Assembly (NCBI RefSeq): GCF_988243305.1
Contig: NZ_OZ547136.1
Direction: 5' to 3' (one strand)
Length of the DNA: 64,000 nt
Shown here: in pieces, positions 1 through 64,000 of the stretch
Position numbering within the stretch: position 1 is the stretch's first letter
How the letters are laid out: each line of letters opens with the position of its first letter
Notes under the pieces: model-generated
What the model saw: only the letters and a program-made list of their open reading frames with translations
Databases searched by the model: none
Told to the model about the DNA's origin: nothing
Position numbers and translations under genes: made by a program

Positions 1-1241
1 AGTGGCGGCCAGGCATGACGATGGACAAAATCATTGAGGAACTGGATAACACCGTGCGTCTGCCGGGGCTGGCGAATCTGTGGGTGCCGCCAATTCGTAA
101 CCGTATCGATATGCTCTCAACCGGCATTAAAAGCCCCATCGGCATTAAAGTTTCCGGCACTGTGCTGGCGGATATCGACGCGATGGCGGAGCAAATTGAA
201 GAAGTGGCGCGAACGGTGCCAGGCGTAGCTTCTGCGCTTGCCGAGCGTCTGGAAGGTGGGCGCTATATCAACGTTGAGATTAACCGTGAAAAAGCCGCGC
301 GTTACGGTATGACGGTGGCGGATGTGCAATTGTTTGTGACATCTGCGGTGGGCGGGGCGATGGTTGGCGAAACGGTGGAAGGGATTGCCCGTTATCCAAT
401 TAATCTGCGTTATCCGCAAAGCTGGCGCGATAGTCCGCAGGCGCTGCGCCAGTTGCCGATTCTGACGCCGATGAAGCAGCAAATCACCCTGGCAGACGTG
501 GCTGACGTTAAAGTCTCTACCGGACCGTCGATGCTGAAAACCGAGAATGCGCGCCCGACGAGCTGGATTTATATCGATGCCCGCGATCGTGACATGGTGT
601 CGGTGGTTCACGATCTGCAAAAAGCGATAGCTGAAAAAGTACAGTTAAAACCGGGCACCAGCGTGGCATTCTCCGGGCAGTTCGAGCTACTGGAACGCGC
701 CAACCATAAGCTGAAACTCATGGTGCCGATGACGCTGATGATCATCTTCGTGCTGTTATATCTGGCGTTCCGTCGGGTGGGCGAAGCGTTGCTGATTATC
801 AGCAGCGTACCGTTTGCGCTGGTGGGCGGCATCTGGTTGCTGTGGTGGATGGGCTTTCATCTTTCCGTGGCGACGGGCACCGGTTTTATTGCCCTCGCCG
901 GGGTTGCCGCCGAATTTGGCGTGGTGATGCTGATGTATTTACGTCACGCCATAGAGGCCGAGCCGTCGTTGAATAATCCGCAAACATTCAGCGAGCAGAA
1001 GCTGGATGAGGCGTTGTATCACGGCGCGGTCCTGCGCGTGCGCCCGAAAGCGATGACGGTGGCGGTGATTATCGCTGGTCTGCTGCCGATTCTGTGGGGA
1101 ACGGGAGCAGGTTCAGAGGTGATGAGCCGGATTGCCGCGCCGATGATTGGCGGCATGATCACCGCGCCTTTGCTATCGCTGTTTATTATCCCGGCGGCAT
1201 ATAAGCTGATGTGGCTGCACCGACATCGGGTACGGAAATAA
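1..1241 (+). CDS. cusA: Cu(I)/Ag(I) efflux RND transporter CusA, C-terminal fragment (5' end lies upstream of the window)
   Basis: ORF 15..1241 in frame from the window edge; multi-TM RND C-terminal domain; ends ...[12 protein letters not shown]. Confidence 0.9.
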
Positions 1242-1342
1242 AAGCAGGATACCCGGTTTAACCGTGTGGATTGTGTCTTGCGACGATGGGCACTAAATGT
1301 TAAAAGGTGCCCCTCAACAAAAAAGACACACAGGGGAAAGGC

Positions 1343-2719
1343 GTGAAAAACGCGTCAACCGTATCGGAAGATACTGCGTCGAATCAAGAGCCGACGCTTC
1401 ATCGCGGATTACATAACCGTCATATTCAACTGATTGCGCTGGGTGGCGCAATTGGTACTGGTCTGTTTCTTGGCATTGGCCCGGCGATTCAGATGGCGGG
1501 TCCGGCTGTATTGCTGGGCTACGGCGTCGCCGGGATCATCGCTTTCCTGATTATGCGCCAGCTCGGCGAGATGGTGGTCGAAGAGCCGGTATCCGGTTCA
1601 TTTGCCCACTTTGCCTATAAATACTGGGGACCGTTTGCGGGCTTCCTCTCTGGCTGGAACTACTGGGTGATGTTCGTGCTGGTGGGAATGGCAGAGCTGA
1701 CCGCTGCGGGCATCTATATGCAGTACTGGTTCCCGGATGTTCCAACGTGGATTTGGGCTGCCGCCTTCTTTATTATCATCAACGCCGTTAACCTGGTGAA
1801 CGTGCGCTTATATGGCGAAACCGAGTTCTGGTTTGCGCTGATAAAAGTGCTGGCAATCATCGGTATGATCGGCTTTGGCCTGTGGCTGCTGTTTTCTGGT
1901 CACGGCGGCGAGAAAGCCAGTATCGACAACCTCTGGCGCTACGGTGGTTTCTTTGCCACCGGCTGGAATGGGCTGATTTTGTCGCTGGCGGTGATTATGT
2001 TCTCCTTCGGCGGTCTGGAGCTGATTGGGATTACTGCCGCTGAAGCGCGCGATCCGGAAAAAAGCATTCCGAAAGCGGTAAATCAGGTGGTGTATCGCAT
2101 CCTGCTGTTTTATATCGGTTCACTGGTAGTTTTACTGGCACTCTATCCGTGGGTGGAAGTGAAATCCAACAGTAGCCCGTTTGTGATGATTTTCCATAAT
2201 CTCGACAGCAACGTGGTAGCTTCTGCGCTGAACTTCGTCATTCTGGTAGCATCGCTGTCAGTGTATAACAGCGGGGTTTACTCTAACAGCCGCATGCTGT
2301 TTGGCCTTTCTGTGCAGGGTAATGCGCCGAAGTTTTTGACTCGCGTCAGCCGTCGCGGCGTGCCGATTAACTCGCTGATGCTTTCCGGAGCGATCACTTC
2401 GCTGGTGGTGTTAATCAACTATCTGCTGCCGCAAAAAGCGTTTGGTCTGCTGATGGCGCTGGTGGTAGCAACGCTGCTGTTGAACTGGATTATGATCTGC
2501 CTGGCGCATCTGCGTTTTCGCGCGGCGATGCGACGTCAGGGACGTGAAACACAGTTTAAGGCGCTGCTCTATCCGTTCGGCAACTATCTCTGCATCGCCT
2601 TCCTCGGCATGATTTTGCTGCTGATGTGCACGATGGATGATATGCGCTTGTCAGCGATTCTGCTGCCAGTGTGGATTGTATTCCTGTTTGTAGCGTTTAA
2701 AACGCTGCGTCGGAAATAA
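1343..2719 (+). CDS. pheP: Phenylalanine-specific APC-family permease
   Basis: ORF 1307..2719; 12-TM amino acid permease; GTG at 1343 gives the 458-aa PheP length and follows a purine-rich RBS. Confidence 0.9.
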   Translation: MKNASTVSEDTASNQEPTLHRGLHNRHIQLIALGGAIGTGLFLGIGPAIQMAGPAVLLGYGVAGIIAFLIMRQLGEMVVEEPVSGSFAHFAYKYWGPFAGFLSGWNYWVMFVLVGMAELTAAGIYMQYWFPDVPTWIWAAAFFIIINAVNLVNVRLYGETEFWFALIKVLAIIGMIGFGLWLLFSGHGGEKASIDNLWRYGGFFATGWNGLILSLAVIMFSFGGLELIGITAAEARDPEKSIPKAVNQVVYRILLFYIGSLVVLLALYPWVEVKSNSSPFVMIFHNLDSNVVASALNFVILVASLSVYNSGVYSNSRMLFGLSVQGNAPKFLTRVSRRGVPINSLMLSGAITSLVVLINYLLPQKAFGLLMALVVATLLLNWIMICLAHLRFRAAMRRQGRETQFKALLYPFGNYLCIAFLGMILLLMCTMDDMRLSAILLPVWIVFLFVAFKTLRRK

Positions 2720-2750
2720 GGCATTCACGCTACATCCGACAAAACGATGT

Positions 2751-2784
2751 CCGCTCTCATCCATTCGATGAGAGCGGTTTTTTT
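2751..2784. terminator. Intrinsic terminator between convergent pheP and ybdG
   Basis: Hairpin ccgctctcatc / gatgagagcgg followed by a 7-T run. Confidence 0.6.
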
Positions 2785-2786
2785 AA

Positions 2787-4082
<1,296 letters not shown>

Positions 4083-4141
4083 TTATGCAAATCAGGAGAA
4101 TCTGAGGGGAAATAGCCGGGCAGATGCCCGGCAAGAGAGAA

Positions 4142-4795
4142 TTACACTTCGGTTAAGGTGATGTTTTGCGGCAGACGAGATTTCGGCAGCGTAGCGTTAA
4201 AATCTTCAACGCTGTGATGACCTACCGGAACAACCACCAGACTGGTGTAGCCTTTCTCTTTCAGACCAAATTCTTCATCGAGGATGGCGGCGTCAAAACC
4301 TTCGATGGGTACCGCGTCCAGACCCAGAGCCGCCACGCCGAGCAGGAAGTTACCGACGTTGAGATAAACCTGTTTTGCCATCCACTGCGCATCATCATGC
4401 AGATCTTTACGGTGCATATCGGCGAAGAACTTGCGACCTTTATCGTTCGCGGCTTTCGCTTCCGGCGTGGCAAAGCGGCCATCGGCATCTTCCTGGTCAA
4501 CAACCAGCTTCAGCCAGGCATCGTCCATCGCGGTTTTTGCACAGAACACCACAACGTGCGAGGCATCAAGCATTTTACGCTCGTTGAACACGTAATTACC
4601 GGCAGCGGATTTGGCAACACGCGCTTTACCTTCTTCCGTGCTGGCAACAATAAAATGCCACGGCTGGGAGTTGGTGCTGGATGGGCTGTATTGCAGGAGA
4701 GTTTTGATCTGCTCGGCCTGTTCCGGGGTTAGTTTTTTGCTGGCATCAAATGCCTTAGTGGAATGACGCTTTAAGGCGACAGAAATGATATCCAT
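4142..4795 (-). CDS. nfsB: Oxygen-insensitive NAD(P)H nitroreductase
   Basis: ORF 4142..4846; start trimmed to [16 protein letters not shown] (217 aa); nitroreductase fold sequence. Confidence 0.9.
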
Positions 4796-4888
4796 AAAGA
4801 CTCCATGTGAAAGTAATTTTGCGTGCCAGCAGATTACAAGGTTCAACGAGAAATGGTAAGCGAGAAAAATGCGCTATAGATTTCCGCT

Positions 4889-5257
4889 TTAGCCTGGACG
4901 CACTCTTTTTTGATCGCGTTTAGCCAGACCATCAACCACCAGATTCCACGAATCGTTGATCAGATCGCGAAGTAACGCTTCGGAGATTTCCTCGCCGGGA
5001 TACACTGAAATCCAGTGCTTTTTATTCATGTGATATCCTGGCTTAATGCTCGGGTATATCTGCTGATTTAACAGGGATTTTTGTGGATCGGACTTCAAAT
5101 TGATAAAGGGAACGCCGCGCAGCTCTGACGACAACATAAAAATCTTGCCGCCAATTTTAAAAACATCGAACTCCGGCCCAAAAGGCCAGCAAAGCTCGAC
5201 AAAGGGTAACTCAAGGGCCAGGCGTTTCGCCGTTTCGTGCAGTGATTGCTTATCCAT
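4889..5257 (-). CDS. ybdF: Conserved protein YbdF
   Basis: ORF 4889..5377; start trimmed to [13 protein letters not shown] (122 aa). Confidence 0.85.
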
Positions 5258-5321
5258 AAACGTTCCTTTAGGCGAAGGAGAATAAGCAAAGTATGCCGCG
5301 AAGTTCGGCGATAATCGACGT

Positions 5322-5570
5322 TTAATCCGCCAGCGAGAACCAGCGTCGCCAGATAAAGCGCAGAACAAAATACTCAATAGCGCCCAGCACTAAAAACCAC
5401 AGACAAAACAATAAAGTGTAAAGCTGGCTAAGATCCATCAGATGGAACGTGGTCACCAGTTTTTGTGCCAGCGTCAGCCCCAATGCGGGGGCGGGAAGCA
5501 GCAGGCAAGAGAGGAAAGCCATCAGCAAAATGCCTGCTGCGGTGGTCAAGGTTTCTAAAGGGTGTTTCAT
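5322..5570 (-). CDS. ybdJ: Small membrane protein YbdJ
   Basis: 82-aa ORF with two hydrophobic segments. Confidence 0.85.
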
Positions 5571-5635
5571 AACATTGTTAAATGTAAGTTAAAACACCAT
5601 TGTCAGGGATATTCTTCTGTAAGGCAATTCCCGAC

Positions 5636-6763
<1,128 letters not shown>

Positions 6764-7045
6764 TTATGTTGGCGTTTTCTATTCAGTATAGAAGTGGGAG
6801 CGACTGGGCGAGATGCGGAAGTTCTGGAATGTTTTTTTTTGATGATGGTGACTGAAGCAAATTGGCTACATTTTGCAATATGACAAGTTATGGCAGTGCG
6901 GACTGGTGGCGAAGAATTTTGACGATTGAGGCATGCAGAAAAAACGGGTTCAGCTTCAGTTGATCAAATGAGGATTGAGAAGTCCGAAACAGGACTTACT
7001 GTATAAATAAACAGCTATTTTGCTAAGGAAGGGTAAGATAACGGC

Positions 7046-7110
7046 GGGTGCCTGAAGCTTTCCGGTTTCAGGTTTACTCTGAGGTCTGGAAAGATGAAGC
7101 CCCAGGACGA
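7046..7110 (-). ncRNA. sokE: Putative Sok antisense RNA, copy 1 (approximate coordinates)
   Basis: Inferred from hok/sok architecture: antisense to the mok translation-initiation region; candidate minus-strand -10 tagaaat at 7123..7117 and a weak -35. Confidence 0.3.
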
Positions 7111-7282
7111 TATTTCTATCAACCCTGGGGCTGCCACTCCAAACCCAAACAATTTGGATGGTAGTCCCTTCTTCGCATGGAGGCAATATAAACATGCTGA
7201 CGAAATATGCCCTTGCGGCAGTCATAGTGCTGTGTTTGACGGTGCTGGGATTTACGCTTCTGGTCGGAGACTCGCTGTGTGA
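7094..7282 (+). CDS. mokE: Mok (modulator of killing) overlapping reading frame, copy 1
   Basis: 62-aa ORF overlapping hok in another frame, as in hok/sok loci. Confidence 0.5.
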
Positions 7283-7346
7283 GTTTACGGTGAAGGAACG
7301 TAATATTGAGTTTAAGGCTGTTCTCGCTTACGAACCGAAGAAGTAG
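7194..7346 (+). CDS. hokE: Hok-family type I toxin (50 aa), copy 1
   Basis: [50 protein letters not shown]; single TM helix and conserved Hok C-terminus. Confidence 0.85.
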
Positions 7347-7418
7347 CCGTTGTGCGGGGAGTAATCCCCGCATATCCGGTTGTCAGGTCAGGGTGGTAAG
7401 GCACCTGCTTTACACTTT

Positions 7419-7446
7419 CGCCCGCGGTCAGCAATGGCTGCGGGCG
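7419..7446 (+). terminator. 3' stem-loop of hok mRNA copy 1 (terminator/fold-back region)
   Basis: cgcccgcggtcagcaatggctgcgggcg palindrome. Confidence 0.5.
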
Positions 7447-7549
7447 ATGTCGTTTTAAGGGCAATGATCAGTTTTGCCAACAGAAGTCCGAAACAGGATT
7501 CACTGTATAAATAAACAGCTATTTTGCTGAGGAAGGGTAAGATAACGGC

Positions 7550-7614
7550 GGGTGCCTGAAGCTTTCCGGTTTCAGGTTAACTCTGAGGTCTGGAAAGATG
7601 AAGCCCCAGGACGA
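7550..7614 (-). ncRNA. sokE: Putative Sok antisense RNA, copy 2 (approximate coordinates)
   Basis: Same position relative to mok/hok as copy 1. Confidence 0.3.
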
Positions 7615-7786
7615 TATTTCTATCAACCCTGGGGCTACCTACCCAAACCTGAACAATTTGGATGGTAGTCCCTTCTTCGCATGGAGGCAATATAAACATG
7701 CTGACGAAATATGCCCTTGTGGCAGTCATAGTGCTGTGTTTAACGGTGCTGGGATTTACGCTTCTGGTCGGAGACTCGCTGTGTGA
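7598..7786 (+). CDS. mokE: Mok overlapping reading frame, copy 2
   Basis: 62-aa ORF, 3 aa different from copy 1. Confidence 0.5.
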
Positions 7787-7850
7787 GTTTACGGTGAAGG
7801 AACGTAATATTGAGTTTAAGGCTGTTCTCGCTTACGAACCGAAGAAGTAG
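7698..7850 (+). CDS. hokE: Hok-family type I toxin (50 aa), copy 2
   Basis: [50 protein letters not shown]; one substitution (A8V) relative to copy 1. Confidence 0.85.
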
Positions 7851-7950
7851 CCGTTGTGCGGGGAGTAATCCCTTAAGTTAGCGCTTATGGGAGTAATCCC
7901 CGCATATCCGGTTGTCAGGTCAGGGTGGTAAGGCACCTGCTTTACACTTT

Positions 7951-7978
7951 CGCCCGCAGTCAGCATTGGCTGCGGGCG
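7951..7978 (+). terminator. 3' stem-loop of hok mRNA copy 2
   Basis: cgcccgcagtcagcattggctgcgggcg palindrome. Confidence 0.5.
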
Positions 7979-7999
7979 AATCGCTCCGGGTATTGTCAA

Positions 8000-8620
8000 T
8001 TAATCGTGTTGGCACAGCGTTATGACTATCTTTTCTTTTATCTGCCAGTGCACAGCAAACTGCTCATCCTCTAGTCGAATGATGATCTGCTGTTTATTCA
8101 AGCTAATTATCTGATAATCCAGAAATCCTGCATCAGTTTGTCTCTCCGATGCCTTAAATGCGCTCTCTTTGGCGGAAAATGCCAGTGTTAGCGCCAGAGA
8201 AAAGGTTAAACCGCATTCTGCGAGTCGCTCGTGTTCTGCTGGTGTAATAATGTTGTCTGTCAATTCTCTTGCGGTTTGTACAGAGAAAATCTCTTCGATA
8301 TCAATGCCAATCGGTTGACGAGATACCACGGCTAATGCCGTAGTCCCGCAGTGGCTAATACTGCCGTATACCTCCGCAGGCCACACAGGTTGGCGTAGCT
8401 CGCCGATAGCGGGCACATATTTATAGCCATATTCCCGCAAGGCATAAACAGCAGCGATTCGTCCAGCTAAATGCTCTGTTTTACGTTTACGTCCAGCGTG
8501 TTGCAGTTGTGCGTAGTGTGGCAGCCAGAGTAAATCCTGCTCGCGAAAACTCGCCGGATCGAACTTAACAAAATGCAGCGTATTTCCGGCAAAGGGGAGG
8601 GCGGTATGCGTAGTTTTCAT
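8000..8620 (-). CDS. entD: 4'-phosphopantetheinyl transferase for enterobactin synthase
   Basis: ORF 8000..8770; PPTase motifs PIGIDIEEI and FSAKESAFKA; start ambiguous (MKTTHT at 8620 or MVDMKTT at 8629). Confidence 0.85.
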   Translation of the reverse strand: MKTTHTALPFAGNTLHFVKFDPASFREQDLLWLPHYAQLQHAGRKRKTEHLAGRIAAVYALREYGYKYVPAIGELRQPVWPAEVYGSISHCGTTALAVVSRQPIGIDIEEIFSVQTARELTDNIITPAEHERLAECGLTFSLALTLAFSAKESAFKASERQTDAGFLDYQIISLNKQQIIIRLEDEQFAVHWQIKEKIVITLCQHD

Positions 8621-8655
8621 GTCGACCATATTAGAGACTGATGACAAACGCAAAA

Positions 8656-8755
8656 CTGCCTGATGCGCTACGCTTATCAGGCCTACGTGGTCCTGCAATA
8701 TATTGAATTGGCAAGATTTTTGTAGGCCGGATAAGGCGTTCACGCCGCATCCGGC
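8656..8755. repeat. REP/BIME element (two REP-type palindromic units) between entD and fepA
   Basis: gcctgatgcgctacgcttatcaggcctac and tgtaggccggataaggcgttcacgccgcatccggca match the enterobacterial REP consensus family. Confidence 0.75.
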
Positions 8756-8794
8756 ATGAACTACGCGCACTTTGTCAACAATCTGACGTTAGCA

Positions 8795-11035
8795 TCAGAA
8801 GTGAGTATTAATGCTCATATACCACGTACGTCCCGGCTCGTTATAGGTATATGCCCCGGCACCGGCGATATAGTTGGCTCCTGCCAGATCGCCTGTGGTC
8901 TGGGCATTACCCGCACGCCACAAACGTTTGTCGAACAGGTTGTCCACGCCGCCGGTCAGACTGACATTCTTCGTTACATCCCAGGTCGCGCTCAGGCCAA
9001 CAATGCTGTACGGGCTGATTTCTTTGGTTTCCGGTCCAACCGCTGGCTGACCTTTATAGTTGTACTTCTTCGGCTGCTGCTTGCCGTACCAGGTGAAGGT
9101 TGTTTGCATCGACAAATCTTCCCGTGCCTGCCAGCTCAGCGTTGAGTTCAACGTATACTCCGGGATGATCGACAAACGGTCGCCCGTGGTTTTGTTTTCA
9201 CTCTTCAGCATATAAGTGATGTTATTGGTCCACATCACCGTTTCGCTAACCGGTACGTTTAACGATCCTTCCAGACCTTCAACCACCGCTTTCGGTACGT
9301 TATCCCACTGATAGAGATCGGTGCCGACTGCGTTTTGCCCTACAGCCACATAGCCCGCTTCAATCTTATTGCGATAATCGTTACGGAACCAGGTGACGCC
9401 CGCCAGCCAGCCGTCGCGTTTGAACTCCAGACCAATCTCTTTGTTGATGCTGGTTTCTGCTTTCAGGTCATCATTACCTTGCAGATAGCAGCCGCCCGCG
9501 CTGGCATAGCAGCCCTGACCTTTACTGTAGAGAATGTAGTTCGGGTTAGTCTGGTACAGACTCGGCGCTTTATAAGCACGGGCAATGCCCATTTTCAGCG
9601 TGAAGTCATCGCCTAAACCTTGCGAGATGTTCAGCGCCGGACTCCAGTTATTGCCAACAATGCTGTGATGATCGAAACGCAGCCCCGGCGTTACGATGGT
9701 GCTGTCAGTCAGCTCCATATTGTTTTCGGCAAATAGCGAGAAAATTTCTGCTTTTGAATACGGGCTACGGTCGGTGGCACTCACGCCATCAATAGCACCG
9801 CCGGTATTCGTCCCAGTGAGCGCCTGGGTGTTGGAACTTAAATCCTTCATCCGCTGCTGATTCCACTCCGTACCCAGCGTCAGCGTCTGGTTAACGAGGA
9901 AATCAATCGGCAGGTTAACTTCGCTGTGCAGCATCACGTCATCGAGATCGATATCGACGAAATCCTGTGTCGCTTTTTCGTTAAATTTCCCTTCGGTACC
10001 GCCCGCCAGACCTTCCGGAATACGCGAGTTACGGGTGTGTTCGTACTGCACCCAGTTGCTGGTGGTCACGCCGTTATCCCAGCCGCCGTTCCATGTCAGC
10101 GAGTAGTTCTGGCGATACAGACGGTTGGTTTCATCGCCATATTTCGAGCGGGTATAGGAGTCAGAGTTGGTGTTCTGGGTGTCGCCCGCATACAGGTTAC
10201 CCTGGCGGCTGTAGCCCGCTTCCAGTTCGAGTGATTGCAGAGGCGCGAAGTCCCAGCGCACTACGCCATTAATATCTTTGTTAATTACCCCTTCGCGCCC
10301 GGCTGGTAACGTCGTGGCATACGTTCCGGCACGCGCGGACTGATGGCCCTGGTTGATATCCCACGCGTCAGCCTGGGTTTTGTCGAGGTTGCCATACAAG
10401 CGGAAGCTGAATTCGTCGCCCAGCGGACCGGTCAGGCTGAAGTTGGTGCGTTTAGTGGCACCTTCCTCTTTATGTTCTGGCGCATTGAAATAAGCGTCCC
10501 AGGAGCCGTGCCACTCACCGCTGCCTTTTTTGGTAATGATGTTAACCACGCCGCCCGCCGCGCCGTTGCCATAACGCGCAGCTGCCGGACCACGCAGAAC
10601 TTCAATACGTTCAATCATTTCAGGTGGCACCCAGGAAGTATCACCACGGGTATCGCGCTCGCCACGCCAGCCCTGACGCACCGAGTTACGGCTGCTTACC
10701 GGTTTGCCGTCAATCAAAATCAGCGTGTTTTCCGGACCCATGCCGCGAATATCAATCTGGCGGTTATTACCACGCTGACCACTGGTGGAGTTGCCGGTCA
10801 GGTTAACGCCTGGCATGGTACGGATGATCTCCGACACATCGCGGGCAACCGGGTTTTTGCGGATTTCATCTGCGGTGATGGTCGAAACGCCAGGTGCCTG
10901 CAAGTTCTGCTCGGCGGCGGTAACGACAATGGTATCGTCATGTGAAACAGGAGTATCGGTCGGCTCTTGTGCCTGTGCTACCCCATAAATCCCCAGATTG
11001 ACCAACAAGGCCAGGGAATGAATCTTCTTGTTCAT
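8795..11035 (-). CDS. fepA: TonB-dependent ferric enterobactin outer-membrane receptor
   Basis: ORF 8795..11092; start MNKKIHSLALL with signal peptide; TonB box DTIVVTA; C-terminal aromatic terminus ...NTHF. Confidence 0.95.
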   Translation of the reverse strand: MNKKIHSLALLVNLGIYGVAQAQEPTDTPVSHDDTIVVTAAEQNLQAPGVSTITADEIRKNPVARDVSEIIRTMPGVNLTGNSTSGQRGNNRQIDIRGMGPENTLILIDGKPVSSRNSVRQGWRGERDTRGDTSWVPPEMIERIEVLRGPAAARYGNGAAGGVVNIITKKGSGEWHGSWDAYFNAPEHKEEGATKRTNFSLTGPLGDEFSFRLYGNLDKTQADAWDINQGHQSARAGTYATTLPAGREGVINKDINGVVRWDFAPLQSLELEAGYSRQGNLYAGDTQNTNSDSYTRSKYGDETNRLYRQNYSLTWNGGWDNGVTTSNWVQYEHTRNSRIPEGLAGGTEGKFNEKATQDFVDIDLDDVMLHSEVNLPIDFLVNQTLTLGTEWNQQRMKDLSSNTQALTGTNTGGAIDGVSATDRSPYSKAEIFSLFAENNMELTDSTIVTPGLRFDHHSIVGNNWSPALNISQGLGDDFTLKMGIARAYKAPSLYQTNPNYILYSKGQGCYASAGGCYLQGNDDLKAETSINKEIGLEFKRDGWLAGVTWFRNDYRNKIEAGYVAVGQNAVGTDLYQWDNVPKAVVEGLEGSLNVPVSETVMWTNNITYMLKSENKTTGDRLSIIPEYTLNSTLSWQAREDLSMQTTFTWYGKQQPKKYNYKGQPAVGPETKEISPYSIVGLSATWDVTKNVSLTGGVDNLFDKRLWRAGNAQTTGDLAGANYIAGAGAYTYNEPGRTWYMSINTHF

Positions 11036-11196
11036 TGTTTTATTCCTGCATTTTTGCCACGAATTGCAACTGTCGGGCATGGTCGTCATCAATACGACGC
11101 ACCCCGCTACCGCGAAAACCTTTGATCCTGAAAGACACGCAGTGCAGTTGGTTAATTAATGTCCGCGCTTCCCACGGCGCGCCATTACGCTATTGC

Positions 11197-11232
11197 AAAT
11201 GCAAATAGTTATCAATAATATTATCAATATAT
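11197..11232. promoter_or_regulatory. Candidate Fur box(es) in the divergent fepA / fes-ybdZ-entF promoter region
   Basis: aaatagttatcaataatattatcaatat resembles overlapping GATAAT-type Fur hexamers. Confidence 0.55.
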
Positions 11233-11277
11233 TTCTGCAATCAATGAAAAATTGCACAGTAAACATGGGGTTATGGT

Positions 11278-12480
11278 GTGACGGCGTTAAAAGTAGGAAG
11301 TGAGAGCTGGTGGCAGTCGAAACATGGCCCGGAATGGCAGCGTCTGAATGACGAAATGTTTGAGGTCACTTTCTGGTGGCGTGATCCCCAAGGTTCTGAA
11401 GAATACTCGACGATAAAGCGCGTATGGGTCTACATCACTGGTGTGACCGATCACCATCAGAACAGCCAGCCCCAGTCGATGCAGCGAATTGCAGGTACCA
11501 ACGTCTGGCAGTGGACGACACAACTTAATGCCAACTGGCGCGGCAGCTACTGTTTTATTCCCACCGAACGCGATGACATTTTTTCTGCACCATCCCCCGA
11601 TCGCCTCGAATTACGTGAAGGCTGGCGAAAACTATTACCCCAGGCGATAGCCGATCCGCTGAATCCACAAAGCTGGAAAGGCGGGCGAGGGCACGCTGTT
11701 TCTGCACTCGAAATGCCGCAAGCGCCTCTGCAACCGGGATGGGATTGTCCGCAAGCGCCAGAAATACCTGTCAAAGAAATTATCTGGAAAAGTGAACAGT
11801 TGAAAAATTCACGCCGTGTATGGATTTTTACCACCGGCGATGCAACAGCAGAAGAACGCCCGCTGGCAGTTTTGCTTGATGGCGAATTTTGGGCGCAGAG
11901 TATGCCCGTCTGGCCTGCGCTGACTTCGCTGACCCATCGTCGGCAACTTCCTCCCGCCGTGTATGTGTTGATCGACGCTATCGACACCACGCACCGCGCT
12001 CACGAACTGCCGTGTAATGCGGATTTCTGGCTGGCAGTACAGCAAGAGTTATTACCCCTGGTGAAAGCTATTGCCCCTTTTAGCGATCGCGCCGATCGCA
12101 CCGTGGTCGCCGGGCAGAGTTTTGGTGGGCTTTCCGCGCTGTATGCCGGACTGCACTGGCCTGAACGCTTTGGCTGTGTATTAAGCCAGTCAGGATCGTA
12201 CTGGTGGCCGCATCGGGGCGGGCAGCAAGAAGGTGTTTTACTTGAGCAACTTAAAGCTGGTCAAGTTAGTGCCGAAGGTCTGCGCATTGTGCTGGAAGCG
12301 GGTATTCGCGAGCCGATGATCATGCAGGCCAATCAGGCGCTGTATGCGCAATTACACCCCATAAAAGAATCCATTTTCTGGCGTCAGGTTGACGGCGGAC
12401 ATGATGCGCTTTGTTGGCGCGGTGGCTTGATGCAGGGGCTAATCGACCTCTGGCAACCACTTTTCCATGACAGGAGTTGA
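11278..12480 (+). CDS. fes: Ferric enterobactin esterase
   Basis: 400-aa ORF with GTG start; esterase motif GQSFGG; MTALKVGSESWW... Confidence 0.9.
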   Translation: MTALKVGSESWWQSKHGPEWQRLNDEMFEVTFWWRDPQGSEEYSTIKRVWVYITGVTDHHQNSQPQSMQRIAGTNVWQWTTQLNANWRGSYCFIPTERDDIFSAPSPDRLELREGWRKLLPQAIADPLNPQSWKGGRGHAVSALEMPQAPLQPGWDCPQAPEIPVKEIIWKSEQLKNSRRVWIFTTGDATAEERPLAVLLDGEFWAQSMPVWPALTSLTHRRQLPPAVYVLIDAIDTTHRAHELPCNADFWLAVQQELLPLVKAIAPFSDRADRTVVAGQSFGGLSALYAGLHWPERFGCVLSQSGSYWWPHRGGQQEGVLLEQLKAGQVSAEGLRIVLEAGIREPMIMQANQALYAQLHPIKESIFWRQVDGGHDALCWRGGLMQGLIDLWQPLFHDRS

Positions 12481-12482
12481 AT

Positions 12483-12701
12483 ATGGCATTCAGTAATCCC
12501 TTCGATGATCCGCAGGGAGCGTTTTACATTTTGCGCAATGCGCAGGGGCAATTCAGTCTGTGGCCGCAACAATGCGCCTTACCGGCAGGCTGGGACGTTG
12601 TGTGTCAGCCGCAGTCACAGGCGTCCTGCCAGCAGTGGCTTGAAGCCCACTGGCGTACTCTGACACCGGCGAATTTCACCCAGTTGCAGGAGGCACAATG
12701 A
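12483..12701 (+). CDS. ybdZ: MbtH-like protein
   Basis: 72 aa from ATG at 12483; conserved Trp residues of the MbtH fold (SLWP, GWD); its stop overlaps the entF start. Confidence 0.9.
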   Translation: MAFSNPFDDPQGAFYILRNAQGQFSLWPQQCALPAGWDVVCQPQSQASCQQWLEAHWRTLTPANFTQLQEAQ

Positions 12702-15700
12702 GCCAGCATTTACCTTTGGTCGCCGCACAGCCCGGCATCTGGATGGCAGAAAAACTGTCGGATTTACCCTCCGCCTGGAGCGTGGCGCATTACGTTGAGT
12801 TAACCGGAGAGGTTGATGCGCCATTACTGGCCCGCGCGGTGGTTGCCGGATTAGCGCAAGCAGATACGCTGCGGATGCGTTTTACGGAAGATAACGGCGA
12901 AGTCTGGCAGTGGGTCGATGATGCGCTGACGTTCGAACTGCCAGAAATTATCGATCTGCGTACCAACATTGATCCGCACGGTACTGCGCAGGCATTAATG
13001 CAGGCGGATTTACAGCAAAATCTACGTGCCGACAGCGGCAAACCGCTGGTCTTTCATCAGCTCATTCAGGTGGCAGATAACCGCTGGTATTGGTATCAGC
13101 GTTATCACCATTTGTTGGTCGATGGCTTCAGTTTCCCGGCAATTACCCGCCAGATCGCCAATATTTACTGCGCATGGCTGCGTGGCGAACCAACGCCTGC
13201 TTCGCCGTTTACGCCTTTCGCTGATGTCGTGGAAGAGTACCAGCAATACCGCGAAAGCGAAGCCTGGCAGCGAGATGCGGCATTCTGGACGGAACAGCGT
13301 CGTCAACTGCCGCCGCCCGCGTCACTTTCTCCGGCACCTTTACCGGGGCGCAGCGTCTCGGCAGATATTCTGCGCCTGAAACTGGAGTTTACCGACGGGG
13401 AATTCCGCCAGCTGGCTATGCAACTTTCAGGTGTGCAGCGTACCGATTTAGCCCTTGCGCTGGCGGCTTTGTGGCTGGGGCGATTGTGCAATCGCATGGA
13501 CTACGCCGCCGGATTTATCTTTATGCGTCGACTGGGCTCGGCGGCGCTGACGGCTACCGGACCCGTGCTCAACGTTTTGCCGTTGGGGATTCACATTGCG
13601 GCACAAGAAACGCTGCCGGAACTGGCAACCCGACTGGCAGCACAACTGAAAAAAATGCGTCGTCATCAACGTTACGATGCCGAACAAATTGTCCGTGACA
13701 GCGGGCGAGCGGCAGGAGAGGAACCGCTGTTCGGTCCGGTACTCAATATCAAGGTATTTGATTACCAACTGGATATTCCTGGTGTTCAGACGCAAACCCA
13801 TACCCTGGCAACCGGTCCGGTTAATGACCTTGAACTGGCCCTGTTCCCGGATGAACACGGTGATTTGAGTATTGAGATCCTCGCCAATAAACAGCGTTAC
13901 GATGAGCCAACGTTAATTCAACACGCTGAACGCCTGAAAATGCTGATTGCCCAGTTCGCCGCGGATCCGGCGCTGTTGTGCGGCGATGTCGATATTATGC
14001 TGCCAGGTGAATATGCGCAGCTGGCGCAGATCAACGCCACTCAGGTTGAGATTCCAGAAACCACGCTGAGCGCGCTGGTGGCAGAACAAGCGGCAAAAAC
14101 GCCGCATGCTCCGGCGCTGGCAGATGCGCGTTACCAGTTCAGCTATCGGGAAATGCGCGAGCAGGTGGTGGCGCTGGCGAATCTGCTGCGTGAGCGCGGC
14201 GTTAAACCAGGGGACAGCGTGGCGGTGGCATTACCGCGCTCGGTCTTTTTGACCCTGGCGCTACATGCGATAGTTGAAGCTGGCGCGGCCTGGCTACCGC
14301 TGGATACCGGTTATCCGGACGATCGCCTGAAAATGATGCTGGAAGATGCGCGTCCGTCGCTGTTAATCACCACCGACGATCAACTGCCGCGCTTTGCCGA
14401 TGTTCCAGATTTAACCAACCTTTGCTATAACGCCCCGCTTACACCGCAGGGCAGTGCGCCGCTGCAGCTTTCACAACCGCACCACACGGCTTATATCATC
14501 TTCACCTCAGGTTCCACCGGCAGACCAAAAGGGGTAATGGTCGGGCAGACGGCTATCGTTAACCGCCTGCTTTGGATGCAAAACCACTACCCGCTTACAG
14601 GCGAAGATGTCGTTGCCCAAAAAACGCCGTGCAGTTTTGATGTCTCGGTGTGGGAGTTTTTCTGGCCGTTTATTGCCGGGGCTAAACTGGTGATGGCTGA
14701 ACCGGAAGCGCACCGCGACCCGCTCGCTATGCAGCAATTCTTTGCCGAATATGGTGTAACGACCACGCACTTTGTGCCGTCGATGCTGGCGGCATTTGTT
14801 GCATCGCTGACTCCGCAAACCGCTCGCCAGAATTGCGCGACGTTGAAACAGGTTTTCTGTAGTGGTGAGGCCTTACCCGCTGATTTATGCCGCGAATGGC
14901 AACAGTTAACCAGCGTGCCGTTGCATAATTTATATGGCCCGACGGAAGCGGTGGTAGATGTCAGCTGGTATCCGGCTTTTGGCGAGGAACTGGCACAGGT
15001 ACGCGGCAGCAGTGTGCCGATTGGTTATCCGGTGTGGAACACGGGCCTGCGTATTCTTGATGCAATGATGCATCCGGTGCCGCCGGGTGTGGCGGGAGAT
15101 CTCTATCTCACCGGTATTCAACTGGCGCAGGGGTATCTTGGACGACCCGATCTGACCGCCAGCCGCTTTATTGCCGATCCTTTTGCCCCAGGTGAAAGGA
15201 TGTACCGTACCGGAGACGTTGCCCGCTGGCTGGATAACGGCGCGGTGGAGTACCTCGGGCGCAGTGACGATCAGCTAAAAATTCGCGGGCAGCGTATTGA
15301 ACTGGGCGAAATCGATCGCGTGATGCAGGCACTGCCGGATGTCGAACAGGCCGTTACCCACGCCTGTGTGATTAACCAGGCGGCAGCCACTGGTGGTGAT
15401 GCGCGTCAGTTGGTGGGCTATCTGGTGTCGCAATCGGGCCTGCCGTTGGATACCAGCGCATTACAGGCGCAGCTTCGCGAAACATTGCCACCACATATGG
15501 TGCCAGTGGTTCTGCTGCAACTTCCACAGTTACCTCTTAGCGCCAACGGCAAGCTGGATCGCAAAGCCTTACCGTTGCCTGAACTGAAAGCACAAGCGCC
15601 GGGGCGTGCGCCGAAAGCGGGCAGTGAAACGATTATCGCCGCGGCATTCTCGTCGTTGCTGGGTTGTGACGTGCAGGATGCCGATGCTGATTTCTTTGCG

Positions 15701-16579
15701 CTTGGCGGTCATTCGCTACTGGCAATGAAACTGGCTGCGCAGTTAAGTCGGCAGTTTACCCGCCAGGTGACGCCGGGGCAGGTGATGGTCGCGTCAACTG
15801 TCGCCAAACTGGCAACGATTATTGATGGTGAAGAAGACAGCACCCAGCGCATGGGATTCGAAACCATTCTGCCGTTGCGTGAAGGTAATGGCCCGACGCT
15901 GTTTTGTTTCCATCCGGCATCCGGTTTTGCCTGGCAGTTTAGCGTGCTTTCGCGTTATCTCGATCCACAATGGTCGATTATCGGCATTCAGTCGCCGCGC
16001 CCTCATGGCCCCATGCAGACGGCGGCAAACCTGGATGAAGTCTGCGAAGCGCATCTGGCAACGTTACTTGAACAACAACCGCACGGCCCTTATTACCTGC
16101 TGGGGTATTCGCTGGGCGGTACGCTGGCGCAGGGCATTGCGGCGCGACTGCGTGCCCGTGGCGAACAGGTGGCATTTCTTGGCTTGCTGGATACCTGGCC
16201 GCCAGAAACGCAAAACTGGCAGGAAAAAGAGGCTAATGGTCTGGACCCGGAAGTGCTGGCGGAGATTAACCGCGAGCGCGAGGCCTTCCTGGCGGCACAA
16301 CAGGGAAGTACTTCAACGGATTTGTTTACCACCATTGAAGGCAACTACGCTGATGCTGTGCGCCTGCTGACGACTGCTCATAGCGTACCGTTTGAAGGTA
16401 AAGCGACGCTGTTTGTTGCTGAACGCACACTTCAGGAAGGTATGAATCCCGAACGCGCCTGGTCGCCGTGGATTGCGGAGCTGGATATCTATCGTCAGGA
16501 TTGTGCGCATGTGGATATTATCTCTCCAGGGGCGTTTGAAAAAATTGGGCCGATTATTCGCGCTACGCTAAACAGGTAA
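12698..16579 (+). CDS. entF: Enterobactin NRPS, serine-activating (C-A-PCP-TE)
   Basis: 1293 aa; condensation motif YHHLLVDGFS, adenylation motif FTSGSTGRPKGV, PCP motif LGGHSL, thioesterase motif GYSLGG. Confidence 0.95.
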   Translation: MSQHLPLVAAQPGIWMAEKLSDLPSAWSVAHYVELTGEVDAPLLARAVVAGLAQADTLRMRFTEDNGEVWQWVDDALTFELPEIIDLRTNIDPHGTAQALMQADLQQNLRADSGKPLVFHQLIQVADNRWYWYQRYHHLLVDGFSFPAITRQIANIYCAWLRGEPTPASPFTPFADVVEEYQQYRESEAWQRDAAFWTEQRRQLPPPASLSPAPLPGRSVSADILRLKLEFTDGEFRQLAMQLSGVQRTDLALALAALWLGRLCNRMDYAAGFIFMRRLGSAALTATGPVLNVLPLGIHIAAQETLPELATRLAAQLKKMRRHQRYDAEQIVRDSGRAAGEEPLFGPVLNIKVFDYQLDIPGVQTQTHTLATGPVNDLELALFPDEHGDLSIEILANKQRYDEPTLIQHAERLKMLIAQFAADPALLCGDVDIMLPGEYAQLAQINATQVEIPETTLSALVAEQAAKTPHAPALADARYQFSYREMREQVVALANLLRERGVKPGDSVAVALPRSVFLTLALHAIVEAGAAWLPLDTGYPDDRLKMMLEDARPSLLITTDDQLPRFADVPDLTNLCYNAPLTPQGSAPLQLSQPHHTAYIIFTSGSTGRPKGVMVGQTAIVNRLLWMQNHYPLTGEDVVAQKTPCSFDVSVWEFFWPFIAGAKLVMAEPEAHRDPLAMQQFFAEYGVTTTHFVPSMLAAFVASLTPQTARQNCATLKQVFCSGEALPADLCREWQQLTSVPLHNLYGPTEAVVDVSWYPAFGEELAQVRGSSVPIGYPVWNTGLRILDAMMHPVPPGVAGDLYLTGIQLAQGYLGRPDLTASRFIADPFAPGERMYRTGDVARWLDNGAVEYLGRSDDQLKIRGQRIELGEIDRVMQALPDVEQAVTHACVINQAAATGGDARQLVGYLVSQSGLPLDTSALQAQLRETLPPHMVPVVLLQLPQLPLSANGKLDRKALPLPELKAQAPGRAPKAGSETIIAAAFSSLLGCDVQDADADFFALGGHSLLAMKLAAQLSRQFTRQVTPGQVMVASTVAKLATIIDGEEDSTQRMGFETILPLREGNGPTLFCFHPASGFAWQFSVLSRYLDPQWSIIGIQSPRPHGPMQTAANLDEVCEAHLATLLEQQPHGPYYLLGYSLGGTLAQGIAARLRARGEQVAFLGLLDTWPPETQNWQEKEANGLDPEVLAEINREREAFLAAQQGSTSTDLFTTIEGNYADAVRLLTTAHSVPFEGKATLFVAERTLQEGMNPERAWSPWIAELDIYRQDCAHVDIISPGAFEKIGPIIRATLNR

Positions 16580-16794
16580 ATTAATATTATCCATAAACCC
16601 ATAATTACAGGAAATGATTATGGGTTTATCATTTATTTGATTTATAAGTTTGGTGGATATTTCTCTTAAATAGAGTGAATGTTGCATTCAGTGGAAGGAA
16701 TTTACAAACTTCAGCTTCGGATAATTCTCACCAACTGGTAAAGTGAGCGCCGTGGAGATTTCCCCCTATTGGACTCATTTTCAGGTTATACCCC

Positions 16795-17928
16795 ATGTCA
16801 TCACTGAATATTAAACAGGGAAGTGACGCTCATTTTCCCGAGTATCCTCTGGCGTCGCCCAGTAATAATGAAATTGATTTACTTAATCTAATCGCAGTTT
16901 TATGGCGGGCCAAAAAAACGGTCATGGCGGTCATTTTTGCATTTGCCTGCGCAGGTTTACTGATCTCTTTCATCCTGCCGCAAAAATGGACCAGCGCGGC
17001 GGTTGTCACGCCTCCAGAACCTGTTCAGTGGCAAGAGCTGGAGAAAACATTCACTAAGCTTCGAGTGCTGGATCTGGATATCAAAATTGATCGTACAGAA
17101 GCATTTAACCTGTTTATCAAGAAGTTTCAGTCGGTTAGCTTGCTGGAAGAGTACCTGCGTTCATCACCTTATGTGATGGACCAATTAAAAGAGGCGAAAA
17201 TCGACGAACTGGATTTGCATCGCGCAATTGTCGCATTGAGCGAAAAAATGAAAGCGGTTGATGACAATGCCAGTAAGAAAAAAGATGAACCGTCACTTTA
17301 TACCTCCTGGACGCTAAGTTTTACCGCGCCAACCAATGAAGAGGCGCAAACCGTTTTGAGCGGGTATATCGATTATATCTCTGCTCTGGTGGTGAAAGAG
17401 TCGATAGAAAATGAGCGCAATAGACTGGAGCTTAAAACCCAGTTTGAAAAAGAAAAACTGGCTCAGGACCGCATTAAAATGAAAAATCAACTTGATGCAA
17501 ACATTCAGCGCCTCAATTATTCACTCGACATTGCCAACGCGGCAGGAATTAAAAAGCCCGTTTACAGTAATGGTCAGGCCGTTAAAGATGACCCCGATTT
17601 CTCTATTTCTCTCGGCGCAGACGGTATTGAACGCAAACTGGAAATTGAAAAAGCGGTTACTGACGTTGCGGAACTGAACGGTGAATTACGTAATCGTCAG
17701 TATCTTGTCGAGCAATTAACAAAAGCAAATATCAACGATGTGAATTTTACGCCGTTTAAATATCAGTTAAGCCCGTCATTGCCAGTGAAAAAAGACGGTC
17801 CGGGTAAGGCGATTATTGTGATCCTTTCTGCGATGGTCGGCGGGATGGTGGCTTGTGGTGGCGTGCTGTTGCGCTATGCGATGGCATCCAGAAAACAGGA
17901 TGCCGTGATGGAAGAGCACTTAGTTTAA
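16795..17928 (+). CDS. fepE: Polysaccharide co-polymerase (Wzz-like) FepE
   Basis: 377 aa; N- and C-terminal TM segments flanking a coiled-coil periplasmic domain. Confidence 0.9.
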   Translation: MSSLNIKQGSDAHFPEYPLASPSNNEIDLLNLIAVLWRAKKTVMAVIFAFACAGLLISFILPQKWTSAAVVTPPEPVQWQELEKTFTKLRVLDLDIKIDRTEAFNLFIKKFQSVSLLEEYLRSSPYVMDQLKEAKIDELDLHRAIVALSEKMKAVDDNASKKKDEPSLYTSWTLSFTAPTNEEAQTVLSGYIDYISALVVKESIENERNRLELKTQFEKEKLAQDRIKMKNQLDANIQRLNYSLDIANAAGIKKPVYSNGQAVKDDPDFSISLGADGIERKLEIEKAVTDVAELNGELRNRQYLVEQLTKANINDVNFTPFKYQLSPSLPVKKDGPGKAIIVILSAMVGGMVACGGVLLRYAMASRKQDAVMEEHLV

Positions 17929-18740
17929 ATCTTGGCAGTTGAAGGTGCCGTTCGTCCGAGCGGCACCACGAGCGGAGTTCCGGCTACCGGATCGTCAATA
18001 ATCATGCAGCGCAGACCATAAATGCGCTCGATCAATTCAGCAGTGACAATCTCCTTCGGCGCTCCCTGAGCAACAATTTTCCCTTCCCGCAATGCAATCA
18101 AATGGCTGGCGTAACGACAGGCCTGATTAAGATCGTGCAGCACCGCCGCCAGGGTATAGCCTTTCTCGCGGTTCAGTTCGCTTAACAGTTCCAGCAAATC
18201 AATCTGATGACTGATATCCAGCCAGGTCGTTGGTTCATCGAGCAGCATAATTGCCGTTTCCTGGGCCAGCACCATTGCTATCCACGCTCGCTGGCGTTGT
18301 CCGCCAGAAAGGGTATCCACGCTTTGATCCGCCAGATGGGTGATTCCCGTGGCCTGCATCGCTTTTGTGACGGCCTCTTCATCTTCTTTGCGCCAGCGGG
18401 TAAACAGCGGTTGATGCGGGTAACGCCCACGCGCCACCAGCTCCTGCACGGTGATATCTCCCGGCGTGGTGGCGTTTTGCGCCAACAGGCCAATCCGGCG
18501 TGCAACCTCTTTACTGGCGTAATGTTGAATGTGCTCACCATCCAGCCAGACATGCCCGTGAGCAGGCGTCATCAGGCGGCTTAAGGTACGCAGTAACGTG
18601 GATTTACCGCAGCCATTTGGCCCGATAATTGCCGTGAAGTGACCATCAGGTATTTCTACAGTCAGATTTTCTGCAACGGTATATTTGCCATATCCGAGGG
18701 TTAACTGTTCGCCGCGCAAACGGGCTACTGATTCGGTCAT
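17925..18740 (-). CDS. fepC: Ferric enterobactin ABC transporter ATPase
   Basis: ORF 17925..18881; start MTESVARL; Walker A GPNGCGKST, signature LSGGQRQR, Walker B LLLDEP. Confidence 0.9.
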   Translation of the reverse strand: MTESVARLRGEQLTLGYGKYTVAENLTVEIPDGHFTAIIGPNGCGKSTLLRTLSRLMTPAHGHVWLDGEHIQHYASKEVARRIGLLAQNATTPGDITVQELVARGRYPHQPLFTRWRKEDEEAVTKAMQATGITHLADQSVDTLSGGQRQRAWIAMVLAQETAIMLLDEPTTWLDISHQIDLLELLSELNREKGYTLAAVLHDLNQACRYASHLIALREGKIVAQGAPKEIVTAELIERIYGLRCMIIDDPVAGTPLVVPLGRTAPSTAKI

Positions 18741-19729
18741 TTTTTGCGAGACTCCTGAATTAACAAGACGATAAGGTAAATACCACCGAGGCTGACGGTA
18801 ACGACGCCAACCGGAAGTTGATACGGCATAAACAGTTGTTGGGCGCATAGATCGGCCGCCAGCAGTAACAACGCCCCGCACAGCGCCGCCTGGGTCAGCC
18901 CCCAGCGAGCGGTGCCGCTAATGCGCCGGGCAATGTGTGGCGCGACTAAAGCAATAAAGGAAATCGGCCCGGCAAGCGCCGTTGCCGCAGCGGTGAGCAC
19001 CACTGCCACCAGCATCATTAACAGCCGCGAACGTTCGACGCTGACGCCCAACGCACACGCGGTATCATCGCCCATTTCCAGCAAGCGCATCCGGCGTACC
19101 AGTAAGGCGGCGGCAATGAGCATCAATATAATGATGGGCGCGGAAGGCGAGGTTTTTGCCCACGTCAGGCCGTTGAGCGATCCGGCATTCCACAAACCCG
19201 CTGTTAGCGCCGTTTCTAAAGACGCTTTCAGCAACAACCAGGTATTAAAGGCCACCAGCATGGCGCGAACACCGATACCGATAATAATCAACCGAAAGGT
19301 GTCGATACCGTTACGCCAGGCAAGCAGCCAGACCAGCAGCGAGGTGACAATGCCGCCCACCATTGCTGCCAGGGCGATAGCCGTCAGGTCCTGACCAAAC
19401 AGCACCATCGCCACCAGCACGCCGCTCCACGCCCCGGTGTTAAAGCCCATTACGTCAGGGCTGCCGAGCGGGTTACGCATCAGCGACTGAAAAATCGCGC
19501 CGCTGACGCCCAGAGCCGCGCCAATTAACAGCGCCATCAGCACGCGTGGTAAACGCCATTCGGTGACCACCATCGTCATACTGCGCGGCGCATCGCCCAT
19601 CAGCGCGGCGAATATCTGCGAGGTTTCCAGCGTGACGGCACCGCTGCGTAATCCCCAGATACCTGCAACCACACAGGCGGTAATTAGCAGCAAACAGGTG
19701 ATGATTAATCGGCGAGAGACGTAAATCAT
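18737..19729 (-). CDS. fepG: Ferric enterobactin ABC transporter permease
   Basis: 330-aa polytopic FecCD-family permease; 4-bp overlap with fepC. Confidence 0.9.
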   Translation of the reverse strand: MIYVSRRLIITCLLLITACVVAGIWGLRSGAVTLETSQIFAALMGDAPRSMTMVVTEWRLPRVLMALLIGAALGVSGAIFQSLMRNPLGSPDVMGFNTGAWSGVLVAMVLFGQDLTAIALAAMVGGIVTSLLVWLLAWRNGIDTFRLIIIGIGVRAMLVAFNTWLLLKASLETALTAGLWNAGSLNGLTWAKTSPSAPIIILMLIAAALLVRRMRLLEMGDDTACALGVSVERSRLLMMLVAVVLTAAATALAGPISFIALVAPHIARRISGTARWGLTQAALCGALLLLAADLCAQQLFMPYQLPVGVVTVSLGGIYLIVLLIQESRKK

Positions 19730-20730
19730 GCGCCACCTCGCGTTTTACGTCGCACGAGGAAGATCAGCACCGGTGCGCCAATAAAGGCACTGACTACAGA
19801 AACGCGCAGTTCGCCGGGCACAATCACCCGTCCGATGATATCGGCAAACAGCAGCAGGGCAGGGGTAGCAAGCAGCGTGACGGGCAGCGACCAGCGATGA
19901 TCGGCACCCACCAACCAACGTGCCATATGCGGCATCATCAGGCCAATAAAGGCAATCGGGCCAACTACCGCCGTCGCACTACCACAAAGCACGGTAATCG
20001 CCAGCAGACCAATCAACTGTGTGCGCGCCACGCGACTACCCAGCGCCGTCGCGGTGTCACTGCCGAGGCTTAAACTGTTCAGCGCGCGGCTCAGTAATAG
20101 CGCGGTTGCTCCGGCGATCAGCACCGGGATCAGCACCACTTTTAAGGTATGTAGATTGCGAATATCCAGCGAACCGGCTTGCCAGAAACGCAACTGATCG
20201 TAGACGTCAGGATTAAGCAGGGCGATGCCGCTGGTCAGCCCTTCCAGCACCGCCGCCAGTGCCACGCCCGCCAGGGTTAAACGCACCGGACTTAACTGCC
20301 CGCCGCCCTGGCTGCCGGTAAAGGCAACAATCAATGAGGCCACCAGCGCCCCGGCGAAGGCCATCGCCAGTTGTTCCTGTGCGGAAGAGTAACCAAACAG
20401 CGCCGCACCCAGCACAATGGCAAAGCTGGCTCCGGCGTTCACGCCAAGCAAGCCGGGGTCGGCAAGTGGGTTTCGGGTGAGGGTTTGCATCAGCGCCCCG
20501 GCAAGCCCAAGCGCACCGCCTGCCAGTAAACCGGCAAGGGTGCGCGGCAGACGGGCGTCGAGCACAATGGTGCAGTCGGCGCTCTGGCAGGTGCCGGAGA
20601 GCGCCTCCAGCACTACGGAAGCGGGGAGTGATTTTGCCCCAATGAGCAGGCTTAATGCCGTCGCGATAATCAGTAATAACAGCAATCCGGGCACGGCAAT
20701 GGCGCGTGTCACGGCAACAGAACCAGACAT
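19726..20730 (-). CDS. fepD: Ferric enterobactin ABC transporter permease
   Basis: ORF 19726..20742; start MSGSVAVT (334 aa); FecCD-family permease; 4-bp overlap with fepG. Confidence 0.9.
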   Translation of the reverse strand: MSGSVAVTRAIAVPGLLLLLIIATALSLLIGAKSLPASVVLEALSGTCQSADCTIVLDARLPRTLAGLLAGGALGLAGALMQTLTRNPLADPGLLGVNAGASFAIVLGAALFGYSSAQEQLAMAFAGALVASLIVAFTGSQGGGQLSPVRLTLAGVALAAVLEGLTSGIALLNPDVYDQLRFWQAGSLDIRNLHTLKVVLIPVLIAGATALLLSRALNSLSLGSDTATALGSRVARTQLIGLLAITVLCGSATAVVGPIAFIGLMMPHMARWLVGADHRWSLPVTLLATPALLLFADIIGRVIVPGELRVSVVSAFIGAPVLIFLVRRKTRGGA

Positions 20731-20742
20731 ACGAACTTCCAT

Positions 20743-20770
20743 GATAATGAAATTAATTATCGTTATCGAT
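20743..20770. promoter_or_regulatory. Candidate Fur box in the divergent fepD / entS promoter
   Basis: gataatgaaattaattatcgttatc. Confidence 0.5.
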
Positions 20771-20840
20771 CTTATTTGGATATGTTAGCATGTGCAGCCT
20801 AAGAATAGGTATTTAAAATATTTGATGGCAAGGCATTGTA

Positions 20841-22091
20841 ATGAATAAACAATCCTGGCTGCTTAACCTCAGCCTGTTGAAAACGCACCCGGCGTTTCGC
20901 GCAGTATTCCTCGCTCGTTTTATCTCAATTGTGTCTCTGGGTTTGCTCGGCGTCGCGGTGCCGGTGCAGATCCAGATGATGACGCATTCTACCTGGCAGG
21001 TGGGGCTTTCGGTAACGCTGACCGGCGGGGCGATGTTTGTTGGCCTGATGGTCGGCGGTGTGCTGGCGGATCGCTATGAGCGCAAAAAAGTGATTTTGCT
21101 GGCGCGCGGCACCTGTGGCATTGGCTTCATTGGACTGTGCCTGAACGCGCTGCTGCCGGAGCCATCTTTGCTGGCAATCTATTTACTCGGATTATGGGAT
21201 GGTTTTTTCGCATCGCTTGGCGTTACGGCGCTACTGGCGGCGACACCTGCACTGGTAGGGCGTGAAAACTTAATGCAGGCCGGGGCGATCACCATGTTGA
21301 CTGTGCGCCTGGGATCGGTGATTTCGCCTATGATTGGTGGTTTACTGCTGGCGACTGGCGGCGTAGCCTGGAACTACGGGCTGGCGGCGGCGGGCACGTT
21401 TATTACCTTGCTACCGTTGTTAAGCCTTCCGGCGTTACCACCACCACCGCAGCCGCGTGAGCATCCGTTGAAATCATTACTGGCAGGATTTCGTTTTCTA
21501 CTCGCCAGCCCGCTGGTAGGAGGGATTGCGCTGTTGGGGGGGTTATTGACGATGGCGAGCGCGGTGCGGGTACTGTATCCGGCGCTGGCTGACAACTGGC
21601 AGATGTCGGCGGCACAGATTGGTTTTCTCTATGCGGCGATCCCGCTCGGCGCGGCTATTGGCGCGTTAACCAGCGGGAAGCTGGCGCATAGCGCGCGACC
21701 AGGGTTATTGATGCTGCTCTCCACGCTGGGATCGTTCCTCGCCATTGGTCTGTTTGGCCTGATGCCGATGTGGATTTTAGGCGTGGTTTGTCTGGCGCTA
21801 TTCGGCTGGCTGAGCGCGGTCAGCTCGTTGCTGCAATACACAATGCTGCAAACGCAAACCCCGGAAGCGATGTTAGGGCGGATTAACGGTTTGTGGACGG
21901 CGCAAAACGTGACGGGCGATGCCATAGGCGCGGCGCTGCTGGGCGGTTTGGGCGCGATGATGACACCGGTTACTTCCGCAAGCGCGAGCGGTTTTGGATT
22001 GTTGATTATCGGCGTGTTGTTGTTGCTGGTGCTGGTGGAGTTGCGACGTTTTCGCCAGACGCCGCCGCAGGTGACAGCGTCCGACAGTTAA
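20841..22091 (+). CDS. entS: Enterobactin exporter (MFS)
   Basis: 416-aa 12-TM MFS protein. Confidence 0.9.
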
Positions 22092-22094
22092 TGC

Positions 22095-23051
22095 TTAAAA
22101 CAGCGCCTTAAGTCGTTCCAGCACTTGCATGGCGCTGTAGTAATCCAGTCGGAACGTCTCGGTTCCCAGCGCATAAACCTGCTTGTTTTGTACTGCGGGC
22201 AGGTGCGCGAGCAGTGGATTGGCATAAATAGCATCGGCATCTTTCTGATCACCGGCGAACAGGAATAGTGACTCGCCATTTAACCCTGCAGCCAGATTTT
22301 CTCCACCAAGCTGAATGATGTCATGGCGTTTGCCCTGGCTTTGGCTGGCGTTTAACCCTGCTGGCAACTTCGCCAGCGTAAAGCCGAGTTGTTCCAGCAT
22401 CTGCCCTTGTGCTGATTCCGGCGTCCAGAGATTGGCACTGTGCGCGGCGGCGGTATAGACAATGGCAGTGACCGGCTGCGGCGGTAATTTGATTTGCTCT
22501 TTCGCCGCTGCCAGTTGCTTATCAAACTGTGCAATCCGCTCTGCCGCTTGTTTCTCATGCCCGGTAATTTCGCCAAGTTGCGTTAACAGCGACTGCCAGC
22601 TTTTGTCGTCGTAATTGATGATTAATGTCGGGGCGATGGTGGAAAGCTGATCGTATAGCGCCAGCGCCGAATCGCCGCCGGTCGCGCTAATTAAAATCAG
22701 ATCCGGCATTTGCGCGGCAACGGCTTCGGCACTTGGTTCACCGATATAGAGTCGTTGCAATTTGCGTTCTTTCGCTACCTTGCTCCACTGGCGTAAAAAG
22801 CCCTGGTCATCCGCGACGCGGTTATTTGGCGTGGTCGCGCCGCTGGCAATCACCGGAGCATCAATCGCCAGCAGTGAGCCAGTCAGGGTGATGCTGGTGG
22901 AAACAATACGCTGCGGCTGGCTTTCCAGGGTATGAGTGCCCCGGCTGTCAGTAATCTGACGCGGCCAGTCGGCGGCCTGAACTGCGACTATTCCTGAAAG
23001 CAAAAGTCCTGTTAATAGAAGGGCGTTGCGGTAGAGCGAGGCGAGTCTCAC
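22095..23051 (-). CDS. fepB: Periplasmic ferric enterobactin-binding protein
   Basis: 318 aa with signal peptide; class III periplasmic binding protein. Confidence 0.9.
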
Positions 23052-23190
23052 AAATCAGCTTCCTGTTATTAATGAAGTTAATGCTTCTCATTTTCATTGT
23101 AACCACAACCAGATGCAACCCCGAGTTGCAGATTGCGTTACCTCAAGAGTTGACATAGTGCGCGTTTGCTTTTAGGTTAGCGACCGAAAA

Positions 23191-23210
23191 TATAAATGAT
23201 AATCATTATT
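23191..23210. promoter_or_regulatory. Fur box in the divergent fepB / entCEBAH promoter
   Basis: tataaatgataatcattatt matches the Fur consensus GATAATGATAATCATTATC at 15 of 19 positions. Confidence 0.65.
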
Positions 23211-23239
23211 AAAGCCTTTATCATTTTGTGGAGGATGAT

Positions 23240-24415
23240 ATGGATACGTCACTGGCTGAGGAAGTACAGCAGACCATGGCAACACTTGCGCCCAATCGCT
23301 TTTTCTTTATGTCGCCGTACCGCAGTTTTACGACGTCAGGATGTTTCGCCCGCTTCGATGAACCGGCTGTGAACGGGGATTCGCCCGACAGTCCCTTCCA
23401 GCAAAAACTCGCCGCGCTGTTTGCCGATGCCAAAGCGAAGGGCATCAAAAATCCGGTGATGGTCGGGGCGATTCCCTTCGATCCACGTCAGCCTTCATCG
23501 CTGTATATTCCTGAATCCTGGCAGTCGTTCTCCCGCCAGGAAAAACAAGCTTCCGCACGCCGTTTCACCCGCAGCCAGTCGCTGAACGTGGTGGAACGTC
23601 AGGCAATTCCGGATCAAACCACGTTTGAACAGATGGTTGCTCGCGCCGCCGCACTTACCGCCACGCCGCAGGTCGACAAAGTGGTGTTGTCACGGTTGAT
23701 TGATATCACCACTGACGCCGCCATTGATAGTGGCGTATTGCTGGAACGGTTGATTGCGCAAAACCCGGTTAGTTACAACTTCCATGTCCCGCTGGCTGAT
23801 GGTGGCGTTCTGCTGGGGGCCAGCCCGGAACTGCTGCTACGTAAAGACGGCGAGCGTTTTAGCTCCATTCCGTTAGCCGGTTCCGCGCGTCGTCAGCCGG
23901 ATGAAGTGCTCGATCGCGAAGCGGGTAATCGTCTGCTGGCGTCAGAAAAAGATCGCCATGAACATGAACTGGTGACTCAGGCGATGAAAGAGGTACTGCG
24001 AGAACGCAGCAGTGAGTTAAACGTTCCTTCCTCTCCACAATTGATTACCACGCCGACGCTGTGGCATCTCGCAACTCCCTTTGAAGGTAAAGCGAATTCG
24101 CAAGAAAACGCACTGACTCTGGCCTGTCTACTGCATCCGACCCCCGCGCTGAGCGGTTTCCCGCATCAGGCCGCGACTCAGGTTATTGCTGAACTGGAGC
24201 CGTTCGACCGCGAACTGTTTGGCGGCATTGTGGGTTGGTGTGACAGCGAAGGTAACGGTGAATGGGTGGTGACCATCCGCTGCGCGAAGCTGCGGGAAAA
24301 TCAGGTGCGTCTGTTTGCCGGAGCGGGGATTGTGCCTGCGTCCTCACCGTTGGGTGAGTGGCGCGAAACAGGCGTCAAACTTTCTACCATGTTGAACGTT
24401 TTTGGATTGCATTAA
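23240..24415 (+). CDS. entC: Isochorismate synthase
   Basis: ORF 23228..24415; start MDTSLAEEV (391 aa); chorismate-binding enzyme family. Confidence 0.9.
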
Positions 24416-24424
24416 GGAGTGAGG

Positions 24425-26035
24425 ATGAGCATTCCATTCACCCGCTGGCCGGAAGAGTTTGCCCGTCGCTATCGGGAAAAAGGCTACTGGCAGGATTTGC
24501 CGCTGACCGACATTCTGACCCGTCATGCCGCAAGCGACAGCATCGCGGTCATCGACGGCGAGCGGCAGTTGAGTTACCGGGAGCTGAATCAGGCGGCGGA
24601 TAACCTCGCGTGTAGTTTGCGCCGTCAGGGCATTAAACCTGGTGAAACTGCGCTGGTACAACTGGGTAACGTCGCTGAACTTTACATTACTTTTTTCGCG
24701 CTGCTGAAACTGGGCGTTGCGCCGGTGCTGGCGCTGTTCAGCCATCAGCGTAGTGAACTGAACGCCTATGCCAGCCAGATTGAACCGGCGTTACTGATTG
24801 CCGATCGCCAGCATGCGCTGTTTAGCGGAGATGATTTCCTCAATACATTTGTTGCAGAGCATTCCTCCATTCGCGTGGTGCAACTGCACAACGACAGCGG
24901 TGAGCATAATTTGCAGGATGCGATTAACCATCCGGCTGAGGATTTTACTGCCACGCCGTCACCTGCTGATGAAGTGGCCTATTTCCAGCTTTCCGGCGGC
25001 ACCACCGGCACACCGAAACTGATCCCGCGCACTCATAACGACTATTACTACAGCGTGCGTCGTAGCGTCGAGATTTGTCAGTTCACACAACAGACACGCT
25101 ACCTGTGCGCGATCCCGGCGGCTCATAACTACGCCATGAGTTCGCCAGGATCGCTGGGCGTATTTCTCGCTGGCGGCACTGTCGTTCTGGCTGCCGACCC
25201 CAGCGCCACGCTCTGCGTCCCATTGATTGAAAAACATCAGGTGAACGTCACCGCGCTGGTGCCACCCGCAGTCAGCCTGTGGTTACAGGCGCTGACCGAA
25301 GGCGAAAGCCGGGCGCAGCTTGCCTCGCTGAAACTGTTACAGGTCGGTGGTGCACGTCTTTCTGCCACGCTTGCGGCGCGTATTCCCGCAGAGATTGGCT
25401 GCCAGTTACAGCAGGTATTCGGCATGGCGGAAGGACTGGTGAACTACACCCGACTTGATGATAGCGCGGAGAAAATAATCCATACCCAGGGCTATCCAAT
25501 GTGTCCGGACGATGAAGTGTGGGTTGCCGATGCCGAAGGAAATCCACTGCCGCAAGGGGAAGTCGGACGCCTGATGACGCGCGGTCCGTACACCTTCCGC
25601 GGCTATTACAAAAGCCCGCAGCACAATGCCAGCGCCTTTGATGCCAACGGTTTTTACTGTTCTGGCGATCTGATCTCTATTGATCCAGAGGGGTACATCA
25701 CCGTGCAGGGGCGCGAGAAAGATCAGATCAACCGTGGCGGCGAGAAGATCGCTGCCGAAGAGATCGAAAACCTGCTGCTGCGCCATCCGGCGGTGATCTA
25801 CGCCGCACTGGTGAGTATGGAAGATGAGCTGATGGGCGAAAAAAGCTGTGCTTATCTGGTGGTAAAAGAGCCTCTACGCGCGGTGCAGGTGCGTCGTTTC
25901 CTGCGTGAACAGGGTATTGCCGAATTTAAATTACCGGATCGCGTGGAGTGTGTGGATTCACTTCCGCTGACGGCGGTCGGGAAAGTCGATAAAAAACAAT
26001 TACGTCAGTGGCTGGCGTCACGCGCATCAGCCTGA
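24425..26035 (+). CDS. entE: 2,3-dihydroxybenzoate-AMP ligase
   Basis: ORF 24419..26035; start MSIPFTRW (536 aa); adenylation motif SGGTTGTPK. Confidence 0.9.
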
Positions 26036-26048
26036 AGGAGAGAACACG

Positions 26049-26906
26049 ATGGCTATTCCAAAATTACAGGCTTACGCACTGCCGGAGTCTCACGATATTC
26101 CGCAGAATAAAGTTGACTGGGCCTTTGAACCGCAACGTGCCGCGTTGTTAATCCATGATATGCAGGACTATTTTGTCAGCTTCTGGGGCGAGAACTGCCC
26201 AATGATGGAGCAGGTGATCGCGAATATTGCGGCACTACGCGACTACTGCAAACAGCACAATATCCCGGTTTATTACACCGCCCAGCCGAAAGAGCAGAGC
26301 GATGAAGATCGGGCGCTGTTGAATGATATGTGGGGGCCTGGCCTGACCCGTTCGCCGGAACAGCAAAAGGTGGTGGATCGCCTGACGCCAGATGCCGACG
26401 ACACGGTGCTGGTGAAGTGGCGCTACAGCGCGTTTCATCGTTCTCCGCTGGAGCAAATGCTCAAAGAGAGTGGACGTAACCAGCTGATTATTACCGGGGT
26501 ATATGCCCACATTGGCTGTATGACCACCGCAACCGACGCATTTATGCGCGATATTAAACCGTTTATGGTGGCGGATGCGCTGGCCGATTTCAGCCGTGAC
26601 GAGCATTTGATGTCGCTGAAATATGTGGCCGGACGTTCTGGCCGGGTGGTGATGACCGAAGAATTACTGCCAGCACCTATCCCCGCCAGCAAAGCGGCGC
26701 TGCGTGAGGTGATCCTGCCGTTGCTGGACGAGTCCGATGAACCGTTCGATGACGACAACCTGATCGACTACGGTCTGGATTCGGTGCGCATGATGGCGCT
26801 GGCGGCGCGCTGGCGCAAAGTGCATGGCGATATCGACTTTGTCATGCTGGCGAAAAACCCGACCATCGACGCCTGGTGGAAGCTACTTTCCCGCGAGGTG
26901 AAATAA
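26049..26906 (+). CDS. entB: Isochorismatase / aryl carrier protein
   Basis: 285 aa; isochorismatase N-domain; carrier-protein Ser motif GLDSVRMMAL. Confidence 0.9.
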   Translation: MAIPKLQAYALPESHDIPQNKVDWAFEPQRAALLIHDMQDYFVSFWGENCPMMEQVIANIAALRDYCKQHNIPVYYTAQPKEQSDEDRALLNDMWGPGLTRSPEQQKVVDRLTPDADDTVLVKWRYSAFHRSPLEQMLKESGRNQLIITGVYAHIGCMTTATDAFMRDIKPFMVADALADFSRDEHLMSLKYVAGRSGRVVMTEELLPAPIPASKAALREVILPLLDESDEPFDDDNLIDYGLDSVRMMALAARWRKVHGDIDFVMLAKNPTIDAWWKLLSREVK

Positions 26907-27652
26907 TGGATTTCAGCGGTAAAAATGTCTGGGTAACTGGCGCAGGGAAAGGTATCGGCTACGCCACGGCGCTGGCGTTTGTTGAGGCGGGAGCGAAAGT
27001 CACTGGTTTTGATCAAGCGTTCGCTCAGGAGCAATATCCCTTTGCGACCGAAGTGATGGATGTTGCCGATGCTGCGCAGGTGGCGCAGGTATGTCAGCGA
27101 CTGTTAGCTGAAACGGAGCGACTGGACGTGCTGGTCAATGCGGCGGGAATTTTGCGCATGGGCGCGACCGATCAGCTCAGTAAGGAGGACTGGCAGCAGA
27201 CTTTTGCGGTCAATGTCGGTGGTGCGTTTAACCTGTTCCAGCAGACCATGAACCAGTTTCGCCGTCAGCGGGGCGGGGCGATTGTTACTGTTGCGTCCGA
27301 CGCCGCACACACGCCGCGCATTGGTATGAGTGCTTATGGCGCGTCGAAAGCGGCGCTGAAAAGCCTGGCGTTGAGCGTTGGGCTGGAACTGGCGGGTAGC
27401 GGCGTGCGCTGTAATGTGGTTTCGCCGGGTTCCACCGACACCGATATGCAACGCACGCTGTGGGTGAGCGATGACGCCGAAGAGCAGCGTATTCGCGGCT
27501 TTGGCGAGCAGTTTAAACTCGGCATTCCGCTGGGGAAAATCGCCCGTCCACAGGAGATCGCCAATACGATTTTGTTCCTCGCCTCTGATCTCGCCAGCCA
27601 TATCACCCTACAGGATATTGTGGTCGATGGCGGCTCAACGCTGGGGGCATAA
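26906..27652 (+). CDS. entA: 2,3-dihydro-2,3-dihydroxybenzoate dehydrogenase (SDR)
   Basis: ORF 26876..27652; start MDFSGKNV (248 aa); Rossmann motif TGAGKGIG; catalytic YGASK; start overlaps entB stop by 1 nt. Confidence 0.9.
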
Positions 27653-27654
27653 GC

Positions 27655-28068
27655 ATGATCTGGAAACGCCATTTAACGCTCGACGAGCTGAACGCCACCA
27701 GCGATAACACAATGGTGGCGCATCTGGGAATCGTTTACACCCGTCTGGACGATGATGTGCTGGAAGCCGAAATGCCGGTTGATACCCGTACTCATCAGCC
27801 GTTTGGCCTGCTGCATGGCGGCGCGTCGGCGGCGCTGGCGGAAACGCTGGGATCGATGGCCGGATTTATGATGACCTGCGACGGACAGTGTGTGGTGGGC
27901 ACGGAACTTAACGCCACCCATCATCGCCCGGTGTCTGAAGGCAAGGTACGTGGCGTCTGCCAGCCGCTGCATCTTGGGCGGCAAAATCAGAGTTGGGAAA
28001 TTGTTGTTTTCGATGAACAGGGGCGGCGTTGCTGCACCTGTCGGCTGGGTACGGCAGTTTTGGGATGA
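27655..28068 (+). CDS. entH: Hotdog-fold proofreading thioesterase
   Basis: 137 aa, [13 protein letters not shown]... Confidence 0.9.
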
Positions 28069-28248
28069 GCCCGACAGAATTAAATGAGATTGCAGGAAAA
28101 CTCGGTTAACGGAGTGATCGAGTTAACATTGTTAAGTTAAATATTGGTTTCAACTCCGATTTACATGGTTGCTGTGTTGTTAAATTGCACAAAGATGTTA
28201 TAGAAACAAAATGTAACATCTCTATGGACACGCACACGGATAACAACT

Positions 28249-30354
28249 ATGAACAAATCAGGGAAATACCTCGTCTGGACAGTGCTCTCTGTAATGGGAG
28301 CATTTGCTCTGGGATATATTGCTTTAAATCGTGGGGAACAGATCAATGCGCTGTGGATTGTGGTGGCGTCGGTCTGTATCTATCTGATCGCTTACCGTTT
28401 TTATGGTCTGTATATCGCCAAAAATGTGCTGGCGGTTGACCCGACGCGTATGACGCCCGCGGTGCGCCATAACGACGGGCTGGACTATGTGCCGACGGAC
28501 AAGAAAGTGCTGTTCGGTCACCATTTTGCGGCCATCGCCGGAGCAGGTCCATTGGTGGGGCCGGTGCTGGCAGCGCAAATGGGCTACCTGCCGGGGATGA
28601 TCTGGCTGCTCGCTGGGGTGGTTCTCGCCGGTGCGGTGCAAGATTTCATGGTGCTGTTTGTTTCTACGCGCCGCGATGGTCGCTCGCTGGGTGAGTTGGT
28701 CAAAGAAGAGATGGGGCCAACCGCCGGGGTGATTGCGCTGGTGGCCTGCTTTATGATCATGGTCATTATCCTTGCCGTGCTGGCGATGATCGTGGTGAAA
28801 GCCCTGACTCATAGCCCGTGGGGAACGTATACCGTTGCGTTCACCATTCCGCTGGCGCTGTTCATGGGGATCTACCTGCGCTATTTGCGTCCGGGGCGTA
28901 TTGGCGAAGTGTCGGTGATTGGTCTGGTGTTCCTGATTTTCGCCATTATCTCTGGCGGCTGGGTGGCAGAAAGTCCGACCTGGGCACCGTACTTTGACTT
29001 TACCGGCGTGCAGCTGACCTGGATGCTGGTGGGTTACGGTTTTGTGGCGGCGGTGCTGCCGGTGTGGTTGCTGCTGGCTCCGCGTGACTACCTCTCTACC
29101 TTCCTGAAAATCGGGACTATCGTCGGTCTGGCGGTGGGCATTTTGATTATGCGCCCGACGCTGACCATGCCTGCGCTAACTAAATTTGTCGATGGCACTG
29201 GCCCGGTATGGACCGGTAACCTGTTCCCGTTCCTGTTTATCACCATCGCCTGTGGCGCGGTGTCTGGCTTCCATGCGCTGATCTCTTCCGGCACCACGCC
29301 GAAGATGCTGGCGAACGAAGGGCAGGCGTGCTTTATCGGCTACGGTGGGATGTTGATGGAATCCTTCGTGGCGATTATGGCGCTGGTTTCCGCCTGTATC
29401 ATCGATCCAGGTGTGTACTTCGCCATGAACAGCCCGATGGCGGTGCTGGCTCCTGCAGGGACGGCGGATGTAGTCGCTTCTGCCGCGCAGGTGGTGAGTA
29501 GCTGGGGCTTTAGCATTACACCAGATACGCTCAACCAGATTGCCAGCGAAGTGGGTGAACAGTCGATCATTTCCCGTGCGGGCGGTGCGCCGACGCTGGC
29601 GGTGGGGATGGCCTACATTCTGCACGGCGCGCTGGGCGGCATGATGGATGTGGCGTTCTGGTATCACTTCGCCATTTTGTTTGAAGCACTGTTTATTCTG
29701 ACGGCGGTGGATGCAGGTACGCGTGCTGCGCGCTTTATGTTGCAGGATCTGCTGGGCGTGGTGTCTCCGGGCCTGAAACGGACCGATTCACTGCCTGCTA
29801 ACCTGCTGGCAACGGCGCTGTGCGTACTGGCGTGGGGCTATTTCCTCCATCAGGGTGTGGTCGATCCGCTGGGCGGTATTAACACCTTGTGGCCGCTGTT
29901 TGGTATTGCCAACCAGATGCTGGCAGGGATGGCGCTGATGCTCTGTGCTGTGGTGCTGTTCAAAATGAAACGTCAACGTTACGCCTGGGTGGCGCTGGTA
30001 CCAACGGCCTGGCTGCTGATTTGTACCCTGACCGCAGGCTGGCAGAAAGCGTTTAGCCCGGATGCGAAAGTCGGCTTCCTGGCCATTGCTAATAAGTTCC
30101 AGGCAATGATCGACAGCGGCAATATTCCGTCGCAGTATACTGAGTCACAGCTGGCGCAACTGGTGTTCAACAACCGTCTGGATGCCGGGTTAACCATCTT
30201 CTTTATGGTGGTCGTGGTGGTTCTGGCGCTGTTCTCGATTAAGACGGCACTGGCGGCATTGAAAGAGCCGAAGCCAACGGCGAAAGAAACGCCGTATGAG
30301 CCAATGCCGGAAAATGTCGAGGAGATCGTGGCGCAGGCGAAAGGCGCGCACTAA
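28249..30354 (+). CDS. cstA: Carbon starvation protein A (peptide/pyruvate transporter family)
   Basis: 701-aa polytopic membrane protein. Confidence 0.9.
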   Translation: MNKSGKYLVWTVLSVMGAFALGYIALNRGEQINALWIVVASVCIYLIAYRFYGLYIAKNVLAVDPTRMTPAVRHNDGLDYVPTDKKVLFGHHFAAIAGAGPLVGPVLAAQMGYLPGMIWLLAGVVLAGAVQDFMVLFVSTRRDGRSLGELVKEEMGPTAGVIALVACFMIMVIILAVLAMIVVKALTHSPWGTYTVAFTIPLALFMGIYLRYLRPGRIGEVSVIGLVFLIFAIISGGWVAESPTWAPYFDFTGVQLTWMLVGYGFVAAVLPVWLLLAPRDYLSTFLKIGTIVGLAVGILIMRPTLTMPALTKFVDGTGPVWTGNLFPFLFITIACGAVSGFHALISSGTTPKMLANEGQACFIGYGGMLMESFVAIMALVSACIIDPGVYFAMNSPMAVLAPAGTADVVASAAQVVSSWGFSITPDTLNQIASEVGEQSIISRAGGAPTLAVGMAYILHGALGGMMDVAFWYHFAILFEALFILTAVDAGTRAARFMLQDLLGVVSPGLKRTDSLPANLLATALCVLAWGYFLHQGVVDPLGGINTLWPLFGIANQMLAGMALMLCAVVLFKMKRQRYAWVALVPTAWLLICTLTAGWQKAFSPDAKVGFLAIANKFQAMIDSGNIPSQYTESQLAQLVFNNRLDAGLTIFFMVVVVVLALFSIKTALAALKEPKPTAKETPYEPMPENVEEIVAQAKGAH

Positions 30355-30466
30355 AGTCAGAGTGAGGGGGGATGTGCTGAGCGTTCCCCTTACTCTCAGC
30401 CCGAGCGTGTTGATAGCAATTAAGCCCTCTTAATTCAGGAGGGCATTTGTATTACCGGAGGTTTAG

Positions 30467-30664
30467 ATGTTTGATTCACTGGCAAAAGCCGGAAAATATT
30501 TAGGTCAGGCGGCGAAACTGATGATTGGTATGCCTGATTACGACAACTATGTCGAACATATGCGGGTTAACCATCCCGATCAAACGCCGATGACCTACGA
30601 GGAGTTTTTCCGTGAGCGGCAGGACGCGCGCTACGGTGGAAAAGGCGGCGCGCGCTGCTGCTAA
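30467..30664 (+). CDS. ybdD: Small protein YbdD (DUF466), partner of cstA
   Basis: 65 aa, [32 protein letters not shown]... Confidence 0.85.
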
Positions 30665-30673
30665 ATATGTACG

Positions 30674-31762
30674 TCAGGCTTTAAACGATTCCACTTTTTC
30701 GAACGCTGCACGCAACGTATCCGGTGTCAGCGTGACCGGCAGGTAATGAATGGATTCCACCGGACGCAAGGTGTGGGCAATCACTTTGTCGATCTCCGCC
30801 TGATTATTGATATCCACTTCCAGCTCCGCCAGCGTAGTCGGCAGATGAAAACGCTGATACGCTCCAGTTAATTGCGCCAGCACATCATCCTGACCCAGCA
30901 AGGCGCTTTGCACCAGAATTCCGTAGGCGACTTTGGTGCCGTGAAGAAACTTCTCGGTTTGCGGCAGCACGGTTAGACCGTTATGCACGGCATGGGCCGC
31001 CGCCACACGCGTAAAACGATCGCCCAGACCACCGACCATTCCACCTCCGGCGATAATCGCATCCACCACATCGCAAAATGATTGCGTTAACTGGTGATTT
31101 TGCTGATCGCTCAGCGCCTGTTCGCTACTGTTTAACAAGACGTCGCGAATAGCCTGCGCATTATTGATCCCTAGCCGCACGGTTAGCGGCAACGTTTCTG
31201 GTTGCGGAGCCAGCACCACCGCTTCATACCATTTCGCCAGCGTGTCACCGATCCCCGCCAGCAGATATTCTTGCGGCGCATTGAGGATAATCTCCGGTTC
31301 CACCAGCACCATAAAATTGGCGTCGTCGAAAATCTCATAATGCAGCGCCTGTCCGGCATCGTTATACCAGACGGAGAGCGGTGTCCAGGCGGCGCAGGTG
31401 GCGGCGATCGTCGGAACGGCAACAAACGGCAGACCGAGACGGCGGGCGAGGGCTTTCGCGGTGTCGAGCAGTGCGCCGCCGCCGACGCCAATCACCACGC
31501 TGCGATCGTCACCGGACTCAGCCGCCAGTTGTTGTACATCGCTTTCGCTGCAATGGCCGCGAAACAAAATATGCTTTGCCCCTGGCAGTTCAAACGCTGG
31601 CGGAAGTTTTGTTTGCGCCGCAGCAATGGCGCGTTCGCCGTAGATCCACACCGCGCGAGAAAGTTGTTCATCAGTGAAAAAATCGTGCAGGTGATTGAAA
31701 CTTCCTGGATGTGAAAAGTAGTTAGCCGGGCCGACGACCACGCGGATAGGATTGTGAGGCAT
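30674..31762 (-). CDS. ybdH: Iron-containing alcohol dehydrogenase family oxidoreductase (hydroxycarboxylate dehydrogenase)
   Basis: 362 aa; glycerol dehydrogenase-like motif GVGGGALLDTAKA. Confidence 0.85.
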   Translation of the reverse strand: MPHNPIRVVVGPANYFSHPGSFNHLHDFFTDEQLSRAVWIYGERAIAAAQTKLPPAFELPGAKHILFRGHCSESDVQQLAAESGDDRSVVIGVGGGALLDTAKALARRLGLPFVAVPTIAATCAAWTPLSVWYNDAGQALHYEIFDDANFMVLVEPEIILNAPQEYLLAGIGDTLAKWYEAVVLAPQPETLPLTVRLGINNAQAIRDVLLNSSEQALSDQQNHQLTQSFCDVVDAIIAGGGMVGGLGDRFTRVAAAHAVHNGLTVLPQTEKFLHGTKVAYGILVQSALLGQDDVLAQLTGAYQRFHLPTTLAELEVDINNQAEIDKVIAHTLRPVESIHYLPVTLTPDTLRAAFEKVESFKA

Positions 31763-31871
31763 GTTGTGTTGTCCCTATTGTTTTATTTAGACATCTAAAC
31801 GTCTTGATTGCCAAATACTAGCATCGTGTTATAGTGCCTTCAACACGCAACTTCGTCAGGCACAATAAAAA

Positions 31872-33032
31872 ATGACAAATAACCCTCTGATTCCACAAAG
31901 CAAACTTCCACAACTTGGCACCACTATTTTCACCCAGATGAGCGCGCTGGCGCAGCAACACCAGGCGATTAACCTGTCGCAAGGCTTTCCTGATTTTGAT
32001 GGTCCGCGCTATTTGCAGGAGCGGCTGGCGTACCATGTTGACCAGGGGGCAAACCAATACGCGCCTATGACTGGCGTGCAGGCCTTGCGCGAGGCGATTG
32101 CTCAGAAAACGGAACGTCTGTATGGCTATCAACCGGATGCCGATAGCGATATCACCGTAACGGCAGGGGCGACGGAAGCGTTATATGCAGCGATTACCGC
32201 ATTGGTGCGCAATGGTGATGAAGTGATCTGCTTTGATCCCAGCTATGACAGTTACGCGCCCGCCATCGCGCTTTCGGGGGGAATAGTGAAACGTATTGCA
32301 CTGCAACCACCGCATTTTCGCGTGGACTGGCAGGAATTTGCCGCATTGTTAAGCGAGCGCACCCGACTGGTGATCCTCAACACCCCGCATAACCCCAGTG
32401 CAACTGTCTGGCAGCAGGCTGATTTCGCCGCTTTGTGGCAGGCAATTGCCGGGCACGAGATTTTTGTCATTAGCGATGAAGTTTACGAGCACATCAACTT
32501 TTCACAACAGGGCCATGCCAGCGTGCTGGCGCATCCGCAGCTGCGTGAGCGGGCGGTGGCAGTTTCTTCATTTGGCAAGACCTATCATATGACCGGCTGG
32601 AAAGTGGGTTATTGCGTTGCGCCAGCGCCCATCAGCGCTGAAATTCGCAAGGTACACCAGTATCTGACCTTTTCGGTGAATACCCCGGCACAGCTGGCAC
32701 TTGCGGATATGCTACGTGCAGAACCTGAGCATTATCTTGCGTTACCGGACTTTTATCGCCAAAAACGCGATATTCTGGTGAATGCCTTAAGTGAGAGTCG
32801 GCTGGAGATTTTACCGTGCGAAGGCACTTACTTTTTGCTGGTGGATTACAGCGCGGTTTCTTCGCTGGATGACGTTGAGTTTTGCCAGTGGCTGACGCGG
32901 GAGCACGGTGTAGCGGCGATCCCGCTGTCGGTATTTTGCGCCGATCCCTTCCCCCATAAACTGATTCGTCTCTGTTTTGCCAAGAAGGAATCGACGTTGC
33001 TGGCAGCAGCTGAACGCCTGCGCCAGCTGTAG
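31872..33032 (+). CDS. ybdL: PLP-dependent aminotransferase (methionine aminotransferase)
   Basis: 386 aa; class I aminotransferase; PLP-lysine region SFGKTYHMTGWKVGY. Confidence 0.85.
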   Translation: MTNNPLIPQSKLPQLGTTIFTQMSALAQQHQAINLSQGFPDFDGPRYLQERLAYHVDQGANQYAPMTGVQALREAIAQKTERLYGYQPDADSDITVTAGATEALYAAITALVRNGDEVICFDPSYDSYAPAIALSGGIVKRIALQPPHFRVDWQEFAALLSERTRLVILNTPHNPSATVWQQADFAALWQAIAGHEIFVISDEVYEHINFSQQGHASVLAHPQLRERAVAVSSFGKTYHMTGWKVGYCVAPAPISAEIRKVHQYLTFSVNTPAQLALADMLRAEPEHYLALPDFYRQKRDILVNALSESRLEILPCEGTYFLLVDYSAVSSLDDVEFCQWLTREHGVAAIPLSVFCADPFPHKLIRLCFAKKESTLLAAAERLRQL

Positions 33033-33662
33033 TTATTTGACAGTCCAGGCACGGGAATATTGACGGTCGGCAAACAACTCTTGCAGGCCATTAATTTGTT
33101 TCAGGCGCAGCACCTCGTCGCTGTCCATTCCCAGCTCTTTGCCAATTTTATTATCGTCCCATCCCAACTGGCTGAGTTCACGGACGATTTCTGACATGGC
33201 AGTGATTTGGTGACGTCCACGGGCGCGATTATGACGAATAGTCGCGGCGATGCGTTGATTACGCGTACCTTCCAGACAGGTCACCGGCAAATAACCTTTT
33301 AAGCGTAATTTTAACGATGATGAGCCTTTACCAATTTCATGGCGGTGAAAACCATCCACGATTTCCAGGGCATTTTTATCCGTATGCGTGACCACAATGG
33401 GTTGGGTAAAACCATCTATTTCAATGGATTTTTTCAGCAGTTTTTTTTCGGGTGGTGCCACGTTGTTTGGGTTGTAATCATTAGGCATAAGTTGGCTGTT
33501 TTTAACCCACAGAACGCAATCCACTGGCTCTTCTCGAAAGGGGCTAACCTGATGGATCGCCATGCGGATTTCATTAATCGCTTTGATGCGATCGTCTTCC
33601 GGCAAGCTGGCGAGAAATTGGGTTAAATCCTGCGTTAATCGTTGTTGCATAGTATCCCCCAT
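33033..33662 (-). CDS. ybdM: ParB/sulfiredoxin-like domain protein
   Basis: 209 aa; DGxHR-type motif in IVDGFHRHEIGK; 28-bp overlap with ybdN. Confidence 0.8.
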   Translation of the reverse strand: MGDTMQQRLTQDLTQFLASLPEDDRIKAINEIRMAIHQVSPFREEPVDCVLWVKNSQLMPNDYNPNNVAPPEKKLLKKSIEIDGFTQPIVVTHTDKNALEIVDGFHRHEIGKGSSSLKLRLKGYLPVTCLEGTRNQRIAATIRHNRARGRHQITAMSEIVRELSQLGWDDNKIGKELGMDSDEVLRLKQINGLQELFADRQYSRAWTVK

Positions 33663-34855
33663 TCCTGACGTTTTCCTTTTATTCGTTCGTTATAACGCTG
33701 ATAGTTCTTCGCTTTGGTCGGGCTAAATGATAATGCCCGACACCAGTAATCGTTATTGAGTAAAACTTTGCATATTCGCCGCCAGGAGGGGATATCTTTC
33801 GCGCCAATGTCCCCTTGCTGGGTTTGTGGAACCTCGATGCCTTTTTTCTGATACCAGTGCAAATAAATGGCGATTTTATTGCGATAATGCTCAGCTGTTT
33901 TCTCCGGCATGCTGTTGAGTAGCAATAATGCATACTCCTGCCAGTCTAAATGTTCGGGCTTGAGGATTTTCCGATGACCATAAAAATGGTTGTCATGTCC
34001 GGCGTAAATGCCGCCACTTTTTACCCCGCTGACTCGTGCGCACATAGCAGCCCAGCGATCCGGTTCGATAACGTGATAGAGCCATAATCCTTGCCGTTGT
34101 TCCGGACCAAAAGGTTCGCAAATTCGCATATGACGTAGAGGAACGCCTGCCTGATACATTATATTATACAGTGGGTTACAGAGGCGTTGATGGCTAGCAT
34201 ACCAGGTCCAGATATCAGCGACTTTCCAGTCGTAGATGGGGTAAATGTACCAGCTATGACCGCCTGGTGCGGCAGTGGTCCAGGGCTTATCATCGGCAAA
34301 ACGTTGTTTATTTAAACTGGCGATGGCGACAAAACGGTTGTAGGACTCATCCGCACGGATGCCGATCATCATCGCCGCCGGACGTTTTTGTGAAAACCAT
34401 TCGGCAAACTCACGCACAAATTGTTCGAAGGTCATGCCTGGCTGGTAAAAGGAGAAAAAGTCAGGATCGGTTATCGCATCTTGCGGAGGCTGACGTACCC
34501 ATTCGACATCAGGTTCCCAGCACTGCCATTCGGGTTGGTATTGTGATAGGGAATTTTGCGTTGTAAGCGGGAGCGCAACCCAGTAAAACTCTTCGATGAC
34601 ATCGGTGTACAACTCGCGCAGGGACTGAACATAGTTAATGGTGCAAGAGAACTGAGCTTCCCAGTCGATAAATAAAACACAAATTTTTTTGCCCATTTGT
34701 CGGGCAAGTTCGGCGGTCAGATGCAGCATTAATCCGGAATCTTTACCACCCGAAAAAGAAACGCAGACGCGGGGTAGGGTGTTAAGTGTCCAGGTAATAC
34801 GTTCTTTTGCAGCTTCCAGAATATTCAGTGGAAGCGGGATTTTATAAATAGACAT
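33635..34855 (-). CDS. ybdN: PAPS-reductase-like PP-loop ATP pyrophosphatase family protein
   Basis: 406 aa; PP-loop motif SFSGGKDSGLM near the N-terminus. Confidence 0.8.
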   Translation of the reverse strand: MSIYKIPLPLNILEAAKERITWTLNTLPRVCVSFSGGKDSGLMLHLTAELARQMGKKICVLFIDWEAQFSCTINYVQSLRELYTDVIEEFYWVALPLTTQNSLSQYQPEWQCWEPDVEWVRQPPQDAITDPDFFSFYQPGMTFEQFVREFAEWFSQKRPAAMMIGIRADESYNRFVAIASLNKQRFADDKPWTTAAPGGHSWYIYPIYDWKVADIWTWYASHQRLCNPLYNIMYQAGVPLRHMRICEPFGPEQRQGLWLYHVIEPDRWAAMCARVSGVKSGGIYAGHDNHFYGHRKILKPEHLDWQEYALLLLNSMPEKTAEHYRNKIAIYLHWYQKKGIEVPQTQQGDIGAKDIPSWRRICKVLLNNDYWCRALSFSPTKAKNYQRYNERIKGKRQEWGILCNND

Positions 34856-35001
34856 CTGAAAACGCTCTCTGAACGTTACGGGGTGACTCGTGAGATGAAT
34901 CCGCTAATTATAGGGTAAACGAAGCAAGATAGAGCACATTATTTTATATTCACACAATGAATCAATTGATGCGTAATATAACATTTATCAGTGGTAATAA
35001 A

Positions 35002-35904
35002 TCAGAAGCTATCATTTAAACGATCTATGAATCGTGAGAAGACAAGGTTGTTCAACGAAGCCTTGTTATAGGAAATATAAAGTTTAACCGCAGGAAGTGG
35101 TTGTTCCAGTTTTATCTCTTGTAACTTCAAAAAATCACGATGTAAATCGTACAGTTCGGTGGGCACAATGCCCAATAAGTCAGTAACAGAAATACTATTA
35201 ATTATCGTCAACAAAGAAGAACTGCGAAATGAAACTTTACGGTTCATAAAACGTTCATCTATGTCCATTTGAATTTCGTCAATCCCTGCTGATTTAGATA
35301 TCAACAAGGTGAATTCTTCGGCGATAATTTGTTCATAGTTACTGGTATCGGTAATACGAGGATGTTTGTTGCTACATATAAGAGAATTGCGAATAGTATG
35401 TAACGGCATGCAGATGACAGAGCGGCTAATTACTGGTTGTAGTGTAATTGCCAGGTCAGTTTTGCGTTGAACCAACAGTTCTTCGGCATTTTCAGCTGAA
35501 AGCAGTATGTCATGGCATTCTATATCGATTGAAGTATCTTGTCTAAGACAGCGGATTAGCATGTTGTTATTAGTACAAGAAATAAGCTGAGGACCGTAGA
35601 TAATAAAATTTTTCTTTAGCTCAGACTTATTAACAATATTGATCGTTTGTTCAAGGCCTCTGAGATTTTTCTCAAGATGATGATGCAGATTTAACCCTGT
35701 CGTAGTCGGCGCGATACCTTTCCCTGAGCGAATGAATAACGGGTCATTAAATTGCGCACGTAAACGTTGTAACGACTGACTAACAGCAGAGGGCGTTATA
35801 TATAATGATTCTGCTGCTTTGCTAATGCTGAGGTGTTGATAAATGCACTCAAATATGACCAGTAAATTCAGATCAAATTTTTTTAGGTCATAAAGATTCG
35901 CCAT
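35002..35904 (-). CDS. ybdO: LysR-family transcriptional regulator
   Basis: ORF 35002..35940; start MANLYDLKKFDLNLLVIFE (300 aa); N-terminal HTH; AT-rich gene. Confidence 0.8.
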   Translation of the reverse strand: MANLYDLKKFDLNLLVIFECIYQHLSISKAAESLYITPSAVSQSLQRLRAQFNDPLFIRSGKGIAPTTTGLNLHHHLEKNLRGLEQTINIVNKSELKKNFIIYGPQLISCTNNNMLIRCLRQDTSIDIECHDILLSAENAEELLVQRKTDLAITLQPVISRSVICMPLHTIRNSLICSNKHPRITDTSNYEQIIAEEFTLLISKSAGIDEIQMDIDERFMNRKVSFRSSSLLTIINSISVTDLLGIVPTELYDLHRDFLKLQEIKLEQPLPAVKLYISYNKASLNNLVFSRFIDRLNDSF

Positions 35905-36111
35905 AACATACTCCGTTATATTATCTCTTCTATAAATCATTCATTTGTTCAATAATGTTGCTGTTGTATTTATTTGTATTATGTTTTTTTGCTTAACTCA
36001 GAATTAAGTTTTTCTAAAATAGCACAGCCACTTAGGGCAGAGCGAGCAATTCATGCTTTTTTAGGATGGTTGAAAAACAGGGATATATTTCAACCATCCA
36101 TGAATTATCTT

Positions 36112-36858
36112 TTATTTATTCCCCATAATGATATTAAGCGTTTTCTGATCGGGCAACCCCACGGCCTGTTGCAGTGTATTTTCCTTACTCATGTAGTAGA
36201 TAGCTGGTGTGACATTTGCCCCCAGATCGTCCATGAGTTTCTCGTTGTCGCTTAACACTTTCATTTGCTCTGTACTTACGTTTGCAGGCACGTTTAGCTT
36301 AAGCTTGCCACCAGAGGCTTCATATTCTTGCCAGGTTTTTGCGGGATCTTTGGCGGCAAGAATTGCCGCTGCTGTCGCCGGGCTTTCTGGCTTGATAACC
36401 CCAACCAACAATGTTCTTAATTGCACTTTGCCAGAATCTACCCACGGGCGCGCCTGCTGCCAGAACTGTTTACAATATGGGCAGAACGGATCGGCGAAGA
36501 CGTAAACAATGACCGGCGCGTCTTTTTTACCGTCGAGGAGCCAGTGGGATTGTTCCATCCGTTGCCACATTTCGCGTCCGGCTGGTGCGTAAATTTCTTT
36601 TTCGATAAGTGTGTTACTCAGGTTTTCACCTTTCTCGTTGTACATGTAACCAGAGATAGCGTGCTTACCATCTGGAGTCAGGTAGATGGTGACGCCCATA
36701 TCCTGATACTTTCCGAGATAACCTTTCATTCCTCCGGGGGCATCGAACGTTTTGATGATTGTAATGCCCTGTTTTTCAATCGCTTTTACTGGAGCGGGAA
36801 GTTCCTCTGCGAAGGCGATTGCAGGAAGCAGAGCCAGTAAAAGTATCTTTTTTAACAT
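36112..36858 (-). CDS. dsbG: Periplasmic thiol:disulfide isomerase
   Basis: ORF 36112..36918; start [17 protein letters not shown] (signal peptide); thioredoxin-fold active site CPYC. Confidence 0.9.
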
Positions 36859-37139
36859 TAATTTGTCCTTTTCAGTCAGTGCAAAAGTCGGGTAAAAGGC
36901 ATAACCTATCACTGTCATAGGTAAGAGCTTAGATCAGGTGATTGCCCTTTGTTTATGAGGGTGTTGTAATCCATGTCGTTGTTGCATTTGTAAGGGCAAC
37001 ACCTCAGCCTGCAGGCAGGCGCTGAAGATACCAAAGGGTAGTTCAGATTACACGGTCACCTGGAAAGGGGGCCATTTTACTTTTTATCGCCGCTGGCGGT
37101 GCAAAGTTCACAAAGTTGTCTTACGAAGGTTGTAAGGTA

Positions 37140-37195
37140 AAACTTATCGATTTGATAATGGAAACGCATTAGCCGAATCGGCAAAAATTGGTTAC
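37140..37195. promoter_or_regulatory. Probable OxyR-responsive ahpC promoter region (approximate)
   Basis: Position upstream of ahpC plus the known OxyR control of ahpCF; the motif was not resolved base by base. Confidence 0.3.
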
Positions 37196-37229
37196 CTTAC
37201 ATCTCATCGAAAACACGGAGGAAGTATAG

Positions 37230-37793
37230 ATGTCCTTGATTAACACCAAAATTAAACCTTTTAAAAACCAGGCATTCAAAAACGGCGAATTCATCGAAAT
37301 CACCGAAAAAGATACCGAAGGCCGCTGGAGCGTCTTCTTCTTCTACCCGGCTGACTTTACTTTCGTATGCCCGACCGAACTGGGTGACGTTGCTGACCAC
37401 TACGAAGAACTGCAGAAACTGGGCGTAGACGTATACGCAGTATCTACCGATACTCACTTCACCCACAAAGCATGGCACAGCAGCTCTGAAACCATCGCTA
37501 AAATCAAATATGCGATGATCGGCGACCCGACTGGCGCCCTGACCCGTAACTTCGACAACATGCGTGAAGATGAAGGTCTGGCTGACCGTGCGACCTTCGT
37601 TGTTGACCCGCAGGGTATCATCCAGGCAATCGAAGTTACCGCTGAAGGCATTGGCCGTGACGCGTCTGACCTGCTGCGTAAAATCAAAGCAGCACAGTAC
37701 GTAGCTTCTCACCCAGGTGAAGTTTGCCCGGCTAAATGGAAAGAAGGTGAAGCAACTCTGGCTCCGTCTCTGGACCTGGTTGGTAAAATCTAA
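37230..37793 (+). CDS. ahpC: Alkyl hydroperoxide reductase peroxiredoxin subunit C
   Basis: 187 aa; peroxidatic Cys in FTFVCPTE, resolving Cys in EVCPAKW. Confidence 0.95.
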
Positions 37794-37814
37794 ATTTCCT
37801 TCGTCTTTCACGCC

Positions 37815-37910
37815 ATAGCGGCGTTGGCGTCGCCCGCTCACCCCGGTCACTTACTTGTGTAAGCTCCCGGGGATTCACAGGCTAGCCGCCTTGCTCTGGC
37901 GTGAAATACT
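37815..37910. repeat. ERIC/IRU-like repetitive palindromic element in the ahpC-ahpF spacer
   Basis: cgctcaccccggtcacttacttgtgtaagctcccggggattcac resembles the ERIC core as I recall it (AAGTAAGTGACTGGGGTGAGCG ... GTAAGCTCCTGGGGATTCAC). Confidence 0.55.
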
Positions 37911-38037
37911 TCGGAAATTCACCTAATTCTTCGGGTGCTGCGGCACCCGATTTTCTTCCCCGCACCATGATGCAAGCTGCATCCAGGTAGCCGCAGAGGC
38001 CGCTTGCATGATGATGTTTAAAGCCCAGGAGATAAAC

Positions 38038-39603
38038 ATGCTCGACACAAATATGAAAACTCAACTCAAGGCTTACCTTGAGAAATTGACCAAGCCTGTT
38101 GAGTTAATTGCCACGCTGGATGACAGCGCTAAATCGGCAGAAATCAAGGAACTGTTGGCTGAAATCGCAGAACTGTCAGACAAAGTCACCTTTAAAGAAG
38201 ATAACAGCTTGCCGGTGCGTAAGCCGTCTTTCCTGATCACTAACCCAGGTTCTAACCAGGGGCCACGTTTTGCAGGTTCCCCGCTGGGCCACGAGTTTAC
38301 CTCGCTGGTACTGGCGTTGTTGTGGACCGGTGGTCATCCGTCGAAAGAAGCGCAGTCTCTGCTGGAGCAGATTCGCCATATTGACGGTGATTTTGAATTC
38401 GAAACCTATTACTCGCTCTCTTGCCACAACTGCCCGGACGTGGTGCAGGCGCTGAACCTGATGAGCGTACTGAACCCGCGCATCAAGCACACTGCAATTG
38501 ACGGCGGCACCTTCCAGAACGAAATCACCGATCGCAACGTGATGGGTGTTCCGGCAGTGTTCGTAAACGGGAAAGAGTTTGGTCAGGGTCGCATGACGTT
38601 GACTGAAATCGTCGCCAAAATTGATACTGGCGCGGAAAAACGTGCGGCAGAAGAGCTGAACAAGCGTGATGCTTATGACGTATTAATCGTCGGTTCCGGC
38701 CCGGCGGGTGCAGCGGCAGCAATTTACTCCGCACGTAAAGGCATCCGTACCGGTCTGATGGGCGAACGTTTTGGTGGTCAGATCCTCGATACCGTTGATA
38801 TCGAAAACTACATTTCTGTACCGAAGACCGAAGGCCAGAAACTGGCAGGTGCGCTGAAAGTTCACGTTGATGAATACGACGTTGATGTGATCGACAGCCA
38901 GAGCGCCAGCAAACTGATCCCGGCAGCGGTTGAAGGTGGCCTGCATCAGATTGAAACAGCTTCTGGCGCGGTACTGAAAGCACGCAGCATTATCGTGGCG
39001 ACCGGTGCAAAATGGCGCAACATGAACGTTCCGGGCGAAGATCAGTATCGCACCAAAGGCGTGACCTACTGCCCGCACTGCGACGGCCCGCTGTTTAAAG
39101 GTAAACGCGTAGCGGTTATCGGCGGCGGTAACTCCGGCGTGGAAGCGGCAATTGACCTGGCGGGTATCGTTGAGCACGTAACGCTGCTGGAATTTGCGCC
39201 AGAAATGAAAGCCGACCAGGTTCTGCAGGACAAACTGCGCAGCCTGAAAAACGTCGACATTATTCTGAATGCGCAAACCACGGAAGTGAAAGGCGACGGC
39301 AGCAAAGTCGTTGGTCTGGAATATCGCGATCGTGTCAGCGGCGATATTCACAACATCGAACTGGCCGGTATTTTCGTGCAGATTGGTCTGCTGCCGAACA
39401 CCAACTGGCTGGAAGGCGCAGTCGAACGTAACCGCATGGGTGAGATTATCATTGATGCGAAATGCGAAACCAACGTGAAAGGCGTGTTCGCAGCGGGTGA
39501 CTGTACAACGGTTCCGTACAAGCAGATCATCATCGCCACTGGCGAAGGTGCCAAAGCCTCTCTGAGTGCTTTTGACTACCTGATTCGCACCAAAACAGCA
39601 TAA
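38038..39603 (+). CDS. ahpF: Alkyl hydroperoxide reductase flavoprotein subunit F
   Basis: ORF 38008..39603; start [13 protein letters not shown] (521 aa); redox CxxC pairs CHNCPD and CPHCDGP; FAD motif GSGPAG. Confidence 0.95.
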
Positions 39604-39632
39604 GAAGAAGTAAGATTCACCTGCAATTGCTT

Positions 39633-39664
39633 AGCCGCCGGGGTCAAACCTGGCGGCTTTTTTA
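39633..39664 (+). terminator. Intrinsic terminator of ahpCF
   Basis: agccgcc...ggcggct hairpin followed by a T run. Confidence 0.7.
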
Positions 39665-39671
39665 TGGCAAT

Positions 39672-39712
39672 AAAAAGCCCCGCCGGGATGGCTCCGGGCA
39701 GGGCGGGATATT
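39672..39712 (-). terminator. Intrinsic terminator of uspG
   Basis: GC-rich hairpin (cccgcc...ggcggg) followed on the minus strand by a T run. Confidence 0.6.
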
Positions 39713-39723
39713 TATTCTGGCAA

Positions 39724-40152
39724 TTAACGCACAACCAGCACCGGCAGATTGGCGTGGCGGATCACGCTCGAGGCGTTAGAACCTAACAGATGGGTCGAAA
39801 TCGATGGGTTGCGAGAACCGATAACTACAACATCAGCCCCCAGTTCTTCTGCCAACTCATTGACTTCATCCCGCACGCTACCAAAACGGACATGTTGCTT
39901 AATGCGGGAAGGATCGATGGTGAAGTGGCTGACCATCGTTTGCAGACGTTCTTCTGCTTCATGTTGCAGATGCTCTTCAAAACGACGCACATCAGCGGCA
40001 AAACGGTGCAGGCTCAGGCTGGCTGACCCCGGTAGTACGTGAAGTAGATGAATAACTCCGTCATCCTGGGCGAGGAATTCAGCGTGGCGAACCGCTTTGT
40101 CGCTCAATTCCATTTCGAAAACATCCACTGGCATGATGATTGTTTTGTACAT
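39724..40152 (-). CDS. uspG: Universal stress protein G
   Basis: ORF 39724..40185; start [11 protein letters not shown] (142 aa); Usp fold. Confidence 0.9.
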
Positions 40153-40275
40153 AAGCATTCTCTCCTTGTTTTTGCATGTATACATAACAGCACATTATTG
40201 GTTATGAATCTATGATTTGCGAGGCTGATTTGATCTGAATTTGCTATTGAGCTGGAAAATAAATAAAACCAGGCG

Positions 40276-40365
40276 CTACCAGCGTTGTTCAAGGTATAGC
40301 ACTGCAGCAACAATAATTGCTGCTATGAATATATAAAATGCAGTGATACCGAGAGCTTCGCTCAT
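40276..40365 (-). CDS. Hypothetical 29-aa hydrophobic small ORF (unverified)
   Basis: Translation MSEALGITAFYIFIAAIIVAAVLYLEQRW; one predicted TM helix; weak RBS; below the 60-aa cutoff of the supplied ORF track. Confidence 0.2.
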   Translation of the reverse strand: MSEALGITAFYIFIAAIIVAAVLYLEQRW

Positions 40366-40507
40366 ATGAGGTTCCGCAGATGAATAACCAGTTCAGATTA
40401 GAATGCTGCGCTTAAGAGCAAAATGATAAATCTGGTTGATATTTGAGCGGAAAGAGGATGCGAGTGCATCCTCTGGGCAAAGCGAGTTATCGCTTGTGCA
40501 GATGGGA

Positions 40508-40918
40508 TTAAAGCAGGTAGTCGCCAGCAGCTTCTGGCTGGTATTCGAGTTCCAGCACTTCAAGGTGGGTTGCAACGCCGCCCGGAAGTTCCCAGTGAAT
40601 GGAATCGCCAACGCGCAGCCCCAGCAGTGCAGCACCTACCGGAGCCATAACGGAAAGCTGAGTATTGCTGTCGGTCATTTTTGCCGGATACACCAGCGTG
40701 CGCACACGCACTTCGCCATCGCTAAGATTGCGGAATTTAACCCGGCTGTTCATTGTCACCACGTCGTGTGGCATCTCTTCTGGCGAACACATTTGGGCGC
40801 GATCCAACTCTGCGTTTAACGCGTCGGCGATTGGCAAACCAGCATAGGCGGGTTGCTCCAGCAGAATATCGATGCGTTCGGCATCCAGGTCGTTAATGAT
40901 GATAGTTGGTCTGGACAT
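40508..40918 (-). CDS. rnk: Regulator of nucleoside diphosphate kinase (GreA/GreB-like)
   Basis: 136 aa, [22 protein letters not shown]... Confidence 0.9.
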
Positions 40919-41147
40919 TTTTACTCCATGTCGTCGGTACTGCGAGTGTCGCAGATAAACATACCCAAAAGAAAACCCTCACCGTCAGGCGGCGAGGGTT
41001 TAACTCACATGATGATACTGACTGTTGCTCACTCTTTGAAGTGATTTGCGTCACATTCAGGGAATTCCTCAATGTAGCGCATTATGTATAAATCTTAATC
41101 GTCATGGTTTATGGAAGACGAATTAGCGTGTTTTGTAAATCAGAGGA

Positions 41148-41954
41148 TTAATAACCTGCTTTATCAATCACAAAGGTTTTGCCACAGTTGCCTGGGTGTG
41201 GTTGTGGCAAGAATGAGTTGGCAGAAAGCGGAGCGTTGATGGCGTCAGCTTTGATCGAGATCTGAATTTCAGTCAAATACGCAGGGTTACCCTGGCACGT
41301 TAGCTTAACTGCTTTCACGTTCTCTTTTCCCCAGCTTTTGGCAAAGGCGGCATCAAAGTCACGGCGGCTCACTGTGTTACCGTAGTTATCCGCAAGGAAT
41401 TTTCCGGCTTCGCTCTCTTTAATTTCTTGATTCAGACGTACCATCGTGCCGAAGTATGCGTCTGGATCAAAACCAAAGCAGGCACCGTGTTTGGCATATT
41501 CGTAGCGTTCCAGGCAGGAACGTCCGCCAGCTCCTGGCATGACTTCACTTAGTTTAGCTGCCGTTTCCAGCGATAACCCGGTTTCCGGCGATGAACACAT
41601 CCGGCTGGCACGTGCTTCTGGCAGATTCGGGATTGGGCGAGTAGCGCAACCGAAGCGCATCCAGCGGCGTTCATCAACACCACGGGCAGCAACCGATTTA
41701 GGCAATCCTGGCCACAGACCATGTACGGTCAGAAAATCAGCTTTGTTGGTCGTTTCGGTTTGCAGGCGACATTCATCTCGTTCGTTACGATTTCGATCGT
41801 GTTGACTCTGGCAAAATCCGGTTTGCCAGGAGAGGGCCAGGACATAGCGATCAAAATCGCCATACTGTTTTGCCTGCAACGCCACGGCGTTGGCAGAAGA
41901 GAAGGGAAGCAGAGAAACCGCGAGCAACGCGGCGTTACGCCAGAATGCTTTCAT
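41148..41954 (-). CDS. rna: Periplasmic ribonuclease I (RNase T2 family)
   Basis: ORF 41148..41972; start MKAFWRNAALLAVSLLPFSSANA (signal peptide); T2 active-site region FLTVHGLWPG. Confidence 0.9.
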   Translation of the reverse strand: MKAFWRNAALLAVSLLPFSSANAVALQAKQYGDFDRYVLALSWQTGFCQSQHDRNRNERDECRLQTETTNKADFLTVHGLWPGLPKSVAARGVDERRWMRFGCATRPIPNLPEARASRMCSSPETGLSLETAAKLSEVMPGAGGRSCLERYEYAKHGACFGFDPDAYFGTMVRLNQEIKESEAGKFLADNYGNTVSRRDFDAAFAKSWGKENVKAVKLTCQGNPAYLTEIQISIKADAINAPLSANSFLPQPHPGNCGKTFVIDKAGY

Positions 41955-42002
41955 AATGGGTGTGGAACTCATACATATACTGAATACTATCTATTAAATC
42001 AT

Positions 42003-42038
42003 AAAAAAGCCCGCCAGGTGGGCTTACCTGGCGGGCGT
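42003..42038 (-). terminator. Intrinsic terminator downstream of citT
   Basis: gcccgccagg / cctggcgggc hairpin followed on the minus strand by a T run. Confidence 0.6.
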
Positions 42039-42067
42039 GATGATTTATTCAGCGTTTGGCGAACGTA

Positions 42068-43531
42068 TTAGTTCCACATGGCGAGAATCGGCCAGCCAAC
42101 CAACAGCAGCATAGAGATGTAAATCACCCCGAAGATTGCACCAAGTCGCCAGTAATCTTTTGATTTCACATAGCCACAGCCGTAAATAATCACCCCAGGA
42201 CCGGTTGCATACGGCGTCAGACAGCCCATGATACCGATAGACAGCACCAGCAGGATACACAGTTGTTCCATTGGTACGCCCGGAATACCTTTACCGACGG
42301 CCAGAATAACCGGCAGCATGGTTGCGGTGTGCGCAGACAGGCTAGCAAACAGGTAGTGTGCAAAGTAGAACACCAGAACCAGTACAATCACCGTTGCGTT
42401 TGGTGAGAATCCTTCCAGGTGCGTACTCATGGTACCGGCGAACCAGTCAATAAAACCAGAACGAGTCAGGCCATTAGCCATCACAACCAGAGTTGCCAGG
42501 TTGACCAGTGTGTTCCATGCGCTGTTATAGCGGGTAATGTCTTTCCACGGCACAACGTGCAGGGCCAGCATTAGCGAAACTGCCAGCAGACCTACCGCAG
42601 TAGCATTAATGACTTCACTGCCAAATACCCACAAACCTAAGCTGAGCAATACAAGACCAATCAGCGTCCACTCTCTGCGTGTCAGCGCACCCATGGTTTT
42701 TAGTTCATCACCCGCCCAGGTTGCCACTTCTTCACTGTGTGTGATTTCCGGTTTGTACAGCACGTAGGAAAGCCACGGCGCAATGATAAGCAAGATAACC
42801 CCAACCGGCAGGAAGCAGAGGAACCACTGCAACCAGCTAATCTGGATACCGGCAATTTTGCTGACGAACTCCAGACCCAGTACGTTTGGTGCCGCACCGG
42901 TGACAAACATGGACGAACTCAGACTGGTACTAATGACCATCATCCACATCAAATAGCCGCCAATACGACGCGCGGACGGATCGTTCGGGAATGATTTAAA
43001 CAGCGGCGGCAGGTTTTTAATGACCGGAAAAACCGTACCCCCGGTACGCGCGGTGTTGGACGGTGTAAACGGTGCCAGCAGAATGTCGATAATGACAATC
43101 GCATAACCCAACGTCAGCGTGCGTTTGCCCATGAATTTCACCAGGAAAAGGGCAATGCGACGACCTAACCCGGAAACTTCATACCCTAATGCAAAAATAA
43201 ATGCGCCAAATACCAGCCATACCGTGGTGCTGGAAAAACCAGCCAGACCCCATTTCAGCGCCTGTTTTTGCGCATTAAACGCTGGGTCAGCTAATTCTTT
43301 GGCATCAAAGAGAAGGTAATTACTGCCAATAACGCAAATAGTAACCGCAATAAAACTGATCGCTGTTGCCGGAATTGGCTCAAGGATCATGCCGACAATC
43401 ATTGCCACAAACACAGCGAAGTAATGCCATGCCTGCGGTGGCATACCGTCGGGGACAGGGATAAGAAACATGACGCCCATCACCACCAGTGGGGCCAATA
43501 GTTTCCATATATTATCTTTTGCTAAAGACAT
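42068..43531 (-). CDS. citT: Citrate:succinate antiporter (DASS family)
   Basis: 487-aa polytopic transporter. Confidence 0.9.
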   Translation of the reverse strand: MSLAKDNIWKLLAPLVVMGVMFLIPVPDGMPPQAWHYFAVFVAMIVGMILEPIPATAISFIAVTICVIGSNYLLFDAKELADPAFNAQKQALKWGLAGFSSTTVWLVFGAFIFALGYEVSGLGRRIALFLVKFMGKRTLTLGYAIVIIDILLAPFTPSNTARTGGTVFPVIKNLPPLFKSFPNDPSARRIGGYLMWMMVISTSLSSSMFVTGAAPNVLGLEFVSKIAGIQISWLQWFLCFLPVGVILLIIAPWLSYVLYKPEITHSEEVATWAGDELKTMGALTRREWTLIGLVLLSLGLWVFGSEVINATAVGLLAVSLMLALHVVPWKDITRYNSAWNTLVNLATLVVMANGLTRSGFIDWFAGTMSTHLEGFSPNATVIVLVLVFYFAHYLFASLSAHTATMLPVILAVGKGIPGVPMEQLCILLVLSIGIMGCLTPYATGPGVIIYGCGYVKSKDYWRLGAIFGVIYISMLLLVGWPILAMWN

Positions 43532-43581
43532 ACGGGTTCTCCGAAAATTAATATTTCCAAATTTATCAAGTGCTTAAATAA

Positions 43582-44986
<1,405 letters not shown>

Positions 44987-44989
44987 GGC

Positions 44990-46522
44990 TTATTCCTTCA
45001 CCTGATGCACAACATCGATCACCGAGCCATCGCGGTAACGCACAACGGCAACGACGCGGTCGGTGAATTCAATCGGCTGTGGTTCACCGGTCAGCAGACG
45101 CGCACGTTCACGCAGCCACTCAATAGAAACCACTTTGATCCCCGCTTCCTGCAGACGTTCTGCCAGTTCCGGACGTGCCGGGTTAACTGCGATACCGTGG
45201 TCTGTGACCAGAATATCGACACTGGAGCCCGGGGTGATGCAGGTCAGCACGTTATCCACCAGAGTCGGAATACGACCGCGTACCAGCGGTGCGACGATGA
45301 TGGAAAGTGCAGAGGCAATCGCGGTATCGCAGTGACCACCGGAAGCGCCACGCAGTACGCCGTCAGAGCCGGTCAGCACGTTAACGTTGAACTGGGTGTC
45401 AATTTCCAGCGCGCTCAGTACCACCACGTCGAGACGATCAACCGATGCGCCTTTTGAACCCCAGTTAGCGTACTGGTTGGCGCTGATTTCGATGTGATTG
45501 GGGTTACGGGCCAGCGATTGTGCAGCGTGGCTGTCAAAGCTCTGTACATCCAGCAGTTTGCGGATCAGACCTTTTTCGTGCAGATCAACCATCGTTGCAG
45601 TAATACCGCCAAGGGCGAAGTCGGCGCGAATATCGCGGCTACGCATTTTGTCTTCCAGGAAACGGGTTACTGCCAGCGATGCGCCACCGGTGCCGGTTTG
45701 CATGGAGAAACCTTCTTTGAAGTAGCCAGAGTTGACAATCACATCCGCAGCGCTACGGGCAATAAGCAGTTCGCGCGGGTTAGTGGTCATACGGGTCGCG
45801 CCAGCGCCGATTTTCGCGGCATCGCCAACGCGATCAACTTTGACGATCAGATCCACCTGATCTTGCTCAATGCTTGCCGGATTATGCGGATAAGGCAGCA
45901 GTTCTTCAGTGAGCATCACAACCTGTTTCGCGTTGTCGGCATCAACCATTGCATAGCCGAGGGAGCCGCAGCAGGCTTTACCGGTGTAGCCGTTGGCATT
46001 ACCGAATTCATCACAGGACGGGACGCCGAGGAAAGCCACGTCGATATTCAGTTCGCCGCTCTGTACCAGATGCACACGTCCGCCGTGAGAGTGGATTTGC
46101 ACCGGTTCCGCCAGCAGACCACGGGAGATCTCTTCCGCCAGCGGACCGCGCAGGCCGGAGGTATAAATGCGGGTAACCACGCCCTGGCGAATGTGTTCTA
46201 CCAGCGGCGCATGGCAATCACTCAGGGAGCTGGAGGCCAGAGTCAGGTTTTTAAAGCCCATTTTCGCGATGACGTCCATCACCATATTGACGGTCAGGTC
46301 ACCGCCACGGAAAGCGTGATGGAAGGAAACCGTCATACCGTCCTGTAAACCCGAGCGACGAATCGCTTCTTCCAGGTTGGCGCACAGTTTGCGATCGCGC
46401 GCTTTTTCAGCCTGGTAGGTTTGCTTTGGCGAGTTCTGGAAAGCGGCAAGATCGCATTCAGCGCGACGATTCCAGGCCGCTACCCGTTCTTGTCGTTGAG
46501 ATTGTTCAATTTTCTGCGTCAT
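44990..46522 (-). CDS. citF: Citrate lyase alpha subunit (citrate CoA-transferase)
   Basis: ORF 44990..46618; start MTQKIEQSQRQ (510 aa). Confidence 0.9.
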   Translation of the reverse strand: MTQKIEQSQRQERVAAWNRRAECDLAAFQNSPKQTYQAEKARDRKLCANLEEAIRRSGLQDGMTVSFHHAFRGGDLTVNMVMDVIAKMGFKNLTLASSSLSDCHAPLVEHIRQGVVTRIYTSGLRGPLAEEISRGLLAEPVQIHSHGGRVHLVQSGELNIDVAFLGVPSCDEFGNANGYTGKACCGSLGYAMVDADNAKQVVMLTEELLPYPHNPASIEQDQVDLIVKVDRVGDAAKIGAGATRMTTNPRELLIARSAADVIVNSGYFKEGFSMQTGTGGASLAVTRFLEDKMRSRDIRADFALGGITATMVDLHEKGLIRKLLDVQSFDSHAAQSLARNPNHIEISANQYANWGSKGASVDRLDVVVLSALEIDTQFNVNVLTGSDGVLRGASGGHCDTAIASALSIIVAPLVRGRIPTLVDNVLTCITPGSSVDILVTDHGIAVNPARPELAERLQEAGIKVVSIEWLRERARLLTGEPQPIEFTDRVVAVVRYRDGSVIDVVHQVKE

Positions 46523-46532
46523 TTTGATTGCC

Positions 46533-47441
46533 TTATTCTTCGCGGATGCCGGAAAGTTCTGCGCGGGAGAGCACCAGACGGGCGCGATCGATAACCGGAC
46601 CGTCCACCATCTTGCCATTCAGGGAAACCACGCCGAGGCCTTCGCGAGCGGCGGCTTCAGCGGCTTCTACGACGCGGCGGGCGTGATCCACTTCTTTCTG
46701 GGTCGGTGCGTAGAGGTTGTGCAGCAGATCAATCTGACGCGGGTTGATCAGCGATTTGCCGTCAAAGCCCAGCTGTTTGATGTGGGCGGCTTCTTGCAGG
46801 AATCCGGCTTCGTTGTTAGCGTCGGAATAGACGGTATCGAACGCCTGAATGCCCGCAGAGCGCGCGGCCTGCAAAATGGAACAGCGTGCGAACAGCAGTT
46901 CAGTTCCTTCCGGGGAGCGTTCTGTACGCAGGTTGCGCACATAGTCTTCTGCACCGAGGGCGATACCGATCAAACGCTCGGAAGCGTGAGCGATTTCCAC
47001 TGCGCGGGTAATCCCCAGCGGAGATTCAATCGCCGCCAGCAGGCCGGTGCTGCCGGGTTCACGACCACAGGCTTTTTCGATACGCAGGATCTCTTTTTCG
47101 ATATCCAGAACATCCTGAGCGGTATCGGTTTTCGGCAGACGCACAACGTCCGCACCACCGCGAACGACGGCTTCCAGGTCGTTAACACCCCATTCGGAAT
47201 CCAGCGCGTTTACACGCACAATGGTTTCAATATCGCGATACAGCGGATGTTGCAGCGCGTGGTAAACCATGCGACGGGCGGTGTCTTTTTCACGTAATGC
47301 CACGGAGTCTTCGAGGTCAAACATCAGGGCATCAGCCGGGTAGATGAAGGAGTTGCTGACCATCGCGGCATTGGCACCAGGCACAAACAACATGCTGCGG
47401 CGGGTGCGAGTTTTACGTTGTTGCAGCGAAGCGGAAATCAT
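46533..47441 (-). CDS. citE: Citrate lyase beta subunit (citryl-CoA lyase)
   Basis: ORF 46533..47456; start [10 protein letters not shown] (302 aa); HpcH/HpaI aldolase fold. Confidence 0.9.
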
Positions 47442-47734
47442 TGGCAATCCTCCCATGGCAGAGCCGGGATACCGCTGGCGCGTGCCAGCAGGGCTTCCAG
47501 TCGTGCACGTAAAATGCAGTCCAGTGCGCCTTTGTCATCGACATTCAGCTGTACGCCGCGCACGTTGTAGCGGGCGAGAACGTCCAGAATGGTGGTGCGA
47601 ATGGCATCGCCAAACTGTTTCTCAACGCTGCTGTTGATTTGCAGGTCGATATCCTGCGTATCGAGTGGGGCGATGCGTATCATCACATCCCCAGACTCAA
47701 GGGTGCCTGCAACGGCGGGCTGGTTTATTTTCAT
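47438..47734 (-). CDS. citD: Citrate lyase acyl carrier protein (gamma subunit)
   Basis: 98 aa; 4-bp overlap with citE. Confidence 0.9.
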
Positions 47735-47748
47735 TTTTCACCTGTTTC

Positions 47749-48807
47749 TCATGCGGGGGTCTTTTGACGAGCTGCCGCGTCCTGGCGGGAGTGCTCAAGC
47801 AGGTTCTGCAAATAATGCAGCGTGACTGCAGGGACCAGCGGCGCGATAGCCGTGAGATCGTTTTTCGCCAGCAGTTGACGTACCCGGGAAGCGGATATCG
47901 GCATCTCCTGGTAACGCAGCCGCTCAATTTCAACCAGTTCGATGGGCGGTGCGGAGATAGTCGGCGTTTCCAGCCAGTAGCGCATATCCTGGTTGTACTG
48001 GGCGGTAACGCGACAAAAGGGTTCAGTACCGACAAAGCGGTGAGTTACACCCAGCGCGGGAGCGAGGTACTGACGGAAAATCTTCAGATCAATTTCGGTG
48101 TAACAATGGTTAATGACGCTCTGTTCTTTAATGAAGTAGCAAGGGAACGTAGCGCGGGAGATGATGTATTCGGAGCCGCGATGCACAGTCAGGCGTGGAA
48201 TATCGGCGGTGCCTTTTAACACCAGATCCAGCCGGTCTTCATAGGGAAAGCGTGAAGAATCTTCTTTAACTAAAAACAGATGCAACCAGTCGCACTGTGC
48301 TGCAGCCTGTTGAATCAGATAACGGTGACCATTCGTAAAGGGATTGGCGTTCATCACAATGCAGCCAATCTTGTTCCCTGGATGACGAAATTTTTTCAGC
48401 GATTCGGCATAGCGTTTCAGTCGCGTGGCGCTGTTTTCCATCAGCACCATCACGCCGGGTACACTGGTCAGCGTGGAAAAACCGCACTGGCGGAACAGCG
48501 CCTCGTATTCGGTTTTGGTATAAATAAACAGATGCGTGCTGTGCCACTCATAGGCGAGGTTAATTAGCTCGGTGGCTAATGTCAGCGCCAGTCCTTCACC
48601 GCGAACGGATTCACTGATAGCAACGCATTTAATAATATTTCCGGCAATTCCACCGCACGCGATAAGCTTTTCATCGCGGGTTACGGTAATAAATACTTCG
48701 ACTGTGGTGTCAACGCTCAAATCATTTTCATGCAGGAATTGGGCGATTTCCGCCATTTTTTTATTTTCTGAACGTTTTACACGGGTGAAAATATCATTGC
48801 CGAACAT
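47749..48807 (-). CDS. citC: [Citrate (pro-3S)-lyase] ligase
   Basis: ORF 47749..48894; start MFGNDIFTRVKRSE (352 aa). Confidence 0.9.
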   Translation of the reverse strand: MFGNDIFTRVKRSENKKMAEIAQFLHENDLSVDTTVEVFITVTRDEKLIACGGIAGNIIKCVAISESVRGEGLALTLATELINLAYEWHSTHLFIYTKTEYEALFRQCGFSTLTSVPGVMVLMENSATRLKRYAESLKKFRHPGNKIGCIVMNANPFTNGHRYLIQQAAAQCDWLHLFLVKEDSSRFPYEDRLDLVLKGTADIPRLTVHRGSEYIISRATFPCYFIKEQSVINHCYTEIDLKIFRQYLAPALGVTHRFVGTEPFCRVTAQYNQDMRYWLETPTISAPPIELVEIERLRYQEMPISASRVRQLLAKNDLTAIAPLVPAVTLHYLQNLLEHSRQDAAARQKTPA

Positions 48808-49186
48808 AATAAATAGTATCCTGAAGGTGCATGTTGTTATCGATTTGCAACGAATGTTGTTCGATGTTGCAAACTGATAACCTTTTATTTTCACTTGGGA
48901 GAAAGGGGGGCGATCGAGGTATATCTTTTTCTCCTTTCGCTATACATCCTAAGGAGTATTGCAGCGTGAAATTTTGATTTATTTCACATAGAGTTAGTGG
49001 TTTTTTATTTATTTAATGGTTTTAAGTTTTTTAATTAATGTAATTACGAAATGACCCGCAGGTTTAAGTGATTTAATTGATTTAATGAATAAAATTTGCC
49101 ACGATTATATTTAATATCTATGTATTTTGATTCAACATTTTAATTACATCCGTCAAAGAGGCTCGGGACAACCCGCAAGGAAAACA
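48808..49186. promoter_or_regulatory. AT-rich divergent citC / citAB control region
   Basis: Long AT-rich spacer with reiterated ttaat/atttaa blocks between divergent operons; DpiA/CRP control is from established knowledge and sites were not mapped. Confidence 0.4.
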
Positions 49187-50845
49187 ATGTTGCAGCTTAA
49201 CGAGAATAAACAGTTTGCATTTTTCCAAAGACTGGCATTTCCGCTGCGTATCTTTTTGCTGATTCTGGTGTTCTCAATATTTGTCATTGCAGCCCTGGCG
49301 CAATATTTTACGGCCAGTTTTGAGGACTATTTAACGCTTCATGTGCGCGACATGGCAATGAATCAGGCAAAAATTATTGCTTCTAATGACAGTATCATCA
49401 GCGCAGTGAAAACGCGTGACTACAAGAGGCTGGCGACCATCGCTAACAAATTACAAAGAGATACTGATTTCGATTATGTGGTGATTGGCGATCGGCACTC
49501 GATTCGTCTTTACCATCCTAATCCGGAGAAAATTGGTTATCCTATGCAGTTCACCAAACCGGGCGCGCTGGAGAATGGGGAGAGCTACTTCATCACCGGG
49601 AAAGGGTCAATTGGCATGGCGATGCGTGCCAAAACGCCAATCTTTGATGACGATGGAAAAGTCATCGGCGTGGTGTCGATTGGCTACCTGGTGAGTAAAA
49701 TCGATAGCTGGCGGGCTGAGTTTTTATTACCGATGGCTGGCGTGTTTGTCGTGCTGTTAGGGATTCTGATGTTGCTATCGTGGTTCCTGGCCGCGCATAT
49801 CCGTCGGCAGATGATGGGCATGGAGCCAAAGCAAATCGCACGCGTGGTCCGTCAGCAAGAGGCGCTGTTTAGTTCGGTTTATGAAGGGCTCATTGCGGTG
49901 GATCCGCATGGTTACATTACCGCCATCAATCGTAACGCAAGAAAGATGCTGGGTCTGAGTTCCCCCGGACGGCAATGGTTGGGTAAACCCATTGCTGAAG
50001 TGGTCAGGCCCGCCGATTTCTTTACCGAACAGATTGATGAAAAACGTCAGGATGTGGTGGCGAACTTTAACGGTCTGAGCGTTATTGCCAACCGGGAAGC
50101 TATTCGTTCAGGTGATGATTTGCTGGGGGCCATTATCAGCTTTCGTAGTAAAGACGAAATATCCACCCTCAATGCGCAACTGACGCAAATTAAACAATAC
50201 GTCGAGAGCCTGCGCACATTGCGACACGAGCATCTCAATTGGATGTCGACGCTCAATGGTCTGTTGCAGATGAAAGAGTATGATCGCGTGTTGGCGATGG
50301 TGCAGGGGGAGTCTCAGGCCCAGCAACAGCTTATTGATAGCCTGCGCGAGGCGTTTGCCGATCGCCAGGTGGCGGGGCTGCTTTTTGGTAAAGTGCAGCG
50401 CGCCCGCGAACTGGGGCTAAAAATGGTCATCGTCCCCGGAAGTCAGCTTTCGCAACTGCCGCCAGGACTGGACAGCACCGAGTTTGCAGCCATTGTTGGC
50501 AATTTACTTGATAACGCCTTCGAAGCCAGCCTGCGTAGCGATGAAGGAAACAAGATCGTTGAATTATTCCTCAGCGATGAAGGCGATGATGTGGTGATTG
50601 AAGTCGCCGATCAGGGCTGCGGCGTTCCAGAGTCTCTACGAGACAAAATATTTGAGCAGGGTGTCAGTACGCGTGCTGACGAGCCCGGCGAACATGGCAT
50701 TGGGTTGTACTTGATTGCCAGCTACGTAACGCGCTGCGGTGGTGTTATCACTCTCGAAGATAATGATCCCTGCGGTACCTTATTTTCAATCTATATTCCG
50801 AAAGTGAAACCTAATGACAGCTCCATTAACCCTATTGATCGTTGA
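49187..50845 (+). CDS. dpiB: Citrate-sensing histidine kinase
   Basis: ORF 49127..50845; start MLQLNENKQF (552 aa); two TM helices flanking a periplasmic domain; phospho-His region RTLRHEHLNWMSTL; ATPase G-box DQGCGV. Confidence 0.9.
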   Translation: MLQLNENKQFAFFQRLAFPLRIFLLILVFSIFVIAALAQYFTASFEDYLTLHVRDMAMNQAKIIASNDSIISAVKTRDYKRLATIANKLQRDTDFDYVVIGDRHSIRLYHPNPEKIGYPMQFTKPGALENGESYFITGKGSIGMAMRAKTPIFDDDGKVIGVVSIGYLVSKIDSWRAEFLLPMAGVFVVLLGILMLLSWFLAAHIRRQMMGMEPKQIARVVRQQEALFSSVYEGLIAVDPHGYITAINRNARKMLGLSSPGRQWLGKPIAEVVRPADFFTEQIDEKRQDVVANFNGLSVIANREAIRSGDDLLGAIISFRSKDEISTLNAQLTQIKQYVESLRTLRHEHLNWMSTLNGLLQMKEYDRVLAMVQGESQAQQQLIDSLREAFADRQVAGLLFGKVQRARELGLKMVIVPGSQLSQLPPGLDSTEFAAIVGNLLDNAFEASLRSDEGNKIVELFLSDEGDDVVIEVADQGCGVPESLRDKIFEQGVSTRADEPGEHGIGLYLIASYVTRCGGVITLEDNDPCGTLFSIYIPKVKPNDSSINPIDR

Positions 50846-51494
50846 GGACGAAACGCCGCTGGCAGAGATGCATGCGGAATATATTCGTCACATTCCCGGA
50901 TTCAGTCAGATATTACTGGCGGGAAACCTGGCGCAGGCCCGAATGATGATCGAGCGTTTTAAGCCGGGGCTAATCTTGCTTGATAACTATCTTCCTGACG
51001 GTAGAGGGATTAATTTACTGCATGAACTGGTGCAGGCGCATTATCCCGGCGACGTGGTGTTTACCACTGCAGCCAGCGATATGGAAACGGTGTCTGAAGC
51101 CGTACGTTGTGGTGTATTTGATTATCTCATTAAGCCAATTGCCTATGAACGGCTGGGGCAAACGCTAACCCGTTTCCGCCAGCGTAAACATATGCTGGAA
51201 AGTATTGATAGCGCCAGCCAGAAGCAAATTGATGAGATGTTTAATGCCTATGCTCGCGGTGAACCCAAAGACGAACTGCCGACCGGCATTGACCCCTTGA
51301 CGCTAAACGCGGTGCGAAAACTGTTTAAAGAGCCTAGTGTGCAACATACGGCAGAAACGGTGGCGCAGGCACTGACTATCAGCCGCACCACTGCCAGACG
51401 TTATCTTGAATATTGCGCCAGCCGCCATCTGATTATTGCTGAAATTGTTCACGGCAAAGTTGGCAGACCGCAACGCATATACCACAGTGGGTGA
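50814..51494 (+). CDS. dpiA: Response regulator (CitB family)
   Basis: 226 aa; receiver domain (LLIVEDE ... LLDNYLPDG) plus C-terminal HTH; 32-bp overlap with dpiB. Confidence 0.9.
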   Translation: MTAPLTLLIVEDETPLAEMHAEYIRHIPGFSQILLAGNLAQARMMIERFKPGLILLDNYLPDGRGINLLHELVQAHYPGDVVFTTAASDMETVSEAVRCGVFDYLIKPIAYERLGQTLTRFRQRKHMLESIDSASQKQIDEMFNAYARGEPKDELPTGIDPLTLNAVRKLFKEPSVQHTAETVAQALTISRTTARRYLEYCASRHLIIAEIVHGKVGRPQRIYHSG

Positions 51495-51503
51495 CATGAT
51501 AAA

Positions 51504-51526
51504 GCCGGAGGAAACTTGCCTCCGGC
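51504..51526. terminator. Hairpin between convergent dpiA and dcuC (possible bidirectional terminator)
   Basis: gccggagg aaacttg cctccggc stem-loop; no strong U tract on either side. Confidence 0.35.
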
Positions 51527-51534
51527 ATGACTAT

Positions 51535-52920
51535 TTACTTGCCTGTGACCGCGGCTGCCGTTCCTGGCACCATCAGCTCTGTAGCAACGATAACAATCAC
51601 CAGCCCAACAAGCACCGGCACCGAGGTGCGTTTTACGACTTCAAATGGTGAGATTTTCGCCATCCCGGCAACCGCAACGACTACGCCAGAAACGGGTGAC
51701 AGGGTACGGCCGAGGTTTGACGCCTGCAGCATTGGGATAGTCAAATACGCCGGGTTAATGCCGGAAGAGTGCGCCAGTTTCGGGATCATCTCAACAAACG
51801 CATAAAACGGCGCATTGCCTGAACCGGTCGTGACTGCCGCCAGCATTGTCAGGATCACTAATACCAGCATCAGGATGATACTCGCCGAACCAAACGAGGT
51901 GGCGATAGAAATCAGACTTTGAATAAAGCCGATGGTGCTAAGCCCCTGAGCGAATACCCCAGCGGCAACCAGCAGCATCACCACGTTAGCAAACGCATCG
52001 GCCATCCCGCGATAAGCCACTTCCAGACCAGAGAAAACTTTCTGGGTATTAAAGCTGCGGATGAACTCCAGAATGGAGGCAATCAGCATACAAATCACCA
52101 GAATAGTGATGATGTGTAATTGCGGACCCCATTTGCCGTCAAAAATCAGCACTCCGATGATCGGCGTGAACGGCAAAATGGCATAAAACGCAGGAGCAGT
52201 GGTGGTGATTTCACTGACATCTAACATTTCATGAGAGATGTGCTCTTTTTTATCCAGATAACGTTGCCAGAAGAAGTGGGCGATCGCCATGCCGATAATT
52301 GCAGCAATTGAGATAGGCAGCGTCGTTTTGAAGGCGAAGTCAATCAGCGACATTTCGGAAGCCTGCGCCGCCAGCACCACATCCCCTGAAGTCGGTGCGA
52401 GAATAATCGCCGCCGGGGAGGCACAAATAGCAGCAGCTGCACCACGGCTGATACCAACGTTTACCATCACCGGAAACAGGGTTGCCATCAGCAAAACACC
52501 CAGACCGGTCGCGGAAGAGACGGCCAGAGACATCAGACAGGCGACAAAATAGGCGGCAATCATCAGCAGGTAAGGGGAGTTAATATACTGCAATGGTTTT
52601 GACGCCAGCTTGACCACCATATCATTAGCGCCGATATGGGTCATGTAAGCGGCAAAGCCACACAGCATCATAATCATCATGCCGAGGTCGCCGCCGCGGC
52701 TCATTAGCAATATTTTAACGTATTCAACGATATCCGTGGCGCTGTAGCCTGTTGAAGCCTGGCTGGACGGTAACACTTTGTGCCCCATAATGGCACTGAT
52801 AATCAACAATAACAGGCCACCGACAAATAACACGCCAGTGGCGGAATACCCTTTAATGATGTAGCGAGCTACACCCACAATAACCACAACCCCAATAAGG
52901 AGTTCAATGAATGTCAGCAT
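51535..52920 (-). CDS. dcuC: Anaerobic C4-dicarboxylate transporter
   Basis: 461-aa polytopic membrane protein. Confidence 0.9.
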   Translation of the reverse strand: MLTFIELLIGVVVIVGVARYIIKGYSATGVLFVGGLLLLIISAIMGHKVLPSSQASTGYSATDIVEYVKILLMSRGGDLGMMIMMLCGFAAYMTHIGANDMVVKLASKPLQYINSPYLLMIAAYFVACLMSLAVSSATGLGVLLMATLFPVMVNVGISRGAAAAICASPAAIILAPTSGDVVLAAQASEMSLIDFAFKTTLPISIAAIIGMAIAHFFWQRYLDKKEHISHEMLDVSEITTTAPAFYAILPFTPIIGVLIFDGKWGPQLHIITILVICMLIASILEFIRSFNTQKVFSGLEVAYRGMADAFANVVMLLVAAGVFAQGLSTIGFIQSLISIATSFGSASIILMLVLVILTMLAAVTTGSGNAPFYAFVEMIPKLAHSSGINPAYLTIPMLQASNLGRTLSPVSGVVVAVAGMAKISPFEVVKRTSVPVLVGLVIVIVATELMVPGTAAAVTGK

Positions 52921-53508
52921 AATTTTCCCTGTCTCCAGGCCCCAAAGTAAATAATAAAAAATTCCTAAAGCTTAAGGAAAAAATATGCCCAATAAATTGG
53001 CGATGAATGCTGATTAAAATCAAGAAAAACTGCCATTAAGACATTGAATTTGCTGTTTTTATACATAGATAACAAAACGCATATTTAGCGGTTGGCAATT
53101 ATCACATAATAATGTGTGTAAATTGATGGTGGATTGATGCAAATTTGTTAATTGCAATGGTGTTAGTTGCGGCTGTGCGCTCAAAAAATAATCTAACATG
53201 AGCATGGGTTGACGATATATAATATATTTTTCGTTAAGGAATTTTTTGTATCTTATTAAAAAATAAAGTAATTTTTTCTTGATTGCATTTTGTTATCAAA
53301 AAAGACTTGGTTTTTCTTTTTTGACTATTCCCATCGCAGAAAACGACGCATCATCTTTAATCGATGCGCGGAAATATTTAACTTAAACAAGCGGAAATAA
53401 ATAGAGCAGCTATTCAGATTATTCTTTATGTTGGGGCTATTAAGGTTATGTTAATTGTAGCTTTGCTATGCTAGTAGTAGATTTTTGATAAATGTTTTAT
53501 GGTCACAA

Positions 53509-54069
53509 ATGAACGTGAGTAAATATGTCGCTATCTTTTCCTTTGTTTTTATTCAGTTAATCAGCGTTGGTAAAGTTTTTGCTAACGCAGATGAGTGGAT
53601 GACAACGTTTGGAGAAAATATTGCACAAACCTGGCAACAGCCTGAACATTATGATTTATATATTCCTGCCATCACCTGGCATGCACGTTTCGCTTACGAC
53701 AAAGAAAAAACCGATCGCTATAACGAGCGACCGTGGGGTGGCGGTTTTGGTCAGTCGCGATGGGATGAAAAAGGAAACTGGCATGGCCTGTATGCCATGG
53801 CATTTAAGGACTCGTGGAACAAATGGGAACCGATTGCCGGATACGGATGGGAAAGTACCTGGCGACCGCTGGCAGATGAAAATTTTCATTTAGGACTGGG
53901 ATTCACCGCTGGCGTAACGGCACGCGATAACTGGAATTACATCCCTCTCCCGGTTCTACTGCCATTGGCCTCTGTGGGTTATGGTCCAGTGACTTTTCAG
54001 ATGACCTACATTCCGGGTACCTATAACAATGGCAATGTGTACTTTGCCTGGATGCGCTTTCAGTTTTGA
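53509..54069 (+). CDS. pagP: Lipid A palmitoyltransferase (outer-membrane beta-barrel)
   Basis: ORF 53485..54069; start [25 protein letters not shown] (signal peptide), 186 aa; C-terminal ...WMRFQF. Confidence 0.9.
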
Positions 54070-54243
54070 GACAAATGAAATTTTAGTAAACTCTTTAAAA
54101 TCAATGAGTAAAATAATTAACATCAAAAATAACGCGACTTTTATCACTTTTTAGTAAAGTTGCACTGGACAAAGCGTACCACAATTGGTGTACTGGTAAC
54201 CGACACAGCATTTGTGTCTATTTTTCATGTAAAGGTAATTTTG

Positions 54244-54453
54244 ATGTCTAAGATTAAAGGTAACGTTAAGTGGTTTAATGAGTCCAAAGGATTCGGTTTC
54301 ATTACTCCGGAAGACGGCAGCAAAGACGTGTTCGTACACTTCTCTGCAATCCAGACTAATGGTTTTAAAACTCTTGCTGAAGGTCAGCGCGTAGAGTTCG
54401 AAATCACTAACGGTGCCAAAGGCCCTTCTGCTGCAAACGTAATCGCTCTGTAA
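54244..54453 (+). CDS. cspE: Cold-shock domain protein
   Basis: 69 aa from [12 protein letters not shown]; RNP motifs KGFGFI and VFVHF. Confidence 0.9.
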
Positions 54454-54471
54454 GATACGTCAGCAAGAATT

Positions 54472-54501
54472 CAAAACCCGCTTAATCAGCGGGTTTTTTT
54501 T
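54472..54501. terminator. Bidirectional intrinsic terminator between cspE and crcB
   Basis: aaaacccgc ttaatca gcgggtttttttt. Confidence 0.7.
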
Positions 54502-54506
54502 GGTCT

Positions 54507-54890
54507 TTAGTGTGCGGTTGAGGCGGAAAACAGCCAGAAAGCCAGTGCGGTCATGGCAAAAGACCCCAAAAGGTTGACGAAAACGTTCAGTAACGCCCAG
54601 CCAAAGCGGCCCTCTTGTAACAAAAACACCACTTCTGCCGAAAATGTTGAGAAGGTTGTTAGACCGCCACAAAATCCGGTGGTGATTAATACTTTCCACA
54701 CTGGATCAATGTTCGTCATCCTGCTAAACCAGGCGAATCCCATTCCTATGATGAATGCCCCAATCAGGTTTGCAGCCAGCGTCCCCAACGGAATCGCTTG
54801 ATGCAGCGGGTTAAATCGCATACTTAACAGCCATCTCGCCACGCTTCCCGTACCACCGCCAATAAAAACTGCTAAAAGAAGTTGTAACAC
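54507..54890 (-). CDS. crcB: Fluoride ion channel (CrcB/Fluc)
   Basis: 127 aa, four TM helices. Confidence 0.9.
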
Positions 54891-54985
54891 TGCAAAATCC
54901 TGCTATTTGATTTGTATGAGTGATAAGTGTAACGCCGAATAATCGCCGTTGGCGAATTTTACGACTCTGACAGGAGGAGGTGGCA

Positions 54986-55774
54986 ATGCTGGTTGCCGCA
55001 GGACAGTTTGCTGTTACATCTGTGTGGGAAAAGAACGCTGAGATTTGTGCCTCGTTGATGGCGCAGGCGGCGGAAAACGACGTATCGCTGTTTGTCCTGC
55101 CGGAAGCATTGCTGGCGCGCGATGATCATGATGCAGATCTATCGGTTAAATCAGCACAGCTGCTGGAAGGCGAATTCCTCGGACGTTTACGGCGAGAAAG
55201 TAAACGTAACATGATGACGACAATTCTGACGATTCATGTTCCTTCAACGCCGGGGCGCGCATGGAATATGCTGGTGGCGCTACAGGCAGGAAACATCGTC
55301 GCCCGTTATGCCAAACTGCATCTCTATGATGCATTTGCCATTCAGGAATCACGCCATGTTGATGCTGGTAATGAAATAGCTCCGTTACTGGAGGTGGAAG
55401 GGATGAAGGTCGGTCTGATGACCTGTTATGACTTACGCTTTCCAGAGCTGGCGCTGGCACAGGCATTACAGGGAGCTGAAATCCTGGTACTTCCTGCCGC
55501 CTGGGTTCGCGGGCCGCTCAAAGAGCATCACTGGTCAACGTTGCTTGCCGCTCGTGCGCTGGATACCACCTGTTATATGGTGGCGGCGGGGGAGTGCGGG
55601 AACAAAAATATCGGGCAAAGCCGGATTATAGATCCCTTTGGCGTCACCATTGCGGCAGCGTCAGAAATGCCTGCACTCATTATGGCGGAAGTGACGCCCG
55701 AACGTGTGCGTCAGGTGCGCGCGCAACTGCCCGTCTTAAACAACCGTCGCTTTGCGCCGCCGCAATTATTATGA
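54986..55774 (+). CDS. ybeM: Nitrilase-superfamily C-N hydrolase (Nit1-like amidase), apparently intact
   Basis: Uninterrupted 262-codon frame (ORF track starts at GTG 54980); GGAGG RBS upstream; catalytic-Cys region [12 protein letters not shown]; conserved Glu and Lys regions present. Confidence 0.8.
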
Positions 55775-55902
55775 TGTTTTTTTACTCGGCGCTTGATTCA
55801 CCTTGTTACAGATTGCTATTGTGTGCGCGCGTCGAATGACCGTTAATATTCTCTGGTTTTTAAGGCGCGTTCTGTTGCCGGTTATATGTCAAGAAGGTAT
55901 CT

Positions 55903-56106
55903 ATGGGTGAGATTAGTATTACCAAACTGCTGGTAGTTGCGGCGCTGGTCGTTCTGCTGTTTGGGACTAAGAAGTTACGTACGCTGGGCGGAGACCTTGG
56001 AGCGGCCATTAAAGGGTTCAAGAAGGCGATGAATGATGACGATGCTGCGGCGAAAAAAGGCGCAGACGTTGATCTTCAGGCTGAAAAGCTCTCTCATAAA
56101 GAGTGA
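55903..56106 (+). CDS. tatE: Twin-arginine translocase subunit (TatA paralogue)
   Basis: 67 aa; N-terminal TM helix and FGTKKLR motif. Confidence 0.9.
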
Positions 56107-56146
56107 CGTGGCGAGCAGGACGCTCCCTCAATATCTTGTTCGATAC

Positions 56147-56177
56147 AAAAAACCCGCTTCAAAAAGCGGGTTTTTTA
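56147..56177. terminator. Bidirectional intrinsic terminator between tatE and lipA
   Basis: aaaaaacccgcttcaaaaagcgggtttttt. Confidence 0.7.
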
Positions 56178-56206
56178 TCAGACAGATGTAAGTAATTATT
56201 ACAGGA

Positions 56207-57172
56207 TTACTTAACTTCCATCCCTTTCGCCTGCAAATCGGCGTGGTAAGACGAGCGGACAAACGGACCGCATGCAGCATGGGTAAAGCCCATCGCCAGC
56301 GCTTCGGCTTTCATTTCGTCGAACTCATCCGGGCTAACGTAACGTTGAACCGGCAGGTGATGGCGGCTTGGCTGCAAATATTGCCCCAGCGTTAGCATCG
56401 TCACACCATGACGGCGCAGGTCGCGCATTACCTCAATAATTTCTTCATTGGTTTCACCCAGACCCACCATCAGACCAGACTTGGTCGGGATTTCCGGATG
56501 CGCTTCTTTAAAGCGTTCCAGCAGCTTCAGCGACCAGTTGTAATCTGCACCAGGCCGTACCTGACGGTAAATACGCGGTACGTTTTCCAGGTTATGGTTG
56601 AACACATCTGGTGGTGTGGCGGTCAGAATATCCAGAGCACGATCCATACGACCGCGGAAATCCGGCACCAGAGTTTCAATTTTGATTTGCGGGCTTTTTT
56701 CCCGAATGGCAGTAATGCAATCCGCAAAGTGCTGGGCACCGCCATCGCGCAGGTCATCACGGTCAACGGAGGTGATAACCACATAACGCAGCGCCATATC
56801 GGCAATGGTCTGCGCCAGTTTCACTGGTTCATTGGCATCCGGAGCTACCGGGCGACCGTGGGCAACGTCACAGAACGGACAACGGCGGGTACAAATAGCG
56901 CCGAGGATCATAAACGTTGCTGTGCCGTGGTTGAAGCATTCCGCCAGGTTAGGGCAGGAGGCTTCCTCGCAGACAGAATGCAGGCCATTTTTGCGCATTG
57001 CGGCTTTGATGCCCTGGATACGTGTAGAGTCCGCTGGAAGCTTGATTTTCATCCATTCCGGCTTGCGCAGCAGGGCTTCGCGCTCTGTTGCCACGTTTTT
57101 AACCGGGATAAGGGCCATCTTATCGGCATCGCGGTATTTAACACCGCGTTCCATCACAATGGGTTTACTCAT
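56207..57172 (-). CDS. lipA: Lipoyl synthase (radical SAM)
   Basis: 321 aa; radical-SAM cluster CTRRCPFC and auxiliary cluster motif [12 protein letters not shown]. Confidence 0.95.
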
Positions 57173-57380
57173 AGCGTGCGTGTTCCAGTTGCGAATTACG
57201 AAGGAAAGCGTTTCAATTCAATAGATTGTTGTAATTATCAACTATTTTTGAATTAACGACTGGCAGTATATCATTGAAACGGACCTGAAAGCAGCCAAAG
57301 CGGTCGCGAAAATGTAAAATTGTTGTTGGATTGTGCCATTTTTTCGCTCTTCGCTGTGATCTGGCTGTAACAATACTTTT

Positions 57381-58334
57381 TCAAAATGCATTACGGATAA
57401 CATCTATTACCCCGTGCAGGATGGGATCACGCAGGCTGAATTTGTTGTAGTGGATAGAGAAATCTATTTGCTCCTCATTTAAGGACGGAAAAGGCAGTTT
57501 TTCCAGCGGCCAACAACGGCTAAACAGGTTATAAAAACGGCTGGGAATAATCGCTAACATGTCACTGTTGGCAACCAGTGCAGCGATTGTCAAAATGTTG
57601 TAGCTGGTGAAACTGATTTGCCGGTCCGGAAACATCTCTTGAACTCTCTGCCGCAGACCGCTGAAATTTTGCCCTTCCGGTAACAGGAGTATATGCGCAG
57701 CGTTGTCGATAGTCTCCCTGTCATCTTCTAAAGAGAGTAGTGGATTTCCCTCACGGCAAATTAACACCATATTGTCGGTGAACAGAACATGATGTTGCAC
57801 CGTACGATTGGTGCAAAACATGTTATCGATGATGAGATCGGTTTGAAACTGACTGAGTTGGTTTTCCGCGTCGCTGATGGGGGGGTTGCGCAGTAAAAGC
57901 TGCGGATAGTGAGATTTAATCGCCCGATAGATGACAGGAAGGACCAGGGCTCCGACCGAGGGGGTGGTCGCAATGGTTATCGTTCGTTGCTTATCATAGC
58001 TTCCTTCGATATCCAGCGCGCCAAGAATGGACTCAAGGCCCTGACTGATATACTCATGTAGATGCATCGCAAATGCGGTAGGAGTGACACCCTGGCCTTT
58101 GCGAATAAACAATGGGTCAGGGAATATAACGCGCAGTTTCTGAATAGACTGACTGATTGCCGAGGGTGTCAGATTAAGCACTTTCGCTGCATTAACGATC
58201 CCTTTATGTACATATACAGCTTCAAAAATAGTCAGAAGGTTAAGATCAATATTTCGTAAGGTTGTAAATATTTGTGGTTTATCTTCTGACGACTTTCTGC
58301 TTAAACAGGTTTCAATTTGATTATTACTATCCAC
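57381..58334 (-). CDS. ybeF: LysR-family transcriptional regulator
   Basis: 317 aa; N-terminal HTH; AT-rich gene. Confidence 0.8.
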   Translation of the reverse strand: MDSNNQIETCLSRKSSEDKPQIFTTLRNIDLNLLTIFEAVYVHKGIVNAAKVLNLTPSAISQSIQKLRVIFPDPLFIRKGQGVTPTAFAMHLHEYISQGLESILGALDIEGSYDKQRTITIATTPSVGALVLPVIYRAIKSHYPQLLLRNPPISDAENQLSQFQTDLIIDNMFCTNRTVQHHVLFTDNMVLICREGNPLLSLEDDRETIDNAAHILLLPEGQNFSGLRQRVQEMFPDRQISFTSYNILTIAALVANSDMLAIIPSRFYNLFSRCWPLEKLPFPSLNEEQIDFSIHYNKFSLRDPILHGVIDVIRNAF

Positions 58335-58593
58335 GCACTTACTCCAATTTTATTCATGGAAAAATAATATTAAAAAAAATTACAATAATCTTATGTCTAA
58401 TTGGAACGGAACGCTTTTGCTCACCATAATCAACTATTTCAATAAGTTAATCAATGGGGTGAGTTACGGAGCAAGGCGTAGCATCGCATTTCTGCAAGTG
58501 ATAAAGAAAATATACAAACGCGAAGGAGATGTAAAGCATTAGCAGGTATTATGAGTAATGACCCAGTGTAAATTGGGCCATTGATGTATGCAA

Positions 58594-59235
58594 TTAAGCG
58601 GTAATATATTCGAAGTCAGGATTGTTTAGTAGCGCTAAAATATTTTCCAGTAAACGCGGTGCAATATTATTAGTCGTCGCTTCGGGTTTCCATTGTGATA
58701 TTTTAGCCATTTCCATTCCGGCATACCCACAAGGATTAATACGTAAAAATGGTGAAAGATCCATATTGACGTTTAATGCCAGACCGTGGAATGAACAACC
58801 GCGTCGAATACGTAAACCCAGTGAGCAAATTTTCTTTTCCCCGACATAGACACCAGGCGCGTCAGCCCGAGGATGCGCTTCTATACCCAGTTCAGCCAGG
58901 GTATTCACCACTGTTTGCTCAAGCAAGGTCACCAGTTCACGCACACCGAGTTTACGGCGTTTCAGGTTAAGCAACACATACATCACCTGTTGCCCCGGCC
59001 CGTGATAAGTCACCTGCCCACCGCGATCGCTCTGAATCACCGGAATATCACCCGGCATTAAAATGTGCTCCGCTTTTCCTGCCTGCCCTTGGGTAAATAC
59101 CGGATAGTGCTCGACCAGCCAGATTTCATCAAGGGTACTTTCATCGCGGGTATCGGTGAATTCATGCATAGCCTGGGAGATTGGCTCGTAAGGCTGAAGA
59201 CCGAGCTGGCGGACAAGAATTTTATCCTGATACAA
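58594..59235 (-). CDS. lipB: Octanoyltransferase
   Basis: 213 aa; active-site Cys region KICSLGLRI. Confidence 0.9.
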
Positions 59236-59335
59236 AACGGCATCTCCGTGGAGAATGAGTAAAAGTGGGGGAAAAGTATATCACAGCGAGGAGAGGGGAG
59301 TTACCCGACCAGGAGCCGGGTAACGGAGAAGCGAG

Positions 59336-59599
59336 TTACAGAACCATGCGGACAATATCGATTTTGCCCAGTTCTTCATACAGTGTTTCAACCTGCTCGA
59401 TATGAGTAGCGTTGATAGTGATAGATACCGAGTGGTAGTTGCCTTTGCTGCTTGGTTTTACCGTTGGGGTGTAGTCACCTGGCGCATGGCGCTGTACCAC
59501 TTCAACCACCTGATCAACCAGCTCAGGTAACGCCTGCCCCATAACTTTGTAAGTAAAAGGAGTAGGGAATTCAAGCAGTTCGTTAAGTTTGGTTTTCAT
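59336..59599 (-). CDS. ybeD: UPF0250 protein YbeD
   Basis: 87 aa, [21 protein letters not shown]... Confidence 0.9.
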
Positions 59600-59630
59600 G
59601 TCAGCTCCGGCGTAACGTAATTAAATAGCA

Positions 59631-59656
59631 ACTCCCGCCAGAAGGCGGGAGTTTTT
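59631..59656. terminator. Hairpin between dacA and ybeD
   Basis: ctcccgcc agaa ggcgggag followed by tttttt on the plus strand; the flanking genes are both on the minus strand, so its role is uncertain. Confidence 0.4.
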
Positions 59657-59708
59657 TACTGATGCTTAGTATATGGGGACGGAAATTACACTTTCAAGTG
59701 TTCGATTT

Positions 59709-60920
59709 TTAACCAAACCAGTGATGGAACATTAATTTAATGTAATCAATGATTTTGCCGAAGAAGTTGCCTTCCGGGATTTCTTGCAGCACAACCAGCG
59801 GGCGTTGTTCGATCGTTTTGCCATCAAGCTGGAAGTTGATAGTACCGACGACCTGATTCTTTTGCAGCGGCGCATGCAATTCACTGCTGTTCAGCACATA
59901 GCTGGCTTTCAGATCTTTCATGCGGCCACGCGGAATGGTCAGATACACGTCTTTATCAACACCTAACGAAGCGCGATCAGAATCACCAAACCAAACCGGT
60001 TCAGAGGCGAACTCTTTACCTACTTTCAGTGGGTTAACGGTTTCGAAGAAACGGAAGCCCCAGGTCAGCAGTTTTTTACTTTCGGCTTCACGGCCTTTAA
60101 AAGTACGTCCGCCCATCACCGCAGAGATCAAGCGCATCTGGCCTTCAGTCGCAGAAGCAACAAGGTTGTAACCTGCTTTGTCAGTGTGTCCGGTTTTGAT
60201 GCCGTCGACATTCAGGCTGTTATCCCATAACAGACCGTTACGGTTCAGCTGGCGAATACCGTTAAACGTAAATTCTTTTTCTTTATAGATCGAGTATTCA
60301 TTCGGTACGTCACGGATCAACGCCTGGCCGATCAGCGCCATATCTCGCGCGGAGCTGTACTGACCATCAGCATCCAGACCATGTACCGTCTGGAAGTGGG
60401 TATTTTTCAGGCCCAGCGCGTTAACGTAGCTGTTCATCAAGCCAACAAAAGCGTCCTGGCTACCAGCGGCAAAATCGGCCATGGCGACACAAGCATCGTT
60501 ACCCGATTGCAGGTTAATACCGCGGATCAGCTGAGAAACCGGAACCTGCATGCCCGGTTTGAGGAACATCAGCGAAGAACCTTTAAATACCGGGTTACCG
60601 GTGGCCCATGCGTCGTTGCCGATGGTGACTAAATCAGTTTCTTTAAATTTACCGGCTTTCATTGCCTGGCCGATAACGTAACTGGTCATCATTTTGGTCA
60701 GGCTGGCAGGATCGCGGCGGACATCTGCGTTCTGTTCGGCGAGCACTTTGCCGGAGTTATAGTCAATCAGGATGTAGGACTCCGCATCGATCTGCGGTAC
60801 ACCCGGGATCATAGTTTTGATATTCAGGTCATCGGCATGTGCAGCAGAGATAAAGGCTGTGCAAAGAGCCGTGGTGAGCGCCAGGCGCTTCATGATACGA
60901 GCGGAAAAAATGGTATTCAT
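59709..60920 (-). CDS. dacA: D-alanyl-D-alanine carboxypeptidase (PBP5)
   Basis: 403 aa; SxxK (SLTK), SxN (SGN) and KTG motifs; signal peptide. Confidence 0.95.
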
Positions 60921-61059
60921 GGTCTGAACTACGACATCCGTGATGGAATTAAAAAAAGTGCCCTACTATAGCAAATGCACTACCGGCAGGCATCTGACTT
61001 TCCGCGTGACTTTGTTAACGTCATTTACAGAAATTGACACATCAGATGCCTGCTTTACG

Positions 61060-62148
61060 CTACTGCGCGGTGGTAATAAATGACTGTAATTGGGCTTCGG
61101 TTTGCAAACGTTGCTGCAAGGTACTGGCTTCGGCTTTGCTGGTGAATGGGCCAAGCTGGATCCGCCAGACCGCGCCATTTTGAGTTACGCGACCGGGGAC
61201 GCCGAACTTCTGTCCCAGTTGCTGTTGGTACTGTTGCGCACGAGCCTGATCGCTAACGGCCCCGACTTGCACCATAAAGTTGCCGCTGGCGCTTTGTGAG
61301 GCGGCTTGCGGTGTCACCATTGCAGGCGAGGTTGCAGGCGTTGTCGAGGGGGCTGTAACAACGGGCTGTGGCGCAGGTGTTGGTTCGCTGCCTTCCAGCA
61401 CACCAGGCGCTAACGTCGTTGGTGCACCGAGGAAACCGCTGCTGATTACCGGCGCGCCGGTCGGATCTTCGCTTTTTAGCGTCGAATTACTGACCGGAAG
61501 AATGTCACCCTGCGGGCCAGACACTGAACTTGTTCCTGCGCCGCCGCTTAAATCGGGAGGTGCAGGCAGGGCGTAAGTCTGTTTGGCGACTGTGGTACAA
61601 GCCATACCAGGACCAAAAAGCGAACCATCCTGGGCGACAATAATCGGATCGATACGAACTTTGGTGTTGTTTGACGTGTTAAGACGGTCAGCTGCCGCGC
61701 GAGAAAGCGAAATAACGCGGTCGTTGCCGTAAGGACCGCGATCATTAATGCGCACCACGATCATTCGCCCGTTAGCCAGGTTAGTAATTCTGGCGTAGCT
61801 GGGGATCGGAAGCGTTGGATGGGCCGCTGTCAGCTGTGTCGGATCGAATGCTTCGCCAGAGGCCGTCAGGTTACTGCCGGGTTCGGCATCATAGATTGCC
61901 GCCAGTCCCGCCTGGCTAAATCGAGACGGATCCTGCACGATTTTGTAGCTTTTACCGTCGCGCTGGTAATCCTGATTTGCCGTCGCGTTCAGTGGTTCGA
62001 AACGCGGGTCCGCCCCGCTAATTTCAACTATGGGGCCGTTACATACCGCAGGCTGCGGTACACTTACCGTCTGTTGCTGACCATCATCGCTTGTACATGC
62101 CGCGAGCATTCCTGCCGCGATGCAGATCCCGAGCCACTGCTTACGCAT
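61060..62148 (-). CDS. rlpA: Septal lytic transglycosylase / rare lipoprotein A
   Basis: 362 aa; lipobox LAAC; Pro/Ala/Thr-rich linker; C-terminal SPOR-type domain. Confidence 0.9.
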   Translation of the reverse strand: MRKQWLGICIAAGMLAACTSDDGQQQTVSVPQPAVCNGPIVEISGADPRFEPLNATANQDYQRDGKSYKIVQDPSRFSQAGLAAIYDAEPGSNLTASGEAFDPTQLTAAHPTLPIPSYARITNLANGRMIVVRINDRGPYGNDRVISLSRAAADRLNTSNNTKVRIDPIIVAQDGSLFGPGMACTTVAKQTYALPAPPDLSGGAGTSSVSGPQGDILPVSNSTLKSEDPTGAPVISSGFLGAPTTLAPGVLEGSEPTPAPQPVVTAPSTTPATSPAMVTPQAASQSASGNFMVQVGAVSDQARAQQYQQQLGQKFGVPGRVTQNGAVWRIQLGPFTSKAEASTLQQRLQTEAQLQSFITTAQ

Positions 62149-62158
62149 TGCGCACCTC

Positions 62159-63271
62159 TTACACGCTTTTCGACAACATTTTCCTGTGGGTGTGGATTGA
62201 CATTACAATCCCGAACCCAGCCATCAGCACAATTAGCGCCGATCCTCCATAACTGACCAGTGGGAGCGGAACCCCTACAACCGGCAGAATACCGCTTACC
62301 ATACCAATATTTACGAAGACATAAACGAATAATATCAGCATTAAGCCGCCAGCCATGACGCGACCAAAGGTGGTTTGCGCTCTGGCGGCTATCCACAGCC
62401 CGCGCATGATCAGCAGAATGTAGAGAGCGAGCAGAATCAAAATGCCCACTAATCCCAGCTCTTCCGCCAGTACCGCGAAGATAAAGTCGGTATGGCGTTC
62501 GGGGAGAAATTCAAGTTGTGACTGAGTGCCATGCAGCCAGCCTTTGCCGCGTAATCCGCCGGAGCCAATAGCAATTTTAGACTGAATAATGTGATAGCCC
62601 GCGCCGAGTGGGTCTGATTCCGGGTCCAGGAGCATCATTACGCGCTGGCGCTGGTAATCATGCATCAGGAAGAACCACAGAATCGGAATGAACGCCGCTA
62701 CCAGCACTACTGCGACGCCAATCAGACGCCAGCTAAGGCCAGAGAGGAACAGTACAAACAGACCGGAAAGCGCAACGAGGATTGATGTTCCCAGGTCAGG
62801 CTGTGCAGCCACCAGCAGCGTGGGCATAAATATCAGCACCAGCGCGATGCCAGTGTTCTTCAACGATGGCGGGCAAACGTCGCGGTTGATAAAGCGCGCT
62901 ACCATCAGTGGTACGGCTATTTTGGCAATTTCCGACGGCTGAAAACGAACGATACCGAGGTCCAGCCAGCGTTGAGCGCCTTTAGAGATGGCACCAAAAG
63001 CATCTACTGCCACCAGCAAAATAATACAGATGATATAGAGATAGGGGGCCCAGCCTTCATAAACGCGTGGAGGAATTTGCGCCATCACCACCATGATGAC
63101 CAGACCCATCGCGATTTGGCCGATTTTACGCTCCATCATGCCAATATCCTGACCGCTGGCGCTCCAGATAACCAGGGCGCTGTAAACCAGCAATGCCAGT
63201 AAGATCAGCAGCATTGTGGGATCGAGATGGACTTTATCCCAGAATGTTTTTTTATTCGGATTATCCGTCAT
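62159..63271 (-). CDS. mrdB: Peptidoglycan glycosyltransferase RodA (SEDS family)
   Basis: 370-aa polytopic SEDS protein. Confidence 0.95.
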
Positions 63272-63273
63272 GA

Positions 63274-64000
63274 TTAATGGTCCTCCGCTGCGGCAACCGC
63301 TGGATTTTCCGCAGGCAGATCGGTGTTGTTATCACCCAGCATAATGTGGTCGAGGATCTGGCGCATCAGCGTACCAACCGCCGGACCCGCACCGCCGTTC
63401 TCCAGAATCATGGCGACAGCGACTTGCGGATTGTTGTATGGCGCAAAGGCGGTCATCAGTTTGTGGTCACGTAAACGCTCGGCAATTTTGTGCGCATTAT
63501 AGGTTTCGTTCGCTTTCAGACCGAAGACCTGAGCGGTACCAGATTTCGCCGCAATTTTGTACGGTGCGCTGGCAAAGTATTTATGCGCCGTACCGTTAGG
63601 GCGGTTAGCAACACCGTACATACCGTCTTTTGCCAGCTCCCAGTAACCGGAATGAATATCGCCGACGGGCGGTTCATGCGGTTGTACCCATGGCACCTGT
63701 TTGCCGTCTTCGGCGGTGCTCATCAGCAAATGCGGAACCTTCACGATACCGTCATTAATCAGGATCATCAGTGCCTTACTCATCTGGATTGGGGTCGCTG
63801 TCCAGTAACCCTGACCGATACCAACCGGAATGGTGTCACCCTGATACCACGGTTTTTTAAAGCGTTTCTGTTTCCATTCGCGGGTAGGCATGTTGCCGGA
63901 ACGTTCTTCCGCCAGGTCGATACCGGTGTAATGACCATAACCGAATTTACCCATCCATTCGGAGAGGCGATCGATTCCCATATCGTAGGCCACCTGATAG
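63274..64000 (-). CDS. mrdA: Penicillin-binding protein 2, C-terminal part (5' end lies beyond the window)
   Basis: ORF open to the window edge; transpeptidase motif KSGTAQ; ends ...AAAEDH. Confidence 0.9.

Follow-up and report, generated by a model that had tools for sequence, protein, structure and literature searches.

The LysR-type regulator gene ybdO (citR) of Escherichia coli lies in DNA visibly more AT-rich than its neighbours, which raises the question of whether such a composition marks horizontally acquired DNA, DNA silenced by H-NS, or both. We approached it in a window of 64,000 nucleotides (the whole stretch of DNA analysed), a piece of E. coli chromosome running from cusA to mrdB with a gene order collinear with that of strain 042. 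Composition, synteny and the pattern of divergence are our own results; H-NS binding and derepression are taken from papers, and this functional evidence (H-NS occupancy and expression) comes mostly from K-12, SE11, SE15 and one K1 strain rather than from the strain studied here.

The window has a GC content of 51.6%. A maximal-segment scan with a GC threshold of 43% returned, as its four strongest AT-rich segments (30.7–35.4% GC), exactly the sites that an earlier note had singled out by eye, namely ybdO, the dcuC–pagP and citC–citA spacers and the ybeF region (Table 1), and the positions it gave for ybdO–dsbG, dcuC–pagP and the ybeF region are exact. The largest score among 200 mononucleotide shuffles was 20.5, but since this null is blind to the difference between coding and non-coding DNA it overstates significance. 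The lowest 1-kb GC window of the sequence (0.361) falls inside the ybdO island and the lowest 300-bp one (27.7%) in the dcuC–pagP island. Two lesser segments were absent from the earlier note, one of them reaching into fepE (GC 44.7%). Among the 50 genes with 100 codons or more (mean GC 52.5%, sd 4.7), ybdO has the lowest GC (37.4%, z=-3.2; GC3 36.0%, z=-3.0; GC1/GC2 44.3/32.0%), and its distinctness from the other genes is thereby borne out in numbers. It is set apart much less by codon usage, its CAI of 0.21 being the second lowest of the 50 with a z of only -1.1; CAI was computed with Sharp and Li weights for E. coli, and its absolute values are approximate while ranks are robust to small errors. 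Among the candidate genes only ybdO is AT-rich over its full length. The description of ybeF as an AT-rich regulator holds for its promoter and 5′ end and not for the gene as a whole, which is only mildly low (z=-1.6; CAI 0.24, fifth lowest of the 50), the island consisting of the ybeF 5′ end, the promoter spacer and the lipB 3′ end. With z about -1.1 each, ybdM and ybdN are therefore not AT-rich islands.

Table 1. Features of the ybdO locus and AT-rich segments of the window
Feature	Coordinates	Strand	Length	Description
ybdO (citR)	35002-35904	-		LysR-type transcriptional regulator, 300 aa; stop codon included
ybdO–dsbG spacer	35905-36111	-		ybdO promoter inside; 30.0% GC
ybdO–ybdN spacer	34856-35001	-		upstream of ybdNM; 35.6% GC; within AT-rich and hyper-divergent blocks
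ybdN and ybdM operon	33036-34855	-		47.4% and 47.0% GC
dcuC–pagP spacer	52921-53508		588 bp	30.6% GC
citC–citA(dpiB) spacer	48808-49186		379 bp	divergent promoters; 32.2% GC
ybeF	57381-58334	-		LysR-type regulator; 45.1% GC
ybeF–lipB spacer			259 bp	34.4% GC
ybdO -10 element, candidate TATTTT	36016-36021	-		weak, by eye; right distance from published start site
URE, upstream H-NS-dependent element	approx. 36080-36154	-		-250 to -176 from ybdO ATG (PMC4720273); placed by offset
DRE, downstream H-NS-dependent element	approx. 35741-35878	-		+27 to +164, within ybdO coding region (PMC4720273); placed by offset
ybdO (main) island	34839-36149	.	1311 bp	ybdN 5′ tip, ybdN–ybdO spacer, whole ybdO, ybdO–dsbG spacer, dsbG 3′ tip; 35.4% GC; score 99.7 (top)
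dcuC–pagP island	52944-53664	.	721 bp	most of spacer and first 156 bp of pagP; 30.7% GC; score 89.0 (second)
citC–citA(dpiB) island	48687-49398	.	712 bp	citC 5′ 121 bp, 379-bp spacer, citA 5′ 212 bp; 35.4% GC; score 54.2 (third)
ybeF-promoter island	58191-58777	.	587 bp	ybeF 5′ 144 bp, 259-bp spacer, lipB 3′ 181 bp; 34.1% GC; score 52.4 (fourth)
pagP–cspE spacer, lesser segment	54058-54304	.		30.8% GC; score 30.2
entF–fepE spacer and fepE 5′ end, lesser segment	16569-16903	.		35.5% GC; score 25.0

For ybdO, binding by H-NS has been reported in K-12, SE11 and SE15 by ChAP-seq, together with derepression of lacZ fusions in hns mutants (PMC4720273); the ybdO promoter is shifted by H-NS in EMSA, ybdO goes up 2.2–2.4-fold in Δhns, and repression is relieved at acidic pH (PMC9141747). 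The ybdO–dsbG spacer is scored TRUE for H-NS binding and E. coli strains differ in it by a mean distance of 0.134 (S3 Table, PMC4720273), and dsbG is flagged as H-NS-bound in S2 Table of the same paper. The transcription start has been published at 106–107 bp upstream of the ATG (PMC4720273), an offset that would place it at about 36010-36011 in the window; a consensus sigma-70 scan of 34700-36300 gave 6 matches against 5.6 expected, none of them at the published ybdO promoter. Two H-NS-dependent elements are known, the upstream one (URE) having been mapped via lacZ fusions in K-12, SE11 and SE15 (PMC4720273); as the spacer is not equally long in all alleles, its coordinates in the window may be off by a few bases. 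The high-affinity H-NS motif TCGATAAATT, allowing up to 2 mismatches, matched the whole window 58 times against 58.65 expected and the ybdO island five times, as AT content alone would give, and the motif scan is therefore without discriminating power.

At ybdO, H-NS has been shown to need both the URE and the downstream element (DRE) (PMC4720273) and may bridge or spread between them, keeping the promoter at a basal level; acidic pH and early stationary phase relax the repression. Bridging or spreading is suggested by analogy with bgl and proU, a parallel drawn by the authors who mapped the elements: as in those systems, repression of ybdO depends on a pair of AT-rich elements, the first upstream of the promoter and the second in the coding region, although ybdO also has H-NS-independent negative elements, whose position depends on the allele (PMC4720273). 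The AT-rich block of the window covers both ybdO elements. Unlike bgl and proU, which are operons for catabolism or osmoprotection, ybdO codes for a regulator. Another LysR-type regulator gene in AT-rich DNA, leuO, is kept near-silent by H-NS in standard laboratory growth and comes on under stress or in stationary phase. The H-NS-silenced, AT-rich, LysR-family gene ybdO resembles leuO in these respects, but whereas LeuO antagonizes H-NS globally, the reported regulon of CitR/YbdO is small (ybdNM, itself, the cit genes and, in K1 strains, kpsM) and we found nothing suggesting that it counteracts H-NS, the sense in which leuO is mentioned elsewhere (PMC6106083).

The other three segments are long AT-rich promoter spacers spilling into coding ends (dcuC–pagP, citC–citA and lipB–ybeF), and the ybdO/citR segment takes in a whole gene with both its spacers. 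Expression of pagP is derepressed 18-fold in Δhns, and hns transposon insertions were recovered in a screen (PMC4147861); H-NS repression there is opposed by SlyA and RcsB–GadE, the published counter-silencers of pagP (PMC6106083). Genomic SELEX placed H-NS sites in the dcuC–pagP and ybeF–lipB spacers (PMC3946193), and S2 Table of PMC4720273 flags citA and lipB as H-NS-bound, citCDEFXG as an H-NS-bound transcription unit, and entF as bound at its 3′ end only. All four segments coincide with reported H-NS sites. Silencing is supported for ybdO and pagP, both derepressed in hns mutants in the papers cited; for ybeF and citC/citA(dpiB), where the literature gave binding reports only and no hns-mutant expression data were found, repression of the ybeF and cit/dpi promoters by H-NS is inferred.

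One may object that the dcuC–pagP, citC–citA and lipB–ybeF segments are nothing more than the usual AT-rich DNA of promoters and regulatory regions, on which H-NS binding is incidental and has little regulatory effect. Their spacers lie only 1.2–1.5 sd under the intergenic mean of the window (41.3% GC, sd 7.7), at the low end of the normal intergenic range; the equally AT-rich pagP–cspE spacer (30.5%) is not H-NS-bound in two data sets (FALSE in S3 Table, PMC4720273; HNS mark absent in PMC3946193); the three islands are not more divergent between strains, being 97.1–98.1% identical to strain JNE23 against 96.9% overall; and, for ybeF and cit/dpi, the literature is limited as just described. 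Nevertheless they are the second to fourth strongest segments, extend over 587–721 bp and reach into coding ends, the pagP effect is large and backed by direct genetics, and SELEX in vitro and ChAP-seq in vivo, two methods independent of each other, agree on the ybeF–lipB site, so that we regard an incidental role as unlikely. A recent foreign origin, with the AT-richness of ybdO and by extension of the other islands reflecting a donor genome, has in its favour that the GC of ybdO is atypical at each of the three codon positions and its CAI low, that it has been classed from published predictions among horizontally transferred genes (PMC4720273), and that 65 of 5426 E. coli genomes have no megablast match to the island, ybdO being replaced by IS1 in one of those examined; the remaining 5361 carry it. 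Yet ybdO occupies the same context, ahpC–(dsbG)–ybdO–ybdN–ybdM–ybdL, in 74 loci from species of Enterobacteriaceae, including Citrobacter, Salmonella arizonae and diarizonae, Enterobacter, Klebsiella, Raoultella, Kluyvera and Leclercia, and its GC follows that of the host genome (36–39% in Escherichia, Citrobacter and Salmonella, 43–50% in Enterobacter and Klebsiella) while always staying under that of its neighbours, by 9.6–19.4 points for ybdL in 61 of 61 comparisons and by 4.7–13.1 points for ybdN in 60 of 60. No tRNA was found in the 64-kb window, no mobility genes in the collinear 042 annotation, and no repeats flanking the ybdO island other than short low-complexity ones without meaning; the remaining three islands are spacers that hold promoters and separate core genes. 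Across Enterobacteriaceae the locus has long kept ybdO AT-rich, as a conserved property and not as the trace of a recent import into E. coli; the suggestion of horizontal acquisition in the earlier note, taken as a recent event, is for ybdO already largely refuted and in our estimation highly improbable. There are likenesses to xenogeneic silencing (Salmonella pathogenicity islands, LEE, and pagC/ugtL with SlyA/PhoP) in the AT-rich DNA, the H-NS occupancy, the derepression in hns mutants and the dedicated counter-silencers, for E. coli pagP SlyA and RcsB–GadE. The islands here differ in measuring 0.6–1.3 kb, in lacking mobility genes and in their setting among core genes whose synteny is conserved; they consist of resident regulatory DNA rich in AT and are not recent imports. 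We consider it very probable that each of the four segments belongs to the resident chromosome and that H-NS binds there and dampens transcription.

Both YbdO/CitR and YbeF are LysR-type transcriptional regulators with an N-terminal HTH_1 and a C-terminal substrate-binding domain. YbdO, which is 99.7% identical to WP_001305555.1 (annotated CitR), matches Pfam HTH_1 (E=7.9e-19, 67.8 bits) and LysR_substrate (E=1.8e-10, 41 bits), and YbeF matches the same two models with 54.1 and 59.8 bits, all above cut-offs. A ChIP-exo peak of CitR lies upstream of citR, and in ΔcitR the log2 fold changes are +5.5 for ybdN, +2.5 for ybdM and +3.3 for citF, at base means of 20–36 (ybdN 36, ybdM 20); YbeF has three ChIP-exo sites with no defined adjacent target (PMC9068703). 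YbdO/CitR also activates K1 capsule genes, and YbeF has been linked to flagellar regulation. YbdO/CitR binds DNA upstream of citR and is reported to repress both its own expression and the neighbouring ybdNM operon and to affect citCDEF, although the rise of ybdNM in ΔcitR may owe something to polarity of the deletion cassette that lies immediately upstream. YbdN is PAPS-reductase-like (Pfam PAPS_reduct and DUF3440) and YbdM ParB_N-like or IbrB-like (ParB_N, 24.6 bits, under the cut-off of 26.3); a literature search on ybdM/ybdN and H-NS gave nothing beyond the CitR paper (PMC9068703). The picture of ybdM–ybdN as a silenced AT-rich pair is not supported, their low expression being attributed to repression by CitR and not to H-NS. 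With YbdO renamed CitR and described as repressing ybdNM, the functions of the regulators are less obscure than had been stated.

The AT-richness of ybdO, its binding and repression by H-NS and the H-NS control of pagP were already published in 2014–2016. Since H-NS sites at AT-rich stretches are thus on record, the finding is ordinary, except for the deeply different versions of ybdO within the species. Measured against the 5361 E. coli genomes, the island shows discrete classes of identity (≥99% in 363, 95–99% in 234, 90–95% in 1189 and 80–90% in 3560, with sampled values of 80.1–80.9% in the last), the island being about 80% identical to some two-thirds of E. coli genomes, against about 95% in the flanks; in a ybdL control of equal length identity never drops below 90%. 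The trough of identity, bounded at about 34.7–35.9 kb between flanks at 0.94–0.99, coincides with the AT-rich island, and identity of the ybdO–ybdN spacer to the JNE23 allele is as low as 0.71–0.73. For this window we rejected a general link between AT-richness or H-NS binding and divergence between strains (GC versus identity in non-overlapping windows, Spearman -0.11, p=0.11). Compared with JNE23 or O157, ybdO has a dS of 2.0–2.1, a dN of 0.066 and a dN/dS of 0.03, whereas neighbouring genes have a dS of 0.06–0.30 with similar dN/dS. The SE15/042 and K-12/O157 types of the island are separated by about 20% nucleotide difference, with synonymous saturation and strong purifying selection. The allele of the window is of the SE15/042 type, its 5′ coding sequence matching the SE15-specific primer site at all but 2 of 24 positions and departing from the SE11 one at many; this type is carried by roughly one-third of complete genomes and the K-12/O157 type by roughly two-thirds. 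Within haplotype classes, four-fold-site divergence of ybdO and of its flanks is 0.36 versus 0.33–0.41 (window–EcSCPM), 0.15 versus 0.14–0.26 (JNE23–EspMOD1) and 0.17 versus 0.26–0.30 (E1V33–E. whittamii). In simple Jukes–Cantor neighbour-joining trees of nine Escherichia sequences, the window, 042, S3 and EcSCPM form a clade for ybdO at 100% bootstrap, in conflict with the flanks, where all E. coli minus EcSCPM form a clade, also at 100%.

The gene was the test case of Higashi et al. (2016) for H-NS-bound, fast-diverging genes, chosen for its top-50 substitution rate, and its divergence was ascribed to diversification under H-NS repression (PMC4720273). For the same gene, our comparison suggests instead that the divergence is located on the branches that separate a few haplotypes and is at odds with the tree of the flanks. 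The discrete identity classes with their ybdL control, the bounded extent of the trough, the excess of dS at similar dN/dS, the within-class divergence similar to that of the flanks, the conflicting bootstraps, and the other H-NS-bound islands showing no excess divergence in a window where GC does not predict identity would all fit a few old haplotypes, maintained as a long-lived polymorphism or transferred between Escherichia lineages through homologous recombination, rather than uniformly faster, H-NS-facilitated substitution. Against this, the trees are simple and dS is saturated; H-NS-bound orthologues show no global excess of tree incompatibility, ybdO not having been tested individually (PMC4720273); and YbdO has evolved faster than its neighbours in the long term, with 52% amino acid identity to Salmonella arizonae against 81–82% for YbdN and YbdL. 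Since the corresponding dN is 0.45 against 0.11–0.13, some rate acceleration is real. The identity of about 80%, the dS of about 2 and the conflicting tree suggest old haplotypes or recombination, a reading that competes with the published account of divergence and not with H-NS silencing itself, and to which we give the same weight as to its negation. More tentatively, and with a little less than even confidence, the 1.2-kb ybdO/citR island (about 34.7–35.9 kb) may be a recombination-bounded cassette with at least two very old haplotypes, shared across Escherichia lineages against the pattern of the flanks.

What the earlier note found adds, as written, nothing to the literature, and its use lies in calibration: the four segments picked by eye are exactly the strongest in 64 kb, each matching a reported H-NS site. 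For annotation two corrections follow, namely that AT-richness here does not equal recent horizontal transfer and that the silence of ybdNM is put down to CitR rather than H-NS. The single aspect that might reward further study is the haplotype structure of ybdO, whose alleles within E. coli are as distant as typical genes between E. coli and Citrobacter or Salmonella. If the old-haplotype reading is true, the textbook example of H-NS-facilitated diversification would become one of long-lived or introgressed regulatory polymorphism, in which H-NS silencing would merely make either allele cheap to carry. With both alleles under purifying selection and H-NS-bound, ybdO offers a tractable case for the exchange and maintenance of silenced regulatory genes.

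Megablast matched positions 34000-38000 to 5422 of the 5426 complete E. coli genomes, the best match being strain 042 (99.2%), with which the entire window is collinear: cusA/pheP, the ent/fep cluster, ybdL-ybdM-ybdN-ybdO-dsbG-ahpCF, the cit operon, dpiBA, dcuC, pagP, cspE and lipA-ybeF-lipB, up to mrdB. The AT-rich islands described in the earlier note were recovered, since its four sites are exactly the top four AT-rich segments in a maximal-segment scan of the 64 kb (shuffled-sequence maximum, 20.5), and its coordinates for ybdO and for the ybdO-dsbG and dcuC-pagP spacers proved exact; weaker segments lie at pagP-cspE and entF-fepE. Among the genes called AT-rich, ybdO, annotated in the current RefSeq as 'citR, DNA-binding transcriptional repressor CitR', is the sole clear outlier of the window in per-gene composition statistics, whereas ybeF is only mildly low (45.1% GC, z = -1.6), the 'ybeF island' being composed of the ybeF 5′ end, the promoter spacer and the lipB 3′ end. 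The GC content of ybdO is 37.4%, versus a mean of 52.5% (sd 4.7) for the 50 window genes of at least 100 codons (z = -3.2); its GC3 is 36.0% (z = -3.0), GC1 and GC2 are likewise the lowest in the window, and its CAI, whose absolute value calls for caution, is the second lowest there (0.21). ybdM and ybdN have 47% GC. The named spacers (30-34% GC; intergenic mean 41%, sd 7.7) are, judged by GC alone, at the low end of normal intergenic DNA. An additional AT-rich gene, absent from the earlier note, is fepE, encoding a Wzz-type O-antigen chain-length regulator (44.7% GC; entF-fepE spacer, 34.9%), whose region is moderately divergent (identity 0.87-0.88 at 16801-17100).

Features of the window, with scores of the AT-rich segments
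Feature	Coordinates	Strand	Score
hokE/sokE toxin-antitoxin locus	6978-7979		
fepE with entF spacer	16569-17925		
ybdM-ybdN	33036-34855		
AT-rich segment, ybdO island	34839-36149		99.7
ybdO (stop codon included)	35002-35904	-	
ybdO-dsbG spacer	35905-36111		
AT-rich stretch, uspG-yldA	40171-40446		
AT-rich segment, citC-citA	48687-49398		54.2
dcuC-pagP spacer	52921-53508		
AT-rich segment, dcuC-pagP	52944-53664		89.0
AT-rich segment, ybeF-lipB	58191-58777		52.4

Published data show that the earlier reading was right on H-NS, and the AT-rich/H-NS finding as such is already known. ybdO is the model H-NS-bound gene of Higashi et al. 2016 (PMC4720273): the H-NS ChAP-seq signal over the gene and its upstream region has a conserved profile in K-12, SE11 and SE15, an hns mutant shows higher promoter-fusion activity, and repression requires an upstream (-250 to -176) and a downstream (+27 to +164) element. 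Transcription starts 106-107 bp 5′ of the ATG; little expression is seen during exponential growth, the maximum coming in early stationary phase. The same study flags as H-NS-bound the ybdO-dsbG spacer, with a mean distance among strains (0.134) that is very high for its table, as well as dsbG, citA, lipB, ybdG, the entF 3′ end adjoining fepE and the citCDEFXG transcription unit; it lists the pagP-cspE spacer as unbound. H-NS binds the ybdO promoter in EMSA, and ybdO, whose product activates K1 capsule genes, rises 2.2-2.4-fold in Δhns, with relief at pH 5.5-6.5 (Fan et al. 2022, PMC9141747). H-NS SELEX sites mark the dcuC-pagP and ybeF-lipB spacers and are absent from dsbG-ahpC, lipA-ybeF and pagP-cspE (Shimada et al. 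2014, PMC3946193). A pagP-derepression screen yielded hns insertions, pagP rising 18-fold in Δhns with SlyA as counter-silencer (Chalabaev et al. 2014, PMC4147861), to which Szczesny et al. 2018 added RcsB-GadE.

The suggestion that H-NS also silences ybdM-ybdN found no support, as low ybdNM expression has been attributed instead to YbdO, renamed CitR by Rodionova et al. 2022 (PMC9068703). In that work, ChIP-exo placed a YbdO peak 5′ of its own gene, and ybdN and ybdM were the most strongly derepressed genes in the citR deletion (log2 +5.5 and +2.5; citF +3.3), at base means of just 20-36 reads. YbdN carries a PAPS-reductase-like domain and DUF3440, and YbdM a weak ParB_N-like (IbrB-like) domain.

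Horizontal acquisition, also proposed, is not borne out as a recent event: the ahpC-(dsbG)-ybdO-ybdN-ybdM-ybdL context is kept in 74 of 78 loci with YbdO relatives (one genome per species scanned), spanning Escherichia, Citrobacter, Salmonella arizonae and diarizonae, Enterobacter, Klebsiella, Raoultella, Kluyvera, Leclercia, Trabulsiella and others; absolute GC of ybdO in these syntenic loci follows the host genome; and neither a tRNA within the 64-kb window nor meaningful repeats flanking the island were seen. In every comparison ybdO lies below ybdL (by 9.6-19.4 GC points, n = 61) and ybdN (4.7-13.1 points, n = 60). The AT-richness of this locus is long-standing and has been maintained, and any transfer, if it ever occurred, would be older than the radiation of the Enterobacteriaceae. 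ybdO is counted among 'HTGs' via published predictions, but the poor conservation within the family of H-NS-bound HTGs in general (PMC4720273) does not hold for it. Two contigs (2.2 and 2.5 kb), deposited under a Lachnospiraceae and an uncultured Bacteroides metagenome-assembled genome, encode YbdO at 88% identity, the second also YbdN at 99%; both have the appearance of E. coli sequence wrongly binned into unrelated genomes.

Within E. coli, the 1311-bp ybdO island falls into discrete identity classes across 5361 genomes (at least 99% in 363, 95-99% in 234, 90-95% in 1189, and 80-90% in 3560, with sampled values of 80.1-80.9%), whereas a ybdL control of equal length reaches at least 95% identity in 4269 genomes and 90-95% in 1150, with none below. 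A multiple alignment puts identity to the majority allele, carried by strains JNE23 and O157, at 0.71-0.79 across about 34.7-35.9 kb and at 0.94-0.99 in the flanks. Against either strain, ybdO has a dS of 2.0-2.1, a dN of 0.066 and a dN/dS of 0.03, and neighbour genes a dS of 0.06-0.30 with similar dN/dS, so that strong purifying selection acts on both alleles. By the strain-specific primer sites of PMC4720273, the window allele is of the SE15 type. In STEC17-183 (NZ_CP075652.1, 4288-4985), IS1 has taken the place of the entire ybdO, next to dsbG on one side and a slightly truncated ybdN on the other; this probably accounts for part of the 65 E. coli genomes lacking a match to the island. STEC17-183 and JNE23 carry ybdR (a 1.24-kb zinc-dependent alcohol dehydrogenase gene) directly 3′ of uspG, in JNE23 between uspG and yldA; it is missing from the window and 042, the window having instead 276 bp of AT-rich sequence with no alignment to JNE23. 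Relative to JNE23, the second-highest divergence (identity 0.83-0.90 in 300-bp windows) is seen at hokE/sokE with the entD end (about 7600-8300); hokE/sokE is tandemly duplicated, and two hokE are annotated also in 042 and JNE23.

At the family level YbdO does evolve faster than its neighbours, with 52% amino-acid identity to Salmonella arizonae versus 81-82%. Identity to JNE23 is 97.1-98.1% for the remaining three AT-rich islands, in line with the rest of the window (96.9%), and GC showed no relation to identity with JNE23 across the window. In a small sample analysed with simple methods, ybdO forms clade A (the window, 042, S3 and the divergent 'E. coli' lineage SCPM-O-B-8794), clade B (JNE23, O157 and Escherichia sp. 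MOD1-EC7003) and clade C (E. whittamii and Escherichia sp. E1V33). Four-fold-site divergence of ybdO resembles that of its flanks inside clades (for instance, window versus SCPM-O-B-8794, 0.36 versus 0.33-0.41) and is saturated between them. The neighbour-joining trees conflict outright, SCPM-O-B-8794 joining clade A for ybdO and all E. coli grouping without it for the flanks, each at 100% bootstrap. The ybdM, ybdN and dsbG coding sequences of this strain (NZ_JAATUR010000029.1) are about 87-90% identical to those of the compared E. coli, and it is probably a separate Escherichia lineage, at a distance like that of named sister species. Because the classes are discrete, the trough bounded, the divergence patterned by clade, the trees in conflict and the other islands undiverged, old haplotypes or recombinational exchange would fit ybdO better than a uniformly faster clock driven by H-NS, with the faster family-level evolution of YbdO as a reservation; this haplotype structure is the only lead here with some novelty.

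Follow-up and report, generated by a model that had tools for sequence, protein, structure and literature searches.

By what means can two genes of a single operon be expressed to unequal extents? The ahpC-ahpF locus of Escherichia coli raises this question, and the spacer between the two genes is the place where an answer may be sought. We analyzed this locus in a 64,000-nt stretch of E. coli DNA (hereafter the window, to which all unlabeled coordinates refer), which is colinear with the MG1655 genome (NC_000913.3), an MG1655 coordinate being the window position plus 601715 (3 mismatches in 1201 nt). With ahpC ending at 37793 and the ahpF ATG starting at 38038, the spacer is 244 bp long, which is the length given in the first-pass annotation of this DNA. 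Folded as RNA, it is predicted to form three separate hairpin modules (total -98.7 kcal/mol, z = -4.7), which are listed in Table 1 together with the flanking gene signals; the Shine-Dalgarno sequence and the ATG of ahpF sit 11-25 nt 3' of the 3' arm of the last, long hairpin. The reading that we favor, with a probability of about 0.8, is that this three-module 3' UTR/intercistronic spacer uncouples the output of ahpC from that of ahpF within the single operon. The ERIC, the leaky terminator and the RNase III site found between ahpC and ahpF have each been described previously, and the arrangement is thus real but ordinary.

Table 1. Elements of the ahpC-ahpF intercistronic region in window coordinates
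Feature	Position	Strand	Basis
ahpC coding sequence (187 aa)	37230..37793	+	ORF list; RefSeq annotation of the colinear MG1655 region
Full-length 127-bp ERIC (IRU/RU-1), in the orientation of the printed consensus	37793..37919	+	consensus alignment, primer sites, fold
Intrinsic-terminator-type hairpin (37931-37950) and interrupted U-tract UUUUCUUCC	37931..37959	+	pattern scan, fold, Term-seq 3' ends
Long imperfect hairpin, RNase III processing site; core arms 37966-37977 and 38002-38013	37963..38016	+	fold; coordinate of Gordon et al. 2017
ahpF Shine-Dalgarno AGGAG (38027-38031) and ATG (38038-38040)	38027..38040	+	sequence; RefSeq ahpF start 639753 = window 38038

The module closest to ahpC, in which the first-pass annotation had recognized a segment matching the ERIC/IRU core at about 37815..37910, proved to be a full-length ERIC. 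Its alignment with the 127-nt E. coli consensus of Wilson and Sharp, as printed in Delihas 2007 (PMC2759123), is gapless from end to end with 93 of 127 positions identical (73%), and the alignment score of 59 is far above the scores of 500 shuffled sequences (4.1 +/- 2.2, maximum 17). When the window was searched with the primers ERIC1R and ERIC2, each had a single match in the entire 64-kb window, on the minus strand, at 37857-37878 (ERIC1R, 2 mismatches) and 37835-37856 (ERIC2, 1 mismatch), and none of 100 shuffles gave a match to ERIC1R or ERIC2. The element consists of 27-nt terminal inverted arms (37793-37819 and 37893-37919, 81% complementary) and an apical hairpin (37841-37872), and its RNA is predicted to fold into the longest duplex of the spacer (-56.5 kcal/mol, z = -6.2). 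The first base of the ERIC is the final A of the TAA stop codon of ahpC; the dinucleotide TA precedes the element (within the stop codon) and CA follows it (37920-37921), and the copy ends in AATT versus TATA in the consensus. Being located between the ahpC stop codon and the published same-strand RNA 3' ends at 37953/37955, the ERIC is intergenic and co-transcribed with ahpC, whose 3' UTR begins with it. It belongs to a dispersed repeat, which occupies a median of 8 places per genome (range 1-15; blastn, E <= 1e-3, 5,425 E. coli genomes). For Salmonella, Hulton et al. reportedly listed an ahpC-ahpF ERIC in 1991.

The ERIC of the window differs from that of MG1655 at two positions, with G for A at 37899 and T for C at 37902. 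The partners of these bases are 37813 and 37810, respectively, and the substitutions turn the stem mismatches C.A and A.C into Watson-Crick pairs, raising the predicted stability of the element from -45.4 to -56.5 kcal/mol. The exact 127-mer of the window was found in none of 5,426 complete E. coli genomes, where the best match was 99.2% identical.

A search of the region with Rfam models returned no family at the gathering threshold inside the spacer. Two matches below the threshold overlap the ERIC on the minus strand, V_AS5 with 23.6 bits (threshold 96) and CssrA with 19.4 bits (threshold 93), and these are probably due to ERIC-like sequence within the models themselves; for the ERIC as such there is no Rfam family. 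In the same neighborhood, between dsbG and ahpC, the enterobacterial sRNA STnc70 (RF02069) is matched in full at 36992-37085 on the plus strand (44.1 bits, gathering score 40), and the Term-seq data of Adams et al. 2021 (PMC7815308) contain a 3' end at 638796, i.e., window position 37081, at the terminator-like end of STnc70.

The presence of the ERIC was expected to vary among strains, and it does: three spacer alleles were found among 5,426 complete E. coli genomes. The 244-bp allele with the full ERIC is carried by 1762 genomes (~32%); the 170-bp allele, which retains a short ERIC of ~53 bp composed of the outer arms only, is carried by at least 1943 genomes according to a junction search and by ~2540 (~47%) when counted by difference; and the 128-bp allele, with no recognizable ERIC, is carried by ~1112 genomes (~21%). 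Some 68% of the E. coli genomes thus lack the full ERIC. Between the terminator and the ahpF ATG, aligned representatives of the three alleles do not differ except for one substitution in LF82, and both the terminator and the RNase III hairpin are unchanged across representatives of all three. In the stem that the short allele retains, it differs from the full one by compensated changes (UUUCACGCC/GGCGUGAAA versus UUUCGCGCU/GGCGCGAAA). The 128-bp allele resembles the ERIC ends over only ~5 nt per side, which is a very short match for telling an empty site from a deletion footprint.

The slot that follows the ahpC stop codon is also occupied in relatives of E. coli. In a set of metagenome sequences, an ERIC was present in every one of the 30 distinct spacers that measure 239 bp or more, with the same orientation throughout and a start no more than 24 nt from the ahpC stop codon, and 5 of these 30 spacers contain two copies. 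Two tandem ERICs follow the ahpC stop codon in L113 and L186, and one full copy is accompanied by a second, partial one in L180 and L182; in the metagenome contig L175, a second ERIC in the opposite orientation lies at spacer positions 195-317, inside the loop of a divergent form of the RNase III hairpin. About 30 other metagenome spacers have REP-type palindromes at the site that the ERIC occupies in E. coli. REP/BIME-type palindromes (GCCGG...CCGGCCTAC, GTAGGCCGGGTAA...CACCCGGC) were seen between the ahpC stop codon and the terminator in other Enterobacteriaceae (L086, L114, L100, L011, L014 and L009), and in L100 an ERIC and a REP pair are found together. Elsewhere in the window, at 8674-8734, there is a BIME-like inverted pair of the REP-type motifs TTATCAGGCCTAC and TTATCCGGCCTAC.

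The ERIC copies residing between ahpC and ahpF share the termini AAATT...AATTT versus TATA...TATA in the consensus, and these common non-consensus termini suggest that all of them may derive from a single old insertion. The E. coli copy is identical to that of Superficieibacter electus (L017:3065-3190) at 119 of 127 positions (94%) and forms a sharp island of 93-97% identity between flanks of 47-90%; identity at third codon positions of the same two genomes is 0.67 in ahpC and 0.59 in ahpF, and only 47% of the 40 nt after the ERIC are identical. Selection acting on the ERIC RNA, conversion of the gene region and horizontal exchange between lineages are possible causes of the high identity between genera.

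The second module is a short hairpin, TCGGGTGC-TGCG-GCACCCGA, which was found exactly where the first-pass annotation had placed it, with all 8 pairs complementary. The 8-bp stem contains 6 GC pairs and is closed by a 4-nt UGCG loop (-16.6 kcal/mol, z = -6.0), and the hairpin together with the tail TTTTCTTCCC satisfies a generic terminator pattern. The brevity and the interruption of the U-tract are in keeping with a weak, leaky terminator. Partial termination had been suggested for the spacer without the short hairpin being called a terminator, and it is at this hairpin that strong published RNA 3' ends fall: the supplement of Adams et al. 2021 (PMC7815308) lists plus-strand Term-seq ends at 639668 in two data sets and at 639670 in a third. 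In the window, these are position 37953, the third U past the stem, and position 37955, the first C.

In 87 of the 90 distinct spacers that contain the long hairpin, a GC-rich stem-loop of 6 bp or more, trailed by a T-rich stretch, is present upstream of it. The distance between the two is 9-21 nt in 86 of these spacers and 33 nt in one more (L175). The stem varies among the 90 spacers in a compensated manner (GGGTGC/GCACCC, GGGCGC/GCGCCC, AGGCGC/GCGCCT, GGCTGC/GCAGCC), and the U-tract is short and interrupted throughout the spacers compared. In Pantoea, Providencia, Brenneria and Arsenophonus, all of which are without the long hairpin, a CGGGTGC-loop-GCACCCG structure with a T-run is likewise found between ahpC and ahpF; the spacers of these bacteria are 69-79 bp long and their T-run is usually longer (6-8 T). 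Judged from these comparisons, the putative terminator hairpin is ancestral and is conserved, with covariation, across Enterobacterales.

The third module contains the imperfect 12-bp inverted repeat of the first-pass annotation, catgatgcaagc and gcttgcatgatg, the arms of which pair at 11 of 12 positions, the single unpaired position being a G.G mismatch; the distance from its end to the ahpF ATG, given there as about 25 nt, is 24 nt. The repeat is the core of longer, 21-nt arms (37963-37983 and 37996-38016, 81% complementary). The predicted fold (-23.0 kcal/mol) is less exceptional than those of the other two modules in having a z of only -2.5, with 5 of 200 shuffles folding as well. The minimum free energy structure spans 37962 to 38017 with internal mismatches and offers the approximately two helical turns of mostly double-stranded RNA that RNase III needs.

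It was reported by Gordon, Cameron and Pfleger 2017 (PMC5371410) that "639695, intergenic (ahpC-ahpF)" is the second-ranked new RNase III site, with 4 reads in the wild type versus 3,598 in the rnc mutant (a ratio of ~900). Since their reads were mapped to NC_000913.3, the site corresponds to window position 37980, in the upper 5' arm of the long hairpin. According to the same article, the half-life of ahpC mRNA is ~14 min in the wild type and ~6 min in the rnc mutant, the stability of ahpF is unaltered, and purified RNase III cleaves a 760-nt in vitro transcript that covers 37720-38479. The role in mRNA processing and stability that had been proposed for this spacer is supported by these published results, the rnc-dependent depletion peak being inside the very hairpin with the 12-bp stem. 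The methods of Gordon et al. place the site ~150 nt from the 5' end of the template, which would be ~37870, at the apex of the ERIC, and position 37980 is 261 nt into the template. The template holds all three hairpins, so the cleavage result alone does not tell which of them is cut.

The long hairpin was compared in 13 Enterobacteriaceae genomes, where its arms are almost invariant: there are no compensatory changes, 7 cells of the alignment are broken and single substitutions are uncompensated. After this alignment, a larger covariation set was assembled by a metagenome scan anchored on the ahpF start, i.e., outside the hairpin, which yielded 88 distinct spacers; the two arms were taken as gapless blocks, giving 30 distinct arm pairs, and the same blocks with the partner slid by 1-3 columns served as controls. 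Paired cells make up 84.4% of the 30 arm pairs versus 22-49% in the slid controls, changes on both sides were seen at 5 pairs versus 0-2, and the covariation score is 0.148 versus 0.019-0.068. Three of the five pairs with changes on both sides trace to a single divergent clade with the arms CTCATTTAAGC / GCTTAAATGAG, in which the G.G mismatch is also repaired, and the support from covariation, being real, thus rests on few events. The predicted long hairpin extends to most Enterobacteriaceae; it was absent from Pantoea, Erwinia, Providencia, Brenneria, Arsenophonus and Mangrovibacter.

In E. coli, the 3' arm of the RNase III hairpin includes three back-to-back ATGs (ATGATGATG, 38008-38016) that are in frame with ahpF, and a mechanically delimited ORF beginning there is 10 codons longer than the annotated ahpF. 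An N-terminal extension of AhpF or a uORF was considered and rejected, as the frame is closed by a stop codon in other genera and the RefSeq start is 38038; in particular, the stop codon that closes the frame in 'Enterobacter' sp. Bisph1 (L006) makes it unlikely that the upstream ATGs are coding. An internal ahpF promoter was likewise rejected, a pattern scan of the spacer having returned no sigma-70-like site.

According to the reading that we favor, the three modules would act one after another. Transcripts initiated at the ahpC promoters would traverse the ERIC, which would fold as a long hairpin right after the stop codon, and many of them would end at the leaky intrinsic terminator made by the short hairpin and its interrupted U-tract, giving rise to monocistronic ahpC mRNA with a 3' end guarded by the terminator hairpin and, where it is present, by the ERIC hairpin as well. 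Transcripts that read through would be cut by RNase III within 37963-38016, and ahpC would thereby be severed from ahpF. The upstream cleavage product would presumably be trimmed back to the terminator hairpin and be long-lived, and the downstream product would be an ahpF mRNA whose 5' end lies a few tens of nucleotides ahead of the Shine-Dalgarno sequence. The net outcome would be an ahpC message far in excess of that of ahpF, in line with AhpC being a decamer and AhpF a dimer, as noted by Gordon et al. (PMC5371410). The 3' ends at 37953/37955 probably result mainly from termination, and the ERIC is likely an optional accessory, either an exonuclease barrier or a neutral passenger, and not a required part. 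Processing, stability and partial termination, which the first-pass annotation had put forward as ways of setting the ahpC:ahpF ratio, all match the published Term-seq and RNase III data.

There are other ways in which the same observations could be accounted for. It could be that the ends at 37953/37955 arise purely by processing, with transcripts reading through, RNase III cutting downstream and 3' exonucleases halting at the GC hairpin, so that the short hairpin would be a stabilizer. The short and interrupted U-tract would agree with this, as would the plentiful read-through RNA at 37980 in the rnc mutant and the exonuclease-blocking hairpins that Gordon et al. propose 3' of ahpC (PMC5371410), but the hairpin does fit the generic terminator pattern and is kept with its T-run, there of 6-8 T, in Enterobacterales that lack the RNase III hairpin. 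Termination and trimming, moreover, would produce an identical end and could operate together, and a purely processing-based origin seems unlikely to us. Somewhat less likely still is that the main ribonuclease target is not 37963-38016 but the ERIC hairpin, which would then set the stability of ahpC mRNA, being cut either by RNase III as a long double-stranded RNA, as in the case of the Neisseria Correia elements, or by RNase E after terminating ribosomes have opened its base, a course of events put forward for the ERICs of Yersinia. The ERIC begins within the stop codon, so its left arm must be covered, and its AU-rich right arm released, by a ribosome that terminates there; the ERIC is also the longest duplex of the spacer, the design of the in vitro template points to the ERIC apex, and Yersinia ERICs, according to reviews, destabilize the upstream mRNA via RNase E in an orientation-dependent manner. 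Against this, the rnc-dependent depletion reported for living cells by Gordon et al. is maximal 61 nt past the ERIC, the ahpC mRNA is long-lived in the wild type and is stabilized by RNase III, and the two other hairpins remain unchanged in those ~68% of E. coli genomes that have no full ERIC.

The inverted repeat at 37963-38016 could also act at the level of DNA, serving a transcription factor as its operator or belonging to an internal ahpF promoter. In 13 genera, the sequence of both arms hardly varies and shows no compensatory change, which is a stronger conservation than a generic stem needs, but the lack of a sigma-70-like promoter in the spacer, the 12-26 variable nucleotides between the arms, unlike in a dimeric operator, the alteration of three stem positions on both sides together with the repair of the G.G mismatch in the divergent clade, and the location of the RNase III-dependent depletion within this very repeat make such a role highly improbable. 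Another possibility concerns the ERIC, which may be a selected RNA module that blocks 3' exonucleases or switches in response to ribosomes at the stop codon, with the three alleles constituting an expression polymorphism that tunes the AhpC level or the AhpC:AhpF ratio. The grounds for this are the island of 93-97% identity with Superficieibacter, the compensated stem changes that distinguish the full and short alleles, the fact that the two substitutions of the window copy relative to K-12 both repair mismatches, and the filling of the slot by REP pairs or tandem ERICs in other genera. We consider this reading of the ERIC speculative and rather improbable.

The modules of this spacer can be compared with several known systems. 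As a member of the ERIC/IRU/RU-1 family (Sharples & Lloyd 1990; Hulton et al. 1991; Wilson & Sharp 2006), the ahpC-ahpF copy is typical in its 127-bp length, its imperfect palindrome with terminal inverted repeats, its near-perfect ERIC1R/ERIC2 core sites, its transcribed intergenic location directly after a stop codon, and in being one of many copies that are present or absent, or exist as internally deleted short forms, in different strains. It departs from the family in its termini, AATTTCC...GGAAATT versus TATACCC...GGGTATA in the consensus, in having the TA dinucleotide at the left flank only, and in being far better conserved between genera than neighboring synonymous sites (94% versus 59-67% in Superficieibacter). 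With the Yersinia ERICs that are reported to modulate flanking mRNA via RNase E (De Gregorio et al. 2005), the ahpC-ahpF copy has in common that it is co-transcribed, abuts the upstream stop codon and has a fixed orientation, which is the same in 30 of the 30 ERIC-bearing relatives studied here. Unlike with those elements, no destabilization of ahpC is evident at ahpC-ahpF; as the ahpC mRNA is long-lived, nothing indicates an effect of the Yersinia type.

The overall layout is reminiscent of operons in which a leaky terminator is combined with RNase III cleavage, such as rplKAJL-rpoBC, sdhCDAB-sucABCD and the early mRNAs of phage T7. In these, too, a hairpin with a weak U-tract follows an abundant gene and precedes a scarcer one, and RNase III cleavage leaves a 3' hairpin that shields the upstream message. 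The ahpC-ahpF spacer differs from them in having an optional mobile palindrome, ERIC or, in other genera, REP, between the stop codon and the terminator. As for the RNase III site of Gordon et al. 2017, the locus is the same, the published coordinate is inside 37963-38016 and the effect, stabilization of ahpC, is also the same, and there is no difference in kind from what that article describes; the present comparison adds how far the hairpin extends among taxa and its covariation in a divergent clade. As each of the three elements has already appeared in publications or public data sets, no novelty is claimed for them.

In this contribution, we defined the exact limits of the three modules of the ahpC-ahpF spacer, of which two are fixed and one, the ERIC, is optional. 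These are modest additions. Palindromic repeats have come to occupy the position behind the ahpC stop codon more than once in enteric bacteria. The spacer illustrates how the partners encoded by one operon may be supplied unequally, by a leaky terminator and then by RNase III cleavage, which releases the upstream message as a stable RNA, a mechanism that has been published.

Follow-up and report, generated by a model that had tools for sequence, protein, structure and literature searches.

A ybdR-less rnk–uspG spacer carrying the small membrane protein gene yldA is a common and deeply diverged allele in Escherichia coli

The interval between rnk and uspG in the stretch of DNA analysed here (64,000 nt from NCBI RefSeq assembly GCF_988243305.1, contig NZ_OZ547136.1; hereafter the window) is very probably a ybdR-less allele of the rnk–uspG spacer that is native to Escherichia, is present in about a third of E. 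coli and carries the known gene yldA. Since yldA is named, annotated and, in K-12, detected as a protein, and the absence of ybdR is a common accessory-gene polymorphism, there is nothing new in the finding as it was first noted from the sequence. Three points are retained from the comparative analysis: how deeply the E. coli alleles are split, the patchwork of four spacer states across Enterobacteriaceae, and the resemblance of YldA to the small protein YoaI, which may be a new lead.

Results

Layout of the interval between rnk and uspG

On the minus strand, rnk ends with its stop codon at 40508-40510 and uspG starts at 40152; the gap between them measures 355 bp (40153-40507), which bears out the approximate size given by the earlier reading of the sequence alone. 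Along the minus strand the order is rnk, a hairpin, a spacer of ~90 nt, yldA, 123 nt and uspG, with all three genes co-directional. The features of the region are as follows.

38038-39603, plus strand: ahpF, the only plus-strand gene among those of the region (RefSeq annotation)
39724-40152, minus strand: uspG, universal stress protein G (ORF, RefSeq annotation of the 100%-identical strain 1190, tblastn)
40153-40275, minus strand: yldA–uspG spacer of 123 nt, with the uspG ribosome-binding site AAGGAGA at 40167-40161 and an extended -10-like element, TGCTGTTAT, at 40192-40184 (alignments)
40171-40446, no strand: haplotype-specific segment of 276 bp (blastn against K-12)
40276-40365, minus strand: yldA, small membrane protein gene of 29 codons (NF041476, RefSeq, 35 orthologues)
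40366-40452, minus strand: rnk–yldA spacer past the hairpin, with GGAA at 40375-40372, TAATCT at 40400-40395 and a TCAnCC box at 40439-40434 (alignment of 24 loci)
40453-40474, minus strand: hairpin with a 9-bp stem and a 4-nt loop (RNA fold, alignment of 24 loci)
40508-40918, minus strand: rnk, regulator of nucleoside diphosphate kinase (ORF, RefSeq annotation, tblastn)
40964-41072, minus strand: rnk leader RNA element upstream of rnk, Rfam RF01771 (124.9 bits against a gathering score of 50, E 1.2e-24)
41148-41972, minus strand: rna (ORF list and annotation)
42068-43531, minus strand: citT (ORF list and annotation)

The mechanical ORF of ahpF (38008-39603, plus strand) extends the annotated gene, which starts at 38038, by 30 nt or 10 codons at its 5′ end, so that the protein has 531 aa in the ORF list and 521 aa as annotated.

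The short minus-strand ORF at 40276-40365 translates as MSEALGITAFYIFIAAIIVAAVLYLEQRW; both its coordinates and its peptide agree with what had been reported for it. The accompanying statement that the interval contains no ORF of 60 aa or more holds for ORFs lying wholly within the gap and fails for those overlapping it, as mechanical ORFs of 69 aa (40104-40313, minus strand), 80 aa and 127 aa extend from the gap into uspG or rnk. The 69-aa ORF was rejected as a gene, as stop codons interrupt its frame in Escherichia sp. MOD1 and in E. albertii. A 29-codon ORF by itself is not beyond chance, given that 67 ORFs of 20 aa or more overlap the 4 kb examined around the gap, and the case for the predicted gene being real rests on comparative evidence.

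The 29-codon ORF is the named gene yldA

The window protein scores 59 bits on the NCBIfam equivalog model NF041476 (cutoff 45 bits, E 3.2e-16), with residues 1-29 placed on profile positions 1-29; K-12 YldA scores 57.9 bits on the same model. In strain 1190, whose interval is 100% identical, RefSeq names the ORF ‘small membrane protein YldA’ (WP_001287361.1), and among the matches listed YldA is also the label in every other genome with the window arrangement. The ORF is the small membrane protein gene yldA and as such already known. In MG1655, yldA (b4734, minus strand; protein YP_009518757.1) sits between ybdR (b0608, plus strand) and rnk (b0610), and K-12 YldA was found by chromosomal SPA tagging and immunoblotting in rich medium (VanOrsdel et al. 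2018, Table 1, PMC6001520). That experiment demonstrates translation for the K-12 allele only; the product of the window allele is a predicted one.

The K-12 protein, MAEAFYILIGFLIMAAIIVMAVLYLENHS, aligns to the window protein without gaps. Both have 29 residues, are encoded on the same strand at the same distance after rnk, and share the core AAIIV-AVLYLE together with the invariant E3 and E26. However, only 15 of the 29 residues and 54% of the nucleotides are identical, and the tail reads EQRW in the window and ENHS in K-12. The surroundings differ as well: the K-12 gene ends 3 nt from the convergent ybdR, whereas the next gene in the window is the co-directional uspG, 123 nt away. In K-12, the ybdR-yldA pair is listed as an excludon, in which the convergent ybdR transcript overlaps yldA (PMC12288877).

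Orthologues were gathered through 80 loci taken around Rnk homologues, one genome per species. This gave 35 distinct yldA sequences from about ten genera, including Escherichia, Citrobacter, Enterobacter, Lelliottia, Leclercia, Phytobacter, Kosakonia and Pseudenterobacter. Every one of the 35 has exactly 29 codons, an ATG start and no indels, and follows rnk on its strand at a distance of about 130-310 nt (mostly ~140); in the window, yldA starts 142 nt past the rnk stop codon. M1, E3, A21, V22, L25 and E26 are invariant in all 35 proteins, and the consensus tail is LERHW. Third codon positions have 2.4 times the entropy of second positions (1.18 vs 0.48), mean pairwise pN is 0.23 against a pS of 0.61, and the six nucleotide differences between the window and E. 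albertii genes are all synonymous, with the proteins identical at 29/29 residues. On this comparative evidence, yldA is a real coding gene under purifying selection. Of the two possibilities originally raised for the ORF, the plausible single-TM small membrane protein is borne out by the NF041476 match, the 35 orthologues and the signature of purifying selection, while a chance ORF is ruled against by a score above the cutoff of the curated YldA model and by orthologue conservation. Conservation in related genomes had been named as the check, and the reading frame is indeed kept in all 35 orthologues.

One E. coli genome departs from this pattern. In strain HS-02 (NZ_CP172818.1 locus, 2461-2738), the interval is of the window type, yet a deletion of ~80 bp and several indels of 1-5 nt break yldA, and no yldA is annotated; this may be real decay or an assembly error.

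Two haplotypes of the interval in E. coli

The gene order of MG1655 is uspG (b0607), ybdR (b0608), yldA (b4734) and rnk (b0610), so ybdR does lie between uspG and rnk in K-12, as the sequence-only reading had stated, although that reading did not name the yldA that K-12 has there as well. The absence of ybdR relative to K-12 was confirmed too: a tblastn search with K-12 YbdR, a Zn-dependent alcohol dehydrogenase, found no remnant in the gap (best E 0.38) and no match at E<=1e-3 elsewhere in the 64-kb window. The alignment to K-12 that had been proposed to map the endpoints places them precisely. In blastn, the flanks of the interval are 97.0% (39600-40170) and 99.3% (40447-41000) identical to K-12, and between them (40171-40446) nothing is alignable even at word size 7. 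Identity ends at 40170, 18 nt upstream of the uspG ATG, and resumes at 40447, 61 nt past the rnk stop. A segment of 276 bp thus stands in place of 1611 bp of K-12, which comprise the uspG upstream region, ybdR, the K-12 yldA and part of the spacer.

How are these two arrangements distributed within the species? The 276-bp segment of the window type is present in 1817 of 5426 complete E. coli genomes, almost always as one copy per genome and never on plasmids. The K-12-type segment is present in 3605, and the two types together account for 5422 of the 5426. With about a third of the complete genomes carrying it, the ybdR-less arrangement is a common haplotype of E. coli, and it is also an old one. 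Among named strains, the window type occurs in O25b:H4-ST131, the type strain ATCC 11775 and an APEC O1:K1:H7 strain, which we take to belong to phylogroup B2, an assignment based on few named strains. The K-12 type is carried by K-12 derivatives, O157:H7, O111 and O121, presumably phylogroups A, E and B1, again judging from few named strains. A literature search combining ybdR and phylogroup returned no paper, and the ybdR papers found hold no data on its distribution.

A genuine deletion of ybdR is seen in strain HH97 (NZ_CP116409.1 locus, 2374-3041), where a K-12-type interval keeps a 192-nt pseudogene fragment of ybdR and has an altered yldA end. With K-12 the fragment shares only about 84% identity; the yldA annotated there measures 141 nt, and part of the spacer resembles the window type, so the HH97 interval may be a recombinant third haplotype.

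Age and origin of the two alleles

The 355-bp gap is collinear throughout with those of Escherichia sp. MOD1-EC7003 (93%) and E. albertii (88%), and, at about 70%, with those of Citrobacter amalonaticus S646 and three other Citrobacter. The divergence of the window type is thus graded, as vertical inheritance predicts. The K-12-type interval, for its part, aligns collinearly with those of C. sedlakii, Salmonella, Enterobacter and further relatives (72-77%), and both types are therefore old. For yldA, pS is 0.78 between the window and K-12 and 0.59 between the window and Citrobacter sp. R56; by this measure, the two E. coli alleles are as different as alleles from different genera. With 14 of 29 YldA residues differing from K-12, the interval is a deeply diverged allele and not K-12 minus ybdR.

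Most likely, recombination through the flanking genes uspG and rnk brought one of the two alleles into E. coli, with no recent deletion involved. Since the window type is found in two further Escherichia species, the K-12 type would be the likelier import. The outgroups for this direction are two non-coli Escherichia genomes, those of E. albertii and Escherichia sp. MOD1-EC7003, and the K-12-type interval was seen in neither. A search for direct or inverted repeats flanking K-12 ybdR, as a mark of mobile insertion, found only short chance matches, and no repeats were found in the window gap.

Two other histories have to be weighed against this one. The sequence-only reading offered a strain-specific deletion or an ancestral state lacking ybdR. 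A recent strain-specific loss of ybdR, starting from a K-12-like state and with the hydrophobic ORF no more than a product of chance, would be in keeping with the position of ybdR in K-12 and with flanks 97-99% identical to K-12. However, it is extremely improbable given that 1817 genomes share the arrangement, that E. albertii and Escherichia sp. MOD1 have it in collinear form, that no ybdR remnant persists, that the window yldA is only 54% nucleotide-identical to that of K-12, that the true deletion in HH97 looks different, and that the ORF scores above the cutoff of the curated YldA model. We regard this history as refuted by the population, collinearity, remnant and allele-divergence data. 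The ancestral state lacking ybdR, the other option, fits the collinear intervals of E. albertii and Escherichia sp. MOD1. In the reverse direction, the window type may have been imported and the K-12 type, with ybdR, may be native, or both may have been kept since before the species split. In favour of this, the YbdR proteins of Salmonella and C. sedlakii share 92-93% identity with that of K-12, a level similar to that of the neighbouring core proteins UspG and Rnk. The collinearity of the K-12-type gap with its counterparts in Salmonella and Citrobacter (about 77%) is what vertical descent predicts, and the distribution of both ybdR and yldA across the family is patchy. Against this stand the graded identities of Escherichia sp. 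MOD1 (93%) and E. albertii (88%), as vertical inheritance within the genus predicts, and the K-12-type interval in none of the two non-coli Escherichia sampled. We consider the reverse or balanced scenario unlikely, and it keeps this much weight because there are only two outgroups; a window type native to Escherichia is the preferred reading.

Four states of the spacer across Enterobacteriaceae

Among the Rnk-anchored loci, the rnk–uspG spacer occurs in four states. It measures 146-205 bp with neither gene, 351-513 bp with yldA only, 1512-1629 bp with ybdR only (e.g. Salmonella) and 1649-1789 bp with both genes. Across the 80 loci, ybdR and yldA have been gained or lost independently. The state differs between species even inside Citrobacter and Enterobacter, and Salmonella has ybdR without yldA.

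An rnk copy only 82% identical to the window is found in a 300-kb non-chromosomal record of E. coli MSB1_9D (NZ_LR890350.1, 98573-99126). This points to a mis-binned contig or to a large plasmid bearing chromosomal DNA from another enterobacterium.

Candidate transcription signals in the spacer

The hairpin downstream of rnk (40453-40474, minus strand) has the form AGAGGAUGC-ACUC-GCAUCCUCU and lies 33 nt past the rnk stop codon, in the part common to K-12. Across 24 loci of about ten genera, neither arm (AGAGGAUGC, GCAUCCUCU) shows any change and 9/9 pairs are kept, while the loop of 4-5 nt varies freely; as the arms never vary, no covariation could be seen in these 24 loci. Such sequence-level invariance exceeds what a simple terminator stem needs. 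The hairpin is also kept in loci lacking yldA and therefore belongs to rnk. It had been proposed at about 40455-40475 as the probable terminator of rnk. The hairpin itself is real, while its role is less clear: it has the G+C-rich stem-loop of a Rho-independent terminator, but it is followed by only two to three U (CUCUUUCCG) where at least five U in eight are expected, and it was not called as an intrinsic terminator in the terminator scan because this U-tract is short. A plausible reading is an rnk terminator, perhaps a leaky one, or a stabiliser of the 3′ end.

Upstream of yldA, there is a weak Shine-Dalgarno sequence, GGAA (40375-40372). In the 24-locus alignment, a TCAnCC box (40439-40434) is conserved, and A2 and T6 of the -10-like hexamer TAATCT (40400-40395) are the only invariant bases nearby; this hexamer could, on weak grounds, be the -10 of a yldA promoter. 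A sigma-70 scan of the gap found no consensus promoter, and yldA may consequently depend on read-through from rnk. Downstream of yldA, the terminator scan found no terminator-like site before uspG. The last ~70 nt ahead of uspG are homologous in all four spacer architectures, and a TGn-plus-hexamer (TGCTGTTAT, 40192-40184) and AAGGAGA are kept. Little or no variation is seen in the TG, at the T..AT positions or in GGAGA, whichever genera or architectures are compared. We infer that the TGCTGTTAT element is a putative uspG promoter. In K-12 the element is shifted by 1 nt, reading ATGGCGAAT as against ATGCTTGAAT in the nearest relatives of K-12, and uspG promoter strength may therefore differ between the E. 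coli haplotypes. An Rfam scan of the gap gave no RNA above threshold; a sub-threshold match to a eukaryotic snoRNA (27 bits vs 45) was dismissed as chance.

Resemblance of YldA to YoaI

The only polar residues of YldA are E3 at the N-terminus and the tail E26-Q-R-W, and the positive-inside rule places the C-terminus in the cytoplasm. Judged from its sequence, YldA would most likely cross the inner membrane once, with the three N-terminal residues in the periplasm and a tail of the form E-[Q/R]-[R/H]-W in the cytoplasm.

Beyond NF041476, every YldA tested matches a single further family, YoaI (NF041475). Residues 3-29 of YldA are in each case paired with YoaI 8-34, with E 4e-7 to 2.5e-4 for six YldA sequences, and YoaI in turn matches the YldA model at E 0.035, all of these being scores that the composition of a hydrophobic helix inflates. 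The cutoff of the YoaI model, 45 bits, is reached neither by the window YldA (30 bits) nor by that of K-12 (22.5 bits) or four other orthologues (21-30 bits). A profile built from the 35 YldA sequences scores K-12 YoaI at 18.9 bits, a value that none of 20000 full shuffles attained; when the polar ends were fixed and the TM core alone was permuted, 3 of 20000 did. On these comparisons, YldA appears to be related to YoaI but is not a member of the YoaI family.

In YoaI, the residues Ser26, Val27 and Glu31 do not vary, the last of them is part of the cytoplasmic tail, and the substitutions E31A and E31Q abolish both binding and activation of EnvZ (Vellappan et al., PMC11429745). YoaI S26, V27 and E31 align with YldA A21, V22 and E26, which are invariant in the 35 proteins; two of the three residues are kept, and Ser26 is replaced by Ala. 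Like the EnvZ activator YoaI (b1788), YldA is a small protein with a single predicted membrane pass, a gapless match from YldA 3-29 to YoaI 8-34, the motif E-x-L-x-I-T ... [A/S]-V-L-x-[L/I]-E-R with the Val and the tail Glu in register, and a predicted cytoplasmic C-terminus. Unlike yldA between rnk and uspG, yoaI has its own K-12 locus, yeaK-yeaL, and YoaI is 5 residues longer at the N-terminus, has Ser26 in place of Ala and belongs to a model with a 45-bit cutoff on which YldA scores 21-30 bits. Taken as a lead only, YldA looks like a paralogue of YoaI. No paper linking YldA and YoaI was found, and the YoaI paper (PMC11429745) does not mention YldA.

Discussion

What might a conserved 29-residue membrane protein between rnk and uspG do? 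Because the invariant residues of YoaI align with invariant residues of YldA, YoaI-like partner binding is the best available hypothesis: by analogy with YoaI, YldA would probably bind a larger membrane protein, e.g. a sensor kinase, via the invariant Glu26 of its tail. The match in register makes this a concrete proposal for YldA function. Many characterised E. coli small membrane proteins act as accessory or stabilising subunits, and YldA may likewise be such a subunit, comparable to AcrZ, CydX or MgtS, in a respiratory complex or a transporter, its likeness to YoaI then reflecting no more than helix design. A YoaI similarity under the family cutoff and a synteny with rnk and uspG that gives no hint of a kinase are both in line with such a role. 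However, residues that are invariant and exact in register, among them the Glu tested in YoaI, are more specific than generic TM likeness, and we see the subunit role as a possible if doubtful alternative.

It is very improbable that YldA damages membranes, whether as a type I toxin-like peptide or in another way, instead of acting as a regulator or accessory subunit. YldA resembles toxins of the Ibs, Ldr and TisB class in being short and very hydrophobic, and in K-12 the convergent ybdR transcript that overlaps yldA could act as antisense control (excludon, PMC12288877). However, the window type has no convergent gene, no antisense RNA or antisense promoter was found by the scans of the gap, and Rfam detected no antitoxin RNA there. 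Unlike the multi-copy or mobile type I loci, yldA occupies a single fixed chromosomal site in about ten genera, its segment is never on plasmids in the 5426 E. coli genomes, and the locus is under strong purifying selection that includes the polar end residues. The tagged protein also accumulates in growing K-12 cells (PMC6001520).

Returning to the YoaI-like reading, one could go further and envisage a YoaI-like family of 29-34-residue membrane peptides, with YldA as its second member, that tune a sensor kinase via a conserved glutamate of the cytoplasmic tail (Glu26), with two lineage-split YldA alleles in E. coli. If this were true, the differing tails (EQRW vs ENHS) and neighbours (uspG vs the convergent ybdR) might translate into lineage-specific signalling cross-talk or expression of uspG and yldA, distinguishing strains of the B2 type from those of the K-12 type. 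The scheme as a whole is speculative and rather unlikely.

Irrespective of function, results on K-12 YldA and on the ybdR-yldA overlap are not directly transferable across the species, because about a third of E. coli, including ST131, has a 52%-identical allele in another context. The four spacer states in turn provide a natural series for the gain and loss of a 29-codon gene.

Follow-up and report, generated by a model that had tools for sequence, protein, structure and literature searches.

The window, that is, the whole 64,000-nucleotide stretch analysed here (contig NZ_OZ547136.1 of assembly GCF_988243305.1), is collinear with the chromosome of Escherichia coli K-12 MG1655 at about 596-667 kb. 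It displays the gene order pagP, cspE, crcB (opposite strand), ybeM, tatE, lipA and ybeF, and the pagP-cspE-crcB-ybeM-tatE-lipA neighbourhood is shared with BL21(DE3) and NY1601. Flanked by crcB and tatE, as it is in MG1655, BL21(DE3) and NY1601, the gene is orthologous to ybeM, and its reading frame is uninterrupted on the plus strand from the ATG at 54986 to the stop codon at 55772-55774. The following features were delineated:

54972 to 54980, plus strand: ribosome-binding site AGGAGGAGG, which contains AGGAGG, 5-8 nt upstream of the ybeM ATG (direct reading).
54986 to 55774, plus strand: intact ybeM coding sequence, 262 codons and a stop (open reading frame list; Pfam, NCBIfam and RefSeq matches).
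55103 to 55105, plus strand: GAA codon of Glu40, the predicted catalytic Glu (LPEA), aligned with LPE of 1EMS and 4H5U.
55185, plus strand: G in codon 67 (CGT, Arg67), the base absent from the K-12 allele (pairwise alignment with NC_000913.3).
55313 to 55315, plus strand: AAA codon of Lys110, the predicted catalytic Lys (AKLHLYD), aligned with KLHLFD of 1EMS and 4H5U.
55346 to 55348, plus strand: GAA codon of Glu121, the predicted second Glu of the nitrilase-superfamily tetrad (IQES), aligned with ES in LMESE of 1EMS and LKESK of 4H5U.
55412 to 55447, plus strand: predicted catalytic-Cys motif, residues 143-154 (includes TCYDLRFPE), with the nucleophile Cys147 encoded by TGT at 55424-55426.

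An alternative start is offered by a GTG found 6 bases upstream of the ATG, which is the one used in the open reading frame list and would extend the product to 264 aa. The ATG at 54986 was taken as the start because it is preceded by the well-spaced AGGAGGAGG and because the RefSeq annotation of NY1601, a strain 99.9% identical to the window, has ybeM in its 789-bp ATG form. The spacer between ybeM and the divergent crcB measures 95 bp. An Rfam scan for the fluoride riboswitch gave none in this spacer down to E=0.1, a consensus scan of the same interval yielded no strong or convincing sigma-70 promoter, and terminator-like sites were no more numerous there than in shuffled controls. Just upstream, the cspE leader and coding region (54143-54501) match the cspA thermoregulator of Rfam (RF01766; 123 bits for a gathering score of 78; E=3.5e-32), with a match ending within the cspE terminator hairpin (54473-54497).

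Comparison of YbeM with family models identified CN_hydrolase (PF00795) as its sole Pfam domain, with a score of 141.4 bits (cut-off 23.2; E=4.2e-41) over residues 3-245, corresponding to positions 2-255 of the 256 in the profile. The NCBIfam model NF033621, 'deaminated glutathione amidase', was matched from residue 3 to residue 261 (profile positions 2-260 of 260) at 451.5 bits for a cut-off of 355, which places the protein within the YbeM type. All other NCBIfam models of the nitrilase superfamily scored far under their cut-offs. These included the omega-amidase YafV/Nit2 type (NF007757; 61.5 bits vs an equivalog cut-off of 249) and the Yersinia-type deaminated glutathione (dGSH) amidase (NF043013; 82.7 bits vs an equivalog cut-off of 500), the latter score leaving YbeM outside the Yersinia lineage and indicating that bacterial enzymes named dGSH amidase do not form one tight family. 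By sequence, the best solved relative was the Nit domain of Caenorhabditis elegans NitFhit (1EMS; E=1.7e-29, 106 bits), ahead of yeast Nit2 (4H5U; E=1.1e-26, 97 bits) and mouse Nit2 (2W1V; E=4.4e-22, 82 bits); yeast Nit3 (1F89) also matched.

Alignment with 1EMS and 4H5U brought E40, K110, E121 and C147 into conserved columns (LPE, KLHLFD, ES and CYDxRFPE, respectively), and the column of Cys147 is the position of the Cys-to-Ser difference between PDB entries 4HGD and 4H5U. These data support the assignment of YbeM as a probable Nit1-type C-N hydrolase of the nitrilase superfamily with its predicted catalytic residues present. The original prediction had proposed an uninterrupted 262-codon frame with a good ribosome-binding site, encoding a nitrilase-superfamily protein with a catalytic-Cys region and upstream Glu and Lys regions. 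The frame, the strong AGGAGG-containing site and the motif around Cys147 were all found as described; the superfamily assignment, with the PF00795 and NF033621 scores given above, is far beyond chance, and the alignment with Nit1 and Nit2 proteins resolved the upstream regions into LPE(40)A and AK(110)LHLYD, completing the Glu-Lys-Cys triad, adding the second Glu at 121 and leaving no catalytic residue missing.

The closest known relatives of this protein fall into several groups. The window YbeM is identical to RefSeq WP_001305561.1, named deaminated glutathione amidase, which has been found on 1,000 contigs or more and is one of 3,131 members of a cluster built at 90% identity. The BL21(DE3) protein (WP_000959109.1) is also intact and has 261 of its 262 residues in common with it, the difference being R124 there vs H124 in the window. 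More distant are the eukaryotic Nit1, yeast Nit2 and the Nit domain of NitFhit, which share with YbeM the C-N hydrolase domain, the Glu-Lys-Glu-Cys set and the CYDxRFPE motif. Compared with NitFhit and yeast Nit2, however, YbeM is shorter, has no Fhit fusion and is devoid of the yeast Nit2 insertions, so that its match to 4H5U splits in two. E. coli YafV and the mammalian Nit2 omega-amidase belong to the same superfamily and have the same catalytic residues, but differ from YbeM in subfamily and in reported substrate (2-oxoglutaramate).

The K-12 gene occupies the same locus with the same neighbours and displays about 99% nucleotide identity with the window allele, yet it is broken. The MG1655 record (NC_000913.3) lists ybeM (b4581) as a pseudogene and gives it 788 bp, vs 789 bp in the window, and the annotation of K-12 ER2796 reads 'deaminated glutathione amidase, frameshifted'. 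A global pairwise alignment of the window gene with NC_000913.3 658031-658818 revealed 7 substitutions in 789 bp and just one gap, a 1-base deletion in K-12 that removes the G of codon 67 corresponding to 55185, a base located outside any homopolymer run. The resulting K-12 frame runs into stops after residue 75, ahead of Lys110, Glu121 and Cys147. When the base is restored, the conceptual K-12 translation differs from the window protein by V33A, V37A and H124R. The statement, put forward with the original prediction, that the K-12 gene is a frameshifted pseudogene was thus correct, K-12 ybeM being neither intact nor of the same length. In UTI89, out-of-frame sub-fragments of ybeM (112, 87 and 29 bp, one of which encodes MFLQRRGAH) were reported to cause filamentation when over-expressed from pBAD24, and the full open reading frame caused none (PMC6206680). 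The MFLQRRGAH peptide also occurs within the frameshifted K-12 reading, but past its first stops.

Several other regions of the window depart from K-12. A tandem duplication of hokE/sokE, a type I toxin-antitoxin locus, occupies 6978-7979, with two 300-nt copies (6978-7277 and 7482-7781) that are 96% identical and flanking repeats of 91 nt (7357-7447 and 7889-7979). K-12 has a single hokE/sokE copy followed by IS186B, an element missing from the window, and two hokE genes are also annotated in NY1601. At 40170-40447, the window is missing ybdR (b0608), which in K-12 encodes a putative Zn-dependent alcohol dehydrogenase; there, in the uspG-yldA interval, about 280 bp stand in place of about 1.6 kb in K-12, as in NY1601. 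The fepB-entC intergenic region (about 23079-23081 in the window) is shorter than in K-12 by about 184 bp, and the segment absent here (624541-624725 of K-12) presumably corresponds to a repetitive element.

The distribution of the two ybeM alleles was established across 5,426 complete E. coli genomes, 5,424 of which carry the locus. These searches returned 5,436 matching places, two of them on plasmid-typed records; some genomes had two copies and two had no locus. The deleted allele was recognised with a 35-mer that has the K-12 deletion at its centre, so that megablast seeding is possible only if the deletion is present, and the census scored the codon-67 site alone. On this basis, the K-12 deletion occurs in 860 of the 5,426 genomes (15.8%), and the undeleted 36-mer taken from the window was found in 3,668. 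The remaining genomes, about 900, have a SNP near the codon-67 site, and the two that were sampled (CU37RT-2 and PBP8) are annotated with an intact gene of 789 bp. Intact ybeM is the majority state in E. coli and K-12 is the exception. Carriers of the deletion include NCTC86, a stool isolate from Mozambique (annotated as frameshifted), and isolates from poultry or chicken, pig, river, seawater and soil; among 60 evenly sampled deletion records, about 37 came from natural sources (human, animal or environmental). The proposal that the strain of the window retains a functional Nit1-like amidase must therefore be qualified: an intact gene predicted to be of the Nit1 type is indeed there, but nothing sets this strain apart, as the intact form is usual and only about 16% of complete genomes have the deletion.

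Sequence variation within each allelic group was also informative. Most differences between intact alleles are synonymous, giving a pN/pS of about 0.07-0.10 (small counts), a pattern that fits purifying selection. Within the deletion group only two differences were found, both non-synonymous, which fits relaxed constraint, these counts being tiny. Strain 300709 has the deletion and yet has kept V33 and V37, indicating that the V33A and V37A changes of K-12 arose after the frameshift. With about 16% of E. coli genomes being devoid of the enzyme, YbeM is dispensable at least in that clade. Tentatively, one may go further and regard the frameshift as a natural polymorphism that became fixed in a large and successful clade, where the loss of dGSH repair might be neutral or advantageous, with the window representing the ancestral, selected state; we consider this broader scenario unlikely. 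A record from strain 'EcN_Sk' (NZ_CP172017.1, 719-1506), whose name evokes Nissle 1917, contains a ybeM pseudogene identical to that of K-12 (deletion, A33 and A37) together with the K-12 allele of the CrcB protein, which suggests either a K-12-derived segment or a strain other than its name implies.

In enzymes of the nitrilase superfamily, a Cys thiolate attacks the amide carbon, a first Glu acts as the general base, and the tetrahedral intermediate is stabilised by a Lys and a second Glu; departure of the amine-bearing leaving group is followed by hydrolysis of the thioester. Positions 54986-55774 of the window hold an intact E. coli ybeM that, judged from its sequence, very probably encodes a 262-residue cytoplasmic enzyme of the Nit1 type, whose likely role would be metabolite repair by action on deaminated glutathione. 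This compound arises from glutathione when its free amino group is swapped for a keto group by a transaminase side reaction. With Glu40 as general base, Cys147 would attack the amide carbonyl of deaminated glutathione along the thiol-acyl route of the family, while Lys110 and Glu121 would stabilise and position the intermediate, and hydrolysis of the acyl-enzyme would release 2-oxoglutarate and cysteinylglycine. In K-12 and its relatives, the one-base deletion in codon 67 cuts the product short after 75 residues, so that it ends ahead of Lys110, Glu121 and Cys147. In 2017, Peracchi and colleagues (PNAS) reportedly assayed the YbeM of E. coli B on dGSH, the K-12 gene being broken. The mammalian Nit1 and its yeast orthologue are described as hydrolysing deaminated glutathione, a transaminase side product, in PMC5714238, which cites Peracchi et al. 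2017, and YbeM bears the label NIT1/dGSH amidase in PMC8788347.

A role on deaminated glutathione can be weighed against the view that YbeM is an active C-N hydrolase with another substrate, acting as a Nit2-like omega-amidase on 2-oxoglutaramate or 2-oxosuccinamate, or on some other small amide. The matches to mouse Nit2 (E=4.4e-22) and yeast Nit3 are compatible with this view, as are the origin of the dGSH amidase name in a curated HMM and homology, and the poor score of the Yersinia dGSH-amidase model (82.7 vs 500). Yet Nit1-type structures outscore the Nit2 type (106 and 97 vs 82 bits), the YafV-type model NF007757 falls short of its cut-off (61.5 vs 249) whereas NF033621 passes, and the Nit2/2-oxoglutaramate amidase of E. 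coli is attributed to another gene, yafV (PMC8711792). Another substrate is therefore improbable.

Alternatively, ybeM might be intact yet silent or decaying in the strain of the window, either unexpressed or inactivated by H124. Dispensability in the K-12 clade, a 95-bp crcB-ybeM spacer in which scanning found no strong sigma-70 consensus promoter, and the presence of R124 in both BL21 and K-12 would point in this direction. However, the exact protein with H124 is the one found on at least 1,000 contigs, residue 124 varies among solved homologues, the ribosome-binding site is strong, and intact alleles show the signature of purifying selection. In the uropathogenic (UPEC) strain CFT073, moreover, NsrR ChIP identified the ybeM region as a target and NO stress alters the expression of ybeM (PMC5320621), so that at least one wild strain transcribes, regulates and expresses the intact gene. 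We thus regard a silent or decaying gene as very improbable, even more so than a different substrate. A further idea is that the K-12 frameshift stems from faulty sequencing or from a mutation acquired in the laboratory, which would make its contrast with the window artefactual. Single-base indels are a common type of error, but the deleted G lies outside homopolymers and the identical deletion recurs in 860 independent complete genomes, many of the sampled ones from natural sources and including NCTC86 and stool, chicken and river isolates, so that this explanation was rejected as hardly credible.

Overall, an intact gene that very probably encodes a Nit1-type enzyme for deaminated glutathione remains the preferred reading of this locus. 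The gene, its name, the pseudogene status of the K-12 copy and the exact protein are already in public annotation, and nothing in them is new; the one mildly interesting point is the frameshift as a widespread natural polymorphism of a lineage. The K-12 ybeM lesion is a lineage marker common to many natural isolates, as opposed to a laboratory artefact. Studies of deaminated glutathione repair call for strains with an intact allele, such as the strain of the window, BL21 or UPEC strains, and K-12, taken as the reference, gives an incomplete picture of the metabolism of E. coli.
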